64,000 nt of DNA from Bacteroidales bacterium (GTDB lineage Bacteria > Bacteroidota > Bacteroidia > Bacteroidales > UBA932). Location: assembly GCA_045638645.1 (NCBI GenBank), contig JAZUBU010000015.1:121646-185645 (forward strand), read 5' to 3'. A program made the position numbers and the translations under genes. Positions 1-64,000 of this stretch are shown piece by piece. The notes below the pieces were generated by a model. It did not search any database. It saw nothing but the letters and a program-made list of their open reading frames with translations, and was not told the origin of the DNA. Within the stretch, counting starts at the first letter, position 1. Each line of letters starts with the position of its first letter.

Positions 1-34
1 ATGCCGACCGCAAAGTCGGGTGTCCCCATGAAGA

Positions 35-1507
35 CTATGCTTTTTTCTTGGTTGATTTCCATAACAAAGACAGGCTTTGAGGCAGGGTTTTCGTAAAGAA
101 TTTCTTGATGGCGTTGAGGTACGTTTCTGCGTTGAACAACGACGAATCCTTCGTGGACTTGATGGTCAGGAATACCCCAATGGGCAAGAGCACGAGGGTA
201 GAAATGAAGGCCCCGAACAACGGGGTGATCACACCATCCCGGGCCAGTTTTTTGCCGGAGATATCCACTACCCAGTAAACCACGAAGAACATGGCTGAAA
301 TGATGACCGGCGTACCCAATCCACCTTTGCGGATGATGGCTCCCATCGGGGCTCCGATGAAGAAGAAAATCAAGCAGGCAAAAGAGAGGGTGAATTTCCG
401 GAACGATTCCAGGTTGATGCGTCGCAGCGAATGGGCATACGGGTAAATCTCGCGGTCGTAGGATTCCAATACGGAGATGTTGTTGTTCAGGTTTTTGGCC
501 GCCAAGGAGATGTTCCGTTGTTCTTCCCGGATGTTCTTCCAGATGTAGGCGGAGTCCAGTGTGTAGGGTTGTGTGATGTTTTTCCCTTTGAGGCTGTCCA
601 ACTGGAACCCGAAGAGGGTACCGTTGCCCACTCCGTACCGTTCTTTCTGTTTGGCAAACGTTTGGGCGTAAAGGATGGAGATGGAGTCCCGGTCGTGGCT
701 GAGTTCCTTGAGGTCCTGTGCCATGATTTCATTGCCGTAGCGGTCTTCTTCCGATTTTTGGAAACTGTAGTTTTCCAGTGGAATGATGACTTCCTGCCGT
801 TTGAAATGAATCCGGTTGACAACAAAGGTGGTATCCCGGTATTTGCGGGTATTGTCTTCTTCGTAGGAGATGCCATCAAAAAGGATGAAGATCAAGGCAC
901 TCTTGTCTGCATTCGATTTGATGAGCCCGGAGTCGGCCACGGCCACGCTGGTGTTTCCGTTCCGTTCCTTGTGGTCATACACCATCACGTCGTACATCAT
1001 GTCGGTTTCTTTGTTGTGACCGCTGATGCGCAACGTAAAACCTTCGATACCGTTGTAGAAGGTTCCGGTCGGAATTTTGATTTCCTCTTTGGTCCGTCCG
1101 ATGTCGTATTGCAAGGTGTAAATTTTGTTGAAGGCAATGGGAATCAGTTTGTTGGAGACAAAGAATGCCCCGATGCTGATACCGACAGCGATGACAACCA
1201 GCGGGATGAGTATGCGTTGCAGGGAAATGCCGGCCGCTTTCATGGCCAGCAGCTCGTTGTTTTCTCCCAAGTTACCCAGCGTCATGATGGAAGCCAACAG
1301 CGTTGCCAGAGGCAAGGCATGTGGCATCATGGTTACCGAACCCCAGAAGAGGAATTCCAGGATGATCCAGATGCCCAGTCCTTTGCCGACCAGATCGTCA
1401 ACGTATAACCAAAGGGTGTTCATCACGAAGATGAACGCCACAATGAGAAAGGTCAACAGAAAGGGTCCGGCAAAGGACCTGATCAGGAACTGGTCGAGTT
1501 TCTTCAC
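35..1507 (-). CDS. LptF/LptG family (YjgP/YjgQ) LPS export permease
   Basis: 490-aa ORF with a GTG start. N-terminus MKKLDQFLIRSFAGPFLLTF and a multi-TM layout with a large central soluble loop are typical of YjgP/YjgQ permeases. Confidence 0.8.
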   Translation of the reverse strand: MKKLDQFLIRSFAGPFLLTFLIVAFIFVMNTLWLYVDDLVGKGLGIWIILEFLFWGSVTMMPHALPLATLLASIMTLGNLGENNELLAMKAAGISLQRILIPLVVIAVGISIGAFFVSNKLIPIAFNKIYTLQYDIGRTKEEIKIPTGTFYNGIEGFTLRISGHNKETDMMYDVMVYDHKERNGNTSVAVADSGLIKSNADKSALIFILFDGISYEEDNTRKYRDTTFVVNRIHFKRQEVIIPLENYSFQKSEEDRYGNEIMAQDLKELSHDRDSISILYAQTFAKQKERYGVGNGTLFGFQLDSLKGKNITQPYTLDSAYIWKNIREEQRNISLAAKNLNNNISVLESYDREIYPYAHSLRRINLESFRKFTLSFACLIFFFIGAPMGAIIRKGGLGTPVIISAMFFVVYWVVDISGKKLARDGVITPLFGAFISTLVLLPIGVFLTIKSTKDSSLFNAETYLNAIKKFFTKTLPQSLSLLWKSTKKKA

Positions 1508-1514
1508 GTCAGGA

Positions 1515-4133
1515 TTATGCTTTTACGGCGTTTTCAATCAAGGTGTCCAAAGCCTGTTGCAGACCGTCGGTGATTTTGCCTCCGGCTGTCGCCAGGAATT
1601 TTTGGCCACCGCCACCACCCTGGATGAAACGGGCGGCTACTTTGATATCTTTGGAGGCATCCTTGCCAGCTGCCACGAGGTCATCGCTGTACATCAAAAC
1701 CAAGGCCGGTTTGTCCGGTGCTGCCAGGAAGGCTGCGGCAAAGACGGCGTTGGTGCTGTCTTTATGCAGTTGGAATGCCAGGTCTTTGACCATTTCGGTG
1801 GTGTAGTTGCCACGGAGTTTGTACACGGTGATGCCGTTGATGACTTCTCCTTGTTCGGCAATGCTCTTCTTCAGGTTTTGGACGCGTTCCCGGTTCATTT
1901 CTTCCACAGTCTTGCGGTAGCTTTCGTTTTCTGCGAAGAGTTTGGCGATGGACTGTACCAAGTTGGGTGTCTGACCGAACATTTCACGGATGGCTTGGAT
2001 CTGGTCTTCCATTGTTTCGATGCTGTTTTCGGCTTGACGGCCTGTTACCGCTTCGATCCGGCGCACACCGGCGGCTACCGCCGATTCAGAGAGGATGCGG
2101 AAATAACCGATGTTACCGGTGGCTTCGACGTGGGTGCCCCCGCACAATTCGGCTGAATCACCAAAGCGGATGACGCGTACACGGTCACCGTATTTTTCAC
2201 CAAACAAGGCCATGGCTCCCAATTCGCGGGCTTGCTCGATGGGAAGGTCGCGGAATTCTTCCTTGCCGATGTTTTGGCGGATGAGTTCGTTGACGCGGCG
2301 TTCCACTTCGCGGAGTTTTTCAGGAGTGATTTTCTCGTAGTGGGAGAAGTCGAAACGGAAGGAATCTGCATTGACACTCGAACCTTTTTGTTCGATGTGG
2401 GTGCCGATCAGTTCCCGCAAGGCAAAGTGGAGTAAGTGGGTGGCCGAGTGGTTGTTGGTGGTATCCTGGCGACGTTGCAGGTCTATGCTGGCGTGGAAGG
2501 TCGCTGTAGGATCACTCGGGAGGCGGTCAGCCAAATGGATGTTGAGGTTGTTTTCTTTGATCGTGTTGGTGATTTTGATGGTTTCGTTGGCGTTGGCCAA
2601 TACACCACTGTCACCAGCCTGTCCACCACTTTCGGCATAGAACGGACTTTGGTCCAACACGATTTGCACCAGTTCCTTGTTGCGGGATTTGACGGTTCTG
2701 TATTTCAAGATGCGGACATCCGCTTCGCTTTCGTCATAGCCGATGAAGGCGGATGTTTTTTCGGGAAGGATTTCAATCCAGTCGCTTTCTTCTACGGCCG
2801 CTGCATTGCGGGCTCGTTCTTTCTGTTTGCCCAGTTCGCGTTCGAAGCCTTCCAGGTCAATGCTGTATCCTTTTTCCTTGGCAATCAGTTCGCTCAAGTC
2901 AATCGGGAAGCCGAAGGTGTCGTACAAGGTGAAGGCGTCTTCGCCGGAGATGACTTTGGTCGCCTGTGATTTTTCAAGGATCTGGTCGATTAGTTTGATT
3001 CCTTTGTCCAAAGTTCTCAGGAACGCTTCCTCTTCTTCTTTGATGACGCGTTCAATCAGGGTTTGCTGGCTTTGGAGTTCCGGATAGGCTTCGCCCATTT
3101 CTCGGATCAGTGCCGGTACCAGGCGGCAGAGGAAAGGTGTGTTGACACCCAGGAAGGTGTAGGCATAGCGGACGGCACGACGGAGGATGCGGCGGATGAC
3201 ATAACCTGCCTTCACGTTGGAGGGCAGCTGGCCGTCCGCGATGGAGAAGCTGATGGCTCGGATATGGTCGGCGATCACGCGCATCGCCACTTCGGTTTCT
3301 TTCGACTCTTCGTATTTGCGGCCGCTCAACCGGGAAATTTCTCCGATGAGGTGTTGGAACAGGTCTCCTTCGTAGTTGCTCTTGTTGCCGTTGATGGCCA
3401 TGACCAGACGTTCCAGCCCCATACCGGTGTCCACGTGTTTCTTGGGAAGCGGTTCCAGCGAACCGTTGGCTTTGCGGTTGAATTGGATAAAGACGAGGTT
3501 CCAGATTTCAATGACCAGGTGGTGGCCTTTGTTGACGAGTTCAACACCCGGGACAGCAGCCCGTTCTTCTTCGCTGCGCAAGTCAATGTGGATCTCGCTG
3601 CAAGGACCACAGGGACCGGTCTCTCCCATTTCCCAGAAGTTGTCTTTCTTGTTGCCCAGGATGATGCGTTCCGCAGGCAGGTGTTGGAGCCAGTAGGTGC
3701 GTGCTTCGTTGTCCAGTTCCACACCTTCTTCGGGGTTGCCTTCAAAGATGGTTGCGTACAAACGGTTCGGGTCCAGTTTGTACACATCGGTCAGCAGTTC
3801 CCAAGCCCAGTCAATGGCTTCTTTTTTGAAATAATCTCCAAAACTCCAGTTGCCGAGCATTTCGAACATGGTGTGGTGGTAGGTATCGTGGCCCACTTCT
3901 TCCAGGTCGTTGTGTTTGCCGCTGACGCGCAAACATTTTTGGGTGTCAGCCACACGGGGATAGCGGATCTCGCTGTTGCCCAAAAACCAATCTTTGAACT
4001 GGTTCATGCCGGCGTTGGTAAACATCAGGGTCGGGTCCCCCTTGACAACCATGGGTGCGGAGGGAACAATTTGGTGGCCTTTGGAGGCGAAAAACTCTAA
4101 AAATTTGGATCTTATCTCTTTTGAAGTCATCAT
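1515..4133 (-). CDS. alaS: alanine--tRNA ligase
   Basis: 872 aa. [29 protein letters not shown], editing-domain HSATHLLH and CGGTH motifs, and a GGGG-containing DHHA1-like C-terminus. The ORF-track start at 4163 is a GTG lying in the predicted promoter box, so ATG 4133 (or 4130) is preferred. Confidence 0.95.
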
Positions 4134-4162
4134 AAAGCAGTCGTTTTCTAATAAATCAACCA

Positions 4163-4170
4163 CAAAGATA
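4163..4170 (-). promoter_or_regulatory. Bacteroidota -7 box TAnnTTTG (TATCTTTG) for alaS
   Basis: Plus strand reads CAAAGATA, about 30 nt upstream of ATG 4133. Confidence 0.45.
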
Positions 4171-4190
4171 GTTTTTTTATCAAAAATACA

Positions 4191-4198
4191 TATATTTG
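4191..4198 (+). promoter_or_regulatory. -7 box TATATTTG for the M23 peptidase operon
   Basis: Exact TAnnTTTG match, 24 nt upstream of ATG 4223 and back to back with the alaS box. Confidence 0.45.
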
Positions 4199-4222
4199 CG
4201 CGTTATAACCCAGGTAAAAAGG

Positions 4223-5200
4223 ATGAAAAAATCAGCAAAAATCCGTTACAGACTCAACAGAGAGACACTGACTTACGAGGTGGTGGAAGTGTCCCAGCGG
4301 GAGCGCCGTCTTCGTCAGGTGTTGCTGTTTGTGCTGAGCTTTGTGGCTTTTTGCGGCTATTATTTCCTGTACACGCAGGTGCTGGGTTGGAAAACCCCGA
4401 AGCAGGTGCTGATCGAACGGCGTGCCTCCGAATGGCAGTCCAAACTGGATGAACTGACGGTCTCCCTGGAGAAGAACTATCAGATTCTGAACGAACTGGA
4501 ACGTCGTGACAACAAAGTATACCGACCCGTTTTCGGGATGGACGAGATCTCGGAAGAGGTGAGAAATGCAGGGATTGGAGGCGTGGACCGATATGGGTAC
4601 CTCGAGATGATGGACCCCAACGGCCGCTTGTCCAGTTATGTGGAGACTTTTGATATCCTCAGCAAAAAAGCTTATATCCAGTCCCATTCCTACGACGATG
4701 TGTTTCCCTTGGCGCAGACTGCTGACCAGATGTCGATGTGCATGCCGACCATTTGTCCCGTATCCCCGGACCAGGTTCGCCTGACGTCTTCGTATGGGTA
4801 CCGCAAGGACCCGAAGGATGGTAAAACCCGTTTTCATGACGGCCTGGATCTGGCAGGAAAGGTGGGCCTTCCGATATATGTGTCCGGAAATGCGACGGTC
4901 GTGGATGTGGGATTCGACTTTTTCGGTTATGGCCACTATGTGTTGGTGGATCACGGTTTTGGATACCGCTCCCGGTATGCACACTTGAGTAAAGTCTATG
5001 TGTCGGAGGGTCAGGTTCTCAAGCGGGGAGACCAACTGGGCGAGATGGGTAATTCCGGGAAGTCTACCGGTCCACATTTGCATTATGAGATCATTCACAA
5101 AGGCCGTCCGGTCAACCCCTATAAATTCTTTGATTTGGAACTTCCGGCGGAAGATTATCACTTGATTGTCCGTAGTTTGGGATCGGGGGGTAACGTATGA
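4223..5200 (+). CDS. M23 family metallopeptidase (membrane anchored, coiled-coil linker)
   Basis: 325 aa counted from MKKSAK. N-terminal TM segment. M23 motifs HDGLDLAG and GNSGKSTGPHLHYEI. Confidence 0.85.
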   Translation: MKKSAKIRYRLNRETLTYEVVEVSQRERRLRQVLLFVLSFVAFCGYYFLYTQVLGWKTPKQVLIERRASEWQSKLDELTVSLEKNYQILNELERRDNKVYRPVFGMDEISEEVRNAGIGGVDRYGYLEMMDPNGRLSSYVETFDILSKKAYIQSHSYDDVFPLAQTADQMSMCMPTICPVSPDQVRLTSSYGYRKDPKDGKTRFHDGLDLAGKVGLPIYVSGNATVVDVGFDFFGYGHYVLVDHGFGYRSRYAHLSKVYVSEGQVLKRGDQLGEMGNSGKSTGPHLHYEIIHKGRPVNPYKFFDLELPAEDYHLIVRSLGSGGNV

Positions 5201-6153
5201 AGCTGTTTCAATTCGACGGGAAGGAACTTTGGGTCAACAAAGAAGAATCGTTTCTGAAGCGGTGGGGCCGGTTGTTGCTCCGTCTTCTGCTTTGGAGTCT
5301 GCTCTTGTCCCTTCTGTATTATCTGATTTTTGCCTTGTTGTTTACCACGGACTCCCAACGGCAATTGTATCGGGAGAGCAAGGCCATTGAGGCAATGTAC
5401 GATGAACTGGCTGAAAGCAGTCGTCATCTGGACCGGGTGATCAAGGGTCTGCAGGAGAAAGACCAGGAATTGTACCGGAAAATTTTTGATGCGGATCCTC
5501 CGAGTTTTGACGGATACGGTCACGAAGGGGAGTTGACCTATGATCCGGATTCTGCCATGGCGGCAGGCCTGGTTCGGCAGACAGCCCAACGCTTGAAAGA
5601 GATGGAATACCAGGTGAGCTTGACGCAAGAGGCTGTCCGGCAGTTGGATTCAACGGTCCGTTCGGGGGCATACTCTATTCAGGAGATTCCTTCCTTGATT
5701 CCGGTAGCGGATTTCATTGTACAGCAGACCGGTGCGACGGTGGGTCGTCGGATCCATCCTTTTTACAAATCCTTGGTGGACCATACGGGTCTGGATCTGA
5801 TCACGGGGGTGGGGACGGATGTCTTTGCAACCGCTGACGGGGTTGTCCTGGAAGTGAGCAAATCGGAGAAGGGTCGGGGGAATTTTATCCGCTTGGAACA
5901 CAAGCACGGATACCAGACAACTTATTCCCACTTGGCCTCCATCGCCGTCCGAAAGGGGCAGCGGGTGACGCGTGGCCAGGTGATTGGCCGGGTGGGTTCC
6001 ACCGGAATGGCCTTTGCTCCCCATTTGCACTACGAGGTACTGCTGGACGGAGTCTATGTGGATCCCATTAATTATTTCTTTGTCGAATTGACGCCGGAAG
6101 AGTATCGGAATGTGTTGCGCATTGCGACCAATACCGGGCAGTCAATGGACTGA
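5197..6153 (+). CDS. M23 family metallopeptidase (paralog of upstream gene)
   Basis: 318 aa. The start overlaps the upstream stop (ATGA). N-terminal TM segment. M23 motifs HTGLDLIT and GSTGMAFAPHLHYEV. Confidence 0.85.
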   Translation: MKLFQFDGKELWVNKEESFLKRWGRLLLRLLLWSLLLSLLYYLIFALLFTTDSQRQLYRESKAIEAMYDELAESSRHLDRVIKGLQEKDQELYRKIFDADPPSFDGYGHEGELTYDPDSAMAAGLVRQTAQRLKEMEYQVSLTQEAVRQLDSTVRSGAYSIQEIPSLIPVADFIVQQTGATVGRRIHPFYKSLVDHTGLDLITGVGTDVFATADGVVLEVSKSEKGRGNFIRLEHKHGYQTTYSHLASIAVRKGQRVTRGQVIGRVGSTGMAFAPHLHYEVLLDGVYVDPINYFFVELTPEEYRNVLRIATNTGQSMD

Positions 6154-6178
6154 TGCTGAAAACTTTGAACCCAATATA

Positions 6179-6538
6179 ATGAACGAGACAAAACTTTATT
6201 ACACAATCGGAGAGGTTGCCCAGCATCTGGGGGAAAACGTTTCCCTGGTCCGCTTTTGGTCGGATCAGTTCGCCGGAGTCTTGCGTCCGGTCCGTAACAA
6301 CAAGGGAAACCGTCTGTTTACTCCGGAGGATGTGCGTCGTCTGGAATTGATTCATTACCTGGTCAAGCAGCAGGGCATGACCCTGGAGGGAGCCCGACTG
6401 CAGATGAAAGCCAATCCGGAAGGGGTGAACCGTCGGGAAGAAGTCGTTCGTTCGTTGGAACGGGTCCGTGACGAACTGAAGGAAATTGCGGAAGGGTTGA
6501 AGGAGATAAAATCAAACGCATTGGAACATGAAAGCTAG
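6179..6538 (+). CDS. MerR family transcriptional regulator (short, HTH plus coiled coil)
   Basis: 119 aa from MNETKLYYTIGEVAQHLGENVSLVRFW (MerR-type HTH). The upstream part of the ORF-track call overlaps the M23 gene and was trimmed. Confidence 0.8.
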   Translation: MNETKLYYTIGEVAQHLGENVSLVRFWSDQFAGVLRPVRNNKGNRLFTPEDVRRLELIHYLVKQQGMTLEGARLQMKANPEGVNRREEVVRSLERVRDELKEIAEGLKEIKSNALEHES

Positions 6539-7322
6539 CGAAGTTGTTGGAATTCTGGAAGAATTTGCCCCGTGCTCGTTTCAGGAGTCCTGGGACAATG
6601 CCGGTTTCTGCATTGGTAGTCCGGAGCAGGAAGTGACTGGGGTCTTGTTGGGATTGGACTGTACGGAATCCCTGATGGATGAGGCGTTGGCCTGCGGTGC
6701 CAACCTGATCATTACCCACCATCCATTGATTTTTCAAGGGTTGAAGAAGATTCATCCGGCCGATGCCATTGGAAAGATGGTTTACAAGGCTATCCAAAAC
6801 AATTTGGTCATCTATGCGGCGCACACCAATGCCGACAAGGTGTTTGGCGGGGTCAGTGATTGGATGATGGAACGTTTGGGATTGACGGACTGTGAAATTC
6901 TGGCTCCGGAACCGGGATTGTCGGATGCCTGTGGCCGTCCGGTAGGTTTGGGTATGGTGGGAAATTGGGCAGCACCCGTTGCTCCGGAAGAATTCCTGGA
7001 ACGGGTAAAAGCGGCTTTCGGAACGCCGTGTCTGCGAACTTCGGCCTCGTTGTCCCGTCCGGTTCGCCGGGTGGCGGTTTGTGGGGGCAGTGGTACCTCG
7101 CTGTTGGCGGCAGCACGTCGGGCCGGTGCCGATGCTTTTTTGTGTGGCGATGTTTCTTACCATCATTTTTTTACGGACGAACAGCTTTGGCTGGTAGATG
7201 TTGGACATTTTGAGAGTGAAATTGGTATAGTTGATCGCTTCTTTAACATTCTTCAAGAAAAAATTTCTAACTTTGCGGTTCGCAAAACCGCGAAGAATAA
7301 TAACCCGGTATATTACTACTAA
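6528..7322 (+). CDS. Nif3-like dinuclear metal center protein (YbgI/GTP cyclohydrolase 1 type 2 homolog)
   Basis: 264 aa. Contains WDNAGF, IITHHPLIF and GHFESE signatures of the NIF3 family. Confidence 0.9.
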   Translation: MKASEVVGILEEFAPCSFQESWDNAGFCIGSPEQEVTGVLLGLDCTESLMDEALACGANLIITHHPLIFQGLKKIHPADAIGKMVYKAIQNNLVIYAAHTNADKVFGGVSDWMMERLGLTDCEILAPEPGLSDACGRPVGLGMVGNWAAPVAPEEFLERVKAAFGTPCLRTSASLSRPVRRVAVCGGSGTSLLAAARRAGADAFLCGDVSYHHFFTDEQLWLVDVGHFESEIGIVDRFFNILQEKISNFAVRKTAKNNNPVYYY

Positions 7323-7328
7323 TCCTAT

Positions 7329-8150
7329 ATGGCAACTACAAAAGTTAAAAAATCTGCGTTGGTAACGCCTCCCATCGACAATCGGGAAACTTTCGTGTCT
7401 TTGTCCAAGAACATGACTGACACGGATATGAGTATGGAGGTCAAACTGCATACCCTTTACAAAATTCAAGAAATCGATACGAAGATCGACCGTATCCACT
7501 TGCTCCGTGGCGAATTGCCGGAAGAAGTGAGCGATCTGGAAGACAAAATCGAAGGATTGAAGACTCGTTTGGCCAAGTTCCAAGCGGAGGTGAAGGATGC
7601 TGACAAGGCCATTGCCCAATACAAGATTGATATTGAAACGGCACAAGACGCCATCGGAAAGTACGAAGAACAACGTGCCAACGTGCGCAACAACCGTGAG
7701 TACGACTCGCTGACCAAGGAAATTGAATTCCAGGATTTGGAAAAACAATTGGCCAACAAACGTATTGGTGAGACCAATGCTCTTCTGGTTGAGAAGAAAG
7801 CAGAAGTGGAAAAAACCAAGTTGGAAATTGAAGGTCGTGAGGCTGATCTGAAATTGAAGAAAGAGGAACTGGTTTCTATCATTGATGAAACTTCCAAGGA
7901 AGAAGAACAATTGTCCAAGGAACGTGCCAGCTTGGCGGCTACTTTGGATGAACGGATGATGGTGGCATACGATAAGGTGCGCTCCAACGCCCGCAACCGC
8001 CTGGCTGTGGTAACCGTGAAACGGGATGCTTGTGGTGGCTGCTTCAACAAGATTCCGCCGCAACGCCAACTGGACATTGCATTGAGCAAGAAAATCATTG
8101 TTTGCGAATACTGCGGACGGATTTTGGTGAGCTCAGAATTTGAGAAATAG
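7329..8150 (+). CDS. zinc-ribbon domain protein (COG1579 type, coiled coil)
   Basis: 273 aa. Long coiled coil followed by a CGGCF...CEYCGR C4 zinc ribbon. It is the usual downstream partner of Nif3. Confidence 0.8.
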   Translation: MATTKVKKSALVTPPIDNRETFVSLSKNMTDTDMSMEVKLHTLYKIQEIDTKIDRIHLLRGELPEEVSDLEDKIEGLKTRLAKFQAEVKDADKAIAQYKIDIETAQDAIGKYEEQRANVRNNREYDSLTKEIEFQDLEKQLANKRIGETNALLVEKKAEVEKTKLEIEGREADLKLKKEELVSIIDETSKEEEQLSKERASLAATLDERMMVAYDKVRSNARNRLAVVTVKRDACGGCFNKIPPQRQLDIALSKKIIVCEYCGRILVSSEFEK

Positions 8151-8254
8151 TTCAGGAAGGTAAATCTTTCTGATTGTCAACGACTCCATCCGCATCCCGA
8201 CGTTGGTCGAGAGCGGATGTTGTTATTTATCCGTAAAAAAAGAACACTGTTAAG

Positions 8255-9787
8255 ATGGCTACAACTTACAAGTCCACACGACGCAAACTCAATGCCCAGG
8301 AGCGGGAGCAATCCCAACGCCGGGACGCGTTGAATAGCATTAGCTACGATTTGGGACTGACTCCGCCCCAAGCCATAGAGGTGGAAGAGGCTGTGTTGGG
8401 AGCTCTTTTGTTGGAACCGCATGTGGTGCCCGAGGTCTTGGACCAATTGGTGCCCGAATGTTTCTACAAGGAGGCCAACCGGAAGATTTTTATGGCCATC
8501 CAGTCGTTGGCTGCTGCCCGTAATCCAATTGACATTTATACGGTAGCAGAGGAATTGAAAAAGAAGCAGGACCTGGAGGTGGTGGGCGGACCGTTCTACC
8601 TGACGGAGCTCAGTGCCCGCATCGGTGCGGCTGCACACGTGGACTACCACGTCAAGATTCTTTTGCAGAAATACATCCAACGCGAGACTATCACCATTTC
8701 GAGTGAGGCCCAGCAGATGGCCTTTGACGACAACATTCCGGTGGACGATTTGCTGGATACGACCCAGCAAAAGTTTTTTACGCTGGCAGAACGCAACATG
8801 AAGCGGGAGACGCAGTCGATCCGGGATGTGATCACGACGGCCATGCACGAGTTGCAGGAAAACCAGACCCGTACGGATGGATTGAGTGGGGTGGCTTCCG
8901 GCTTTACCGGCATTGACCGGATCACGTTGGGTTGGCAAAAATCGGATTTGATTATTCTGGCAGCCCGTCCGGCGGTCGGAAAGACGTCGTTTGTGTTGAC
9001 GATGGCCCGTAACATGGCCGTGAATTACAATACGCCGGTGGCCGTCTTTTCGTTGGAAATGTCTTCGGTGCAGTTGGTGAAGCGTCTGATGGTTTCGGAA
9101 ACGGGTCTTTCTTCCGACAAGATCCGGGGGGGAACCAAGCTGGTGGATTACGAATGGGTGCAGATCAACGAGCGCCTCAAGAACTTGTCCCGTGCCCCGC
9201 TGTACATCGATGATACGCCGTCGTTGTCCATTTATGAGTTTCGTTCCAAGGCTCGTCGTCTGGTGCGGACGGCGAATGTGAGCCTGATCATCATCGACTA
9301 CCTGCAGCTGATGACCGGTCCTCCGGAATTGCGGGGTATGCGTGAGCAGGAGGTATCCAACATCTCACGTTCCTTGAAGTCCATTGCAAAGGAGCTGAAC
9401 ATTCCCATCATTGCGTTGTCACAGCTGAGCCGTGCGGTAGAAACTCGCGGAGGAAGCAAGCGTCCCCAGTTGAGTGACTTGCGGGAGTCGGGTGCCATCG
9501 AACAGGATGCCGACATCGTAATGTTCATTCACCGGCCGGATTATTATCAGACGGCGGATGAAGATGTGGAACCGGGTTACACCGAATTGATCATTGCCAA
9601 GCACCGGAATGGTTCGACGGCCGATGTCAAGATGAAGTTCCGGGCAAACGAGGCCCGTTTTGTGGATTACGACGAAGTGGACAGTTCTTCCTATGAGGGG
9701 GGACACCGGTCAATGGAGTCCGGCATGAATGCAGGCAAGTCCAGCATGATGCCGAATGAGGGTTTTGATGACGATATGAATGTATAA
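8255..9787 (+). CDS. dnaB: replicative DNA helicase
   Basis: 510 aa. N-terminal PPQAIEVEEAVLGALL, Walker A ARPAVGKTSF, and IIIDYLQLM and ESGAIEQDAD motifs. Confidence 0.95.
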   Translation: MATTYKSTRRKLNAQEREQSQRRDALNSISYDLGLTPPQAIEVEEAVLGALLLEPHVVPEVLDQLVPECFYKEANRKIFMAIQSLAAARNPIDIYTVAEELKKKQDLEVVGGPFYLTELSARIGAAAHVDYHVKILLQKYIQRETITISSEAQQMAFDDNIPVDDLLDTTQQKFFTLAERNMKRETQSIRDVITTAMHELQENQTRTDGLSGVASGFTGIDRITLGWQKSDLIILAARPAVGKTSFVLTMARNMAVNYNTPVAVFSLEMSSVQLVKRLMVSETGLSSDKIRGGTKLVDYEWVQINERLKNLSRAPLYIDDTPSLSIYEFRSKARRLVRTANVSLIIIDYLQLMTGPPELRGMREQEVSNISRSLKSIAKELNIPIIALSQLSRAVETRGGSKRPQLSDLRESGAIEQDADIVMFIHRPDYYQTADEDVEPGYTELIIAKHRNGSTADVKMKFRANEARFVDYDEVDSSSYEGGHRSMESGMNAGKSSMMPNEGFDDDMNV

Positions 9788-9789
9788 CA

Positions 9790-10215
9790 ATGGGAAAAGT
9801 ATTGGTTGAACATAGGGGGAAAGTCGTTGAGGTCGGGCCTCAGGTGGTGTCTGTTCAGATTTTGCAGCAGTCGGCTTGTGCCGGTTGCCATGCCAAGTCT
9901 GCTTGTATGGCTTCTGACCAGGACATCAAGGTTGTGCAGGTGGAACCGGAATTTGGTATGACCTACGAGATCGGAGAGGAAGTGAAGGTGTTGTTGTCAC
10001 AGATTCTCGGATTCAAGGCCGTGGTGTATTCTTACCTGCTTCCCTTGGCGGTTCTAATGATTTTATTGTTAATTTTACCCCCGGTTTTGCACAGTGACCT
10101 TTGGGTGGGTCTGGCGTGCGTGGCCGGAATTGGCTTGTATTATTTGGTACTTTGGATGTTTCGGAAACATCTGAAGAAGGAATTTATATTTACCATTGAA
10201 AAGATTAGACTATGA
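9790..10215 (+). CDS. RseC/MucC family (SoxR-reducing system) membrane protein
   Basis: 141 aa. Contains a CAGCHAKSAC motif and two C-terminal TM helices. ATGA overlap with rnfB. Confidence 0.75.
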   Translation: MGKVLVEHRGKVVEVGPQVVSVQILQQSACAGCHAKSACMASDQDIKVVQVEPEFGMTYEIGEEVKVLLSQILGFKAVVYSYLLPLAVLMILLLILPPVLHSDLWVGLACVAGIGLYYLVLWMFRKHLKKEFIFTIEKIRL

Positions 10216-11069
10216 GCAGTACCATTCTGATTACAATTGCTTGTTTGAGCGCACTCGGTCTTTTGTTGGCCGCGGTGTTGTACTTTGTCGCTCAAAAATT
10301 CAAGGTGGAAGAGGATCCGCGCATCGATGATGTGGAGGCCCTGTTGCCCGGTGCCAATTGTGGTGGTTGTGGATCGGCTGGATGTCGCGCCTTTGCGGAA
10401 CGTTGTGTGAAGGCCGATGATCTGGACGGACTTTTTTGTCCCGTTGGAGGAAATCCCGTGATGAAGCAGGTTGCCGGCCGTTTGGGAAAAGAGGTGGCGG
10501 AAGCTGCACCCCGTGTGGCGGTGGTGCGTTGCTCAGGGTCCTTGGACAACCGCCCCCGTACCAGCATTTACAACGGGGAGAAATCGTGCAAGGTGATGGC
10601 CGGTTTGTACAGTGGTGATACCGCTTGCCGTTACGGCTGTCTGGGTCAGGGAGATTGTGTGTCGGCTTGTCCTTTTGATGCCATCGAGATGAATCCCCGT
10701 ACCGGTTTGCCGCAGGTGAACGAAGATCGTTGTACGGCTTGTGGTAATTGCGTGGCCGTCTGCCCCAAAGGGGTGATCGAATTGCGGAACAAAGGACCGA
10801 AGTCGCGTCGTCTCTATGTTTCCTGTATCAACCAGGACAAAGGTGGCGTGGCACGCAAGGCTTGTGCTGTCGCTTGTATCGGTTGCATGAAATGCGTGAA
10901 AGTATGTCCTTTTGATGCAGTGAAAGTAGAGAATAATGTTGCATACATCGATTTCAACAAATGTCGTCTGTGCCGCAAATGCGCGGAGGCATGTCCTACC
11001 GGTGCCATTGTGGAAGTGAACTTCCCGATCCGTTTGCCGAAGGAAGTTGAGGTTGAAAAACAAGCATAG
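10212..11069 (+). CDS. rnfB: Rnf electron transport complex subunit B
   Basis: 285 aa. N-terminal TM helix, a CGGCGSAGC cluster and several CxxCxxCxxxCP ferredoxin motifs. Confidence 0.85.
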   Translation: MSSTILITIACLSALGLLLAAVLYFVAQKFKVEEDPRIDDVEALLPGANCGGCGSAGCRAFAERCVKADDLDGLFCPVGGNPVMKQVAGRLGKEVAEAAPRVAVVRCSGSLDNRPRTSIYNGEKSCKVMAGLYSGDTACRYGCLGQGDCVSACPFDAIEMNPRTGLPQVNEDRCTACGNCVAVCPKGVIELRNKGPKSRRLYVSCINQDKGGVARKACAVACIGCMKCVKVCPFDAVKVENNVAYIDFNKCRLCRKCAEACPTGAIVEVNFPIRLPKEVEVEKQA

Positions 11070-11076
11070 GTACGTT

Positions 11077-12411
11077 ATGAAAAAGACGTTTTCATTGGGG
11101 GGAGTTCATCCCCATGACCAAAAGATATCCGCCGGTTCCGCCATCGAGACGTTTCCGGTGCTGGAACGCGTGTATATTTCAATGGCACAGCACCTGGGTG
11201 CCCCGGCAGAACCGATTGTCGCCAAGGGAGACCGGGTGAAAGTCGGTCAGTTGATTGCCAAACCCAGTGGATTCATGTCGGCATGCATCCACTCGTCCGT
11301 GTCGGGAACCGTGGCCTCCATCGAGCCGTATGCGGACCTGGCGGGCAACATGGTCAAGACCATAATCATTGACGTGGAGGGCGATGAATGGGAGGAAAGC
11401 ATTGATCGCACGGATACGGTCGTACGTGAGATCAAGGCCACCAAAGAAGAGATTCTTCAGCGCATCGCTGACAGTGGGATTGTCGGATTGGGTGGAGCAT
11501 CGTTTCCGACCCATATCAAACTGACCCCTCCTCCGGGTAAAAAAGCCGATTGCCTGTTGATCAACGGGGCGGAATGTGAACCCTATCTTACGTCAGACCA
11601 TCGGATCATGGTGGAAATGCCGGAACAAATTCTGATCGGTGCCCGTCTGATGATGAAGGCATTGGACGTGAACCGTTGCCTTTTTGGGGTAGAAGAAAAC
11701 AAACCGGATGCCATCGCGGCTTTGCGTCAGTTCCATGCGTCCTATCCGGAGATTGAAATCGTGACGCTGAAAAAGAAATACCCGCAAGGTGGCGAAAAGC
11801 AGTTGATCGATGCCCTGGTCGGCCGTCGGGTTCCTGCCATGGGATTGCCGATTGATACCGGTGCGGTGGTGCAAAACTGTGGAACCGCCCTGGCTGTTTA
11901 CGAGGCGGTGCAAAAGAACAAACCGTTGTTTGAAGGCATTGTGACGGTGACTGGTGACTGTACGGAACAACAACGCAACTTCCGTTTGCGGGTAGGTACA
12001 CCCTTTGACAAGATGTTGGATGCTGTGGGCGGATTGCCGGACAAGGCTGCGAAACTCATCAGCGGTGGTCCGATGATGGGCAAGGCGGTCGCCAACATCA
12101 AAGCCGCTTCGGTGAAGAGTACTTCCGCGCTGCTGGTGTTAACAGAGGAACAGACCCTGCGCAAGCCGGGAACCCAGTGCATCCGTTGCGGAAAGTGTGT
12201 GCAAGCCTGTCCCATGGGGCTGGAACCTTATCTGTTGAACAAGTTGGCGAAGGCTTCTCGCATGGAAGATCTCGAAAGCAACCGGGTACAGGATTGTATT
12301 GAATGTGGTTGCTGCTTGTACGTCTGCCCGGCCCAATTGCCTTTGCTGGACAACATTCGTGTGGGCAAGGCTCAAGTGATCAAGATCTTGCGTAGCCGTC
12401 CCAAAAAATAA
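11077..12411 (+). CDS. rnfC: Rnf electron transport complex subunit C
   Basis: 444 aa from MKKTFSLGG. Contains GLGGASFPTHIKL and two 4Fe-4S motifs, CIRCGKCVQACP and CIECGCCLYVCP. Confidence 0.9.
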   Translation: MKKTFSLGGVHPHDQKISAGSAIETFPVLERVYISMAQHLGAPAEPIVAKGDRVKVGQLIAKPSGFMSACIHSSVSGTVASIEPYADLAGNMVKTIIIDVEGDEWEESIDRTDTVVREIKATKEEILQRIADSGIVGLGGASFPTHIKLTPPPGKKADCLLINGAECEPYLTSDHRIMVEMPEQILIGARLMMKALDVNRCLFGVEENKPDAIAALRQFHASYPEIEIVTLKKKYPQGGEKQLIDALVGRRVPAMGLPIDTGAVVQNCGTALAVYEAVQKNKPLFEGIVTVTGDCTEQQRNFRLRVGTPFDKMLDAVGGLPDKAAKLISGGPMMGKAVANIKAASVKSTSALLVLTEEQTLRKPGTQCIRCGKCVQACPMGLEPYLLNKLAKASRMEDLESNRVQDCIECGCCLYVCPAQLPLLDNIRVGKAQVIKILRSRPKK

Positions 12412-12441
12412 TCTGAACGAGAACTGTTGAAAATTCTGACT

Positions 12442-13446
12442 ATGAGAAAATTACTTGTTTCGCCGGCTCCGCACATCCATGGTCCCGAAAATACCCGTCG
12501 GATCATGATGGATGTGTTGATCGCCCTGCTTCCCTCGTTGTTGGTGTCCATTTATTTCTTTGGATTCTCTGCCATTCAGCTGGTATTGGTGGGAGCTGTG
12601 ACCTGTGTCGGTGTTGAATATTTGATTCAAAAGTATTTGTTGAAAACCGAGGTAACGATCCACGACCTTTCTGCAGCGGTGACCGGTGTTTTGTTGGCGT
12701 TGAACCTTCCTCCGAGTTCGCCGTGGTGGTTGATCCTGTTGGGATCCATTGTGGCCATCGGAGTAGCCAAGATGACTTTTGGCGGTTTGGGACAGAACAT
12801 TTTCAATCCGGCGTTGGTGGGTCGGGTGTTTTTGCTGATATCGTTCCCGGTCATCATGACCGATTGGACCATTCCGAGTTCCTGGTTCAGAGCGGGTGTG
12901 GATGCTTCGACAGGAGCGACTCCCCTGGCTTTGATCAAGGAAGGGTTGGCACAAGGCCAGACGGTGGATCAGATCATGGCCCTTTATCCGGACTTGAGTT
13001 ATTTTGAAATGCTTTTTGTCAAGGTAGGCGGTTCTGTTGGTGAAGTGTCAGCCTTGGCTCTGCTCCTGGGTTTGGCGTATTTGTTGGTACGTCGTGTCAT
13101 CCGTCCGCATATTCCGGTGAGCATCCTTTTGACCATCGCCGTCTTCTCCGGCATCTTCTGGCTCATAGATCCGGCTCAATATACCGATCCGCTGTTCAAT
13201 ATTTTGACGGGGGGTGTACTCTTGGGATCCATCTTCATGGCAACGGACTACGTGACTTCTCCGATGACGGCTCGGGGTATGGTTCTCTATGGGGTGGGCA
13301 TTGGTCTCATTACCATGTTGATCCGGATGTTCGGATCCTATCCCGAAGGTATTTCGTTTGCAATTTTGATCATGAACTCAGTGGTTCCGTTGATCAACAA
13401 GTATATCAAACCGGCAAGATTTGCCAAGGAGGTGAAGAATGGCTAA
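12442..13446 (+). CDS. rnfD: Rnf electron transport complex subunit D
   Basis: 334 aa from ATG 12442. Polytopic NqrB/RnfD layout. Carries an STGATPLA flavinylation-type motif. Confidence 0.9.
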   Translation: MRKLLVSPAPHIHGPENTRRIMMDVLIALLPSLLVSIYFFGFSAIQLVLVGAVTCVGVEYLIQKYLLKTEVTIHDLSAAVTGVLLALNLPPSSPWWLILLGSIVAIGVAKMTFGGLGQNIFNPALVGRVFLLISFPVIMTDWTIPSSWFRAGVDASTGATPLALIKEGLAQGQTVDQIMALYPDLSYFEMLFVKVGGSVGEVSALALLLGLAYLLVRRVIRPHIPVSILLTIAVFSGIFWLIDPAQYTDPLFNILTGGVLLGSIFMATDYVTSPMTARGMVLYGVGIGLITMLIRMFGSYPEGISFAILIMNSVVPLINKYIKPARFAKEVKNG

Positions 13447-14029
13447 AGCATCTACTTTCCGGAACATGGTGGTGTGCCTGTTCCTGATCTGTTTCGTGTG
13501 TTCGGGTTTGTTGGCCGTGGTCAATGCCCTGACTGAAAAACCCATTGCGGAAGCCAATGTGGCCAAGATCAATGCGTCCATTGCAGCTGTGGTACCGGCT
13601 TTCGATAACGAACCTTCTGCCGAAGTCTTTTCGGTGCAGGTGGGTGCCGATCCCATTTCCGTTTATCCGGCCACCCTTGAGGGTACTGTGGTGGGTTATG
13701 CGATTGAAACCTTTTCCAACAAAGGCTTTGGAGGACGTATTACCTTGATGGTCGGCTTCCTGCCCGACGGTACGGTGTACAATACTTCGGTGGTTTCTCA
13801 CGCAGAAACCCCCGGTTTGGGCGATAAAATGGAGGCGGGAAAAAGTAACTTCAGTGAGCAGTTCAAGGGAATTCATCCGGCAAGTTTCCGTCTGGCGGTA
13901 AAGAAGGATGGTGGAGATATTGATGCCATTACGGCGTCGACTATTTCGTCCCGAGCCTTTGCCGATGCACTCAGCCGTGCTTATGAAGCGTTTGTATTGA
14001 TTCAACAAGAAAACAAGGAGGAAATGTAA
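13439..14029 (+). CDS. rnfG: Rnf electron transport complex subunit G (FMN-binding)
   Basis: 196 aa. N-terminal anchor and FMN_bind-type sequence ETPGLGDK...DAITASTISS. Confidence 0.85.
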   Translation: MAKASTFRNMVVCLFLICFVCSGLLAVVNALTEKPIAEANVAKINASIAAVVPAFDNEPSAEVFSVQVGADPISVYPATLEGTVVGYAIETFSNKGFGGRITLMVGFLPDGTVYNTSVVSHAETPGLGDKMEAGKSNFSEQFKGIHPASFRLAVKKDGGDIDAITASTISSRAFADALSRAYEAFVLIQQENKEEM

Positions 14030-14030
14030 T

Positions 14031-14621
14031 ATGGGAAGACTCAAATTGATTACCAGAGGCATCATTCAGGAGAACCCGACCTTTGTGTTGGTGCTGGGTA
14101 TGTGTCCGACCCTGGGAACGACGACGTCTGCCATCAACGGTATGGGTATGGGGTTGGCCACCACGTTTGTACTGATTCTATCCAACATGGTCATTTCCAT
14201 GATCGCCGGACTGATCCCTGCGAAGGTACGCATTCCTTCCTACATTGTTGTGATTGCTACCCTTGTGACGATTCTGCAACTGCTGATGCAGGTGTTTGTT
14301 CCTTCGTTGTACGAGACCTTGGGCCTGTTCATTCCGCTGATTGTGGTGAACTGCATTGTCCTGGGACGGGCAGAGGCGTTTGCGAACAAAAACGGCGTGC
14401 TTGATTCCGCTTGTGACGGTCTGGGTAGTGGACTGGGCTTTACGTTGGCCCTCACGGTATTGGGTCTGGTGCGTGAAATCCTGGGTAGCGGCTCTGCTTT
14501 CGGTCTGAAATTTATCGACGGTGACGGTATTTTGGCCTTTGTCCTGGCACCGGGTGCGTTCATCGCCTTGGGTTACCTGATGGTGTTGTACAACAAATTT
14601 GTGAAATCCAAAATTCAATAG
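14031..14621 (+). CDS. rnfE: Rnf electron transport complex subunit E
   Basis: 196 aa. NqrD/RnfE-type hydrophobic protein (NPTFVLVLGMCPTLG). Confidence 0.9.
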   Translation: MGRLKLITRGIIQENPTFVLVLGMCPTLGTTTSAINGMGMGLATTFVLILSNMVISMIAGLIPAKVRIPSYIVVIATLVTILQLLMQVFVPSLYETLGLFIPLIVVNCIVLGRAEAFANKNGVLDSACDGLGSGLGFTLALTVLGLVREILGSGSAFGLKFIDGDGILAFVLAPGAFIALGYLMVLYNKFVKSKIQ

Positions 14622-14627
14622 TGTGTT

Positions 14628-15224
14628 ATGGAATACATCATTTTGATTATATCGGCAGTTTTTGTCAACAACGTTGTCTTGTCCCAATTTTTGGGAATCT
14701 GTCCTTTCCTCGGTGTTTCCAACAAAGTCAGCACGGCCATCGGGATGTCCGGAGCGGTGGCTTTCGTCATGGCGATTGCCACGTTGGTGACCTACTTGCT
14801 GCAGCAGCTGCTGATTGCGTTGCACATTGAATTCATGCAGACCCTGGTCTTTATCCTGGTCATTGCTGCACTGGTACAGATGGTGGAGATTGTGTTGAAG
14901 AAAATATCCCCCGCTTTGTATCAGGCCTTGGGGATCTTCCTGCCCCTCATCACGACCAACTGTTGTGTGTTGGGGGTAGCGATCATGGTCGTGACCAAGG
15001 AATTTACCTTTGGCGATCAGGTACAAATGTTGAATCTGGCCCAGTCGGTGGTTTATGCCACCGCGTGTGCGGTAGGCTTTGGTTTGGCAATGGTCATTTT
15101 CGCTGGGATCCGTGAACAACTTGAATTGTCGGAGGTGCCGAAGGCCTTCCGCGGTGTTCCGATTGCTCTGATCGCAGCCGGTATCCTGGCCATGGCATTT
15201 ATGGGCTTTAGTGGATTGGTATAA
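14628..15224 (+). CDS. rnfA: Rnf electron transport complex subunit A
   Basis: 198 aa. NqrE/RnfA-type sequence ([16 protein letters not shown]). Confidence 0.9.
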
Positions 15225-15225
15225 T

Positions 15226-15498
15226 ATGCAACGCTTGATTGAAATAGAAAAAATCCTGGCTGCCGGCCGGGTGCAAGAAGCTACAGAACAAGTTCTGGCC
15301 TTGCTGGAAAAAGAACCTGAGAACGCAGGAGCGTGGTATTTGCTGGGGGGAATCTATCGTCGCGAGCAACTGTGGGGAGAGGCGATCAACGCCTACAACC
15401 GGGCCAAGATGATTGAGCCGGAGGGACCTGCCGCAGCCGCCATCGAATCCATTTACGACATCATACGTTTTGTCAATAAGGATCTGATGAATCCCTAG
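15226..15498 (+). CDS. small tetratricopeptide-repeat protein
   Basis: 90 aa from MQRL. TPR-like AWYLLGGIYRREQLWGEAINAYNRA. Directly follows rnfA. Confidence 0.55.
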   Translation: MQRLIEIEKILAAGRVQEATEQVLALLEKEPENAGAWYLLGGIYRREQLWGEAINAYNRAKMIEPEGPAAAAIESIYDIIRFVNKDLMNP

Positions 15499-16043
15499 CG
15501 GGTCGCGTCGTTGACCGGGTGGCCTCCCAGAGCGGACCAGAGTACGATGCCGATGCTGACGGACACGTTCAGTGAATGCTTGGTGCCGTATTGTGGAATC
15601 TCCAGAGCCATGTCGCTTTCATCGGCGACCACTTGTTGAACGCCTTTGACTTCATTCCCGAAGACGAAGGCGTATCTTTTTTGTGGATCATTCACAAAGT
15701 CCTGCAGCAGGGTCGAATGGGCGGTCTGCTCCACGCAGACGATGGTGTAGCCTTCTGCTTTCAAACGCCGGACGAGGCTTAAGGTATCTTCGGCATGTTC
15801 CCAAGGAACTGTGAACTCGGCACCCAGGGCGGATTTGTGGATTTCGGCCGACGGAGGAGTCGCACAAATCCCGCACAAGTAGATCTTTTCCACCCGGAAG
15901 GCATCCGAGGTTCGGAAGGCCGATCCGATGTTGTGTTGGCTACGGATGTTGTCCAGAATCAGGACCGCATTTTGCTTGGTAGCAGTCTGGTAATCGGACG
16001 GGGAGAGGCGGTTGAGTTCGCAGTTTAAAGTTTTTCGAAACAT
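15495..16043 (-). CDS. TrmH/SpoU family RNA 2'-O-methyltransferase
   Basis: 182 aa. SpoU motifs NIGSAFRT, FVFGNEVKG and SLNVSVSIGIVLW. Confidence 0.8.
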   Translation of the reverse strand: MFRKTLNCELNRLSPSDYQTATKQNAVLILDNIRSQHNIGSAFRTSDAFRVEKIYLCGICATPPSAEIHKSALGAEFTVPWEHAEDTLSLVRRLKAEGYTIVCVEQTAHSTLLQDFVNDPQKRYAFVFGNEVKGVQQVVADESDMALEIPQYGTKHSLNVSVSIGIVLWSALGGHPVNDATR

Positions 16044-16068
16044 AATTGCAAATCTTTGGGCTTTTGTC

Positions 16069-16076
16069 TATTTTTG
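16069..16076 (+). promoter_or_regulatory. -7 box TATTTTTG for glyA
   Basis: Exact TAnnTTTG match, 26 nt upstream of ATG 16103. Confidence 0.45.
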
Positions 16077-16078
16077 CA

Positions 16079-16086
16079 CAAAGGTA
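16079..16086 (-). promoter_or_regulatory. -7 box TACCTTTG for the TrmH-like gene
   Basis: Plus strand reads CAAAGGTA, 35 nt upstream of the start at 16043. Interleaved with the glyA box. Confidence 0.4.
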
Positions 16087-16102
16087 TGAATTTATCAACA
16101 CT

Positions 16103-17383
16103 ATGAAACAAGATTTAAAAATAGCAGAACTGATTAAACAGGAAGAGAACAGACAAAAACACGGTATTGAGCTGATCGCTTCTGAAAACTTCGTATCGGA
16201 CCAAGTCTTGATGGCTTTGGGTTCCGTAATGACTAACAAATATGCCGAAGGTTATCCGGGTGCCCGTTACTATGGTGGTTGCGAAGTGGTGGACCAAGCG
16301 GAACAATTGGCTATCGACCGCATTTGTGAACTGTTTGGTGCAGAATATGCGAACGTGCAACCGCACTCAGGTGCTCAAGCCAACATGGCGGTGTTCATGG
16401 CTTGCCTCAAACCCGGCGATACTTTTATGGGTCTGGATTTGGCACACGGTGGTCACTTGACCCACGGTTCTCCCGTGAACATGTCGGGTATGTTGTACAA
16501 TGCCATCGGTTATCAGCTGAACGAAGAAACCGGTTTGGTGGATTACGATGACATGGAACGCAAAGCGTTGGAACACCGTCCGAAATTGATCGTAGGGGGT
16601 GCTTCTGCTTACTCTCGCGAATGGGACTGGGCTCGCATGCGTGAAATTGCAGACAAGGTTGGTGCTATTTTTATGGTTGATATGGCTCACCCGGCAGGTC
16701 TGATTGCTGCAGGTTTGCTCGAAAACCCGGTGAAACATGCCCACATCGTAACCTCTACCACCCACAAAACTTTGCGTGGTCCCCGCGGAGGTATCATCTT
16801 GATCGGTAAAGATTTTGACAACCCGTTCGGCATCAAGACTCCGAAAGGTGAAATCAAGAAGATGTCTGCTGTCATCAACTCCAGCGTATTCCCGGGCATC
16901 CAAGGTGGTCCCCTCGAACACTGCATCGCTGCAAAAGCAGTAGCTTTCTTTGAAGCTTTGCAACCGGAGTTCAAACAATACCAACTTCAAGTGAAGAAAA
17001 ATGCGGCTGCCATGGCAGAAGCGTTCATCAAACGGGGTTACAAAGTGGTATCAGGCGGAACAGACAACCACTTGATGTTGATTGACTTGCGTACCAAGTT
17101 CCCGGATTTGACCGGTAAGGTGGCTGAAAAGACCCTGGTACAAGCCGACATCACAGTGAACAAGAACATGGTTCCGTTCGACAGCCGTTCTCCTTTCCAA
17201 ACATCCGGTATCCGCGTAGGTACTCCTGCGATTACCTCCCGTGGTCTGGTTGAAAAAGACATGGACGGCATCGTAGAATTGATTGATGAAGTATTGAGCA
17301 ACGTAGGAAACGAAGAAGTCATTGCCAAGGTGAAGGATCAAGTTCGTATGAAAATGAACGGTATGCCTTTGAACAATTGGTAG
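16103..17383 (+). CDS. glyA: serine hydroxymethyltransferase
   Basis: 426 aa from [11 protein letters not shown]. Contains ELIASENF and the PLP-lysine motif [14 protein letters not shown]. Confidence 0.95.
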
Positions 17384-17433
17384 TCTTTTTCGAAAATATT
17401 GCTCAGATTAATTGGAGACTCCGAAAATTTGTT

Positions 17434-17441
17434 TACCTTTG
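17434..17441 (+). promoter_or_regulatory. -7 box TACCTTTG for rpsO
   Basis: Exact match, 46 nt upstream of ATG 17488. A TTTG lies roughly 10 nt further upstream. Confidence 0.5.
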
Positions 17442-17443
17442 CG

Positions 17444-17459
17444 GTCCCAATTTTGGGAC
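17444..17459 (+). promoter_or_regulatory. hairpin in rpsO leader
   Basis: GTCCCA-ATTT-TGGGAC, a perfect 6-bp stem directly after the -7 box. Confidence 0.4.
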
Positions 17460-17487
17460 AAAACAATAAACATCAATTGCTTAAATT

Positions 17488-17763
17488 ATGGCAGAGTATT
17501 TATCCGCAGAGAAAAAGCAAGAGATTTTCGGACAATACGGAAAGTCTAATAAAGACACCGGCTCTCCTGAGGGTCAGATTGCATTATTTTCCTACCGTAT
17601 CGCTCACTTGACGAAACACCTTCAAGCAAACAAGAAGGACTTTGGAACCCAACGCGCGTTGCTTCGCTTGGTTGGTAAAAGACGTCGTTTGCTCGATTAC
17701 TTGAAGGCCAACGATATTGAGAGATACAGAAAGATTGTGAAAGATCTTAATCTTCGTAAGTAA
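17488..17763 (+). CDS. rpsO: 30S ribosomal protein S15
   Basis: 91 aa. Contains GSPEGQIALFSYRIAHLTKHL...LVGKRRRLLDYL. Confidence 0.95.
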   Translation: MAEYLSAEKKQEIFGQYGKSNKDTGSPEGQIALFSYRIAHLTKHLQANKKDFGTQRALLRLVGKRRRLLDYLKANDIERYRKIVKDLNLRK

Positions 17764-17783
17764 GAGATTTCTCAAAATCTACG

Positions 17784-17817
17784 GGGGTGTCCGTCAACAT
17801 TGGACATCCCTTTTTTT
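17784..17817 (+). terminator. rho-independent terminator/attenuator between rpsO and pnp
   Basis: 9-bp stem GGGGTGTCC / GGACATCCC (one G-U pair), 9-nt loop, followed by TTTTTTT. Confidence 0.7.
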
Positions 17818-17844
17818 GTATGTAGCTGTTTTAAGAATAAAGAT

Positions 17845-20085
17845 ATGAACGTAGTTAAAAAAAACATCACCCTCAGAGACGGTCGGGTGATTGAAATCGA
17901 AACCGGAAAATTGGCCAAACAGGCAGACGGTTCTGTAGTCGTTAAAATGGGCGGCACCATGTTGCTCGCCACCGTTTGTTGTGCCAAGGAGGCTAAAGAA
18001 GATGTGGACTTTATGCCCCTTTCCGTTGAGTACAAAGAAAAATTTGCTGCAGCCGGTCGCTATCCCGGCGGTTTTATGAAACGCGAAGGTCGCGCTTCGG
18101 ATTATGAAATTCTGATTGCACGTTTGATTGACCGTGCACTCCGTCCCCTGTTCCCGGATGACTTCCATGCAGAAGTGTTCGTGACCGTGAACTTGATTTC
18201 TGCTGAAAAAGATATTCAACCGGATGCCTTGGCAGGTTTGGCTGCATCTGCAGCATTGGCTGTCAGTGACATTCCTTTCAACGGACCTATTTCTGAAGTT
18301 CGTGTAGCCCGTGTAAACGGTGAATTGATGATCAACCCCACGTTCTCTCAAATGGAAGGTGCTGACATCGACATCATGGTCGCTGCTACTTATGACAACA
18401 TCATGATGGTGGAAGGTGAGATGAACGAAGTGTCTGAAAAAGATATGTTGGAAGCCATCAAATTTGCACACGAAGAAATCAAGATCCAATGCCAAGCGCA
18501 AATGGAATTGATGCAAGAAGTGGGCAAAGTTGAAAAGCGTGCTTATTGCCACGAGCGCAATGACGAAGAATTGCGTGAAGCCGTACGCAACTACTGCTAC
18601 GACAAATGCTATGCGATTGCGAAAGCAGGTACTGCAAAACATGAACGTTCTGATGCTTTCGATGCACTCCGTGAAGAGTTCATGGCAACGTTGCCGGAAG
18701 AAGAACGCGATGAAAAAGCCCCGCTAGTAGCCCGTTACTATCATGACGTGGAAAAAGAAGCGATGCGTCGCATGATTCTGGACGAAGGTGTTCGCTTGGA
18801 CGGCCGTAACACGACCCAAATCCGTCCGATCTGGACAGAAGTGGATTACTTGCCTTGTGCACACGGTTCTGCAATCTTTACCCGTGGTGAAACTCAATCC
18901 CTGACTACGGTTACCTTGGGAACCAAATTGGATATGAAGGAATTGGATGAAGTATTGGTGCAAGGTACCGAACAATTCGTGCTCCACTACAACTTCCCTC
19001 CGTTCTCAACCGGTGAAGCCCGTCCGCAACGCGGGGTAGGCCGTCGCGAAGTAGGTCACGGTAACCTGGCTTTTCGTGCTTTGAAACCGATGGTTCCGGT
19101 GGGTACTGAAAATCCCTACGCTGTGCGCGTGGTTTCTGATATTTTGGAATCCAACGGTTCTTCTTCCATGGCAACGGTTTGTGCCGGAACTTTGGCATTG
19201 ATGGATGCGGGTGTGAACATCAAAAAACCCGTTTCTGGTATTGCTATGGGTCTTATCTCTGATGCAAAGACCGGCAAGTATGCCATCCTTTCCGATATTT
19301 TGGGAGACGAAGACCACTTGGGCGATATGGACTTCAAAGTAACCGGTAGCGTTGATGGTATCACTGCAACCCAAATGGACATCAAGGTTGACGGACTTTC
19401 ATACGAAGTGTTGGAAAAAGCTTTGGAACAAGCTCGTCAAGGCCGTTTGCACATCATGGGTGAAATGATGAAAACCATTTCTGCACCCCGTGAAGACTAC
19501 AAACCTCACGTTCCTCGTATTGTGCAAATTGTCATCCCTGGAGAATTCATTGGTGCTGTTATCGGAACCGGTGGAAAGGTTATTCAAGATATCCAGAAGA
19601 CGACCGGTACGACCATTACCATTACAGAAGAGAATGAAATGGGTATCGTAGATATCTTTGGTGAAAACAAGGAATCCATGGATGCAGCCTTGAAACGCAT
19701 CAAAGACATTACTACAGTTCCGGAAGTGGGTGAAACCTATCATGGTAAGGTTGTTTCTATCCTGGAATTTGGAGCATTTGTAGAAATCCTCCCGGGCAAA
19801 GAAGGTTTGCTGCACATTTCAGAACTGGATTATACCAAGGTGGAAAAAGTGGAAGACATCCTCAAAGTCGGTGACGAAGTGGATGTGAAACTGCTTGAAA
19901 TCGATGGTAAGAGCGGTAAGATGCGTCTGTCCCGTCGTGCCTTGATGGAAAAACCGGAAGGATGGGTAGAGCCCGTTCGCAAACCCCGTCCGGAAGGAGA
20001 ACGTCGCAACAATGACCGTCGTGGTGACCGCAACGATCGTGGTGAACGCCGTGGCGAACGTCGTGACCGTGGCGAACGCAAATAA
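17845..20085 (+). CDS. pnp: polyribonucleotide nucleotidyltransferase (PNPase) with extended charged C-terminal tail
   Basis: 746 aa from MNVVKK. Two RNase PH domains, then KH ([12 protein letters not shown]) and S1 ([15 protein letters not shown]), followed by an R/D/E-rich tail. Confidence 0.95.
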
Positions 20086-20115
20086 TCGCTGATCACAGCG
20101 TCCTACAATAGTAAA

Positions 20116-20146
20116 GGCAGCTCAGTCCTAGGACTGGGCAGCTTTT
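20116..20146 (+). terminator. terminator downstream of pnp
   Basis: Perfect 14-bp palindrome CAGTCCTAGGACTG, extended by further pairs, followed by CTTTT. Confidence 0.6.
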
Positions 20147-20160
20147 GCTATTGTTTATCC

Positions 20161-20282
20161 CTAGAATGAATAACCTACCTTAAGACCGAAACTGAAGGGT
20201 GGCAGGTGGGCCATTTCGGGAGCGGATGCGCGAGTCCAGGTTGATGCCGTAGTAGGGTAGTGTTTTGGGGGAGAAATTCATC
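20161..20282 (-). pseudogene. relic of the 3' end of an outer-membrane beta-barrel gene (frameshifted, 5' truncated)
   Basis: One minus-strand frame reads MNFSPKTLPYYGINLDSRIRS. A second frame continues ...LPPFSFGLKVGYSF-stop, a classic OMP C-terminal strand ending in an aromatic residue. No intact ORF is present. Confidence 0.3.
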
Positions 20283-20304
20283 TTTTTTTAGGGTCAAAAC
20301 GGCT

Positions 20305-20336
20305 TGGGTAAGATTGTTTTTGCTCTGGGTAAGATT
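20305..20336 (+). repeat. direct repeat TGGGTAAGATT x2 with 21-nt period
   Basis: Copies at 20305-20315 and 20326-20336, each followed by a T-run. Confidence 0.8.
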
Positions 20337-20441
20337 TTTTTTGAAATGTAAAATGTATATTGCAGTATATCATTGAATTGCAAAATCATTGTGTAAGAAT
20401 TTTTTATCGCCAGGTAAGGTCGGTTTTCGGAGAATTCTACT

Positions 20442-20449
20442 TATATTTG
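20442..20449 (+). promoter_or_regulatory. -7 box TATATTTG for the lipoprotein/DUF4249/TonB-receptor operon
   Basis: Exact match, 53 nt upstream of ATG 20503. Confidence 0.45.
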
Positions 20450-20502
20450 CAAAGCAACCTCTTGGAAGCCAGGTGTTGACAATAACTTTAAAATATAAAG
20501 AT

Positions 20503-20733
20503 ATGAAAAAGAGTTTAAGTATTCTAATTTTGGTTTTCACCCTTGCTTCTTGTATGTCAGAAGAAAAATTGGATTTAGATACATCGGGTGATCTGTCGAT
20601 CAGAACCATTGGAATTTCCAAAGAAAAATCTTTTTTGGGAGAAGAGGATGCTGAAGTTGATTATCCGTTGGTTAGAACGAATTTGGTGAATATCAAGCGG
20701 GGTATTGCTATTGTCGATCCTTTTAATCCCTGA
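20503..20733 (+). CDS. small hypothetical lipoprotein
   Basis: 76 aa. Signal peptide and lipobox LILVFTLAS|C followed by MSEEKLDLD. First gene of a tightly spaced operon. Confidence 0.5.
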   Translation: MKKSLSILILVFTLASCMSEEKLDLDTSGDLSIRTIGISKEKSFLGEEDAEVDYPLVRTNLVNIKRGIAIVDPFNP

Positions 20734-20738
20734 TAGGT

Positions 20739-21740
20739 ATGAGGAAATTGATTTTTATTTTTGGACTGCTCTGGATGCTCTCTTCTTGTACGGAGGTGTT
20801 GGATTTGGATCCCAGGTCGAAGTTCGTGGTTGTGCACAGTGTGTTGATCAATGATACGGTGCAGACCGTTGAACTTCGGTATACATCTTATTTGTCAGAG
20901 GATTATATGCCTGCGGTGGAGACCGCACGGGTTTGGGTAGAAGAAGAAAATGGCGATGGCAGCGTAAGGTCTACATATTTGTTTGAGAAGTCAGCCTCGG
21001 GGTTGTGGGTTTCTTACTTTGTCCCGTCATTTGCGACGCGGTATAACTTGTATGTGGAAGTGCCCGGGCATGAACGGATTGAGGCGTCAACAATTTTTCC
21101 TTTCAAGGAGAACATGATTGGTCTGACTGCAGATCGTAGAACATACGCGTTCCGGGCCAATAATTTGCCGTTGTATCTATGGGTGCATGGGATGGATTAT
21201 CATCAGAAAACGAAGACGTATCAGGTGACTCCCTATGTCTTTGGAACAGCTTTCGTGAGGCGGGAGGATCGGCAGATTATAGAAGACTATCCATGTATAG
21301 ATACTTTTAACCAGTCTGAGGTACTTGTCTCCCAACTGCCATCCTTGTCAGAAAGTTTTGCGGCGGCGCATCATCTGGAGGAGCCAGTGCATCACCGTTA
21401 CTTGCGGGTTGAGTTGGGGACTTCTGCTTCTGTTCCGTTGCCGTTTTACGGAAAGCTTCACCTGGTAGTGCTACCTTGTTTTGCGCTTCAGGCCGACGGC
21501 TTTCCTCATTCCCGTTCCTTGGTTATGTTTGACTCCGTTTCAGAAGATTATGACCGTTACCTGAAATATACATTGGACTATGCGTTGTCGCAGAATAGGG
21601 AACAGACAGACTTTTCCCAATTGTATGGTTATGAAGAATTGTGTACGAATGTAAAGAATGGTGTTGGTTTTTTTGGAGCCTTGTACCGTCAACAGTTCCG
21701 GGCGTCAGATTTGTATTATCAGTATAAAGGAGAAGAGTAA
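20739..21740 (+). CDS. DUF4249-like lipoprotein
   Basis: 333 aa. Lipobox MLSS|C, then TEVLDLDPRSKFVVVHSVLINDTVQTVELRYTS, which resembles the DUF4249 N-terminus. Linked to a TonB-dependent receptor, as that family usually is. By-eye assignment only. Confidence 0.6.
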   Translation: MRKLIFIFGLLWMLSSCTEVLDLDPRSKFVVVHSVLINDTVQTVELRYTSYLSEDYMPAVETARVWVEEENGDGSVRSTYLFEKSASGLWVSYFVPSFATRYNLYVEVPGHERIEASTIFPFKENMIGLTADRRTYAFRANNLPLYLWVHGMDYHQKTKTYQVTPYVFGTAFVRREDRQIIEDYPCIDTFNQSEVLVSQLPSLSESFAAAHHLEEPVHHRYLRVELGTSASVPLPFYGKLHLVVLPCFALQADGFPHSRSLVMFDSVSEDYDRYLKYTLDYALSQNREQTDFSQLYGYEELCTNVKNGVGFFGALYRQQFRASDLYYQYKGEE

Positions 21741-22789
21741 TGAGTATTGGTAGACTTTTCAGACAATTATTGCCAATCCTGTTGGTTGGCCAGTTGATTT
21801 ATGCTTGTGAGAAATTGCCTGCGATTGGAACAGATTCTGTCGCACATGAGGAGGGTGGTCTGGATATTGGGTCCATTATCGATGTGATGAATGCTGGTAC
21901 TTGGATGGGAATACAACCATTGTATTCTGGTGAAGACAGTTGTTATTGGCAAATTAGGACTCAACTGGTGATTTCTGAAGTGGATACAGGATATCAGTGC
22001 AATATCAACATGGAACTGACAACCGAGAGTTCTGATTCATCGGTTACTATCATAAGAAAAGAAATAGACGAACCATGGGTGGTGGAGAGGACTATGTTTG
22101 AGGATGTGGGCATTCGGGGTGGAGAAGAGGGCTTTTTGATTACAAGTTTGGAAGAGGAGGGTGCTTCTATCCGTCTTTGGTTTGATGGGTTTGATTTGTA
22201 TTGTTATTCGGAGTCAACTCTGGTTCCGCTCTACAAAAAATATTTTCAGGAAGAGTTGTATGCCGTTAGTACTCTCCAGGATGATATGGTGGAGCGTGAG
22301 CAAATCCACATAACTGCCGATATGAAATCCTTGGATGACTGTGTGGGATATGGGTTTTGGGTTAATGCGTATTTATGTCCCGGTGATTTGTATGTAGTGC
22401 TTTGTATGAATCCTCATCCAGAATATCCTAAGGTTCGTGTGATTTCTGGAGTAAGAATATCCGTCGATGGACATGGATACTATTATCCTCACTTTTCGTA
22501 TAAGGAATCTGCGGAGGATGTGAACATGGGAGAGGGTCAATTTAATTTGAACCATTTGGAGATAGATGTTGCCAAGAACGAAATTCGTGGGTACTTGGAG
22601 TGGGGAGATGAGGATGTGTATATGAGGATTTGTTATTATCCGAGTACAGATCAAGTTGTGCTGTATTGGACTCCGGGAGAATATTATGATATGATAACTG
22701 GCAGCATATATCCGTATTGTCCGGATGAATTGTGTATTCAGTTGTATCAGGAGTCCTACCAGTGGGGTGAAGAAGATGATATAAAATAG
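21740..22789 (+). CDS. hypothetical Cys- and aromatic-rich lipoprotein
   Basis: 349 aa. TAATG overlap with the upstream gene. Lipobox LIYA|C. Nine further Cys residues. No recognisable domain. Confidence 0.6.
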   Translation: MSIGRLFRQLLPILLVGQLIYACEKLPAIGTDSVAHEEGGLDIGSIIDVMNAGTWMGIQPLYSGEDSCYWQIRTQLVISEVDTGYQCNINMELTTESSDSSVTIIRKEIDEPWVVERTMFEDVGIRGGEEGFLITSLEEEGASIRLWFDGFDLYCYSESTLVPLYKKYFQEELYAVSTLQDDMVEREQIHITADMKSLDDCVGYGFWVNAYLCPGDLYVVLCMNPHPEYPKVRVISGVRISVDGHGYYYPHFSYKESAEDVNMGEGQFNLNHLEIDVAKNEIRGYLEWGDEDVYMRICYYPSTDQVVLYWTPGEYYDMITGSIYPYCPDELCIQLYQESYQWGEEDDIK

Positions 22790-22798
22790 GGGGCGTTT

Positions 22799-24826
22799 AT
22801 GAGAATGTTGATTGCATTGATATTGCTGTTGTGTGGCGGAGTGCTGTTGGCTCAGGAAAAACCGCAAAAGGATACCTTGGAAACGGCGTACACAGTTGCC
22901 TATCGGGAAATGGATCGCGGAGTGGGCTTGACCCGGCTGGATGCGGCAACTGCCCGGCGGGTGGTGAGCGTAGTCGGAGAAGGGGATGTTTTGAAGTTGG
23001 TGCAAATGCGGCCGGGCATTTCTGCAGGATCGGAAGGTTCTTCTGCATTTTATGTTCGAGGTGGCAATTTGGGGCACAATGCCGTTACAATGGATGGAGT
23101 CCGGATATATGGATACAGTCATTTGTTGGGACTTACGACCGCATTTCCCAATACCCTTGTAGAGGATGTTTCTTTTGCGTTGGGTGGTTTTGGAGCGGAC
23201 AGTTATAACTTGATGGCTTCTCATACGCAAATCAGGACGAAGGATGGAAACTTTCGTGAATTGCAAGGAGAGGGTTCTGTGAGTAATTTTATGGTAGGAG
23301 GCTTTCTGAGTGCCCCCTTGATCAAGGATCGCCTATCTATTGTGGCTTCTGCGCGGATTTCTCCGTTGATTGTTGGAATTGGCGGTTATCGTGCGGGTGT
23401 ATATGATTTGTATTCCAAACTGACCTGGCGGACAACGGACCATTCGGTTTTGAGGGGGAGTGTGTTTTATAGCAAAGACAATTTCTCATACGGGACCGTC
23501 TCTGGAAAAGAGTCGATGGGATGGGGTAACCTGATGGGAAATCTTGCTTGGACTTATCGTTTCAGAGAATCCCAGTCAATCGATATCCAATTGTATAAGA
23601 ACAAGTATTCCAATCAGCAGTTGCGGGAGGTGAATCTTTCAGATGTGTACAATCAGGTGGGGATGTACTCGGATGTTGACGAGTTGGTCTTCAAGGCAAA
23701 TTACCAGGTTGCGTTTGGCTCTGGCTGGTCTTTTATGATGGGGACACGACTGACATCCATGCAGTTTGATCCGGGCACGACCAAAGTTTTGGCGGATTCG
23801 GTTTCCGGAGCTATTTCTCCGCTACAATCCAAGAATTTGCTTGCCAATGTGTATGGGGAACTTCGTTATGACCGTCCGGATAAAATGCATTGGTTGCTGG
23901 CTATTCGCGGAAACTACTATCAGAATCTGGATGTGCAGGATGAACGGAACCGGTATTGGATGATCAATCCCGAAATTAGTGCATCGGGCCGTTACTTCTT
24001 TGCCCCCTATTTGGGGATTGAGGGGACTGTTGATTTCTTGACCCAGTATCATCATACCTTGGAGGGGGTTCCGTTGGGTTGGTCCTTGGATATTTTGATA
24101 CCGGCTGACCACCGCTTCAAGCCGGAGCATGCGCAGCAGTATTATTTGGGATTGTTGTCAAACATTGGCCAACACAGCCTTTCCTTGGGAGCTTATTACA
24201 AGACGATGCAAGAGCTGGTGTATTTTTCGGAGCCGACGTTGTTTTTTGGCAGCGGAACCGTAGATTGGGTGGGAAATATCCGGACCGGCAAGGGAGCTTC
24301 TTCCGGCATTGAATTCCTTTATCAGAAAGTGGGGAAACGATTGAATTATCAATTGGCCTATACCTATTCCCGGACGACCCGTTATTTTGAGGGTTTGAAT
24401 TACAACCGTCCTTTCTATGCGAAATACGACCGTCCGCATGTGCTGAATGTGACAGCGGATTATTTGTTGAAGGAAGAGGATAACCGGAAGATGGGGCTGA
24501 CCTTTGTCTTTACCTACCAGAGTGGGAATCTGGAGAGTGTGAAATCGGCGCATTACGATGCTGTTTTTCCGGATGGGTACAAGGTGGACTTGCCTTATTA
24601 TGAGGGACTGAATAATTTTCGATTAAAGGACTATATGCGCATGGACCTTGGTTATTACGCGGAGATTCGGAAGAGGAATCTTACCCATAAGTTCAATGTG
24701 GGGATTTACAACGTCCTCAACCGTCACAACATCTTTAGTATTTATTACGATGGCCAGGAACATGTCTGGAAGTCTGTTTCCCTGTTCCCGATTCTTCCCA
24801 GTCTGAGCTATCAGTTGGTGTTTTAA
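22799..24826 (+). CDS. TonB-dependent receptor (plug + barrel, no N-terminal carboxypeptidase-regulatory-like domain)
   Basis: 675 aa. Signal peptide ending LLAQE. Plug motifs GEGDVLKLVQMRPGI and FYVRGGNLGHNAVTMDGVRIYG. C-terminus SLSYQLVF. Confidence 0.8.
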   Translation: MRMLIALILLLCGGVLLAQEKPQKDTLETAYTVAYREMDRGVGLTRLDAATARRVVSVVGEGDVLKLVQMRPGISAGSEGSSAFYVRGGNLGHNAVTMDGVRIYGYSHLLGLTTAFPNTLVEDVSFALGGFGADSYNLMASHTQIRTKDGNFRELQGEGSVSNFMVGGFLSAPLIKDRLSIVASARISPLIVGIGGYRAGVYDLYSKLTWRTTDHSVLRGSVFYSKDNFSYGTVSGKESMGWGNLMGNLAWTYRFRESQSIDIQLYKNKYSNQQLREVNLSDVYNQVGMYSDVDELVFKANYQVAFGSGWSFMMGTRLTSMQFDPGTTKVLADSVSGAISPLQSKNLLANVYGELRYDRPDKMHWLLAIRGNYYQNLDVQDERNRYWMINPEISASGRYFFAPYLGIEGTVDFLTQYHHTLEGVPLGWSLDILIPADHRFKPEHAQQYYLGLLSNIGQHSLSLGAYYKTMQELVYFSEPTLFFGSGTVDWVGNIRTGKGASSGIEFLYQKVGKRLNYQLAYTYSRTTRYFEGLNYNRPFYAKYDRPHVLNVTADYLLKEEDNRKMGLTFVFTYQSGNLESVKSAHYDAVFPDGYKVDLPYYEGLNNFRLKDYMRMDLGYYAEIRKRNLTHKFNVGIYNVLNRHNIFSIYYDGQEHVWKSVSLFPILPSLSYQLVF

Positions 24827-25842
24827 TCCACCACGAGGGTTTTCATGTTCTCGCCTTCGCTGTAGATGAGGTAGCCTTGGAGGTCGGGGCGTGAGGTGAG
24901 AAAGTCGGTGGAGGCTTCCAGGCCGATAGCCATGCAGTAGGTGGCGTAGGCATCCGCCAACGTTGCATTGGAGGCAAGAATGCTGGCGCTCAATAGGTTG
25001 TGTTGGACGGGGTAGCCGGTCTTCGGGTCGATGGTGTGGGCATATTTCTGCCCGTTTTCGATGTAGAATTTCCGGTAGTTGCCCGAGGTGACCAGACCTT
25101 GGTTGCTGATGCTGACAATTTCTTCCAATTTGGCTCCGGGTTCCATGTTGCCATCCTCGGGGCGGTCAATGCCGATGCGCCAGGGAAGGCCTTTCGGGTT
25201 CAGTCCTTTGGCATAAACTTCTCCGCCCACTTCGACCAGGTAGTCTTGGATGTGCAGGGAATCCAGGATGTGGGCAATGTAATCGCAAGTGTATCCTTGG
25301 GCGATGGCATTGAAGTTCAGGCGGGCATTCGGATGGTCTTTGATGAGCTGGTTGCCCTCCAGGCGGAAGTGGTGCATGCCGATGAATTGGCGCAGGCTGT
25401 CAATCTGGTGCTGGCTGACTTGTCCTTTGTCCTGAAATCCAAAGCCCCAAAGGTCGTACAAGGGGGCTCCCGAGGGGTCAAAGATGCCTTCTGTTTCCTT
25501 CCAAAGTTGGTAGGAGATGCGGAAGAGGTCTCGGAAAATGGAGTCCGTCTCACAGGTTTCGTTGCGGTTCAGGCGCGAGAGGACAGAGCCTTTGTGGTAG
25601 CCGGAGACCGAATGGTTGATGCGTTCAAACCCTTGTTCCACCAGCTCCTGTACTTGTTCTGCACTGGCTTCAATGCGTTGGCCCTGGCGGTCAGTCTCAG
25701 CGTAGGTGATCAGGTAGGTGCTGCCTTGTGCCAGGCCGGTGAGCCGGATGTATTGGCTGCGGTCGGTGCAGGCAGTCAGAAGGATGAGCAGTCCGACTAA
25801 GGAAAGTCGGGTCAGGTGATGGTGAAATTTATGTGTTTTCAT
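24823..25842 (-). CDS. apbE: FAD:protein FMN transferase (ApbE), lipoprotein
   Basis: 339 aa from MKTHKF. Lipobox LLTA|C. ApbE-type GYTCDYIAHILD and HTIDPKTGYP motifs. Confidence 0.9.
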   Translation of the reverse strand: MKTHKFHHHLTRLSLVGLLILLTACTDRSQYIRLTGLAQGSTYLITYAETDRQGQRIEASAEQVQELVEQGFERINHSVSGYHKGSVLSRLNRNETCETDSIFRDLFRISYQLWKETEGIFDPSGAPLYDLWGFGFQDKGQVSQHQIDSLRQFIGMHHFRLEGNQLIKDHPNARLNFNAIAQGYTCDYIAHILDSLHIQDYLVEVGGEVYAKGLNPKGLPWRIGIDRPEDGNMEPGAKLEEIVSISNQGLVTSGNYRKFYIENGQKYAHTIDPKTGYPVQHNLLSASILASNATLADAYATYCMAIGLEASTDFLTSRPDLQGYLIYSEGENMKTLVVD

Positions 25843-25878
25843 GGTTTGGGCTATCGCTTTGCTGGCATGATTTTCGTA

Positions 25879-25886
25879 CAAATTTA
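25879..25886 (-). promoter_or_regulatory. -7 box TAAATTTG for apbE
   Basis: Plus strand reads CAAATTTA, 36 nt upstream of the start at 25842. Confidence 0.4.
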
Positions 25887-25938
25887 GAAATTTTTCGCAC
25901 CTTTGCATTTATTTATACAACGAGTAAGATTTGCGGAT

Positions 25939-26943
25939 ATGAAGAAAATATTGTCTTGGAGTTGGCTGGCTGTTTTGGCCTTGATTGTATGTGCTTCTTG
26001 TGAAGAGGAGGATTCCAAGGATTATAATTATATGGAAGGTGAGGTGGAATACGAACTTCCTGATTTTTGTGTAGTTGGAGATGTGCTGGACATTGAGTTG
26101 AAGGGAGAGGGGATTACCAAACCTGCAGATGCCCAATACAACTGGATTTTTGATGACGACACGACTTTCAACACCCGGGCCATCCGTCTGGAGATTCCGG
26201 ATTCAGCTGCCGTTTATTGGCTGACCTGTTTTGTCCGTTACGACGGTTACCTGCAGGTTACCAACAAACAGTCGATCCGGGCGTTGGATACGGTTTTCAA
26301 TGGCTCTGTTTCGGGTTTGATTCCGGGTACCCATACATTTGAGGATCCCCGAGATAATCGGGAGTATCAATATGTCACATTGGGAAATCTGGATTGGTTT
26401 GTAGAAAATCTGGCCTTTACCGGTGCCGGACGTCCCTATTCGGGGAATGATTTGATGAACCGCGTGTATGGCCGTTACTACTCCTGGTCCGAGGCGACTG
26501 GTAACGAAGCGGGAAGTGGTCTGGGACAAGGTCCGCAAGGAATTTGCCCGGAAGGCTGGAGCATTCCGACGGCGGAGGACTGGGCCGATCTGGCGATGGC
26601 CGTTTCTGCCGGGGAGGTAGATGATTTTTATCGGACTTGGCCGAACCTGGGTTCTGTGTTGTCTGCCGACGCTCTTGAAAATCAAGAGAGAATGTGGCCT
26701 TATAGTCCGGATAACCGGCACGAGAATACCTACGGTTGGAATGCCTTTCCGGCGGGTAATTCCCGCGACTCCCACAACCGTTTTGAAAATGTGGGAACTT
26801 ATGGCATGTGGTGGTCGTCTGCTGAAAAAGATGAAGCCAATGCCTATTACCGGTATATTTATTACAACCATTCGGACTGTCAGGTTCATTTTGTGGACAA
26901 GCAGGAGTTCGGCATGCCGGTGCGTTGTGTTCGATTAAAATAA
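25939..26943 (+). CDS. FISUMP (Fibrobacter succinogenes major paralogous) domain lipoprotein
   Basis: 334 aa from MKKIL. Lipobox VCAS|C followed by EEEDSKD. FISUMP signatures DPRDNREYQYVTLGNLDW, YGRYYSWSEA, CPEGWSIPTAEDW, WWSS and PVRCVR. Confidence 0.75.
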   Translation: MKKILSWSWLAVLALIVCASCEEEDSKDYNYMEGEVEYELPDFCVVGDVLDIELKGEGITKPADAQYNWIFDDDTTFNTRAIRLEIPDSAAVYWLTCFVRYDGYLQVTNKQSIRALDTVFNGSVSGLIPGTHTFEDPRDNREYQYVTLGNLDWFVENLAFTGAGRPYSGNDLMNRVYGRYYSWSEATGNEAGSGLGQGPQGICPEGWSIPTAEDWADLAMAVSAGEVDDFYRTWPNLGSVLSADALENQERMWPYSPDNRHENTYGWNAFPAGNSRDSHNRFENVGTYGMWWSSAEKDEANAYYRYIYYNHSDCQVHFVDKQEFGMPVRCVRLK

Positions 26944-26955
26944 AGTTACAAGCAA

Positions 26956-27546
26956 ATGAAAAAAGGAACAATTGTAGGAATCAGTGTTGCCGTTGTTGTA
27001 TTGGCAATCTTCTTTTGGTTCAAGAGTACTTATAATGGTCTGGTCCGTATGGACGAGCAGGTATCGGCTGCTTGGTCGCAGGTGGAAAATGTGTATCAGC
27101 GCCGTGCGGATTTGATTCCCAATCTGGTGGCTACCGTGAAAGGCTATGCGGCTCACGAGTCCGCTACCTTGGAACAAGTTGTGGCTGCCCGTTCCCGGGC
27201 GACGCAGGTGAGTGTCAATGCGGATCAGCTTACCCCTGAAAAATTGGCGCAATTCCAAGAAGCCCAAGGAGAATTGGGCAGTGCACTGGGTCGCTTGATG
27301 ATGTTGACAGAAAGTTATCCGGATTTGAAGGCTAACCAAAACTTTTCTGAGTTACAAGCCGAATTGAGCGGTACAGAAAATAGAATCACGGTGGAACGCA
27401 AGAAGTTCAACGAAGCCGCCCGTGCCTATAATACCGCGATCCGGACCTTTCCCAGAAATGTGTTGGCAAATCTGTTTGGCTTTACACAAAAGTCTTATTT
27501 TGAAGCCCAATCCGGTGCAGAAACAGCTCCGGTCGTAAGTTTCTAG
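26956..27546 (+). CDS. LemA family protein
   Basis: 196 aa. N-terminal TM helix. Contains YNGLV...AWSQVENVYQRRADLIPNLV and ENRITVERKKFNEAARAYN. Confidence 0.9.
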   Translation: MKKGTIVGISVAVVVLAIFFWFKSTYNGLVRMDEQVSAAWSQVENVYQRRADLIPNLVATVKGYAAHESATLEQVVAARSRATQVSVNADQLTPEKLAQFQEAQGELGSALGRLMMLTESYPDLKANQNFSELQAELSGTENRITVERKKFNEAARAYNTAIRTFPRNVLANLFGFTQKSYFEAQSGAETAPVVSF

Positions 27547-27567
27547 AAGCTGGGAATTTGCTGTCAG

Positions 27568-28005
27568 ATGGGAGCCTCCAAGTTTTTGACGCCGCAAGAA
27601 CAGCGTCGGATTGTTGCGGCCATTGAGGAAGCGGAACGTTGTACCTCCGGAGAGATCCGTGTCCACATCGAGTCCCGTTGTTCCGGGAACCCGGTGGAGC
27701 GTGCGGTCTATTTGTTTGATCATCTCAAGATGTATGAGACCGCCCAACGGAATGGTGTGCTGATTTATGTTGCCTATCAGTCGCATAAGTTGGCCATTTG
27801 GGGGGACGAGGGTATTCATGGTGTTGTCCCGGGCGATTTTTGGGATACCATCAAGGACCGTTTGTTGCAAAGTTTTTCAAAAGGGGCTTATACCGACGGC
27901 CTTGTGGAAGCCATCCGTCAAGCCGGCCATCAGCTGAAAACCTATTTCCCTTATCAGTCAGACGATGTCAATGAGCAAAGCGATGAAATATCTTTTGGTG
28001 ATTAA
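27568..28005 (+). CDS. TPM domain-containing protein
   Basis: 145 aa. Contains LTPQEQRRIVAAIEEAERCTSGEIRVHIE. Typical second gene of LemA-TPM clusters. Confidence 0.75.
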   Translation: MGASKFLTPQEQRRIVAAIEEAERCTSGEIRVHIESRCSGNPVERAVYLFDHLKMYETAQRNGVLIYVAYQSHKLAIWGDEGIHGVVPGDFWDTIKDRLLQSFSKGAYTDGLVEAIRQAGHQLKTYFPYQSDDVNEQSDEISFGD

Positions 28006-28795
28006 GTGCGCCTTGCTGTGCCTGTTCGCAGTTGTTTCTGCAGAGGGCATGCTGGCACAAGTGCCTCCCAAACCCTCGGTTCCCACTGCGGTCAATGATT
28101 ATGCAGGCATTTTCCGTTCCGGTCAAAAGCAGGAGTTGGAGCAACGTCTGGTGGATTTTGCGGCCCGAACCTCCAACCGTGTGGTGGTGGTGACTGCCTC
28201 TGATTTGGGAGGTATGTCTGCGATGGAATATGCGGTGGAAATTGGAGAGACCTGGGGGGTCGGATCTTCTAAATTTGACAATGGAATCGTTTTGCTGATC
28301 AAACCCAAGACTAGGACACGGGGAGAAGTATTCATTGCGGTCGGCTATGGTTTGGAACCGGCCATTCCGGACGGGGTTGCCAAGCGTATCATCGATAACC
28401 AGTTGATCCCTCATTTTCAGGAGAATGATTATTATGGCGGAGTGGAGGCTGCCTTGGATGTCCTTCTGCCTTTGGCTGCGGGAGAAATTACTTATGCAGA
28501 ACTGGAAGAGCAGGAACGTCTGGAGGGAATCATCGCTATTGTGGTCTTTTTGCTGTTCATGGGTTTGTTTGGGGTACTTGTGGTACAGGCAGCCAAAAAA
28601 CAGGGACCCACGGTCATTGCTGGCAGTGGATCCCGTAATGCGTCTTTAGGTGACGTGATTTTCTGGACCTCCCTTATGGGTGGGGGAAATCACCGGTCCT
28701 CATACCGAGGCGGTAGTGGCTTCGGCGGCGGGGGCTACGGCGGAGGCTCCGGCGGTGGTTCTTTTGGGGGCGGCGGTGCCGGTGGAAGCTGGTAG
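27965..28795 (+). CDS. TPM domain-containing membrane protein (YgcG-like) with Gly-rich tail
   Basis: 276 aa (the start could instead be 27971 or 27983). Signal peptide, TPM domain (VNDYAGIF...VVVVTASDLGG), a TM helix and a C-terminal GGSGFGGGGYGGGSGGGSFGGGGAGGSW tail. Confidence 0.75.
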   Translation: MSMSKAMKYLLVIKCALLCLFAVVSAEGMLAQVPPKPSVPTAVNDYAGIFRSGQKQELEQRLVDFAARTSNRVVVVTASDLGGMSAMEYAVEIGETWGVGSSKFDNGIVLLIKPKTRTRGEVFIAVGYGLEPAIPDGVAKRIIDNQLIPHFQENDYYGGVEAALDVLLPLAAGEITYAELEEQERLEGIIAIVVFLLFMGLFGVLVVQAAKKQGPTVIAGSGSRNASLGDVIFWTSLMGGGNHRSSYRGGSGFGGGGYGGGSGGGSFGGGGAGGSW

Positions 28796-29755
28796 CTGTT
28801 CAAAGGCCTTTACAATCTTGGTGACCAGCGGGTGACGCACAATGTCTCCCGTGGCAAATTCAACGACCCCCACACCCGGGATGTTGCGGACCAGTTCGAT
28901 ACCACGCAAGAGCCCGGAATCCCGTTTGTTGGGCAAATCAATCTGGGTTGCATCTCCGGTTACGATGAATTTTGCATGACAACCCATCCGTGTCAGAAAC
29001 ATTTTCAATTGGCTCAAACTGGTGTTCTGTGCTTCGTCGAGGATGACGAAAGCACTGTCCAGCGTTCGTCCGCGCATGTAGGCAAGCGGGGCAATCTGGA
29101 TGATGCCTTCTTCCATCAATGCCTGAAGTTTTTTGGGATGAATCATGTCGTGGAGCGCGTCGTAGAGTGGTTGCAAGTAGGGATCCAGTTTTTCTTTCAT
29201 GTCTCCAGGCAGGAAACCGAGACGTTCTCCAGCTTCAACAGCAGGACGGGTGAGGATGAGCTTTTTGACCTCGCGATTTTTCAACGCTTTGACCGCAAGG
29301 GCGATGGCAGTGTATGTTTTCCCGGAACCGGCCGGGCCTACCGCAAACAGCAGGTCGTTTTTTGCATAGAGATCCACCAATTTCTTCTGATTGGGTGTGC
29401 GGGCCGTGATGATGCGACCTTCGTTGCCGTACACAATGGTGTAGGGATCGGTGGTGTGCTCTTCCGAGCGCAGGTCGCTGTCTTCAAAGAGTTGGTCCAC
29501 GTCTGCCGGTGTCAGGTGACTTTTCCGGCGTCGCAGGAGGATGAGGGCCTGCAGGCTTTCTTCGAAGCGTTGCATGTCGACCGGTGAACCGTGCAGGCGG
29601 AGTTCGTTGCCCCGTGCCACGATTTTTAGCTTGGGAAAGTAGCTTTGCAGACGTTCCAGGTTTCGGTTGTTGACCCCGTAAATGGCAATCGGGTCGATTT
29701 CTTTGAGTTCTATGGTTTTATCTAGATTCATATTCAATGGATTGTTGTTTCTCAA
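28700..29755 (-). CDS. phoH: PhoH family ATPase
   Basis: 351 aa (alternative start at 29731). Walker A GPAGSGKTY, plus ILDEAQN and DITGDATQIDL-like motifs. The last ~32 codons run antisense through the Gly-rich tail of the convergent TPM gene. Confidence 0.9.
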   Translation of the reverse strand: MRNNNPLNMNLDKTIELKEIDPIAIYGVNNRNLERLQSYFPKLKIVARGNELRLHGSPVDMQRFEESLQALILLRRRKSHLTPADVDQLFEDSDLRSEEHTTDPYTIVYGNEGRIITARTPNQKKLVDLYAKNDLLFAVGPAGSGKTYTAIALAVKALKNREVKKLILTRPAVEAGERLGFLPGDMKEKLDPYLQPLYDALHDMIHPKKLQALMEEGIIQIAPLAYMRGRTLDSAFVILDEAQNTSLSQLKMFLTRMGCHAKFIVTGDATQIDLPNKRDSGLLRGIELVRNIPGVGVVEFATGDIVRHPLVTKIVKAFEQLPASTGTAAPKRTTAGASAVAPAAEATTASV

Positions 29756-30857
29756 AATAGGCTTTCAGACGACGGTATTCGGACATCATTCGATCATAGT
29801 CGGCAGGGTTGCAAAACTCGTTCCGACGATTCCGGTAGTCTTCGACTGGCAGGATGGTATAGTTCTTTTCAAAGCCACCGGCGCGGGAACACCAGAGCCA
29901 CACCGTGCGGTGTGCCGCAATCTGCAACCGGCCGAGCCGGTCTCTGACCAACTGTACTTCGGCAAGGAATCCGATGCGGGAGTTTTCAATGCTCATGTTG
30001 GAGATGGCATTGCCCAAGGAAAACCAGGTGAGTCGTTCCCGACGGTAACCGTCCCAATCCCTTTGCACGGGTTGTACGACGTGAGGGTGAGTACCGACGA
30101 TGATACGGACCCCGTGTTCGTACAGGAACTGCTGCCAGTCGTATTGGGCTGTGTTGGGGAGCAAGTGGTATTCGTCACCCCAATGGGGTAAGGCAATGAT
30201 CCAATCTGCACCTTGTTCCTGAGCGCGGGTCAGGTCCTCCAGGACACTGGTTTGATCCATCCGGTTGACTACCCAGGGAGTGGGCACCCGAATGCCATTG
30301 GTTCCGTAGGTAAAATTGACCAAGGCAATGCGTTGTCCGTTTTGTTCCAGGATCAAGGGACTGTTCGAGTCCCGTTCGCCTGCATCGCGGAAACTTCCGG
30401 TGTGCAGGATGTTCAGACTGTCCAGTAAACGGTGTGTGTGCTCCAGGCCTCGCCGGCCTTTGTCGCAGATGTGGTTGTTGGCGTTGAGCAACACATCGAT
30501 ACCGGCTTTTTTTGCTTCGATGGCCAATGTCGCCGGAGCTGAGAAACTGGGATAGCCGCTGTATGGGGTCGGACCGATGGGGCATTCCAGGTTGGCTACT
30601 GCCAGATCGGCTTCGTCCAAATACGGTTGGATGTGACGGAAGTACGAACTCAAGTCATAGGATTCCGAGACCAGTGAGTCGGCTCCGGGCTTCAGCGCAG
30701 CGCGTAGTTGTGCGCGGTGCATCATGAGGTCTCCGAGGAAGACCAGGTGTACCGTATCGGATGCGCACCCCTGTGCCTGTACCGGGAGGGAAGTTGGCGC
30801 CAGGAGCAGGATCCAGACCCAAGCAAGAAAGGAGGCTGGTAACTTAATTTTCTCCAA
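29718..30857 (-). CDS. CapA family metallophosphoesterase-like protein
   Basis: 379 aa. Signal peptide. CapA-type LVFLGDLMMH, NLECPI, NANNHICD and HWGDEY motifs. Confidence 0.8.
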   Translation of the reverse strand: MEKIKLPASFLAWVWILLLAPTSLPVQAQGCASDTVHLVFLGDLMMHRAQLRAALKPGADSLVSESYDLSSYFRHIQPYLDEADLAVANLECPIGPTPYSGYPSFSAPATLAIEAKKAGIDVLLNANNHICDKGRRGLEHTHRLLDSLNILHTGSFRDAGERDSNSPLILEQNGQRIALVNFTYGTNGIRVPTPWVVNRMDQTSVLEDLTRAQEQGADWIIALPHWGDEYHLLPNTAQYDWQQFLYEHGVRIIVGTHPHVVQPVQRDWDGYRRERLTWFSLGNAISNMSIENSRIGFLAEVQLVRDRLGRLQIAAHRTVWLWCSRAGGFEKNYTILPVEDYRNRRNEFCNPADYDRMMSEYRRLKAYFEKQQSIEYESR

Positions 30858-30869
30858 GGGTACGGTCGG

Positions 30870-32228
30870 TTAGTATTGGACAAGTTTCAGGTTGTTGAAG
30901 CCCAGGCGTACTTTGAGCCAGTGTTCGATTTTGTCGGACTCTTCGGCACTCAACGGTTCTTTCCAGTGGATGATGGCAATGATGCTTTCTTCGGTCAGGA
31001 ATGTCTGGGGATTGACGGTCGCTCCCCGGGCTATGGAGAAGCTTTCGACATCCGGTTGTTGGGCCAGGATTTCCCGTAGAATTTGTTCATAGGGGAGGGC
31101 TTGTTCCCGGTAACCTTTCAATTCTTTTTCCAAGCGGGCAATGTGTTCTTCGCGTTTGGAGATTTCGAGATCGTTCCGTTCAAAGAGGCTCATGAAGAAT
31201 TCCTTGTCGGTTCCGGTCTTTTCCATATCTGCCACGTTTTGTTGGATGACCAGTTGTTTCCGTTGGAGTCCATGTTTCTCAAAACTTTGATAGAGGACTT
31301 CCTTTTCGGTCTCCGTGAGCGCATCCCCGGCAATGGAAATGCGGACAACGGCCGGTTTTTCGTGGAAATTGATGGTGTGGTCGTAGATGTAGCTATGGGA
31401 AAGTGTTTTGTTCTCTTTTATGAATTCGTTGACTTTGAGACTGATGCGGTTCTCTTTGGTTACAACAATCGCCGAGTAGATGCTCGGGATGATGAGAATA
31501 ACGGTCAAAATGGAAATCGTCCGGTGTACCTTGCGCTGGCGAAGGGGATCGGTGAAACTGGCTTCGGGGAAGTGCAGGTGTTTGACGGTGACAAAGGTCG
31601 CCAGGGCGATGAACACGCTGTTGATGAAGAACAGGTACAACGCTCCGATCAGGTAGGACCATTGGCCGGTAGCCAGGGCATATCCGCAGGTGCAGAGCGG
31701 AGGCATCAAGGCGGTGGCAATGGCAACTCCCGAAAAGACGGAGCCTTTTTCTTTCCGGCTGATTTCAATGATGCCGGCAAATCCCCCAAATAAAGCGATG
31801 AGTACGTCAAAAATGGTCGGATTGGTCCGTGCCAGCAGTTCGGACGGGTTCTCCAGTGACAACGGCGTCACCAGAAAATACAGGAACGAGGCACAAAGAC
31901 TGAAAAGCACCATGATGAGCAGGTTCTTTGCCGCCTTGCGCAGGGTTTGCATATCGTTGATCCCCATCGAGTAGCCGACTCCAATGATGGGACCCATCAA
32001 GGGAGAGATCAACATGGCTCCGATGATGACGGGAATGGAATTGACATTCAATCCGACAGAGGCTATGACGATGGCGGCGACCAGAATGTATACGTTCGGC
32101 CCTTTGAAGGAAATGTTTCGCGTGATGTTGGCGGTAGCCCCTTCCAGGTCCAGGTCATCCGTCAGGCGGGTGATGTCGCGGAAGGTGGTCAGGACTCGTC
32201 GCAGTGTACTTTTTGTATTGGAATTCAT
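30870..32228 (-). CDS. DUF389 (TIGR00341-like) membrane protein with C-terminal soluble extension
   Basis: 452 aa from MNSNTKS. Contains IIGAMLISPLMGPIIGVGYSMG and a repeated TM bundle, followed by a coiled-coil-containing tail. Confidence 0.65.
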   Translation of the reverse strand: MNSNTKSTLRRVLTTFRDITRLTDDLDLEGATANITRNISFKGPNVYILVAAIVIASVGLNVNSIPVIIGAMLISPLMGPIIGVGYSMGINDMQTLRKAAKNLLIMVLFSLCASFLYFLVTPLSLENPSELLARTNPTIFDVLIALFGGFAGIIEISRKEKGSVFSGVAIATALMPPLCTCGYALATGQWSYLIGALYLFFINSVFIALATFVTVKHLHFPEASFTDPLRQRKVHRTISILTVILIIPSIYSAIVVTKENRISLKVNEFIKENKTLSHSYIYDHTINFHEKPAVVRISIAGDALTETEKEVLYQSFEKHGLQRKQLVIQQNVADMEKTGTDKEFFMSLFERNDLEISKREEHIARLEKELKGYREQALPYEQILREILAQQPDVESFSIARGATVNPQTFLTEESIIAIIHWKEPLSAEESDKIEHWLKVRLGFNNLKLVQY

Positions 32229-32285
32229 GTGTTCTTCTTTTAATTTGTAAATATACATTTTTTTTGTGTTTGTACGATAAATCCC

Positions 32286-32293
32286 TAAATTTG
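32286..32293 (+). promoter_or_regulatory. -7 box TAAATTTG for the SPOR lipoprotein / gcvT
   Basis: Exact match, 27 nt upstream of ATG 32321. Confidence 0.4.
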
Positions 32294-32320
32294 TTCGAAT
32301 AAACTTTAATACCTTATCGT

Positions 32321-32797
32321 ATGAGAACATCCAGATTCTTATTGGTCCTGGTAGCGGGGATGATGCTGGTCAGCAGTTGTGATTTTTTCAGATCCCTGTT
32401 GGGAAAACCCACGTCCGAAGATTTGGAGCGGATGCGCATTGAGGCGGAGGCAGAAGCCCGTCAGCGCTTTCTCCGGGATTCTGTAGAACGGGCCAAGGCG
32501 GATTCCATAGCTTTTGCCCAGGCACAAGAGGCCATGAAACCGAAATTGGAGGGACGGTACCTGGTGGTGGTCGGAAGTTTTATGGCGCATGCGAATGCTG
32601 AGCGGATGATGGAGCTCTTGACCAAGGAAGGTTACCAACCGCAGACCATTCATTTCAGAAATGGATTTGATGGCGTGGCTGTTTCTGCATACGATTCTTT
32701 CCGTGAGGCTTGCAATGCCATGGATGACCTCTATGAATTTGAATTTGCCCCGGATGATATCTGGATTTACGACGTCCAACAGAATTTGCACGAATAA
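32321..32797 (+). CDS. SPOR domain lipoprotein
   Basis: 158 aa. Lipobox LVSS|C. The C-terminal YLVVVGSFMAHANAERMMELLTKEGYQP...GVAVSAY resembles a SPOR fold. Confidence 0.7.
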   Translation: MRTSRFLLVLVAGMMLVSSCDFFRSLLGKPTSEDLERMRIEAEAEARQRFLRDSVERAKADSIAFAQAQEAMKPKLEGRYLVVVGSFMAHANAERMMELLTKEGYQPQTIHFRNGFDGVAVSAYDSFREACNAMDDLYEFEFAPDDIWIYDVQQNLHE

Positions 32798-32821
32798 TCA
32801 ATTGTTTAATAAAAGCATAAA

Positions 32822-33928
32822 ATGAAAACTACAGCATTTACTGAAAAACACATTGCCTTGGGTGCCAAGATGGTTCCCTTTGCCGGCTATAACATGCCGG
32901 TTGAATACGTAGGTATCAACGACGAGCACAACTGGGTGCGTCAAGCTGTTGGTGTATTCGATGTGTCGCACATGGGTGAGTTCTGGGTGAAAGGTCCGAA
33001 CGCGTTGGCTTTCCTCCAATACGTAACTACCAACGATGTGGCCGCTCTGTACCCGGGCAAGGTTCAATATTCCTGCATGCCGAACGGCAAAGGCGGTATT
33101 GTGGATGACTTGTTGGTGTACTGCATTGATGCAGAAACTTACTTGTTGGTTCCGAACGCTGCAAACATTGAAAAAGACTGGAATCACCTTTGTGCAATTG
33201 CACCCAAATTCAACATCACCCCGGGTAAAGAATTGTACAATGCTTCTGACGAAATCTGCCAATTGGCCATCCAAGGACCCAAAGCATTGCAAGTGATGCA
33301 AAAGATCTGCGACGAAAACGTGGTGGATATGGAATATTACACATTCAAGAAACTGACCGTAGGCGGTATCAAGAATGCCATTCTTTCAACCACTGGTTAC
33401 ACCGGATCAGGCGGATGCGAAGTGTATGTTGCCAACGAAGATGCAGAACAATTGTGGGCTGCTGTTTTTGAGGCCGGCAAAGAAGAAGGCATTCGTCCCA
33501 TCGGTTTGGGTGCTCGTGACACCTTGCGTTTGGAAATGGGCTTCTGCTTGTATGGCAACGATATCGACGACACCACTTCTCCCCTGGAAGCCGGATTGAA
33601 CTGGTTGACCAAATTCAGTGAAGAAAAAGGTGATTTCGTGGACAAGGAATACATGTTGAACCAAAAAGCCGAAGGTCTGAAACGCAAACTCGTTGGTTTT
33701 GAATTGGTGGATCGTGGTATTCCGCGTCACGGTTATCCCGTATGCGATGCAGAAGGCAACGAAATCGGTTTTGTGACCTCAGGTACCATGGGCCCCTCTG
33801 TGAAAAAAGCCGTGGGTATGGCATACGTGGCAGCTCCGCTCTTCAAATTGGGTAGCGAAATCTACATCAAGGTTCGTGATCGTCTGTTGAAGGCTGTGGT
33901 TGTGAAGACTCCTTTCTACAAAGCATAA
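32822..33928 (+). CDS. gcvT: glycine cleavage system aminomethyltransferase T
   Basis: 368 aa. Contains [22 protein letters not shown] and [11 protein letters not shown]. Confidence 0.95.
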
Positions 33929-33949
33929 TCCAATCATCCTGATATCCAG

Positions 33950-33982
33950 GAGGCCGGTGACTTGTGTCATCCGGCCTCTTTT
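33950..33982 (+). terminator. terminator downstream of gcvT
   Basis: 8-bp GC-rich stem GAGGCCGG / CCGGCCTC, 13-nt loop, followed by TTTT. Confidence 0.7.
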
Positions 33983-34012
33983 GGCTTAATTCTTGATAGT
34001 GAACCGACTCGT

Positions 34013-35326
34013 ATGAAAAATAGGAAGTTCTTGTTATGCAGCTGGTTGCTGCTTTTGATGCTGGCACCTGTGACCCTCGCACAGGAGACCGTGGAAAAAC
34101 AGTTGAAGAGACATGTTGAGGCCTTGGCGACGGATGTCATGCAAGGGCGCCGCGCTGGAACCGAAGGGGAACGGCTGGCGGCTGAGTATTTTTACGATCG
34201 CCTTGAGTCTTATGGTGTACAGATGCTTTGTCCTCGCACTGGACAGGATTTTTCCATAGCAGGTTCCGAGGACACCTTGCGTTCACGCAACATCGTCGGG
34301 GTTATCCAGGGTAGTGATCCGGCACTCTGGAACCAGTATGTGGTGGTGGGTGCCAATTTGGACCATCTGGGAACCAACCTCCTGCGTCGGAATGGGCAGC
34401 TGGAGAAGCAAGTGTTTTACGGTGCTGATAACAACGCTTCCGGATTGGCTGTGCTGTTGGAGATGGCTCGTCAGTTGGCGCAAGCACCCTTTTTGTTGCG
34501 GCGGTCTGTGGTGGTTGTGGGTTTTGGTGCCTCGGAGCAAGGGCAAGCCGGTTCCTGGTATTTTGTGAACCGGGCCTTCCCTCAGATTGATTCCGTGACC
34601 TTGATGTTGGATCTGCATCAGGTGGGGCGTCCTGCGCAGGGATACCGCTACCACTACCATACGGGGGGACCTTTCCGCGAGACAGAACAGCTGTTGACGC
34701 GAGTGGCAGATGATTCCGGTTATCCGGCTCCGGTATGGGAGGGGGGCTTGGCCCTTACCTCTGATTACCTGGCATTTTACGAGTCACGGATTCCTTCCTT
34801 GGTGGTCACTTCGGGGCGTACCCCGGAGACGGGTACCGTGCGGGATGTGCCCGGAACCTTGAACTACCAGGCGATGGAATCCTTGTGCGGATTTTTGGTC
34901 AATCTGGTGTTGGAGGCGTCCCGAATGGAGGATCCTTTGCAGATGGAGGCGGTACCGGATGTCGGTACGCCCGTCGGAGGTGATGGCGAGACTGGATTGT
35001 ATGGTCCGAGGGATGTCGACAAGGCTCCCCAATTCTTCCACGGGGATGAACGCCGGTTCCTGGAACAATGGGTGTACAACTATTTGCGTTATCCGGATTA
35101 TGCGGTGAGCCAGGGTATCTCCGGAACCGTCATGGTCTCCTTTGTGGTGGAGGCAGACGGGGAGGTGACCAATGTGGAAATTGTTCGGGGCGTGCACGAG
35201 TCGTTGGATCAGGAAGTGATCCGCGTGGTGTCCGCCTCTCCGAAATGGAAACCCGGTCAGCTCAGCGGACGAAAAGTTCGTGTCAAGTACACAATTCCGG
35301 TTGAATTTCGATTAGAAAAACGATAG
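34013..35326 (+). CDS. M28-like (probably non-catalytic) domain fused to TonB C-terminal domain
   Basis: 437 aa from MKNRKF. Signal peptide. M28 scaffold motifs GANLDHLG, GADNNASG, GASEQGQAGS, LMLDL and SDYLAF. C-terminal TonB_C-like YPDYAVSQGISGTVMVSFVVEADGEVTNVEIVRG...PKWKPG. Confidence 0.7.
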   Translation: MKNRKFLLCSWLLLLMLAPVTLAQETVEKQLKRHVEALATDVMQGRRAGTEGERLAAEYFYDRLESYGVQMLCPRTGQDFSIAGSEDTLRSRNIVGVIQGSDPALWNQYVVVGANLDHLGTNLLRRNGQLEKQVFYGADNNASGLAVLLEMARQLAQAPFLLRRSVVVVGFGASEQGQAGSWYFVNRAFPQIDSVTLMLDLHQVGRPAQGYRYHYHTGGPFRETEQLLTRVADDSGYPAPVWEGGLALTSDYLAFYESRIPSLVVTSGRTPETGTVRDVPGTLNYQAMESLCGFLVNLVLEASRMEDPLQMEAVPDVGTPVGGDGETGLYGPRDVDKAPQFFHGDERRFLEQWVYNYLRYPDYAVSQGISGTVMVSFVVEADGEVTNVEIVRGVHESLDQEVIRVVSASPKWKPGQLSGRKVRVKYTIPVEFRLEKR

Positions 35327-35332
35327 TTTTTA

Positions 35333-35340
35333 TACCTTTG
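35333..35340 (+). promoter_or_regulatory. -7 box TACCTTTG for leuS
   Basis: Exact match, 41 nt upstream of ATG 35382. Confidence 0.5.
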
Positions 35341-35381
35341 TAGGTTGTTTGCATTTTAATTCATTAAGCTACTGAGTAACA

Positions 35382-38144
35382 ATGGAGTATAATTTTTCTG
35401 AGATTGAGAAGAAATGGCAGCGCTATTGGGCTGAACGTGGGACTTTTCGCGTAGAAGCGGATCCGAGCAAGCCGAAGTATTATGTGTTGGATATGTTTCC
35501 TTATCCTTCTGGAGCGGGACTGCACGTAGGTCACCCGCTGGGATACATCGCCAGCGATATTTTCAGTCGTTACAAACGCCTGAAAGGTTTCAACGTCTTG
35601 CACCCCATGGGCTATGATGCTTTTGGTCTGCCGGCGGAGCAATATGCGATCCAAACCGGTAAGCACCCGGAAGCCACAACTACCCAAAACATTGCCCGTT
35701 ACCGGGAGCAGTTGGACCGGATCGGCTTTTCATACGATTGGTCCCGTGAAGTAAAGACCTGTGATCCCGGGTATTACAAATGGACTCAGTGGGCTTTCCT
35801 GCAAATGTTCAACCATTGGTACAATCTGGATACCAACCGTGCGGAACCGATTGCAGCACTGGAAGCTCGTTTTGCTGCTTCTGGAAATGCGGAGGTACAC
35901 GCAGCCTGCTCGGAAGTGCCGACTTTCTCAGCTGCCGAATGGGCCGGTTATGACGAGGTGAAACGCGCGGAAGTCTTGATGAATTATCGCATTGCGTACC
36001 AAGGAGAGACAGCTGTGAACTGGTGTCCCGCTTTGGGTACCGTATTGGCCAACGACGAAGTGAAGGAAGGAATTTCCATTCGCGGAGGTCACCCGGTTGA
36101 ACAAAAGAAAATGAAACAGTGGCAGTTGCGTGTGTCTGCCTATGCAGAACGCTTGTTGAACGACATGGAGTCCTTGGAATGGACAGAGTCGCTGAAGGAC
36201 ATGCAACGCAACTGGATCGGCCGTTCCCAAGGTGCGGAAATGATTTTCCGTGTTTCCAACGGTACCGAAGAATACGATATGACCATCTTTACGACCCGTG
36301 CCGATACCGTATTTGGTGTGACCTTTATGGTCTTGGCACCGGAAAGCGAATGGGTGGAAAAATTGACCCGTCCGGAACAAAAAGAAGCCGTTGAGGCCTA
36401 TCTGGTTGCAGCCCGGAAGAAGACGGAACGGGAACGTATGGCAGAAACCCGCAAAGTGACCGGTGTCTTCACCGGTTCTTATGCCAAAAATCCTTTTACC
36501 GGCGAAGAAGTGCCTGTTTGGGTTTCTGAATATGTTTTGTCGGGTTATGGTACAGGAGCCATTATGGCGGTGCCGGCACACGATAGCCGGGACTATGCCT
36601 TTGCCCGTCAGTTCAACTTGCCCATCATTCCGTTGATCGAAGGAGCTGATGTTTCCAATGAAAGTTTTGATGCGAAGGAAGGCATTATGTGCAATTCAGG
36701 CTTCTTGAACGGTATGTCGGTGAAAGAAGCGATTCCTGCTGCGATTGATCGTGTGGAAGCGATGGGAATCGGTCGTCGCAAGATCAACTACCGTTTGCGT
36801 GACGCGATCTTCTCCCGCCAACGCTACTGGGGGGAACCGTTCCCGGTTTATTTCAAAGAGGGTGTTCCCTGTCCGATTCCGGAAAACGAATTGCCCTTGA
36901 CGTTGCCGGAGGTGGACAAATTCCTGCCGACTGAAACCGGTGAACCGCCCTTGGCTCGCGCGAAGGACTGGACTTACAACGGTTATCCGATTGAGAAGAG
37001 TACCATGCCCGGTTTTGCCGGATCCAGTGCTTACTACCTGCGTTATATGGATCCGCACAACGACGAAGCTCTCGTGTCCCGTGAGGCCAACGAATATTGG
37101 CGCAATGTGGACTTGTACATCGGTGGTACGGAACATGCTACCGGTCACTTGATTTATGCCCGTTTCTGGAACAAGTTCCTCTATGATTTGGGTTACATCT
37201 GTGAAAATGAGCCTTTCCGCAAATTGGTGAACCAAGGCATGATCCAAGGCCGCTCCAACTTCGTGTACCGTATCAAAAATACCAATACTTTCGTTTCTTT
37301 GGGCCTGAAAGACCAATACGATACAACGGAAATCCACGTGGATGTGAATCTGGTGACCAACGATCGCTTGGATACCGAAGCATTCCGGAACTGGATGCCG
37401 GACTATGCGGAAGCAGAATTTATTTTGGAAGGGGGAGAGTACATCTGTGGCTGGGCTGTGGAAAAGATGAGTAAGTCCATGTTCAACGTTGTGAACCCGG
37501 ACCGTATTTGTGAAGAGTACGGCGCGGATACCTTGCGGATGTATGAAATGTTCTTGGGACCTCTGGAACAATCCAAACCTTGGGATACCAAAGGTATCGA
37601 CGGGGTACACCGTTTCTTGCGCAAGGTATGGAAACTTTATTTCCGCGATGGCGAAAACATTATCAACGATGCCCCGGCTGAAAAAGCAGCTTTGAAGGTG
37701 TTGCACAAGTTGATCCACAAAGTGGAAACCGACATCGAAAGCTTCTCTTTCAATACTTCGGTGAGTGCTTTTATGATTGCAGTGAACGAATTGACCGATC
37801 TTAAATGCCACAACCGGGAGATCCTGGAAGCATTGACCATCTTGCTCTCGCCGTTCGCACCGCACTTGGCTGAAGAACTTTGGGAAGCATTGGGTCATCA
37901 GGAAAGCATTTCTGGAGCCACCTTCCCGACCTATGTGGAAGCCTACACCGTTGAGGACACCTGCGAATATCCGGTATCGTTCAACGGAAAGATGCGTTTC
38001 AAACTGTCATTGTCCAAATCGCTTTCACCGAAAGAAGTGGAAGCGGCAGCTTTGGCAGATCCCAACTGTGAGAAATACCTCGCCGGAGCACCCATCAAGA
38101 AGATCATTGTGGTGCCGGGCAAGATTATCAACATTGTGTATTAA
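35382..38144 (+). CDS. leuS: leucine--tRNA ligase
   Basis: 920 aa. Contains the class I HIGH-type motif ([12 protein letters not shown]) and the KMSKS motif. Confidence 0.95.
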
Positions 38145-38163
38145 AATTTACTGAATAGAACCT

Positions 38164-39063
38164 ATGAATCCTGTAACTAAAAAAATCTTGATGGAGATCA
38201 AGGCATACGTGATCATCACCTTGGGGTTGCTCTGCTATACCGGTGGTTGGTCCATCTTTTTGATCCCGAACAATCTGGTGGGTGGTGGCGTTTCCGGTAT
38301 CGGTGCTGTGATCCAGTACATGACCGGTTTCCCTGTCAGCTACTCCTTTTTTATCATCAACTTGATCCTGTTGCTGATTGCCCTGAAGATTCTGGGCAAG
38401 GGCTTCGGTATCAAAACGGTCTTTGCCATCATCGTCGCCTCGTTGGCCTATGAGATCTGGCCGATCATCATCCCGGATGAATTCATCCGTCAGATGTCAA
38501 GCAACGGTCACCTGCTTTGTACCATCATCGGTGGTGTCATGTCCGGTGTGGGGATTGGTATCACCTTTAACCAAGGCGGTAGTACTGGTGGAACCGATAT
38601 TGTGGTCTTGATGATCAACAAGTATTACAACATTTCTCCGGGTCGTCTCTTGTTGTTGCTGGATATCTTCATTGTTGCGTCCTCCTTGTTGGTTCCCACC
38701 GATCAAGGTATCGGAGCCCGCATGGCTACGTTGGTCTATGGCTATATCCTGATCTTTGTATGCGGCACTGCGTTGGATATGTTCCTCTCGGGTAGCAAAC
38801 AGTCCGTACAGATGTTCATTTTCTCTAAGAACTACGAAGTGATCGCGAACCGCATTACCCACGAGTTGCGTCGCGGTGTGACGGTGTTGGATGGAACCGG
38901 TTGGTTTACCAAGAAGCAAGGCAAGATCCTGTTGGTGATTGCCCGCAAAACGGAGATCAACTTTGTGATGCGCATTGTTCGTGAAGAGGATAAGGATGCA
39001 TTCCTGTCAACAGGGGCTGTTTCTGGGGTTTATGGTCAAGGTTTTGATCAAATCCGGAAATAG
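38164..39063 (+). CDS. YitT family membrane protein (DUF2179 C-terminal domain)
   Basis: 299 aa. Polytopic N-terminal part with GGVSGIG, followed by a DUF2179-like RGVTVLDGTGWFT. Confidence 0.8.
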   Translation: MNPVTKKILMEIKAYVIITLGLLCYTGGWSIFLIPNNLVGGGVSGIGAVIQYMTGFPVSYSFFIINLILLLIALKILGKGFGIKTVFAIIVASLAYEIWPIIIPDEFIRQMSSNGHLLCTIIGGVMSGVGIGITFNQGGSTGGTDIVVLMINKYYNISPGRLLLLLDIFIVASSLLVPTDQGIGARMATLVYGYILIFVCGTALDMFLSGSKQSVQMFIFSKNYEVIANRITHELRRGVTVLDGTGWFTKKQGKILLVIARKTEINFVMRIVREEDKDAFLSTGAVSGVYGQGFDQIRK

Positions 39064-39085
39064 TTCTGCCGTTTTGAGAGATCTA

Positions 39086-39093
39086 TATTTTTG
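39086..39093 (+). promoter_or_regulatory. -7 box TATTTTTG upstream of the AraC-type pair
   Basis: Exact match, 106 nt upstream of ATG 39200. Confidence 0.35.
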
Positions 39094-39157
39094 TAAATTT
39101 CTATAAAGAGCAAAATCTTTCGTACTTAGGCATTTATCGCATTTTCCATAGTTCAAA

Positions 39158-39175
39158 ATGTGTAATTTTACACAT
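39158..39175. promoter_or_regulatory. perfect 18-bp palindrome ATGTGTAA-TT-TTACACAT (operator candidate)
   Basis: Read directly from the sequence. It ends 24 nt upstream of ATG 39200. Confidence 0.5.
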
Positions 39176-39199
39176 CCCAAATCTTTGGAGGAATTATCG

Positions 39200-40093
39200 A
39201 TGATGCGACATTGGATATTGGAGGCGGGATTGCCGCAGTTGATTTGGGTAGCTGTCTATGGGGCAGCTGCCTTTTTTTCTTATCGTCGGTCCAGACAGAA
39301 GTGGACAGCGTATCCGCTCTGCTACTTGATGGGCTGTCTGTCTATGCTACTTGTCTTTTTGGTCGATTGTTTGCTGATGGATCTGGCTGCTTCGGAAGAT
39401 TATTGGAAGCGTTCTTTTCAGCAGGCTGTGTTGTTTGTGGCTTATCAGCTGCATTTGGGCCAGGTGATGCTTTCCGGGAAGGATCGTATTGTGAAACAAG
39501 TCCTGTTTGTGGGGGCAGGCGTGTACCTGTTGGTGAGTCTGTTTCTGCGCCTGCTTCCGTTTGGGGACTGGTTGTCGGTATTGGGGGCCATCTGGTTGCA
39601 CATGGGTCTCGTCCGGCATTTTATCCGATCCTCAGGTCGGGATCATGCAGATGCCTTGTCGTCTTTGGAGGCAAGCGAAGTCCGCTCCGAGATGTCGGTT
39701 GCTGCCTTTCGCTTCCGGCCCGAAGATTTTGATGCGGGCACAATCCCGGGGAAACTTCTGCGGCTGCTTCAGAATGAGAAACTGTATCTGAAGCCCAACC
39801 TGACGATCGATGAGGTTTCCCTGGAAGTCGGGACCAACCGCGCTTATCTCTCCAAATGTGTAAACATCGAGTTGCAAGTGAATTTTCGGGAATTGGTCAA
39901 TGCGTACCGCATCCAGGAGGCCATGGTCTTGTTTGAGGAGGACCCTAATTTGTCTTTGACGGATCTGTGTCAGCGGTGTGGATTCAATAATTATTCTTCG
40001 TTTACCTTTTCGTTCAAGTTGAATACCGGGCAGACCCCGGGCGAGTGGTGTAGGGAAGTGAAGCAACGGAAGCAAAATGAGAAAGAAGAATGA
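39200..40093 (+). CDS. membrane-anchored AraC-family (HTH_18) transcriptional regulator
   Basis: 297 aa from MMRHW. About five predicted TM helices precede a C-terminal AraC HTH (IDEVSLEVGTNRAYLSKCV...GFNNYSSFTFSFKLNTGQTPGEW). Confidence 0.7.
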   Translation: MMRHWILEAGLPQLIWVAVYGAAAFFSYRRSRQKWTAYPLCYLMGCLSMLLVFLVDCLLMDLAASEDYWKRSFQQAVLFVAYQLHLGQVMLSGKDRIVKQVLFVGAGVYLLVSLFLRLLPFGDWLSVLGAIWLHMGLVRHFIRSSGRDHADALSSLEASEVRSEMSVAAFRFRPEDFDAGTIPGKLLRLLQNEKLYLKPNLTIDEVSLEVGTNRAYLSKCVNIELQVNFRELVNAYRIQEAMVLFEEDPNLSLTDLCQRCGFNNYSSFTFSFKLNTGQTPGEWCREVKQRKQNEKEE

Positions 40094-40553
40094 GACATCA
40101 ACCGGCAAGCAACGGTTGAACCAATGGTGGAAATCGTTGATGGAATGGGGACATCCTCTGGAGGAGGATCCCGATGGAGTAAAGGAGAAGGAGTATGAGC
40201 GGATGCGGCAGCTCTTTTTGCGGGTGGATGAACAAGTACGCCGGGAGCGTTTGTATCTGATTCCGGAGATGAGCCTGGTTGAGATGGCGAGGAGGGTGGG
40301 GACCAACCGGACCTATCTTTCCAGGGCTATGTCCGTCTCAGGAGAGAAGTTCCGGGATTACCTGTTCCGGCTTAGAATGGAGGAGTTGGACCGTGTTCTG
40401 GAGGATGAAAACCGTCGGGCTTCTTTGGAACACCGGGACATTGATCTGTATTCGGTAGCCGGTTTTCGGGATGAACGTACGCTGAACCGACGACTGCTTC
40501 TGGAACGGGGAATTACGTATGGACAATTGATAAAAGGCAAGGACAATTCATGA
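40077..40553 (+). CDS. AraC-like HTH domain protein (no sensor domain)
   Basis: 158 aa. Overlaps the upstream gene by 17 nt. MSLVEMARRVGTNRTYLSRAM parallels the HTH of the upstream paralog. Confidence 0.55.
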   Translation: MRKKNETSTGKQRLNQWWKSLMEWGHPLEEDPDGVKEKEYERMRQLFLRVDEQVRRERLYLIPEMSLVEMARRVGTNRTYLSRAMSVSGEKFRDYLFRLRMEELDRVLEDENRRASLEHRDIDLYSVAGFRDERTLNRRLLLERGITYGQLIKGKDNS

Positions 40554-40585
40554 TTATTGACTATTTTTGCCCCAAATTGAGTATT

Positions 40586-42262
40586 ATGGCAGACGAGAAG
40601 ATTATTTTTTCAATGAATGGGGTCGGAAAGATTTTGCCCCATAACAACAGAGTCATTCTTAAAGATATTTATTTGTCGTTTTTCTATGGAGCCAAGATCG
40701 GTATCATTGGTTTGAACGGTTCCGGTAAATCCACTTTGATGAAAATCATCGCGGGTTTGGAAAAGTCTTACCAAGGAGAAGTGGTGTGGGCTCCGGGTTA
40801 TACCGTCGGTTACCTGGAACAGGAGCCGCAGTTGGATGAGGAAAAGACCGTTCGGGAAGTGGTAGAAGAAGGGGTTCAGGAGGTTGTGGATTTGCTGAAG
40901 GAGTACGAAGCGGTGAACCTGAAGTTCTGTGAGCCGTTGGAAGACGACGAGATGAACAAACTGATTGCCTACCAAGGTGAATTGACCGAGAAGATTGACC
41001 ACGTGGGCGGTTGGGACATCGATTCCAAACTGGAAAGAGCGATGGATGCGTTGCAATGCCCGGAACCGGATGCGCTGATCAAACATTTGAGCGGTGGAGA
41101 ACGTCGTCGTGTTGCTTTGTGCCGCCTGTTGCTTCGTGAACCGGATGTGTTGTTGTTGGACGAGCCGACCAACCACTTGGATACCGAAAGTATCCAATGG
41201 CTGGAAGCCCACTTGCAACAATACAAGGGTACCGTGATTGCGGTAACCCACGACCGTTACTTCCTGGACAATGTGGCCGGTTGGATTCTGGAACTCGACC
41301 GTGGAGAAGGTATTCCCTGGAAGGGCAACTATTCTTCCTGGTTGGATCAGAAGAGCAAACGATTGGCTCAGGAAGAAAAGCAGGAAAGCAAACGCCGCAA
41401 GACGTTGGAACGCGAGTTGGAATGGGTGCGTATGGCTCCGAAGGCCCGTCATGCAAAGTCCAAGGCCCGTTTGTCCGCTTACGAAAAGATGTTGAACGAG
41501 GACGGACGTCAAAAGGAAGAACGTTTGGAAATCTTCATCCCGAACGGTCCCCGTTTGGGTACCCATGTGATCGAGGCCAAGGATGTGACCAAAGGTTTTG
41601 GCGACCGCATTTTGTTTGAAGGCCTTGATTTCAAACTGCCCCAAGGGGGTATTGTGGGTGTCATTGGTCCGAACGGAGCCGGTAAGACGACGTTGTTCCG
41701 TCTGATCATGGGTATCGAGCAGGCCGACCGTGGAGAATTTACCGTGGGAGAGACCGTGAAGATCGCCTATGTGGACCAACAACACAAATCCATTGATCCG
41801 GACAAGACGGTTTATCAAACCATCGCGGATGATTCGGATTTTGTCCGTTTGGGAAACAAAGAGGTCAATGCGCGTGCGTATGTATCCCGTTTTAATTTCT
41901 CGGGAGCCGACCAGGAAAAGAAATGCGGTATCTTGAGTGGTGGTGAACGCAATCGTTTGCACCTGGCGTTGACCTTGAAAGAGGAAGCCAATGTGTTGTT
42001 GCTCGATGAGCCGACCAACGACGTGGACGTGAACACCATTCGTGCCTTGGAAGAAGGTTTGGAAAATTTCGCCGGTTGTGCGGTGGTCATTTCCCACGAC
42101 CGTTGGTTCCTGGATCGTATTGCAACCCACATTCTTGCCTTTGAAGGAGAGTCCAAAGTGTATTTCTTTGAAGGTTCTTATTCAGAGTACGAAGAGAACA
42201 AAAAAATGCGCCTGGGCAATGTAGAACCCAAGCGCTTCAAATACAAGAAACTCAAAGACTAA
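40586..42262 (+). CDS. ettA: energy-dependent translational throttle ABC-F ATPase
   Basis: 558 aa from MADEKIIFSM. Two ABC cassettes (GLNGSGKST, LSGGERRRVAL, GPNGAGKTT, LSGGERNRLHL) joined by the EttA-type linker. Confidence 0.92.
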   Translation: MADEKIIFSMNGVGKILPHNNRVILKDIYLSFFYGAKIGIIGLNGSGKSTLMKIIAGLEKSYQGEVVWAPGYTVGYLEQEPQLDEEKTVREVVEEGVQEVVDLLKEYEAVNLKFCEPLEDDEMNKLIAYQGELTEKIDHVGGWDIDSKLERAMDALQCPEPDALIKHLSGGERRRVALCRLLLREPDVLLLDEPTNHLDTESIQWLEAHLQQYKGTVIAVTHDRYFLDNVAGWILELDRGEGIPWKGNYSSWLDQKSKRLAQEEKQESKRRKTLERELEWVRMAPKARHAKSKARLSAYEKMLNEDGRQKEERLEIFIPNGPRLGTHVIEAKDVTKGFGDRILFEGLDFKLPQGGIVGVIGPNGAGKTTLFRLIMGIEQADRGEFTVGETVKIAYVDQQHKSIDPDKTVYQTIADDSDFVRLGNKEVNARAYVSRFNFSGADQEKKCGILSGGERNRLHLALTLKEEANVLLLDEPTNDVDVNTIRALEEGLENFAGCAVVISHDRWFLDRIATHILAFEGESKVYFFEGSYSEYEENKKMRLGNVEPKRFKYKKLKD

Positions 42263-43719
42263 CGAGTTTCTTCCAGCAGTTGTTCCAAGGTGAGGGTTGG
42301 GGTGAGTCCCAGTTCCTCACCTTTTTTTAGCATGAGGGGCAAGGTGGCCTGGATGCTGTTTTCAACTCCATCGTCCAGGATGGCATTTTTGATGTATTCC
42401 TTGATGGTTCCGATGGCGTGGCAAGGCGGAATGTTGAAAACGCGCATGATGAGCGCTCCGTCCACCGGTGGTTTGAAATTGCGGATGGCATCTTTCTCCT
42501 CAACTTCCACCAGCTTTTCGCGGACCAGTTCGAAGTTGCGTTTGTGCTTGCGGACCGTCATCTCATTCTTTGATGTGATGTCAGCTCCACAGAGCAACAT
42601 CAAATCGTCAATGTCATCTCCTGCGTCAAACAGCAGACGGCGAACGGCAGAATCGGTGACGGTATCCTGTACCAGGGCAATGGGTCGAAGGTGAAGGCCC
42701 ACCAGTTTCTGGACGTATTTCATTTTTTCGTTGAGGGGCAACTTCAGTTGTTTGAAGATGTCCGGAATCATCTTGGCTCCCAGAAATTCGTGGCTGTGGA
42801 AGGTCCATCCGATCCCCGGTTCGAATTTCTTGGTCCGGGGTTTGCCGATGTCGTGCAGCAGGGCGGCCCAACGCAACCAGAGGTCGTCGGATTGTTCGGC
42901 GACGTTGTCCAGGACTTGCAGGGAGTGTGAGAAGTTGTCTTTGTGTCCTTTCCCTTCTTGGGTTTCTACTCCTTTGAGCTGGCAGAGTTGCGGGAGGATG
43001 TGTTCCAACAGGCCGCTGTCGTAGAGCAGTTGAAAACCGTAGGAGGGTTTGGGGGCCAGCATGATCTTGTTCAATTCGTCGCAGATCCGTTCCTTGGAGA
43101 GGATGTGCAGGCGGTCAGCATTGCGCTGGATGGCTTCAAAGGATTCTGGAACGATCTGAAACTGGAGTTGGGTGGCAAACCGGATGGCTCGGATCATGCG
43201 AAGCGGGTCGTCGCTGTAGGTGATATCGGGATCCAACGGAGTCCGGATGAGTTTGGCTTCCAGATCTTGTTCTCCACCAAAAGGGTCAATGAGCTTGCCG
43301 AAGTCCTCGGTCTGTAGGCTGAAAGACATGGCGTTGATGGTAAAGTCGCGACGTTTTTGGTCCTCTTCCAGGGTTCCGGTTTCCACGATGGGATTGCGGG
43401 AGTCCGAGCGGTAGGATTCCTTGCGGGCACCGACGAATTCCACCTCCACGCCCCACTTTTTCAGCATGGCCGTTCCAAACCGTTTGAAGACGGAGACCTT
43501 GGTCTTCAGGCGGTTTGCGACTTGTTCCGCCAAGGCAATGCCACTGCCTTCGACGACCACGTCGATGTCTTTGCAAGGACGGCCCAACAGCGAGTCACGG
43601 ACGTATCCACCGATGGCGTAGGCCCGGACGCCGAGCTTTTGGGCTTCTTCGGAAACGATTTGGAATATCTGTTTGTCTTCTTTTCTCTCCAATGTTTTCA
43701 TAACAACAATCTTTTGCAA
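42259..43719 (-). CDS. CCA tRNA nucleotidyltransferase / poly(A) polymerase family protein with HD domain
   Basis: 486 aa (alternative start at 43701). Contains AIGGYVRDSLLGRPCKDIDVVV and RRDFTINAM, plus the HD region LLHDIGKP. Confidence 0.85.
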   Translation of the reverse strand: MQKIVVMKTLERKEDKQIFQIVSEEAQKLGVRAYAIGGYVRDSLLGRPCKDIDVVVEGSGIALAEQVANRLKTKVSVFKRFGTAMLKKWGVEVEFVGARKESYRSDSRNPIVETGTLEEDQKRRDFTINAMSFSLQTEDFGKLIDPFGGEQDLEAKLIRTPLDPDITYSDDPLRMIRAIRFATQLQFQIVPESFEAIQRNADRLHILSKERICDELNKIMLAPKPSYGFQLLYDSGLLEHILPQLCQLKGVETQEGKGHKDNFSHSLQVLDNVAEQSDDLWLRWAALLHDIGKPRTKKFEPGIGWTFHSHEFLGAKMIPDIFKQLKLPLNEKMKYVQKLVGLHLRPIALVQDTVTDSAVRRLLFDAGDDIDDLMLLCGADITSKNEMTVRKHKRNFELVREKLVEVEEKDAIRNFKPPVDGALIMRVFNIPPCHAIGTIKEYIKNAILDDGVENSIQATLPLMLKKGEELGLTPTLTLEQLLEETR

Positions 43720-43722
43720 CGG

Positions 43723-44130
43723 CTAGGGTTGCAGCATTTCTTCGTAGGTCGGACAAGTGTCTGTGAATACAAAACGGTTTTGGGCGGTATCCAGTTTGGC
43801 CACCCGGTAGCTTTGTCCATTGGTGAACAGCATGTATTTGACCCGCAGGTGCTGGTTGTAGCGAAGTCCCTGCTCCACGACGTTGCGGTCGATTGGAACG
43901 GAGGGGGCTTTGCATTCGGCCAACAGGACCGGTTGCAGATTGCGGTCGAAGATGACCAGATCTGCCCGGTAGGTCATCGGTCCGCATTGGAACCGGTATT
44001 CCGACATCATCCAGTTCAGGGAAACCCCTTTCTCCTGGTTCAGCCATTGTATCAATCCCTGGCGGACTTCTTCTTCGGGAGTCCGTGCGACCGGTTTGCG
44101 GCGAAGGGGATCGTATAATTTGGCATTCAT
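43723..44130 (-). CDS. type I restriction enzyme HsdR N-terminal domain-like (PD-(D/E)xK) protein, stand-alone
   Basis: 135 aa from MNAKLYDPLRRK. Contains ADLVIF...LLAECKAP, the D...ExK nuclease-fold motif. The 289-aa ORF-track version runs antisense into holA and was trimmed. Confidence 0.75.
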   Translation of the reverse strand: MNAKLYDPLRRKPVARTPEEEVRQGLIQWLNQEKGVSLNWMMSEYRFQCGPMTYRADLVIFDRNLQPVLLAECKAPSVPIDRNVVEQGLRYNQHLRVKYMLFTNGQSYRVAKLDTAQNRFVFTDTCPTYEEMLQP

Positions 44131-44146
44131 GCGAGAATCTTTCGTG

Positions 44147-44154
44147 CAAAGATA
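44147..44154 (-). promoter_or_regulatory. -7 box TATCTTTG for the HsdR_N-like gene / CCA enzyme operon
   Basis: Plus strand reads CAAAGATA, 16 nt upstream of the start at 44130. Confidence 0.45.
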
Positions 44155-44166
44155 GAAATTAGTTCG

Positions 44167-44174
44167 TACATTTG
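44167..44174 (+). promoter_or_regulatory. -7 box TACATTTG for holA (near-leaderless spacing)
   Basis: Exact match. Only 4 nt separate the final G from ATG 44179. Confidence 0.45.
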
Positions 44175-44178
44175 TCCT

Positions 44179-45213
44179 ATGGCAAAACAGGTAAAAGCAG
44201 ATACCCTTTCCGTTTTCAATCGTTTGAAGGCCGATGTGCTGGCCGGAAAGTTTGCGCCCATTTATTTGTTGATGGGGGAGGAGTCGTACTATGTGGATCA
44301 GTTGTGTGATCTCATCCAGGAGCATGCGCTGCAGCCGTACGAACGCGATTTCAACCAGACCATCATTTATGGCAACGAGACTACGGCCTTGAACATCGAA
44401 GCCTTGTGCAACCGGTTTCCGATGATGGCCGAACGTCAATTGGTGTTGGTGCGGGAGGCTCAGCAATTGAAGAAAATCGAGGATCTGGAGCCCTATGTCA
44501 TGAGCCCTTGTCCTACGACGGTCCTTGTGTTGGCGTTTTCGGGCAAGTCTGTTGACAAACGCTCCCGTTTCTCCAAAGTGCTGGTGGCTCACAGTGAAGT
44601 CCTGGAATCGAACAAGGTCAGTGAATGGAACCTGCCCCAGTGGATTGATCAGTATGCGACCTCATTGGGCAAACGGATGGATCCGAAGGCGGCCATGATG
44701 CTGGCGGACTATGCCGGGAATGATTTGCGGAAGCTGGCTTTGGAAATGGATAAATATACCCGGGCCATGCAGCCGGAGGAGGTCCTGATTACCGAGGAGA
44801 TTGTGGAGAAGAATACGGGTGTGAGCCGGGAATTCAATCCCATTGAACTGGGGGACGCTTTGGGGCAGGGACAAGCGCAACGGGCATTCCGCATCGCCCA
44901 TTACCTGATGGATTCTACCAAGATGCCTTTGGCTCCCATCACGGGTTACCTGTTTTATTTCTTTTATCGGCTGGAGCTGATCCAGGCCATTCGCCGGCAA
45001 CGGAACTGTTCGGTGGACGAGGCTGCGATGCAGGCGGGAATCCGCTATGCAAAACCTTTCCTGGCCGCTGCCCGGCGCTACTCGTTGGAGCAATGTTTCC
45101 GGATTCTGTATTTTATCCGGAATGCCGATCACAAAAGCAAAAGTAACCTCGGTGGTGAGGCTACGGATGCGGAATTGCTGGTCGAACTGATTGCTCAGAT
45201 TCTAGATGCGTAA
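44179..45213 (+). CDS. holA: DNA polymerase III subunit delta
   Basis: 344 aa. Contains FAPIYLLMGEESYYVD and the holA-type helical C-terminal domains. Confidence 0.9.
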   Translation: MAKQVKADTLSVFNRLKADVLAGKFAPIYLLMGEESYYVDQLCDLIQEHALQPYERDFNQTIIYGNETTALNIEALCNRFPMMAERQLVLVREAQQLKKIEDLEPYVMSPCPTTVLVLAFSGKSVDKRSRFSKVLVAHSEVLESNKVSEWNLPQWIDQYATSLGKRMDPKAAMMLADYAGNDLRKLALEMDKYTRAMQPEEVLITEEIVEKNTGVSREFNPIELGDALGQGQAQRAFRIAHYLMDSTKMPLAPITGYLFYFFYRLELIQAIRRQRNCSVDEAAMQAGIRYAKPFLAAARRYSLEQCFRILYFIRNADHKSKSNLGGEATDAELLVELIAQILDA

Positions 45214-45220
45214 GGTCTTT

Positions 45221-45823
45221 CTATTGGTGTAGATTCACCCCAATCAGGTTCATGAATTCAGCCCGGGTGCGCATGTCTTTGAGGAAGGCTCCGGTAAAGG
45301 CTGAAGTGGTGGTTACGGAGTGTTGTTTTTGGACACCGCGGATTTGCATGCACATGTGTGAGGCTTCAATGACTACGGCCACTCCCAGCGGGTTGAGGGT
45401 CTCTTGGATGCAGTCCCGAATTTGGACGGTCAGCCGCTCTTGGACCTGCAGGCGGCGAGCAAAACACTCTACGACGCGGGCCACTTTGCTCAAGCCGGTG
45501 ATGTAACCGTTGGGAATGTAGGCAACATGTGCCTTTCCATAAAACGGAAGCATGTGGTGTTCGCAGGTCGAGTACAATTCAATGTCTTTGACCAGTACCA
45601 TCTGACGGTAATCTTCTTTGAACATGGCGGAACGGAGGATTTCACTGCCGTCCATTTCGTAGCCTTGCGTCAGGAACTGAATGGATTTTGCGACCCGAAG
45701 GGGGGTTTTGAGGAGTCCTTCGCGTTCGGGGTCTTCGCCGATGAGTTCCAGGATGGCGCGGTAGTGTTCGGCCATCGCTTGGGTGGTTGCTTCGTCGTAT
45801 TGGTCAATTTTTCTGTATGCCAT
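45221..45823 (-). CDS. folE: GTP cyclohydrolase I
   Basis: 200 aa. Contains [20 protein letters not shown] and [15 protein letters not shown]. Confidence 0.95.
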
Positions 45824-45901
45824 AGCGGGATGGGGTTGTAGTCCAGTGTATAAAATGGCGACAATATTACGAAATATCCTTGATTGCCGCCAAATTATTC
45901 T

Positions 45902-45909
45902 TACATTTG
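45902..45909 (+). promoter_or_regulatory. -7 box TACATTTG for the ABC ATPase gene
   Basis: Exact match, 19 nt upstream of ATG 45929. Confidence 0.45.
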
Positions 45910-45928
45910 AGAATTAGAAAGTCTTGTT

Positions 45929-46630
45929 ATGAAACAGGTGTTGTGTGGTAGTGAAGTGGAGCTGACGGATCTTTGTAAATATTATCGTGTTGGAGAACAA
46001 CAAGTCCGTGCGTTGGATCATCTTTCTTTGTCCATTGGTAAAAATGAGTTTGTCGCCATCATGGGACCTTCGGGTTCCGGAAAATCGACCTTGATGAATA
46101 TCCTGGGATGTCTGGATACCCCGACTTCCGGCCGGTATGTCTTGCACGGTCAGGATACCAGTGGTTTGGACGAGAGTGCTTTGGCCAGGATCCGCAACCG
46201 GGAGATTGGTTTTGTCTTTCAGTCGTTCCATCTCTTGCCGGTTTATACGGCCCTTGAAAATGTCGCCCTGCCCTTGTATTACGCTGGGGTTGGCAAGCGG
46301 GAACGGTTGGAGCGGGCCGAGGAGGCTTTGATTCGTGTGGGTTTGCAGGAGCGGCTTCATCACAGGCCCCAGCAGTTGTCCGGAGGACAGTGCCAGCGCG
46401 TCGCTTTGGCACGGGCTTTGATAAACAATCCTTCCGTGATTCTTGCTGACGAGCCGACGGGTAACCTGGATACCCGGACTTCGTGTGAGGTGATGGAACT
46501 CTTCCAGCAGTTGCATGAACAGGGAAACACGTTGTTGTTGGTTACCCACGAGGAAACCATTGCGGCTTATGCACACCGCATGATCCGATTGTGCGATGGA
46601 CGTATCGAACAAGATTATAGAATACAGTAA
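45929..46630 (+). CDS. ABC transporter ATP-binding protein (MacB/LolD-like)
   Basis: 233 aa. Walker [10 protein letters not shown], signature [15 protein letters not shown] and Walker [12 protein letters not shown]. Confidence 0.9.
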
Positions 46631-46655
46631 AAATAAATATATTAAGGAATTACTT

Positions 46656-47189
46656 ATGGCAATTTATACCAAAACAGGGGATCGGGGAACGACGGCCCTG
46701 GTCAGTGGAACCCGGATTTCAAAAGCGGACCCGCGCGTGTGTGCGTACGGGGATATGGATGAACTTATTTCGATGTTGGCCGTCTTGCGATGCTCACTTT
46801 CCGAGCAACACCAGCCCGTCTTGCGCAAGATTCAGGAAAACCTGATGTGGGCATCGGCTCATGTGGCGACGGAGAAGCCTGTGGACAAACTGAAGACTTT
46901 TTCGGATGATGAAATCATCGCTTTGGAGCACGAAATTGACCGGATGACGGCCGAAATTCCTCCCATGCGTTCCTTCGTTTTGCCGGGACAGCCTCGTGCC
47001 GCTGCCGAATGTCATCTGGCCCGGACCATCTGCCGGCGTGCTGAGCGCAGTGTCATTGCACTGGATGATTCGCGGGAAGAAGTGGTGCGTGCCGCGCGAT
47101 ATTTGAACCGTCTTTCGGATTATTTGTTCACATTGGCACGTTATCAACACGTTGAGTTAAATATTTCTGAAGATTTTTGGTTGCCGTAA
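46656..47189 (+). CDS. cob(I)yrinic acid a,c-diamide / corrinoid adenosyltransferase, PduO type
   Basis: 177 aa from MAIYTKTGDRGTT, the PduO-type ATR N-terminal signature. Confidence 0.9.
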   Translation: MAIYTKTGDRGTTALVSGTRISKADPRVCAYGDMDELISMLAVLRCSLSEQHQPVLRKIQENLMWASAHVATEKPVDKLKTFSDDEIIALEHEIDRMTAEIPPMRSFVLPGQPRAAAECHLARTICRRAERSVIALDDSREEVVRAARYLNRLSDYLFTLARYQHVELNISEDFWLP

Positions 47190-47201
47190 CTGATTTTTAT
47201 A

Positions 47202-47209
47202 TACCTTTG
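47202..47209 (+). promoter_or_regulatory. -7 box TACCTTTG for the DUF2795 gene
   Basis: Exact match, 38 nt upstream of ATG 47248. Confidence 0.45.
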
Positions 47210-47247
47210 CGGCCCTTTGTTAAATAAATAATTGATAGTAAGATATT

Positions 47248-47469
47248 ATGTATTGGACACTTGAATTGGCATCCCGCCTGGAGGATGCTCCTTGGCCTGC
47301 TACCAAAGAAGAATTGATTGACTATGCAACCCGCTCCGGAGCACCTCTTGAAGTCATTGAGAACTTGGAAGACCTGGAAGATGACGGTGAAGTTTACGAA
47401 AGCATTGAAGAAATTTGGCCGGACTATCCCAGCAAAGAGGACTTTTTCTTTAACGAAGAAGAGTACTAG
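47248..47469 (+). CDS. DUF2795 domain protein
   Basis: 73 aa. WPATKEELIDYATRSGAPLEVIENLEDL is typical of DUF2795. Confidence 0.7.
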   Translation: MYWTLELASRLEDAPWPATKEELIDYATRSGAPLEVIENLEDLEDDGEVYESIEEIWPDYPSKEDFFFNEEEY

Positions 47470-47506
47470 TAGCGGTACTGCTTGGATTTTAATATAGATA
47501 TACAAG

Positions 47507-47536
47507 ACAAGGGCGACCCAACCGGATCGCCCTTGT
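47507..47536. terminator. hairpin between the convergent DUF2795 gene and fucP (possible bidirectional terminator)
   Basis: 10-bp stem ACAAGGGCGA / TCGCCCTTGT with a 10-nt loop. Confidence 0.65.
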
Positions 47537-47541
47537 TGTAT

Positions 47542-48837
47542 TTATGCCCGTCCCCGTAGTTTGCGGTGTGATCGGAAACCGTAAAGGGTTACGATGGCAA
47601 AACAGAGCAAGGGCAGGACGAAGGAAACATTGACGGCCGGGTGGTGCAGGATTTCTTGCTTGTCAATGATCAGTCCTTGCAGGGGAGGCATGACCGCACC
47701 GCCCACGATGGCCATCACCAGGAAAGCGGCTCCCAAGGAGGTATCTTGCTGCTCCACATTTTCCAAAGCGATGCCGTAGATGGTCGGAAACATCAGGGAC
47801 ATGAAAGCTGAAATGCCCACCAGGCAATACAGTCCCATGCGGCCGACAAGGGCAATCGTTCCCAACGAGCAGAGCATGGCCCCAAAGCCAAAGAGGGTCA
47901 AAAGCAACCGCGTGTTGAAGAACCGCATCAGGAAGGTACAAACGAAGCGTCCTCCTAAAAACAGGCACATGGCGATGATGTTGAAATTCTGGGCGGTGGC
48001 TTTGTTGATACCCAGGTTGTCGGCGTAGTGGATGATGTAAGTCCAGACCATGATTTGTGCTGCAACGTAGAATACTTGCGTCACAACGCCCTCGCGGTAA
48101 ACGCTGTTGTTCCACAGGCGTTTTAACGTATTTCTTGCCCTGTCTTGCCGGTTCGTATCGGTGGCGGCAGGCATTTTTTTCAAAGCAATGACCAGGAGAA
48201 TGATCAGGACAACGATGCCCAGAATCACATAGGGATCCCGGATGACCGCGAGGTCGTGCAGGCGGATGTCGGCTTTTTCTGCCTCACTGAGCGTGTGGAA
48301 GAAGGTTTCTCCCGCAGCGTTCCGCCGGTCCGACCAGAGCGAAGGAAGAACAATGGTGGAGGCTACCCCCATACCGAGCAGGGAACCCAACGGGTTGAAG
48401 GCTTGCGCCAGGTTGAGGCGTTGGGTAGCCGTTTCTTTGGAGCCCAACGAGAGAATGAACGGGTTTGCCGTGGTTTCCAGAAATGCCAGTCCAAAGGTGA
48501 GGATGTACAAAGACAGGCAGAAAAACAGGAAATTCTGCATCAAGGCTGCAGGAATGAACAGAAATGCCCCGATGGCATACAAACCCAGCCCCAGGAGGAT
48601 GCCGCTTTTATAATTGAATCGCCGTATAAACATCGCGGCGGGAATGGCCATGGTGGCGTAGCCTCCGTAGAAAGCGAATTGTACCCACGAGGCCTCGAAG
48701 GTGGATAGTTCCATGATGGTTTGGAAGGCCGCCACCATCGGGTTGGTGATGTCGTTGGCAAAGCCCCAAAGTGCAAACAACGAGGTGATGAGGATGAAGG
48801 TAATCAGGTATTTCTTTTCAACCAGTCTGTTTTTCAT
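47542..48837 (-). CDS. fucP: L-fucose:H+ symporter (MFS)
   Basis: 431 aa. 12-TM MFS protein with the FucP-type N-terminus FILITSLFALWGFANDITNPMV. Last gene of the fuc operon. Confidence 0.85.
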   Translation of the reverse strand: MKNRLVEKKYLITFILITSLFALWGFANDITNPMVAAFQTIMELSTFEASWVQFAFYGGYATMAIPAAMFIRRFNYKSGILLGLGLYAIGAFLFIPAALMQNFLFFCLSLYILTFGLAFLETTANPFILSLGSKETATQRLNLAQAFNPLGSLLGMGVASTIVLPSLWSDRRNAAGETFFHTLSEAEKADIRLHDLAVIRDPYVILGIVVLIILLVIALKKMPAATDTNRQDRARNTLKRLWNNSVYREGVVTQVFYVAAQIMVWTYIIHYADNLGINKATAQNFNIIAMCLFLGGRFVCTFLMRFFNTRLLLTLFGFGAMLCSLGTIALVGRMGLYCLVGISAFMSLMFPTIYGIALENVEQQDTSLGAAFLVMAIVGGAVMPPLQGLIIDKQEILHHPAVNVSFVLPLLCFAIVTLYGFRSHRKLRGRA

Positions 48838-50261
48838 GATTGGGCGGTTTTGGGAGTAAATAGTAGGAGATTGACGCTGTTTCTTACCACGTTCCGCAGG
48901 TCCTTCAAATCGGTCACTTCGCCGGCGGCCATGGCTTGTACCAGGATGTTGCCCATGGCGGTTGCCTCAACAGGGCCGGCCGAAACCGGGAGGTTCAGGG
49001 CATCTGCGGTGAGTTGGTTGAGCAGGGTGTTTTGTGAACCGCCTCCGATGATGTGCAACCGGCGGGGAGGATCGGGTAGAATGGATTTTAACCCCTCAAC
49101 GGCTTCTTTGTATTGGCTGGCCAGAGATTCCAGGACACATCGGGTCATCTCGGCCGGGGTATTCGGTTCCGGTTGTCCGGATTGCTGGCAGTAATCCCGG
49201 ATGGCTGTTTCCATGGATGTCGGATTCATGAAAGCCGGGTCCGTTACGGGAATTCTGCAACGGACTTCGGCCGCTGCAGCTGCGGGAATCAAGGTGTCGA
49301 AATGTTGTTCTTCCCCGCGTTCTTTCCATTCTTCCATCAGGCGTTGTAAAATCCACAATCCGGTGATGTTTTGCAAGAAACGGATGCCTCCTCTCACGGC
49401 CCCTTCGTTGGTGAATCCTGCCTGACGGGCCTCTTCGGTAAGGATCGGCTCGGGTAATTCAACCCCCAAAAGGGACCAGGTTCCGGAACTGAGGAAGGTA
49501 ACGGGACCGTCTTCTGTCGTAGCAGGGACGGCTGCCAGGGCAGAGGCGGTATCGTGAGAACCTACGGCAATCACGGGGATGGGACCCAGTCCTGTTTCTT
49601 CGGCGATTTCCGGTCGCAGGAATCCTCGTACAGTTCCGGGCATAACAATCTCTCCAAAGAGGTGCTCCGGCAGTTCCAGGGTCCGGATGGTTTCCCAGGA
49701 CCAGTTCCGTTTGCGGGCATCCAGGAGCTCGGAGGTGGAGGCGATGCTGTATTCGTTGTTTGCGTTACCGGTGAGGAAGTAGCTGAACAGGTCCGGCATG
49801 AACAGCAGCCGATGGGCCGCTTCCAACTGGGCGCTCCCTTTCATGCTGAACAACTGAGACAAGGTGTTGATTTCCATGACTTGGATGCCGGTCGTGGCGT
49901 AGTGGGCCTGCGGATCGAGGATCGTGGCCACTTTCTCTGGAATTCCGGCAGTCCGGTTGTCCCGGTAGCATACGGGATTGCCCAACAACTTGCCGTCCCG
50001 GTCGATGAGTCCGAAATCAACCCCCCATGTATCTACTGCCAGACTGGCTACGGGGTAGCCCAGGGCTTTGGCCTTCTTGAGTCCGTTGACCAATTCATCA
50101 AAGAGTGCCGGGAAATCCCAGTAGAGGGTGTCTCCCAGTTGGATCTGCCGGTTACCGAAACGGTGAATTTCTTTCATGTGGAGGTGGCCGTTTTCCAGCC
50201 ACCCCGCCATGATGCGTCCGCTACCACCGCCAAAATCGGCGGCAAGATATACTTTGTCCAT
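48834..50261 (-). CDS. fucK: FGGY-family kinase (rhamnulokinase-like; L-fuculokinase by context)
   Basis: 475 aa. Contains LAADFGGGSGRIMAG and the C-terminal IIGGGSQNTLLNQLTADA. It sits between fucA and fucP, the same order as in the Bacteroides fucIAKP operon. Confidence 0.8.
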   Translation of the reverse strand: MDKVYLAADFGGGSGRIMAGWLENGHLHMKEIHRFGNRQIQLGDTLYWDFPALFDELVNGLKKAKALGYPVASLAVDTWGVDFGLIDRDGKLLGNPVCYRDNRTAGIPEKVATILDPQAHYATTGIQVMEINTLSQLFSMKGSAQLEAAHRLLFMPDLFSYFLTGNANNEYSIASTSELLDARKRNWSWETIRTLELPEHLFGEIVMPGTVRGFLRPEIAEETGLGPIPVIAVGSHDTASALAAVPATTEDGPVTFLSSGTWSLLGVELPEPILTEEARQAGFTNEGAVRGGIRFLQNITGLWILQRLMEEWKERGEEQHFDTLIPAAAAAEVRCRIPVTDPAFMNPTSMETAIRDYCQQSGQPEPNTPAEMTRCVLESLASQYKEAVEGLKSILPDPPRRLHIIGGGSQNTLLNQLTADALNLPVSAGPVEATAMGNILVQAMAAGEVTDLKDLRNVVRNSVNLLLFTPKTAQS

Positions 50262-50278
50262 GGGGCTTCTTGATCAAT

Positions 50279-50923
50279 TTACTTGAGGGGTGTTTTCTTG
50301 CCAAGGACGTAGATGTCCAACTCTTCAATCTCTTTTGGGGTGAGGACGGTATAATTTCCACCGCTTTGGATGATGATTCTGCAAGCCATCTCAAAGAACA
50401 TGGCCCGTTCAAAGGCCTGGTCAAAATCTTTTCCGCAGACTACCTGGCCGTGGTTGGTCAGCAGAATCGAGTTGTGTTCCTGCATGGCTTCGACGACGGC
50501 GGAAGCCAATTCCGCAGATCCCGGACGGAGGTAGGGAATCACCGGAATTTCACGTCCTACATGACAAGGAACCTCAGCCGTTACATTGAAGTTACCAGGC
50601 TTCTCTTTCATGCAGGAAACGGCTGTGGCATAGGGAGATTGGAAATGAAGTACAACGTTCACATCGGGACGGTTGCGCAGCACGCCCAGGTGAAAACCAC
50701 TTTCCATAGAGGGCTTTACCCCGTTGAGTACTTCTCCCGTAGCGACAAGGCAACGGGAGATCTTCTCTTTTTGGATGGTCGGAACCCACGAACCGGTACC
50801 GGAAATCAGCGCCTCCTCTCCGATTCGCCACGACAGATTGCCACTGCTGCAGACGGTCAATCCGGCATCCCCGACACGGTGTGCCTGGCGGATGAATTCT
50901 TCAAAATGCAGATGGGTGATCAT
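50279..50923 (-). CDS. fucA: class II aldolase (L-fuculose-phosphate aldolase by context)
   Basis: 214 aa. Class II aldolase/adducin motifs GNLSWR and HFQSPYATA. Confidence 0.8.
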   Translation of the reverse strand: MITHLHFEEFIRQAHRVGDAGLTVCSSGNLSWRIGEEALISGTGSWVPTIQKEKISRCLVATGEVLNGVKPSMESGFHLGVLRNRPDVNVVLHFQSPYATAVSCMKEKPGNFNVTAEVPCHVGREIPVIPYLRPGSAELASAVVEAMQEHNSILLTNHGQVVCGKDFDQAFERAMFFEMACRIIIQSGGNYTVLTPKEIEELDIYVLGKKTPLK

Positions 50924-50929
50924 AGGGTT

Positions 50930-52705
50930 CTATTTGTAGATGGGTCCATAATTTTGGCAGGCACGGAAGTCGGCACCTTCTTTGTCCATACCGAATGCAT
51001 TCCATGCAGCCGGACGGAAAATCTTTTCTTCCGGAACGTTGTGCATGCAAACCGGGATACGGAGCATGGAGGCCAGGGTAATCAGGTCGGCTCCGATGTG
51101 GCCGTAACTGATGGCACCGTGGTTGGCACCCCAGTTGTTCATGACTGAATACACGTCTTTGAAGGGTGCTTTGGTCGCATCAAGACGGGGTACAAACCAA
51201 GTCGTCGGCCAGGTAGGGTCGGTACGCATGTTGAGAACCTGGTGGATTTCCGGATCAATGTCTGCAGTCCAACCTTCGGCAATCTGCAGCACCGGTCCCA
51301 GTCCTTTGATCAGATTCAACCGGCTCATGGTCACGGGCATGCCTCCTTTGGAGAGGAAGTTGCTGGAGAACCCGCCGCCGCGGAAGTAGTCGCGGTCTGC
51401 CGGCATCCAGTTCGTGTTTTTCAAACATCCTTCCACATCGGCAGGGGTCATCTCCCATGCTGGTTTCATGCAAGGTTCGCCGGCTGCATTGGTGCTGGCT
51501 CCGGTTGCATCCAGGGTTGTGGCTCCGGAGTTGATCAAGTGAATCATTCCGCCGGCAGCCAGGCCGCTGAGTTCTTTGCCGGTCACCCGTTTTACCGCTT
51601 CGGGGCTCCAGTAGGTGCGTACATCCGAGAACATCTGTCCGCAACCGGTGAGCAGTTTTCCGAAGAGCATGGCGACACCGTTGCAGGCATCGTTTTCAGT
51701 AGCCAATACATACGCTTCCCGGATACCGTTCCAGTCAAAGGTGCTGCACAACAAGGCTTCGGTAAAGTCTCCGTTCGGTTTCCAGTCGGTCCATTGGCGT
51801 TGTCCTTGGAATCCGGCAGCAATGGCATTGTGGCCAATGGCTTCTTCTTTGAATCCCAATTCGCGCAGGCGCGGGTTGCCGGTCATCAGATCGCGTACAA
51901 TCAGGGTCATTTTTACAACAAATTCCCAATCGGCATCTTTTCCTTTGCGGTCCTTTTGTTTTTCAGGACGGTTCTTGTCCCAACCTTCGTTGACTTTGCA
52001 GTAGGTTTCGGTCCAGGCCATGGCTTTTTCGTATTCTTCGTGATCGTAGATGCCTTCGTCCATCCGGCGAAGGATTTCGGTTTCATCGACGCTTTCGTTG
52101 CGCATGCCGAGGTATTCCTGGAAGAAGTCCTGATCAACGATACTGCCTGCGATTCCCATGCATTGGCTACCGATGGACAGATAGCTTTCGCCCCGCATGG
52201 TGGCTACGGCCAAAGCGGCTCTGGCCCAGCGGAGGATTTTTTCTGCAACATCTTCGGGAATGCTGTTGTCGGTCAGATCCTGAACATCGTGACCGTAGAT
52301 GCCAAAGGCAGGAAGACCCTTTTGAGCATGGCCCGCCAGAACAGCCGCCAAGTACACGGCTCCGGGACGTTCGGTTCCATTGAATCCCCATACGGCTTTG
52401 GGCCAGTGCGGGTGCATGTCCATGGTTTCAGAACCATAGCACCAGCAGGAGGTGACCGAAATGGTAGCACCTACGCCTTCCCGTTCAAATTTGGCCTGAC
52501 ATGCAGCGGTTTCTGCTACCCGTCCGATGGTGCTGTCGGCGATGATACATTCGACCGGTGTTCCGTCGGCATGTTTGACATGGGTTGAAATCAATTCGGC
52601 AACAGCTTTTGCCAGATTCATGGTCTTTTCTTCAAGGCTTTCACGCACACCACCTTGACGGCCGTCAATGGTAGGACGGATACCAATTTTGGGATATTTG
52701 CTCAT
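50930..52705 (-). CDS. fucI: L-fucose isomerase
   Basis: 591 aa. Starts [25 protein letters not shown] and shows full-length FucI-type conservation. Confidence 0.95.
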
Positions 52706-52794
52706 GATGAATGTTATTTATAGTAATACAATATCGGTTTGGTAAAACATCGCAAGTTAATATATTTTGGAAAACAGCCCTAAAAAACGGGTTG

Positions 52795-52819
52795 AAATCT
52801 TCTGGGCAAAGGAAGATTT
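52795..52819. promoter_or_regulatory. inverted repeat AAATCTTC-N9-GAAGATTT upstream of fucI
   Basis: Perfect 8-bp arms, about 90-115 nt upstream of the fucI start at 52705. Confidence 0.4.
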
Positions 52820-52998
52820 TGCACTATGATGAAATACTCCTATCTTTACATCCGCAATTGGATTAACAAACCCGAAGACATATTTGTATCAGAAGGATGC
52901 AAGCCTGAAATTGACAAGTTTCTTGTCGGTTTCCGTGTTGTTGTATCCATAGGGTTGTGTCAAAAAATAGAAAAAACGTAAAAAATAATCTGATAACT

Positions 52999-55900
52999 AT
53001 GAAAAAAATGGTGTGCCGTGCACTTTGTGCGGCATGGCTTTGTTTAGCCGCCTGTTGCTTGTCTGTTTCGTGTGTGAACGATGAGTATGTGATTTCCGAA
53101 GACGACATCAATTTGGAAGTCAATGTGTTTCAGGATGGAGTGGTAATTCCTGTCGGAACGACCGCCCGCATGCAGTTGAAAGACCTGCTGGATCAGTTGG
53201 ACGAGAAATATCGTAAATATCTCGGGTCAGATTCGGAAGGTTTTTATTCCGTTTTCTACAAAGATTCTTTGGATTTTTCAGATTCCCTGGCAGCCTTGAA
53301 GGAAATGGTCCTGATTGAGGCCATTGATTTTTCGGAGGATTTTGCATTCAGTCTGGAGAATGTGGATGTTTCCGAGGTCAAGGTGGATGCCATCCACTAT
53401 GAATACGAGGAACGTTTGGCAGATTCGTTCTCTGCACCGGAACTCCCTTCGGTGGACGTGGCGGAGGGAATGGTCTATGCGCTGGGAATGGATCAGTACG
53501 GGCTTTCGGCCGAGGACCGCACGTTGGCGTTGGATTCCTTCCACTATGAAGATGCAGTGGTTTCTGTTCCGGAGGATTTGACGATTCCCTCTTACCTGTT
53601 GAGCGATACCGAGATTCCGTTGAGCCAGCTGGCTGAACTCCTCGGATCCGGTTTTGTTTTGGCGGATTCGTTCGAAGAGTCCACGGATGTGAACGTCCGG
53701 ATGATGTTGCCGGAAGGGATTACCCACGTTGAAGAGGTGACTTTGGCGGAAGAGGCCCGGATCCGTGTGAGCATTGGAATGAGCCGTTCGTTGTTCACCT
53801 CGGGTAGTGTCAATCCCCACATGGATTTTGATTTGACGGATTTGTTCGGTGAGCATATTCAGATGGATTTCGAAATGCCGGCTGCAGGTGGAGAGGTGGT
53901 GAAAGAGTATCCTGTGCACTCCTTCCTTTTCCGTGAGGAGGATTGGTCAGAGGATGCAAACGGATCCCTCATTTTGAACAAAGATCTGCATGTTGAGGTT
54001 TTGGGTCGTCCGGTTTACACCGATTTGAAGACGACCACCCGTCATTTGGATCAACTCATGCGAGCCGGCCAGACCATCAGCCCGATTGAGGTGCTGGTGG
54101 AATTCGTGGATTTTGAAGTAGAAAATGTTCGTGCCGGAATCAAGCCGGTAGAAGTAGAATACGAAGAGCAGCTGGACTTGAATTTAGGAGAGATTGTTTT
54201 GCCGGAAGGCGTAGCGGAGATTGATTACGTTGAATTCTCGCAGCAATCGGTCCTGGATTTCTCCGTTGCTGTCCAAAACCTTTCCAAATTGGAAGGACTG
54301 CAGGTGGAACTGGAAACCCTGGAAATTGAATTTCCGACCGGTATGCAGGTGCAAGGGGCTCGGGACAGTAAGTTGTCGTACACGGCCATTGATCTGGCTC
54401 AGGGTTTCGCCGGTTCCATCCGGGTGGAACGTTATGTGTTGCCGGAACCCGTTGATGGAACGATTGCCTTGGAAGGTCAGGTGGTTTTTCGAGCCAAGGC
54501 CCGTGCTGAGGGAAAGGTCAATACCGAGGATTTGCCTACTATCGAGGCGGACGATCTGAAACTGGAGGTCCATGTGGATGGTTCCTTGGAGGTGGATGAC
54601 TACAGCGCCTACATCGATGCCATTGAGTACCCGATCGAAGTTTCTGAGCATATGGAAGTGGAAGTACCGGAAGAACTCAAGGACCTGGAACGTGTACTCG
54701 TATATCCGCAGGGCGATCCGGTCATTGAAATCAACATCCAAATTCCGGAGACCGATTTGGAAATTGGTCCCATGAAAGAAGGCGTGATCATTAGCCTCCC
54801 GTCGATGTTGCAGTTGAAAGATGTGCCCCAAGCCTATCATTACGACCCCACCACCCATCGCATGACTTTCACCGACGAGATTCCTTCGGAGATCCGACTG
54901 CCCATTGACTGCCTGGTTCTGGAGCCTGTTCTGAAGGGAGAGGTCTATGTGATCGAGGGGGATATCAAAGTAGAAGGAACCGTGGGTGTTGCTGCTGGAG
55001 AGGTGCGTAGGGCCGATCTGGATGCCCTATTGGCCGATGATGCAACCATCCGCTTTGAGGCGAAGGTGCCGGAACTGCGTCCGGATGTGCTGGCCTTGGA
55101 TCAATATGTCAGCACCTTGGAACACGAAGAGGAAATCACCTTGCTGGAGCCGGGGCAATTGCCGGAAGAGGTCCTCTCTGTGGGTCGGATTGAATTGGAA
55201 GAGGTCTATGCCAACCTTACGCTGGATGCCTCTGCCTTGCCGGAACTTGGGGATGCTACCTTGACCTTGGACTTCAAGGTGGGCTTGCCGGAACTCCTGA
55301 TCCTGGAGGATGGAGTTCGGGATGAAGAAGGCTTCCTGCGTATTCACAGCACGTTGGATCAGGACGGAAAGATTGTGGTGGATCCCATTCATATTGTCGC
55401 GTTGGATCTTTCGGGTATCAATCTCCATGCGGAGGAAGCGTTGAAAGAGAAGGTGGTGGTGGAAGGAACCTTCCAGCTCTCGGATGCCTCCATTCAGGTT
55501 GAGGACTGGTTGAATCAGGAACATACGGTTTCTTTGGATGCTTCTATCCAGGGAAGTGGCGAAGATCGTACCATTACCATTTCGAAATTGACGGGACGGG
55601 TGGATTACCAAATGGATACGCTGACCCAATCGGTGGATCTGACATCCTTGACTTCAAAACTCGAAACCGAGAACATGGAGGCCATTCTTGATCTGGAACA
55701 CGTCCATCTGACCGTGGATCTGGAAACTAATTTGGGCGTATCGGCCATCGCGAAGGCGGAAATCGTACCGTATCGTCATGGAGAGGCAGGTGAAGCCGTG
55801 GTGGTGGACCTTCGCGTAGAAGGAGCCGAATCGGCAGACCAACCGAAGCATACCCGTTTCTGGTTGGGCCAAGGCTGCTGTCCGGAAGGATATCAATTTG

Positions 55901-56493
55901 TGCAAATCCCCATCCTGGATATGATTCGCAATACTCCCGACAGCTTGTGTGTGCAAATCAGTGCCGGAACCGATGCTTCATCGGATATCGTGATTGAACC
56001 CAAGGCCGATTACATCCTGCGAGGCGAGTGTGCCCTGGAAGTGCCCCTGCAGTTGGGAGAGGACTTCCGTTTTGAATTCTGCGATACCTTGACGGGAATT
56101 CCGGCGATGATCAGTACCATCCTGCGTGCGGGCAGTCTGTCTTTGATCGGTCAGGTAGAGAGCAGTTTGCCGCTGAACCTCGATCTGTCCGTGACCTTGC
56201 TGGATGAGCACAATGAAATCATTGAACTGGCAGAAAATTCAGGTTGTCAATTCATTCAGGGGGGTAATGGAAAGGATGTGACGGTGACAGACTTGAACTT
56301 CCTGTTGGCGATCGGACAGGGCCAGCAGATTCCGGACATTGCTGCCGTGAAGTTGAATTTCGTGGCGACCTCAACAAGTCCCAGTGCTCCGCTGAACGAA
56401 GAAACGAGCATTCGGGCGGTACTGCAGGCTTTGGTGCCGGAAGGTATCCATGTGGATTTAAGAGATTTTATGATCGAAGAAGAGGAGGAGTAA
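52999..56493 (+). CDS. giant acidic hypothetical lipoprotein (predicted surface exposed)
   Basis: 1164 aa from ATG 52999. Signal peptide and lipobox CLSVS|C followed by VNDEYVISEDD. E/D/V/L-rich with beta-strand-like periodicity. Ends in EEEEE. No recognisable domain. Confidence 0.7.
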   Translation: MKKMVCRALCAAWLCLAACCLSVSCVNDEYVISEDDINLEVNVFQDGVVIPVGTTARMQLKDLLDQLDEKYRKYLGSDSEGFYSVFYKDSLDFSDSLAALKEMVLIEAIDFSEDFAFSLENVDVSEVKVDAIHYEYEERLADSFSAPELPSVDVAEGMVYALGMDQYGLSAEDRTLALDSFHYEDAVVSVPEDLTIPSYLLSDTEIPLSQLAELLGSGFVLADSFEESTDVNVRMMLPEGITHVEEVTLAEEARIRVSIGMSRSLFTSGSVNPHMDFDLTDLFGEHIQMDFEMPAAGGEVVKEYPVHSFLFREEDWSEDANGSLILNKDLHVEVLGRPVYTDLKTTTRHLDQLMRAGQTISPIEVLVEFVDFEVENVRAGIKPVEVEYEEQLDLNLGEIVLPEGVAEIDYVEFSQQSVLDFSVAVQNLSKLEGLQVELETLEIEFPTGMQVQGARDSKLSYTAIDLAQGFAGSIRVERYVLPEPVDGTIALEGQVVFRAKARAEGKVNTEDLPTIEADDLKLEVHVDGSLEVDDYSAYIDAIEYPIEVSEHMEVEVPEELKDLERVLVYPQGDPVIEINIQIPETDLEIGPMKEGVIISLPSMLQLKDVPQAYHYDPTTHRMTFTDEIPSEIRLPIDCLVLEPVLKGEVYVIEGDIKVEGTVGVAAGEVRRADLDALLADDATIRFEAKVPELRPDVLALDQYVSTLEHEEEITLLEPGQLPEEVLSVGRIELEEVYANLTLDASALPELGDATLTLDFKVGLPELLILEDGVRDEEGFLRIHSTLDQDGKIVVDPIHIVALDLSGINLHAEEALKEKVVVEGTFQLSDASIQVEDWLNQEHTVSLDASIQGSGEDRTITISKLTGRVDYQMDTLTQSVDLTSLTSKLETENMEAILDLEHVHLTVDLETNLGVSAIAKAEIVPYRHGEAGEAVVVDLRVEGAESADQPKHTRFWLGQGCCPEGYQFVQIPILDMIRNTPDSLCVQISAGTDASSDIVIEPKADYILRGECALEVPLQLGEDFRFEFCDTLTGIPAMISTILRAGSLSLIGQVESSLPLNLDLSVTLLDEHNEIIELAENSGCQFIQGGNGKDVTVTDLNFLLAIGQGQQIPDIAAVKLNFVATSTSPSAPLNEETSIRAVLQALVPEGIHVDLRDFMIEEEEE

Positions 56494-56497
56494 TCAG

Positions 56498-57943
56498 ATG
56501 AGAAAAATTATTGTTGTTGTGTTGGCAGCGATGTTCCTGCTGCCGTTCACCGGAGCCGCTCAAGCATTGAAAGGCAGTTATTTCTTGGACAATTCTGCCC
56601 AAAGAAACCAAATGAACCCGGCTTTTGCTCCAAGAACGAATTATGTGATGATCCCGGCTGTTGGCGACTTCGGGCTGGGTCTGCTGTCGAATCTGGATAT
56701 TTCGACTTTCCTGTATCCGATGGACGGTCAGCTGGCAACATTTCTGCACCCCTCGGTGACGGTGGAACAGTTCGATCGGGCGTTGGCTAAACATCCCCAT
56801 TTGGATGCAGAGTTCGGAACGAACTTGGTGAATTTTGGTTTTTATACCCAGCAGGGATCGTTCTGGACTTTTGACCTTTCGCTCCGTACCGGACTGGATG
56901 TGGACCTCCCCCGGGATTTGTTCATGTTCATGAAGAAAGGTACCGGCCTGGACGCGGAGACGTTCAACATTGCCAACATCAATGCCTATGCTACGGCTGC
57001 GGTAACCGCTTCGTTGGGTTATTCCCGGAAGATCGGTGAGTCGTTGCGTGTGGGAGCACGTGTCCGTTTCATTGCTCCCGTTGCGTATGCCGAACTGAAC
57101 CTGGACAACGTCCGGCTGATGACGGGAAAAGAAAAGTGGGAAGTGAAGACCGATGGTTCTCTCCATGCAGTCATGCACGGGTTGGATATTTCCATGCCTG
57201 AAAATGGATACATGCCGGATATCCGTTTTGATCTGAATCGGCTCATGGAAAACAAGGTCCTGGCCGGTTATGGAGGATCCATTGACTTGGGTGTTGAGTG
57301 GAAGCTCAACATCGGTAGTCTCTTCGATGGTCTGTCCGTTTCTGCATCCGTGACCGATTTGGGCTGGATCCAATACAAAAAAGGGGCCCAACAAACCTTT
57401 GCTACCCAAGGTAGTTTTGTCTGGGATGGATTCCAGGATGTGGACCAGCATTTTGATTTCAATGGAGCCTTGGACGAAGTCCTGGATGATGCAAAAGCCT
57501 TGATGAATATTGAGAAAAAAGAAGATGCGGAACAGTTGGTCCGTTCAACCATGCCGCGCGTGTATGCCGGGGTGGAAGTGCCTTTCTGTTGGGACCGCAT
57601 GAGTGCCGGTCTGCTCTATTCCGGTCGGTTCAGCCACAGCTATTACAGACAGGAGTTGACAGCTTCCTATAATTTGAAGGCTTTCCGTTGGTTGTCCTTG
57701 GGGGTAAACTATTCGTTCCTGAACACGGCCAAGACCATCGGATGGATTCTGGAAGTGACACCGAAAGCCGGGATGAACTTTTTCATCGGGGGAGACTATC
57801 TGCCGACGGAATGGGCATCGGCCCCGATCCTGGACAGTTTGATCACCATGCCGGACTTCCTGGTTCAGAAAGGACATGCTCATCCTTATTTGCCCATGTC
57901 CTACCGGTTTAACCTGCATTTCGGGATGTCGGTTGCTTTCTAA
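56498..57943 (+). CDS. hypothetical outer-membrane beta-barrel protein
   Basis: 481 aa. Starts 4 nt after the upstream stop. Signal peptide ending FTGAAQA. N-proximal NQMNPAFA motif, alternating amphipathic strands and an aromatic C-terminus HFGMSVAF. Confidence 0.65.
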   Translation: MRKIIVVVLAAMFLLPFTGAAQALKGSYFLDNSAQRNQMNPAFAPRTNYVMIPAVGDFGLGLLSNLDISTFLYPMDGQLATFLHPSVTVEQFDRALAKHPHLDAEFGTNLVNFGFYTQQGSFWTFDLSLRTGLDVDLPRDLFMFMKKGTGLDAETFNIANINAYATAAVTASLGYSRKIGESLRVGARVRFIAPVAYAELNLDNVRLMTGKEKWEVKTDGSLHAVMHGLDISMPENGYMPDIRFDLNRLMENKVLAGYGGSIDLGVEWKLNIGSLFDGLSVSASVTDLGWIQYKKGAQQTFATQGSFVWDGFQDVDQHFDFNGALDEVLDDAKALMNIEKKEDAEQLVRSTMPRVYAGVEVPFCWDRMSAGLLYSGRFSHSYYRQELTASYNLKAFRWLSLGVNYSFLNTAKTIGWILEVTPKAGMNFFIGGDYLPTEWASAPILDSLITMPDFLVQKGHAHPYLPMSYRFNLHFGMSVAF

Positions 57944-57984
57944 TATAAGGAATGGTACATGGGATTCATCAAGGATCCCAGGAG

Positions 57985-58017
57985 AAAGGGGATGACGATT
58001 GCGTGATCCCCTTTTTT
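57985..58017. terminator. terminator between the convergent beta-barrel gene and rmuC
   Basis: Stem AAAGGGGAT / ATCCCCTTT with a 12-nt loop, followed by a T-run on the plus strand. Confidence 0.7.
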
Positions 58018-58061
58018 ATATGCTGTCCGGGCGAAGCGGGTTTGGGTCCACGACCGGCGTG

Positions 58062-59351
58062 TTATTCGGTGCAAGTGGGCAGTGCATTCTTGCCGGAGGG
58101 TGCCTGAATGCCGTGGTCGATGGCCCGAAGGGCCGCTTTGACAATGCTCTGTTTGCCTTCGACCAGCCGTTTGGAATTGGTCTTGAAGCCATCCAGAACC
58201 TGCTCCAGGTCTTTTTCAAGGACGGCATTGGCATGGCAGAAAATGCCGACCCGTTCGACCATATCCTGGGCGGCACAGACGATTTCTGCGATGTTTTCCA
58301 TTTGTTCTTTCTGAACCCAAGCGGTGCGGATGAGGCGAAGGAATGGAATGAGGGTCTCTTCGGTGGTGATGAGGACGTTCTGTTTGAAGGCTTTGGCAAA
58401 GATATCTTTGTCTTCCAGCTTGGCCAGTTGGTAGGCTCCGTAGTTGGGAATGAACATGATGATGTAGTCGAGCGCCCGACGGCCCACGACGTATTTCTGG
58501 TATTCCTTGCTGGTCAGCTCCTTGATGTGCCGTTCAATGGATTCCAGGTTTCGTGCGGAGGCTGCGGCCCGTTCTTCTTCTGTCTCGGCAGCGAAGTAGT
58601 CCGCCAAGGCGGTCAGGGATACTTTGGACTCGATGAGGATGTCGGTGTTGTCGGGAAAGTGCAGGGCAAAATCAGGACGCATGCTTTTGCCGGTTGCTTC
58701 GTTCACGATGCGGTTCCCTTTCTTGTCCCGCAGGTAGAATTCTGCGTGGTAGTCGTGACCTTCCCGCAAACCTTCTGCCTGAAGGATGTTTTCCAGGATG
58801 GTTTCTCCGAAGATGCCCTGTACCTTGCTTTGCCCTTTGAGGGCCTTGGCCAGGTCATCGGCGGTAGCGCCGATGTGGTCGGTCTGTTCTTTCAGGTGCC
58901 GGACCGTTTCTGCAAACTGGGTCCGGATGGAGGAGGACTCTTCGGTGTGCGTTTTTTTCTGGGCTTCGAAGGCCTCTTTCATGGCCCGGATATGCTGGTC
59001 CAATCCTCCGGTAATTGTTTTGAGGGTTTCTGCCGCCTCTTTCTTCAGGGATTCTTCGCGGGCTTTGAGGGTTTTTTCGTTCTCCAAAGCAAGGGCCGTC
59101 CGGGCGGCCTCAATGGCTTTCGCATGGCTGGACTTCAGCTCGGCCAGCATGTGTTCGTATTGGTACCGCTCGTTGTCGCGTAAGGTCTCTGCGGTGCGTA
59201 GATCGGCCTCGCTCCGGATCAGAGAGGCTTCGCATTCGGCGAGTTGCCGTGTGAGTTGGTGGATTTCGTGGCTTTTCTGAGAGTTCTGTTTCCAGAGCAG
59301 AGCCGTGGCCAGGAGGGCGATGATGACAAGGACGATGAGAATGGTGTTCAT
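58062..59351 (-). CDS. rmuC: DNA recombination protein RmuC
   Basis: 429 aa. N-terminal TM helix, a long coiled coil, and the RmuC C-terminal nuclease-like domain (RPDFALHFPD...MFIPNYGAY). Confidence 0.9.
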   Translation of the reverse strand: MNTILIVLVIIALLATALLWKQNSQKSHEIHQLTRQLAECEASLIRSEADLRTAETLRDNERYQYEHMLAELKSSHAKAIEAARTALALENEKTLKAREESLKKEAAETLKTITGGLDQHIRAMKEAFEAQKKTHTEESSSIRTQFAETVRHLKEQTDHIGATADDLAKALKGQSKVQGIFGETILENILQAEGLREGHDYHAEFYLRDKKGNRIVNEATGKSMRPDFALHFPDNTDILIESKVSLTALADYFAAETEEERAAASARNLESIERHIKELTSKEYQKYVVGRRALDYIIMFIPNYGAYQLAKLEDKDIFAKAFKQNVLITTEETLIPFLRLIRTAWVQKEQMENIAEIVCAAQDMVERVGIFCHANAVLEKDLEQVLDGFKTNSKRLVEGKQSIVKAALRAIDHGIQAPSGKNALPTCTE

Positions 59352-59355
59352 GCTA

Positions 59356-59363
59356 CAAAGTTA
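59356..59363 (-). promoter_or_regulatory. -7 box TAACTTTG for rmuC (near-leaderless spacing)
   Basis: Plus strand reads CAAAGTTA. Only 4 nt lie between the box and the start codon at 59351. Confidence 0.4.
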
Positions 59364-59442
59364 GGAAAACTAACTTGTAAAATTTGGTACAAACTTTGTC
59401 AAATTCGTTGTGGGTGGTAATGAATGAATAACCCCATAAGCA

Positions 59443-60039
59443 ATGAAAACGATGAAGAAACTACTTTATTTGATGGTGGGTCTAGTCTTCGCAGCAGCTT
59501 GCGAGAAAGAACCCTATGAACAGGATCCGGATCACGAATACCTCGTCTATACTGAGCCGGCCGAGGATGCAGACTTTGCCTCGTTTGCAACTTTTTATCT
59601 GCCGGACAGTATCCTGGTGATGAGCAGTGCTCAGGAACCTTATTATTCCACTTCGTACTATGCGACCGCTCTTTTGGGCGAAGTCCGTGACAACTTGAAA
59701 CATTGCGGTTATGCGCAGGTGACAGACCGCTCCCAGGCAGACCTGGGGGTTCGCCTGACCTACCTGGAACGCATGGACCGCTATTTCCATTATTACGACA
59801 ATCCGTTCTGGTGGGCTGGATACCCCGGTTTCTGGACTCCCAGTTACCTGAGAACCGCCAATGCACTCGTTCTGGAACTGCTGGATCTTTCCACCGCGAC
59901 GGGCAGCCCGACCGTCTATCCGATTGCCTGGTCGGCCTATCTGGGTGGACCCGCCAGCTCGAGCCTTTATTACGATGTCCAACGGATGCAGGACGCCATT
60001 GACCAGGCGTTCGTCCAATCCCCTTATCTCGAACAATAA
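59443..60039 (+). CDS. DUF4136-like lipoprotein
   Basis: 198 aa. Lipobox FAAA|C followed by EKEPYEQD. The size and the DLGVRLTY pattern resemble DUF4136. By-eye assignment only. Confidence 0.55.
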   Translation: MKTMKKLLYLMVGLVFAAACEKEPYEQDPDHEYLVYTEPAEDADFASFATFYLPDSILVMSSAQEPYYSTSYYATALLGEVRDNLKHCGYAQVTDRSQADLGVRLTYLERMDRYFHYYDNPFWWAGYPGFWTPSYLRTANALVLELLDLSTATGSPTVYPIAWSAYLGGPASSSLYYDVQRMQDAIDQAFVQSPYLEQ

Positions 60040-60057
60040 TCTTTTACAACGAGTATC

Positions 60058-60669
60058 ATGAAAAAATATACATTACCCCTGTTGCTGCTGATGGGCGTGG
60101 CCCTCTCAGCTGGGGAAGCCAATGCCCAAGTAGGCAAGCGTACCTACATGAACCTGGGCTGGCAAATCAATGGAACCCTGTACAACGATTTTGTACAAAA
60201 TGTTCAAGGCTACGGTATCTATCTGCAGAGTGGCTACTACCTGAATCCCTGGATCGCCATCGGTACGTTCAGCCATTTCAGCAACAACGAAACCTACCTG
60301 GAAAAACAAACCTATCCGCTGCGGGATGGAGCGGCGCTGACCACCGATGTACAACGGAATTTGTATCAGAATGCCTTTGGCCTGTCCATGCGTATGCGTT
60401 TGTGGCCGTTGGAACTCCAGCCGTATGTGGAGGCCAAAGTGGGTGCAGAATATGCTTCGTATAGTACATATTTCTCCCATTACGTGACCCGGGAAACCGG
60501 ATGGGGCTTCTATGTCTCTCCGGAAATAGGTCTGATCTACTATCCTTTCACAGGCTCAGATACAGGTTTGCATCTGGCGATGTATTACAGCTATACAACG
60601 GATACGCAGGCTACGTTCAATCCCTGTGGTTTGAACAACTGGGGCTTCAAACTGGGTATGGTCTTTTAG
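60058..60669 (+). CDS. small outer-membrane beta-barrel (porin-family) protein
   Basis: 203 aa. Signal peptide ending EANAQ. Alternating aromatic strands. C-terminus WGFKLGMVF. Confidence 0.65.
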   Translation: MKKYTLPLLLLMGVALSAGEANAQVGKRTYMNLGWQINGTLYNDFVQNVQGYGIYLQSGYYLNPWIAIGTFSHFSNNETYLEKQTYPLRDGAALTTDVQRNLYQNAFGLSMRMRLWPLELQPYVEAKVGAEYASYSTYFSHYVTRETGWGFYVSPEIGLIYYPFTGSDTGLHLAMYYSYTTDTQATFNPCGLNNWGFKLGMVF

Positions 60670-60698
60670 CCGGTGGCCGCTATTCTATGGAAATTTCT

Positions 60699-60706
60699 TA
60701 CATTTG
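60699..60706 (+). promoter_or_regulatory. -7 box TACATTTG for galM
   Basis: Exact match, 21 nt upstream of ATG 60728. Confidence 0.45.
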
Positions 60707-60727
60707 CTAAAAATAAACAAGCTGACC

Positions 60728-61810
60728 ATGACAACAAAGGCCATTACTCGCTCGGGATTGGATCCCCACCGTTTCCGTACACAATTGCAAGGAAAAGAAA
60801 CGGATTTGTACATCCTCCAGAACCAACAAGGGATGGAGGTCTGCATCACCAACTTTGGCGCACGCATCGTTTCGATCTGGGTGCCCGATCGGGAAGGAGT
60901 GTTCCGGGATGTGGTACTGGCGTTTGACAACATCGGGCAATTTGCAGACAAAGAACACAGCCCTTCCGATTTTGGGGCGGTGATCGGTCGCTATGCCAAC
61001 CGGATTGGGGAGGGTCATTTGGAAATTGATGGAAAGACCTACCAACTGCCGCAGAATAACTTTACCCACTGTTTGCACGGGGGACCGGATGGTTGGCACT
61101 ACCGGGTTTTTCAGGCGGAACAACCCGATGCACAGCACCTGGTGTTGACCTTGGAGTCTCCGGACGGTGATGCAAACTTCCCCGGTAAAGTCCATGTCCA
61201 AGTTATTTACCACCTGACAGAGGACAATGCCCTGGAAATTCATTATGCCGCGGAGAGCGATGCCAAGACGGTCATCAACTTGACCAACCACTCCTATTTC
61301 AACCTTTCCGGTGATCCGAACCGGACCATTGCGGACCATGAACTCTACCTGAACGCGGACCGTTATACCCCGACCGGAAAAACGTTCCTGCCGGTTGGAC
61401 GCATCGATCCGGTAGAGGGGACTCCGATGGATTTCCGCCAGGCTCATCCGGTCGGAAACGATTTGAAGAATTTTGACTGTGAGCAGATTCTCAATGGCAA
61501 TGGCTTTGACCACAACTGGTGTCTCAACACGGAAGGGGATGCCACTTGTGTAGCGGCGGCTGTGCGCTGTCCGAGCACCGGCATCGGGCTGGAGATCCTG
61601 ACCACAGAACCCGGTATCCAGATCTATACGGGCAATTTCCTGGATCATTCGGCCGTCGGTAAAAAAGGGATTTCCTATGGTCCCAATACGGCCATCTGCC
61701 TGGAAACCCAGAAATATCCGGATACGCCGAACCATCCCGAGTGGCCCAGTGCGGAACTCTCTCCGGAGCGTCCGTACCGCAGTCAGACGGTCTTCCGCTT
61801 TGTAAGATAA
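60728..61810 (+). CDS. galM: aldose 1-epimerase (galactose mutarotase)
   Basis: 360 aa from MTTKA. Contains GRYANRIGEG, LHGGPDGW, NLTNHSYFNL and CLETQKYPD. Confidence 0.9.
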   Translation: MTTKAITRSGLDPHRFRTQLQGKETDLYILQNQQGMEVCITNFGARIVSIWVPDREGVFRDVVLAFDNIGQFADKEHSPSDFGAVIGRYANRIGEGHLEIDGKTYQLPQNNFTHCLHGGPDGWHYRVFQAEQPDAQHLVLTLESPDGDANFPGKVHVQVIYHLTEDNALEIHYAAESDAKTVINLTNHSYFNLSGDPNRTIADHELYLNADRYTPTGKTFLPVGRIDPVEGTPMDFRQAHPVGNDLKNFDCEQILNGNGFDHNWCLNTEGDATCVAAAVRCPSTGIGLEILTTEPGIQIYTGNFLDHSAVGKKGISYGPNTAICLETQKYPDTPNHPEWPSAELSPERPYRSQTVFRFVR

Positions 61811-61824
61811 TTCTATCCACGATG

Positions 61825-61859
61825 ACTCCCCAAAAGCTGCTGCTTCTGGGGAGTTTTTT
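61825..61859 (+). terminator. rho-independent terminator downstream of galM
   Basis: Stem ACTCCCCA...TGGGGAGT with additional inner pairs, followed by TTTTTT. Confidence 0.8.
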
Positions 61860-61917
61860 GATGGGAAGCCGGCTTCGTTTTCTGTCACAAACAGCATCAG
61901 ACTACGATTCAAGAGGT

Positions 61918-62823
61918 ATGAAAAATAGATTCTTTTACCCCTTAGTCGCCTGGTTGGCGCTGTTGTTTGCCATTTCTTGTTCTGTCTTGCACAAAACTCA
62001 GATCGAGAGCGTCGGACAGTTGTGTGAGCGCGTCGATACCCTCAGTCGGTTTCCGGAAAAGGTTCTGGAGATCCTTTCCGAAAGCCGTCGGGAGCGCAGT
62101 CTTTATTTTACAGCCACCTTGCATTCGCCCGATTTGCGGGTGAACGAGTTGAATGGAATTGCGGATTTTCAGATCCGGGAAGAAAAGGCCGTTCAGAAGT
62201 ATCTCGCTTATTCGGAGGTGCTGGAACGTTATTTCCGTAATTTGAAAAGCCTTTGCGCTCCTACACGCTACGAACAATTCGGCGTGGAACTGCGAGGACT
62301 CGGCCGGCAGGTAGACTCCCTCATTCACCACTACAACCGCCTGGGCATGGGAATGGAATTGCCGGAAGGTTATGCCAAGTTGTCCGGCAAACTGCTCGGT
62401 CAGGGGGCTGAGACGTATGTGCGACGAAAACAGGCTGTGTCGGTTCGGGATTATGTTCAAATGGCGGATACCCTCGTCGGTATGTATTGTGACACCTTGG
62501 CCCGCCTTCTGTCTTCGGATCCGATGAAGGCCTGGGTGGAACACGAGAAAGCGGAATTGGCGGATGAATATGCAACCTATCTCCAACTCTGTTCTCCCAA
62601 GTCAGGACGGGAGGAGGATCGTGCTTACCTGAAGCTGCGTCGTAAGCTGCTTGATGCAGAGGCCTTGTTGCGTAAAGGAAAGACGGCTCTGACATCGCTG
62701 AAGAAGGCCCATCACAAGCTGGCTTTGTCATTGAACCAGCGTTCGGAAATCGATCAGGTGTACACCGAGATCGTGGAGTTCAATGCCCATGTGTCGGACC
62801 TGAAGGACCTGTTGGGCAGGTAG
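61918..62823 (+). CDS. hypothetical alpha-helical lipoprotein
   Basis: 301 aa from MKNRFF. Lipobox FAIS|C. Helix-rich, with no recognisable domain. The upstream part of the ORF-track call crosses the galM terminator and was trimmed. Confidence 0.5.
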   Translation: MKNRFFYPLVAWLALLFAISCSVLHKTQIESVGQLCERVDTLSRFPEKVLEILSESRRERSLYFTATLHSPDLRVNELNGIADFQIREEKAVQKYLAYSEVLERYFRNLKSLCAPTRYEQFGVELRGLGRQVDSLIHHYNRLGMGMELPEGYAKLSGKLLGQGAETYVRRKQAVSVRDYVQMADTLVGMYCDTLARLLSSDPMKAWVEHEKAELADEYATYLQLCSPKSGREEDRAYLKLRRKLLDAEALLRKGKTALTSLKKAHHKLALSLNQRSEIDQVYTEIVEFNAHVSDLKDLLGR

Positions 62824-62857
62824 CTCCGGTCCTCCAGCAAAAGAAAACAGCAAAAAG

Positions 62858-62889
62858 AAAACGGCCTCACAAATTGTGAAGCCGTTTTT
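62858..62889. terminator. hairpin between the convergent lipoprotein gene and tRNA-Lys (bidirectional terminator candidate)
   Basis: Stem AAAACGGCCTCAC / GTGAAGCCGTTTT with one mismatch. T-run downstream on the plus strand and TTTTCTTTTT downstream on the minus strand. Confidence 0.7.
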
Positions 62890-62965
62890 TGGTGGACCCT
62901 CAGGGGCTCGAACCCTGGACCCCAACATTAAGAGTGTCGTGCTCTACCAGCTGAGCTAAGAGTCC
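62890..62965 (-). tRNA. tRNA-Lys (anticodon CTT), CCA encoded
   Basis: Reverse complement reads GGACTCT TA GCTC AGCTGGTA GAGC A CGACA CTCTTAA TGTTG GGGTC CAGGG TTCGAGC CCCTG AGGGTCC A CCA. This gives a full cloverleaf with a 7-bp acceptor stem, the GGTTCGAGCCC T-arm and the anticodon loop CT-CTT-AA. Confidence 0.9.
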
Positions 62966-62980
62966 ATCCTTTTGAGACAA

Positions 62981-62988
62981 CAAAGGTA
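62981..62988 (-). promoter_or_regulatory. -7 box TACCTTTG for tRNA-Lys
   Basis: Plus strand reads CAAAGGTA, 15 nt upstream of the mature tRNA 5' end at 62965. Confidence 0.5.
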
Positions 62989-63019
62989 CAGTCTTTCCCT
63001 GAAATCGCAAATATTTTTT

Positions 63020-64000
63020 TTAATTTTTTATATCAATCTCATCAATAAAGATGAATCCTTCGCCGCCAGCACCCAGGTGCCATTCCGGGATGGTACCGAA
63101 ATTCTTGGCGAATACCTTGATGTAACGGGCTTTCGGGGTGTTGCAACATTGGGTGTTGGCATCGCCTGTTGTGCAAGCTTTCCAACCCAGATCAATGACT
63201 TGCATTTCGTAATCCTTGATGTCCACTTGGTGGGTGTAGCGACCCAGGGGGGTGAAATTCACACCATCTTCCGAAATGGAGAATTCAACGTATGTCGGCA
63301 TCCAGATCCAGGAACGGACATCTTGCAGGAAGCCGGCCGTGATGGCAGTGACCGGTTGTACGCTTCCGATATCCACGATGGCTTCAAAATCGGTGCGTTG
63401 GAAGCCTTGCCAGCCGCCGGTGCGCCAATTGATGCGTCCGCGAACACCATCCACCAATCCCCGGTCTCCTCCCGCATTGTATTGCGGATTGTAATTGGAA
63501 AGGATTTGGATGCTGCGGTCGCTACGGAGTTTGGTTACGGTGGTCTCGGTTACAAAGCTGCGTTTGCCTTGCGGAGATATCGCGTAAGCGCGGAGAATAC
63601 AGGTTTGATCCACGACGAAGGGGCCGGTGTACCGTTTGTATTGCGGTTGCTCGCCCCGGTTCAGGATGAGGCTGTACCAGATTTCGTTCGTGGCATCGTA
63701 GGAACCGATGGATACGGAGGTCCGGTCGTCAAACATCGGGGTTTCAACCTCAAACCAGGGATTGCCCACCAGGTTGCTTTCGATGGCGGTATGTGGACGG
63801 TTTTCTGCTTCGATTCCCAAAGTGTAGTTGGGAGTCTTGCTGAGTTGGATCCGGAAATTACCGCCGTTGAGGATGTCTTGGCTGGTCAGGAACATCCGGC
63901 TGTGGGTCTGACCATTCAAGCGCATGCTGCCGATGTACGGGAAATTCAAAATGCCTTTTGCGGTACAGTCCGGTTGGTCGCAGAGGGTGTAGTCAGCTTC
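63020..64000 (-). CDS. glycoside hydrolase, C-terminal part (CHB_HEX_C-like plus F5/8 type C/discoidin-like domains; possibly GH20 hexosaminidase), 5' end outside window
   Basis: The frame stays open to the window edge; the ORF-track start at 63949 is only an internal TTG. YKRYTGPFVVDQTCILRAYAISPQG resembles the chitobiase/hexosaminidase C-terminal domain. The terminal WHLGAGGEGFIFIDEIDIK resembles discoidin-domain ends of Bacteroides glycosidases. Confidence 0.55.
   Translation of the reverse strand, partial: EADYTLCDQPDCTAKGILNFPYIGSMRLNGQTHSRMFLTSQDILNGGNFRIQLSKTPNYTLGIEAENRPHTAIESNLVGNPWFEVETPMFDDRTSVSIGSYDATNEIWYSLILNRGEQPQYKRYTGPFVVDQTCILRAYAISPQGKRSFVTETTVTKLRSDRSIQILSNYNPQYNAGGDRGLVDGVRGRINWRTGGWQGFQRTDFEAIVDIGSVQPVTAITAGFLQDVRSWIWMPTYVEFSISEDGVNFTPLGRYTHQVDIKDYEMQVIDLGWKACTTGDANTQCCNTPKARYIKVFAKNFGTIPEWHLGAGGEGFIFIDEIDIKN

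Follow-up and report, generated by a model that had tools for sequence, protein, structure and literature searches.

Two adjacent genes on the forward strand, one for an acidic modular lipoprotein and one for an outer-membrane β-barrel of Pfam family DUF5723, are the subject of this analysis (Table 1). They lie in a window of 64,000 nucleotides, which is the whole stretch of Bacteroidales DNA analysed. After the TAA stop codon of the lipoprotein gene, the 4-nt gap TCAG precedes the barrel ATG at 56498. The reading frame of the lipoprotein is open from a GTG at 52957 to 56493; its 1164 residues are counted from the ATG at 52999, the point from which homologues align. The intergenic stretch that separates this ATG from the divergent fucI gene is the presumed location of the promoter of the pair. 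An exact match to the Bacteroides TAnnTTTG −7 motif was not found in this stretch (52706–52998), where the closest sequence is TATATTTT at 52761, nor were inverted repeats suggestive of an invertible promoter, and a Rfam search of it returned no match. On the other side, the two-gene unit is closed by an intrinsic-terminator-like hairpin, the surrounding 118 nt folding with a z of −2.7 relative to shuffled sequences, and the convergent rmuC gene ends beyond it, at 58062. The GC content is 0.514 for the lipoprotein gene, 0.507 for the barrel gene and 0.506 for the window. A first-pass annotation, made from the letters and the open reading frames, had described most of this layout. The coordinates and lengths that it gave for the two genes and their 4-nt spacing all agree with the sequence, the hairpin that it proposed at 57985–58017 is present with a U run after it, and the line 54001–54060, for which it had counted 30 G+C out of 60, holds exactly 30.

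Table 1. Features of the lipoprotein–barrel locus, with positions in the 64,000-nt window.
Feature	Position	Strand	Evidence or remark
Intergenic stretch, divergent fucI to lipoprotein gene	52706..52998	+	
Lipoprotein gene, 1164 aa	52999..56493	+	Acidic, modular: N-terminal module, four repeats, C-terminal module
Signal peptide and lipobox, up to lipid-anchor Cys25	52999..53073	+	
Conserved N-terminal module, aa 26–120	53074..53358	+	
Repeat R1, aa 205–350	53611..54048	+	hhalign against R4 and R2, 90.7–96.5% probability; module HMM matches
Repeat R2, aa 351–512	54049..54534	+	hhalign of R4 against residues 387–512, 98.4%, E 1e-14
Repeat R3, aa 513–674	54535..55020	+	hhalign, 95.7–97.8% probability
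Repeat R4, aa 675–838	55021..55512	+	hhalign, module HMM
C-terminal module, aa 867–1158	55597..56472	+	Homologous to DUF4621 / BDI_1231 (PDB 4h3w)
Barrel gene, 481 aa, DUF5723 outer-membrane β-barrel	56498..57943	+	Pfam, AF2, Foldseek
Barrel signal peptide, aa 1–23, ending AQA	56498..56566	+	...FTGAAQA(23)|L
Asn40-Pro41-Ala42 motif, N-terminal segment before the barrel strands	56615..56623	+	FadL-type hatch motif
Intrinsic-terminator-like hairpin and U tract	57985..58017	+	AAAGGGGAUGACGAUUGCGUGAUCCCCUUUUUU; closes the two-gene unit

The lipoprotein begins with MKKMVCRALCAAWLCLAACCLSVS, followed by Cys25 and then by VNDEYVISEDD. The signal peptide and lipobox recognised at first sight are well founded, with the anchor cysteine kept in 84 of 85 divergent relatives and a small residue (S, A or G) at lipobox position −1 in 83 of 84. 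Acidic residues after the lipid-bearing cysteine have been described as the criterion for surface lipoproteins in Bacteroidota (PMC12578637), a rule which is statistical in nature. Two such residues, D and E, are found at positions +1 to +6 (VNDEYV) of the present protein, and at least two in the same interval in 71 of 84 relatives, the remaining 13 having fewer than two. The export signal proposed initially is thus in line with the published rule, and the sequence suggests that the lipoprotein is exposed at the cell surface. The mature protein is strongly acidic (pI 4.1, 20% D+E, net charge −157). Its terminal EEEEE, also pointed out in the first reading, is indeed present but is not conserved across the family.

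An exhaustive profile search gathered 865 representatives of the lipoprotein family, with lengths of about 330 to 1817 aa. The protein had first been labelled "giant"; its 1164 residues are correctly counted, but the family is modular and they represent only one of its length classes. The AF2 model is almost entirely β, with a mean pLDDT of 85.3. According to module HMMs, the N-terminal module is present in every length variant, and residues 21–60 form the best-conserved block of the family (2.0–2.2 bits); residues 23–33 have a pLDDT below 50 in the monomer model. The central part is made of four tandem β repeats of about 160 aa each, homologous to one another, and relatives have 0, 1, 3, 4 or at least 7 of them. 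R4 is the single repeat retained by "mini" relatives of about 600 aa. A weak, sub-threshold match to Bactofilin is also seen within R2, at residues 444–512.

The C-terminal module could be assigned by two routes. A profile built from 85 family sequences and run against PDB sequences finds 4h3w with an E-value of 3.9e-15, over profile positions 867–1151, and a Foldseek search with the lipoprotein model finds the same entry with an E-value of 2e-11 and a target-normalised TM-score of 0.58. The sequence of 4h3w is itself a member of Pfam DUF4621 (PF15414, E 1e-234). Direct comparison of the lipoprotein with the DUF4621 HMM gives no match at E-values up to 1, and a relative, P0270, reaches 0.0012, below the cut-off. 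The first reading, which could not match the lipoprotein to any known type of protein, has to be revised, since its C-terminal 290 aa are homologous to DUF4621 and to structure 4h3w. This structure corresponds to BDI_1231 of Parabacteroides distasonis, which starts with an identical short post-anchor motif (YDLS..., ...PLG). BDI_1231 differs by its length of 330 aa and by the absence of repeats, and looks like a zero-repeat form of the lipoprotein family.

The second protein had been recognised as an outer-membrane barrel. This description is strengthened by the signal peptide, by the aromatic residue ending the C-terminal HFGMSVAF, by the barrel model and by a full-length match to Pfam PF18990 (DUF5723; E 1.2e-75, 256 bits against a cut-off of 26.8, profile positions 1–376 of 376), which at the same time assigns the protein to a database family. 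All 41 aligned homologues match the same HMM. Ala21 and Gln22 of the signal peptide are invariant among them, as are Asn40, Pro41 and Ala42 (homologues of 50–67% identity). The NQMNPAFA motif noticed initially contains these three residues and corresponds to the Asn-Pro-Ala motif that FadL-type channels have in their hatch, and which is essential for gating in FadL (PMC8407342). The AF2 model of the barrel (pLDDT 76, pTM 0.73) places the motif ahead of the first long strand, in a pre-strand N-terminal segment as in FadL and TodX, and DSSP counts about 16 long antiparallel strands, versus 14 in FadL. A DUF5723 member from Brachyspira has likewise been modelled as a 16-stranded barrel, and a DUF5723 protein has been detected in outer-membrane vesicles of Porphyromonas gingivalis.

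Foldseek retrieves FadL, TodX and BamG (the latter from three Bacteroidota BAM structures) with a probability of 1.0, but with TM-scores of only 0.33–0.44. At the sequence level, the Toluene_X model (PF03349) is matched neither by the barrel at E-values up to 1 nor by any of the 41 homologues at E-values up to 10, and the barrel family profile run against PDB sequences does not find the FadL, TodX or BamG chains. The model-based comparison suggests a remote structural kinship between the barrel and FadL-type channels.

The association of the two genes was examined by running HMMs of both families on 45 related loci, 39 of which had enough upstream DNA. In all 39, a family lipoprotein gene lies directly 5' of the barrel gene on the same strand. 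The pairing holds in four loci (L040, L041, L042 and L045) where barrel identity falls to 26–32%, and in L044, where the lipoprotein is a divergent, non-acidic variant; the gene arrangement is the same for the 1817-aa variant. The surroundings vary by lineage: fucose genes and rmuC here, radA and a peptidase S13 gene elsewhere, and a polysaccharide utilisation locus elsewhere again. These neighbours gave no clue to a substrate, and no member of either family is known to have a tested function. The initial description of an uncharacterised two-gene unit thus stands up: the genes are co-conserved in every locus where this could be checked, and the search for a match to a characterised system was negative. 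Because Cys25 is so consistently conserved and the two genes reappear side by side in all the related loci examined, these features of the locus go beyond chance. The two partners evolve at unequal rates, with a mean identity of 36% for the lipoprotein versus 59% for the barrel, and the barrel is the better conserved in all 171 locus pairs. Such fast divergence of the lipoprotein and slow divergence of the barrel would be expected of an exposed and a buried protein, respectively.

Stable complexes between a surface lipoprotein and a β-barrel are a characteristic design of the Bacteroidota outer membrane. To our knowledge, the examples studied are almost all TonB-dependent nutrient importers or BAM machinery. 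The present pair, itself unstudied, is an instance of this common lipoprotein–barrel pairing, to which it would add a third, uncharacterised type of complex. We consider it reasonably probable that the pair is a bicistronic operon encoding a surface lipoprotein–barrel complex on the lines of BamG–BamH, with a stalk of variable length. In that system, the surface lipoprotein BamH is held by its N-terminal region and its lipid anchor on BamG, which is a FadL-type barrel, and the paralogues BamG2/BamH2 (Bt1785/Bt1786) form a putative operon. BamG proteins from three species rank among the top structural matches of the present barrel. The analogy has its limits. By sequence, BamG is a member of the FadL/Toluene_X family, outside which the present barrel lies; BamH has no sequence relation to the present lipoprotein and does not share its repeat-built stalk of variable length; the present pair has no known link to BamA; and the lipoprotein gene comes first here.

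In such a complex, Cys25 of the lipoprotein would be the site of acylation, and the acidic export signal would cause the protein to be flipped to the surface. The roughly 95 conserved residues after the anchor, which make up the N-terminal module, would hold it on or beside the barrel, its slowly evolving, membrane-embedded partner. The four all-β repeats would form an acidic, presumably rod-shaped stalk that presents the conserved head domain, of DUF4621 type, at a distance from the membrane, and whose length is set by the number of repeats. The most likely role of this assembly would be to capture or sense something far from the membrane, which the lipoprotein would then pass on to the FadL-like barrel or handle jointly with it. 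More simply, the lipoprotein might be a surface spacer or adhesin that the barrel anchors. The first-pass interpretation is as a whole partly supported: the lipoprotein with its export signature, the outer-membrane barrel and the dedicated, co-conserved unit are borne out, and the barrel would be a putative anchor, export partner or platform for the lipoprotein in a surface structure.

A narrower version of this explanation, which we regard as possible but rather doubtful, is FadL-type uptake: the barrel would be a channel for hydrophobic molecules and the lipoprotein a lid or antenna capturing the substrate, by comparison with SusD on SusC or BtuG on BtuB. The invariance of the hatch motif and the rank of FadL and TodX as best structural matches speak for a channel, and lipoprotein–transporter surface complexes are ubiquitous in Bacteroidota. 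However, BamG and PorV are FadL-like barrels without a transporter role, no linked genes of lipid or fatty-acid metabolism were found, and a lid borne on a stalk of as many as 7 repeats or more would be an odd design. FadL itself has no lipoprotein partner. SusC/SusD and BtuB/BtuG do share with the present pair adjacent genes for a barrel and a surface lipoprotein, which in those systems form a stable complex, the prevailing outer-membrane design in Bacteroidota. By contrast, the present lipoprotein does not resemble SusD, the two genes come in the opposite order and the pair does not lie within a polysaccharide utilisation locus. Pfam detects neither a Plug nor a TonB_dep_Rec domain in the barrel, and its Foldseek TM-scores to transporters of this kind are 0.16–0.24.

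The barrel could also be a dedicated exporter, a Slam-like translocator that flips the neighbouring lipoprotein without remaining its stable partner; this appears unlikely. Slam genes adjoin those of their lipoprotein substrates in Proteobacteria, as in Neisseria, and the flipping route of Bacteroidota is unresolved (PMC12578637). The strict gene pairing is compatible with such a role, and the conserved segment after the lipid-bearing cysteine could serve as a recognition signal. Against it, no Slam match was obtained, Pfam finding neither DUF560 nor TPR in the barrel or its 41 homologues; hundreds of Bacteroidota surface lipoproteins have no barrel of their own; and the candidate put forward at present for surface lipoprotein assembly is the BAM complex specific to the phylum. 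A 1:1 stoichiometric operon, with genes overlapping or 4 nt apart, is also better suited to a stable complex than to a translocator. Similarly low odds are given to a broader proposal, in which DUF5723 and DUF4621-related pairs would be an unrecognised and widespread class of Bacteroidales surface organelle, or the barrel a private lipoprotein flippase. The organelle would be a FadL-type channel carrying an acidic stalk, adjustable in length from 0 to at least 7 repeats. Extending through the capsule, the stalk would pick up hydrophobic molecules or touch other membranes and feed the channel. The flippase, if real, would be a first entry point to the transfer of lipoproteins to the cell surface in Bacteroidota.

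A location of the lipoprotein inside the periplasm rather than at the surface seems improbable. The 13 relatives with few acidic residues after the cysteine, as well as the housekeeping or cell-wall neighbours seen in several lineages (peptidase S13, for example), would be compatible with it. Most members nevertheless satisfy the export-signal rule, lengths from about 330 to 1817 aa are hard to square with a periplasm of fixed width, and divergence faster than that of the barrel is typical of exposed proteins. Least credible of all, and very improbable, is an accessory role in type IX secretion, in which the barrel would anchor or shuttle the lipoprotein as its cargo, in the manner of PorV or PorP: PorV is FadL-like, with a weak Foldseek match (8gl6_F, probability 0.77), PorV and PorP are FadL-like or small barrels holding a large surface protein, and the DUF5723 protein Q7MT24 stands beside a protein with a type IX C-terminal domain in a P. 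gingivalis vesicle table, but TM-scores to PorV are only 0.21–0.25, the barrel matches no PorV or PorP/SprF model of Pfam or NCBIfam at E-values up to 1, and the lipoprotein has a lipobox. The cargo reading is largely refuted by the lack of a C-terminal sorting domain: neither type A nor type B is matched in Pfam or NCBIfam, and the C-terminus is DUF4621-like instead.

The complex with a stalk of variable length, which remains our preferred reading, links DUF5723 and DUF4621, both of unknown function, into one system. In many Bacteroidales of gut and rumen the two genes are strictly inherited together, among housekeeping genes, and the pair is therefore probably a regular envelope component of these largely uncultured lineages. 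It would be a candidate phage receptor or host-facing antigen, and, with its two genes, a compact model for the way in which a lipoprotein is held by a FadL-like barrel. As for 4h3w, solved in 2012, it would represent the head domain of a family of repeat-built stalks.

The giant lipoprotein gene and the gene of the 481-aa barrel protein that follows it form a co-inherited operon, which encodes a lipoprotein with a surface-export signature and a FadL-like barrel, so named from its predicted fold and hatch motif. The pairing was analysed with HMMs of both families on the six-frame ORFs of 45 loci from genomes and metagenomes, fetched via either protein. Six loci were set aside, in which the barrel is cut off at a contig end or starts within about 640 bases of it. 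A lipoprotein-family ORF was found immediately 5' of the barrel in 38 of the 39 remaining loci, on the same strand and overlapping it or a few bases apart, also for barrels of just 26-32% identity to that of the window (L040, L041, L042 and L045). In the sole apparent exception, locus L044, the upstream ORF is recognised as a family lipoprotein by module HMMs. The pair is therefore present in 39 of 39 loci with enough upstream DNA, which bears out the two-gene module put forward in the first-pass annotation. Its neighbours are fucose utilisation genes and rmuC in the window, radA and peptidase S13 in several relatives, and elsewhere either a SusC/SusD locus or different genes; since the flanking genes vary between lineages, conservation is confined to the two genes and does not extend to a larger block. 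The lipoprotein is less conserved than its barrel in 171 of 171 locus pairs (mean identity 36% versus 59%), and the correlated divergences of the two proteins (r = 0.68) are consistent with co-inheritance of both genes. In the related loci L001-L004 and L007, the pair adjoins radA, peptidase S13 (D-Ala-D-Ala carboxypeptidase type) and NAD-dependent epimerase genes, which are of housekeeping or cell-envelope type rather than a nutrient-utilisation locus.

Within the window, the sequence observation made in the first-pass annotation is confirmed in all its details. The translated lipoprotein ORF reads MKKMVCRALCAAWLCLAACCLSVS-C25-VNDEYVISEDD at its N-terminus and EEEEE at its C-terminal end; the start at 52999 is supported by six homologues (46-95% identity), the alignments of which begin at that Met. 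The claimed 4-nt gap consists of TCAG, between the lipoprotein stop TAA and the barrel ATG. In the barrel, the signal peptide does end with AQA at residue 23, and both the NQMNPAFA motif and the terminus HFGMSVAF are present; the proposed terminator corresponds to a GC-rich hairpin at 57985-58017, followed by a U tract. The line sampled for base composition holds 30 G+C as counted, and the GC content is 0.51, the same as in the window. The mature lipoprotein is extremely acidic (pI 4.1, Asp+Glu 20% versus Lys+Arg 6%, net charge -157). Upstream phase variation or a riboswitch was rejected, with neither inverted repeats nor an Rfam match upstream of the lipoprotein gene.

Three parts make up the lipoprotein: a conserved module next to the anchor, a stalk of repeats that varies in length, and a head that is again conserved. 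Its Cys25 is kept in 84 of 85 divergent relatives in the alignment; Ser, Ala or Gly precedes it at -1 in 83/84, and acidic residues (Asp or Glu) predominate at +3, +4 and +6. At least two acidic residues lie within six of the Cys in 71/84 relatives, window protein included, in agreement with the export signal attributed to it earlier and with the rule applied to Bacteroidota surface lipoproteins (PMC12578637). The AlphaFold2 model obtained from the 85-member alignment is confident (mean pLDDT 85.3) and nearly all beta; its low pTM (0.47) is what an elongated, multi-domain protein would be expected to give. Profile-profile comparison of alignment slices revealed four tandem homologous repeats of about 160 aa (probabilities 91-99%). 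The C-module is demonstrably homologous to DUF4621. The family profile matches PDB 4h3w (E 3.9e-15), which is BDI_1231 of Parabacteroides distasonis, described as a "putative secreted protein". This structure also matches the lipoprotein model by Foldseek (E 2e-11, TM 0.58 normalised by target), and its sequence serves as the type sequence of Pfam DUF4621 (E 1e-234). The N-terminus of BDI_1231 shares in addition a short post-anchor motif with the window lipoprotein (YDLS..., ...PLG), which by itself falls below the Pfam DUF4621 threshold. The most conserved block of the family, residues 21-60, comes right after the lipid anchor and includes the lowest-confidence stretch of the mature model (residues 23-33, pLDDT <50); such a conserved yet poorly modelled segment is typical of one that would fold against a partner. 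Across the family, the acidic tail at the C-terminus shows no conservation. The vicinal Cys-Cys (aa 960-961) in CCPEGY, at 55876-55881, does not vary within the close clade (alignment A1) but is not conserved in the wider family; it may bind a metal or form a vicinal disulfide.

Module HMMs define the family architecture as an N-module, n repeats and a C-module, with DUF4621 corresponding to the n=0 form. Behind the 1817-aa lipoprotein of locus L046, which was fetched apart from the 45 loci, a 458-aa DUF5723 gene follows after 55 nt. The L044 lipoprotein, which precedes a DUF5723 barrel of 26% identity, is divergent, non-acidic and rich in Asn, Thr and Ser; acidity is thus typical of the family, not universal.

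Features of the window and of two related loci, with the size classes of the lipoprotein family
Feature	Position	Strand	Description
Lipoprotein ORF	52957-56493	+	ORF list; 1164 aa from ATG at 52999
Barrel ORF	56498-57943	+	ORF list; 481 aa
Lipoprotein repeat R1	aa ~205-350		profile-profile comparison
Lipoprotein repeat R2	aa ~351-512		profile-profile comparison
Lipoprotein repeat R3	aa ~513-674		profile-profile comparison
Lipoprotein repeat R4	aa ~675-838		profile-profile comparison
Lipoprotein C-module	aa 867-1158		homologous to PDB 4h3w
Family members, n=1 repeat			about 580-610 aa; module HMMs
Family members, n=3 repeats			about 930-980 aa; module HMMs
Family members, n=4 repeats			about 1160-1280 aa, window protein included; module HMMs
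Family members, n>=7 repeats			1817 aa; module HMMs
L046 lipoprotein	463-5916 of L046		1817 aa, at least 7 repeat units
L044 lipoprotein	4224-5957 of L044		577 aa; N-module, one repeat, C-module (module HMMs)
Fucose cluster	47542-52705	-	MFS permease, FGGY-type kinase-like ORF, aldolase-like ORF, L-fucose isomerase
DUF4136 lipoprotein	in 59443-60669	+	198 aa; signal ...VFAAAC, then EKEPYEQD
OMP_b-brl protein	in 59443-60669	+	203 aa, 18 nt after DUF4136 gene; ends ...KLGMVF

The size of this family depends on the search used. A word-indexed search with the single lipoprotein sequence gave 6 homologues, and 6-7 proteins were also obtained with an 85-sequence profile, the candidate list appearing to be saturated by the acidic low-complexity composition. 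With the family profile, exhaustive HMMER retrieved 865 representatives (50% clustering), of which 271 reach E 1e-30 or lower; the lengths span about 570-1280 aa. An indexed search can thus make a highly acidic, low-complexity protein seem an orphan (6-7 versus 865 relatives). Only the family profile retrieved 4h3w from PDB sequences, single-sequence searches with the lipoprotein and with the barrel giving no match. A Bactofilin match inside repeat R2 (Pfam E 0.006, below cut-off) was set down to composition or a beta-strand artefact, and Foldseek comparison with viral models, which yielded generic multi-domain beta matches only (TM <0.1, rmsd 37-96 Å), was discarded as uninformative.

The barrel matches DUF5723 across the entire model (Pfam, E 1.2e-75). 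Nothing matched in NCBIfam, PDB sequences, PHROGs or PADLOC, and a phage or defence origin was dismissed on the NCBIfam, PHROGs and PADLOC outcomes. Among 499 matches, more than 120 are clusters at 50-67% identity from gut and rumen metagenomes. The closest relatives are uncultured "Bacteroidales bacterium" genomes from buffalo colon and roe deer rectum, and all source annotations read "hypothetical protein". The AlphaFold2 model, for which 41 homologues were used (pLDDT 76, pTM 0.73), agrees with the outer-membrane beta-barrel foreseen earlier, with about 16 long strands preceded by a 35-residue N-terminal segment. Among solved structures, those that align best by Foldseek are without exception FadL-family members, with TM of only 0.33-0.44: FadL of E. 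coli and P. aeruginosa, TodX, and BamG from the BAM complexes of F. johnsoniae, B. thetaiotaomicron and P. gingivalis. The PorV match is weaker, and several TonB-dependent receptors also reach probability 1.0 but align poorly (TM 0.16-0.24). Asn40-Pro41-Ala42, in the N-terminal segment, is invariant in 41/41 homologues; in FadL-type channels, an Asn-Pro-Ala motif of the N-terminal hatch is conserved and essential for function (PMC8407342). Sequence tests for FadL/Toluene_X, PorV, PorP, Slam and TonB-dependent transporters were all negative for the barrel, and Toluene_X, the FadL Pfam model, matches no barrel family member even at E up to 10. The barrel is thus termed FadL-like only in its predicted fold and hatch motif, not as a sequence member of the FadL family.

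Surface lipoprotein-barrel complexes are as a general kind well known and ubiquitous in Bacteroidota. The present pair does deserve the earlier label of uncharacterised: neither the DUF5723-lipoprotein pairing, nor the DUF5723-DUF4621 link, nor the repeat-number series is described in the searchable literature, which holds no functional study of DUF5723, only a Brachyspira structural model and a vesicle detection in P. gingivalis. Going by locus order, Omp28 may be a local partner for the DUF5723 protein in P. gingivalis. The latter (UniProt Q7MT24) was detected in outer-membrane vesicles and adjoins the T9SS C-terminal-domain protein Q7MT25 in a table with rows ordered by accession (PMC12937337, Table 1). 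The closest worked-out precedent is the BAM complex of Bacteroidota, in which the surface lipoprotein BamH is bound through its N-terminal region by the FadL-type barrel BamG and has its lipid anchor wedged against the barrels; the paralogous BamG2/BamH2 form a putative operon (PMC12611786, PMC12578637).

By comparison with this precedent, we infer a contact in which the lipoprotein would sit on the cell surface, docked to the barrel via its N-module, while the stalk would keep the head at a fixed distance from the membrane. An exposed stalk fits the repeat-number variation, extreme acidity and rapid divergence. A stable surface complex of the two proteins is probable. The barrel may act only as a scaffold, as BamG would suggest by analogy, or may aid the export of its partner. 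The retained NPA motif hints that the barrel might also conduct hydrophobic molecules. Within the stable complex, a FadL-type uptake function looks rather unlikely. An AsmA/TamB-like lipid-bridge fold was considered for the lipoprotein in view of its long amphipathic strands and ~160-aa repeats, and was tentatively set aside, no such structure appearing among the Foldseek PDB matches. T9SS involvement was rejected: the lipoprotein lacks a C-terminal sorting domain, as already noted in the first-pass annotation, and the barrel has no PorV or PorP match. The lipoprotein and barrel make up a well-defined, widespread system that lends itself to experiment.

Elsewhere in the window, two ORFs of about 300 aa each, 61909-62823 (+) and 63020-63949 (-), have no Pfam match. 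The fucose utilisation cluster is divergent from the lipoprotein gene and unrelated to the pair, since the relatives of the pair have other neighbours. A second, small lipoprotein and barrel pair lies just downstream.
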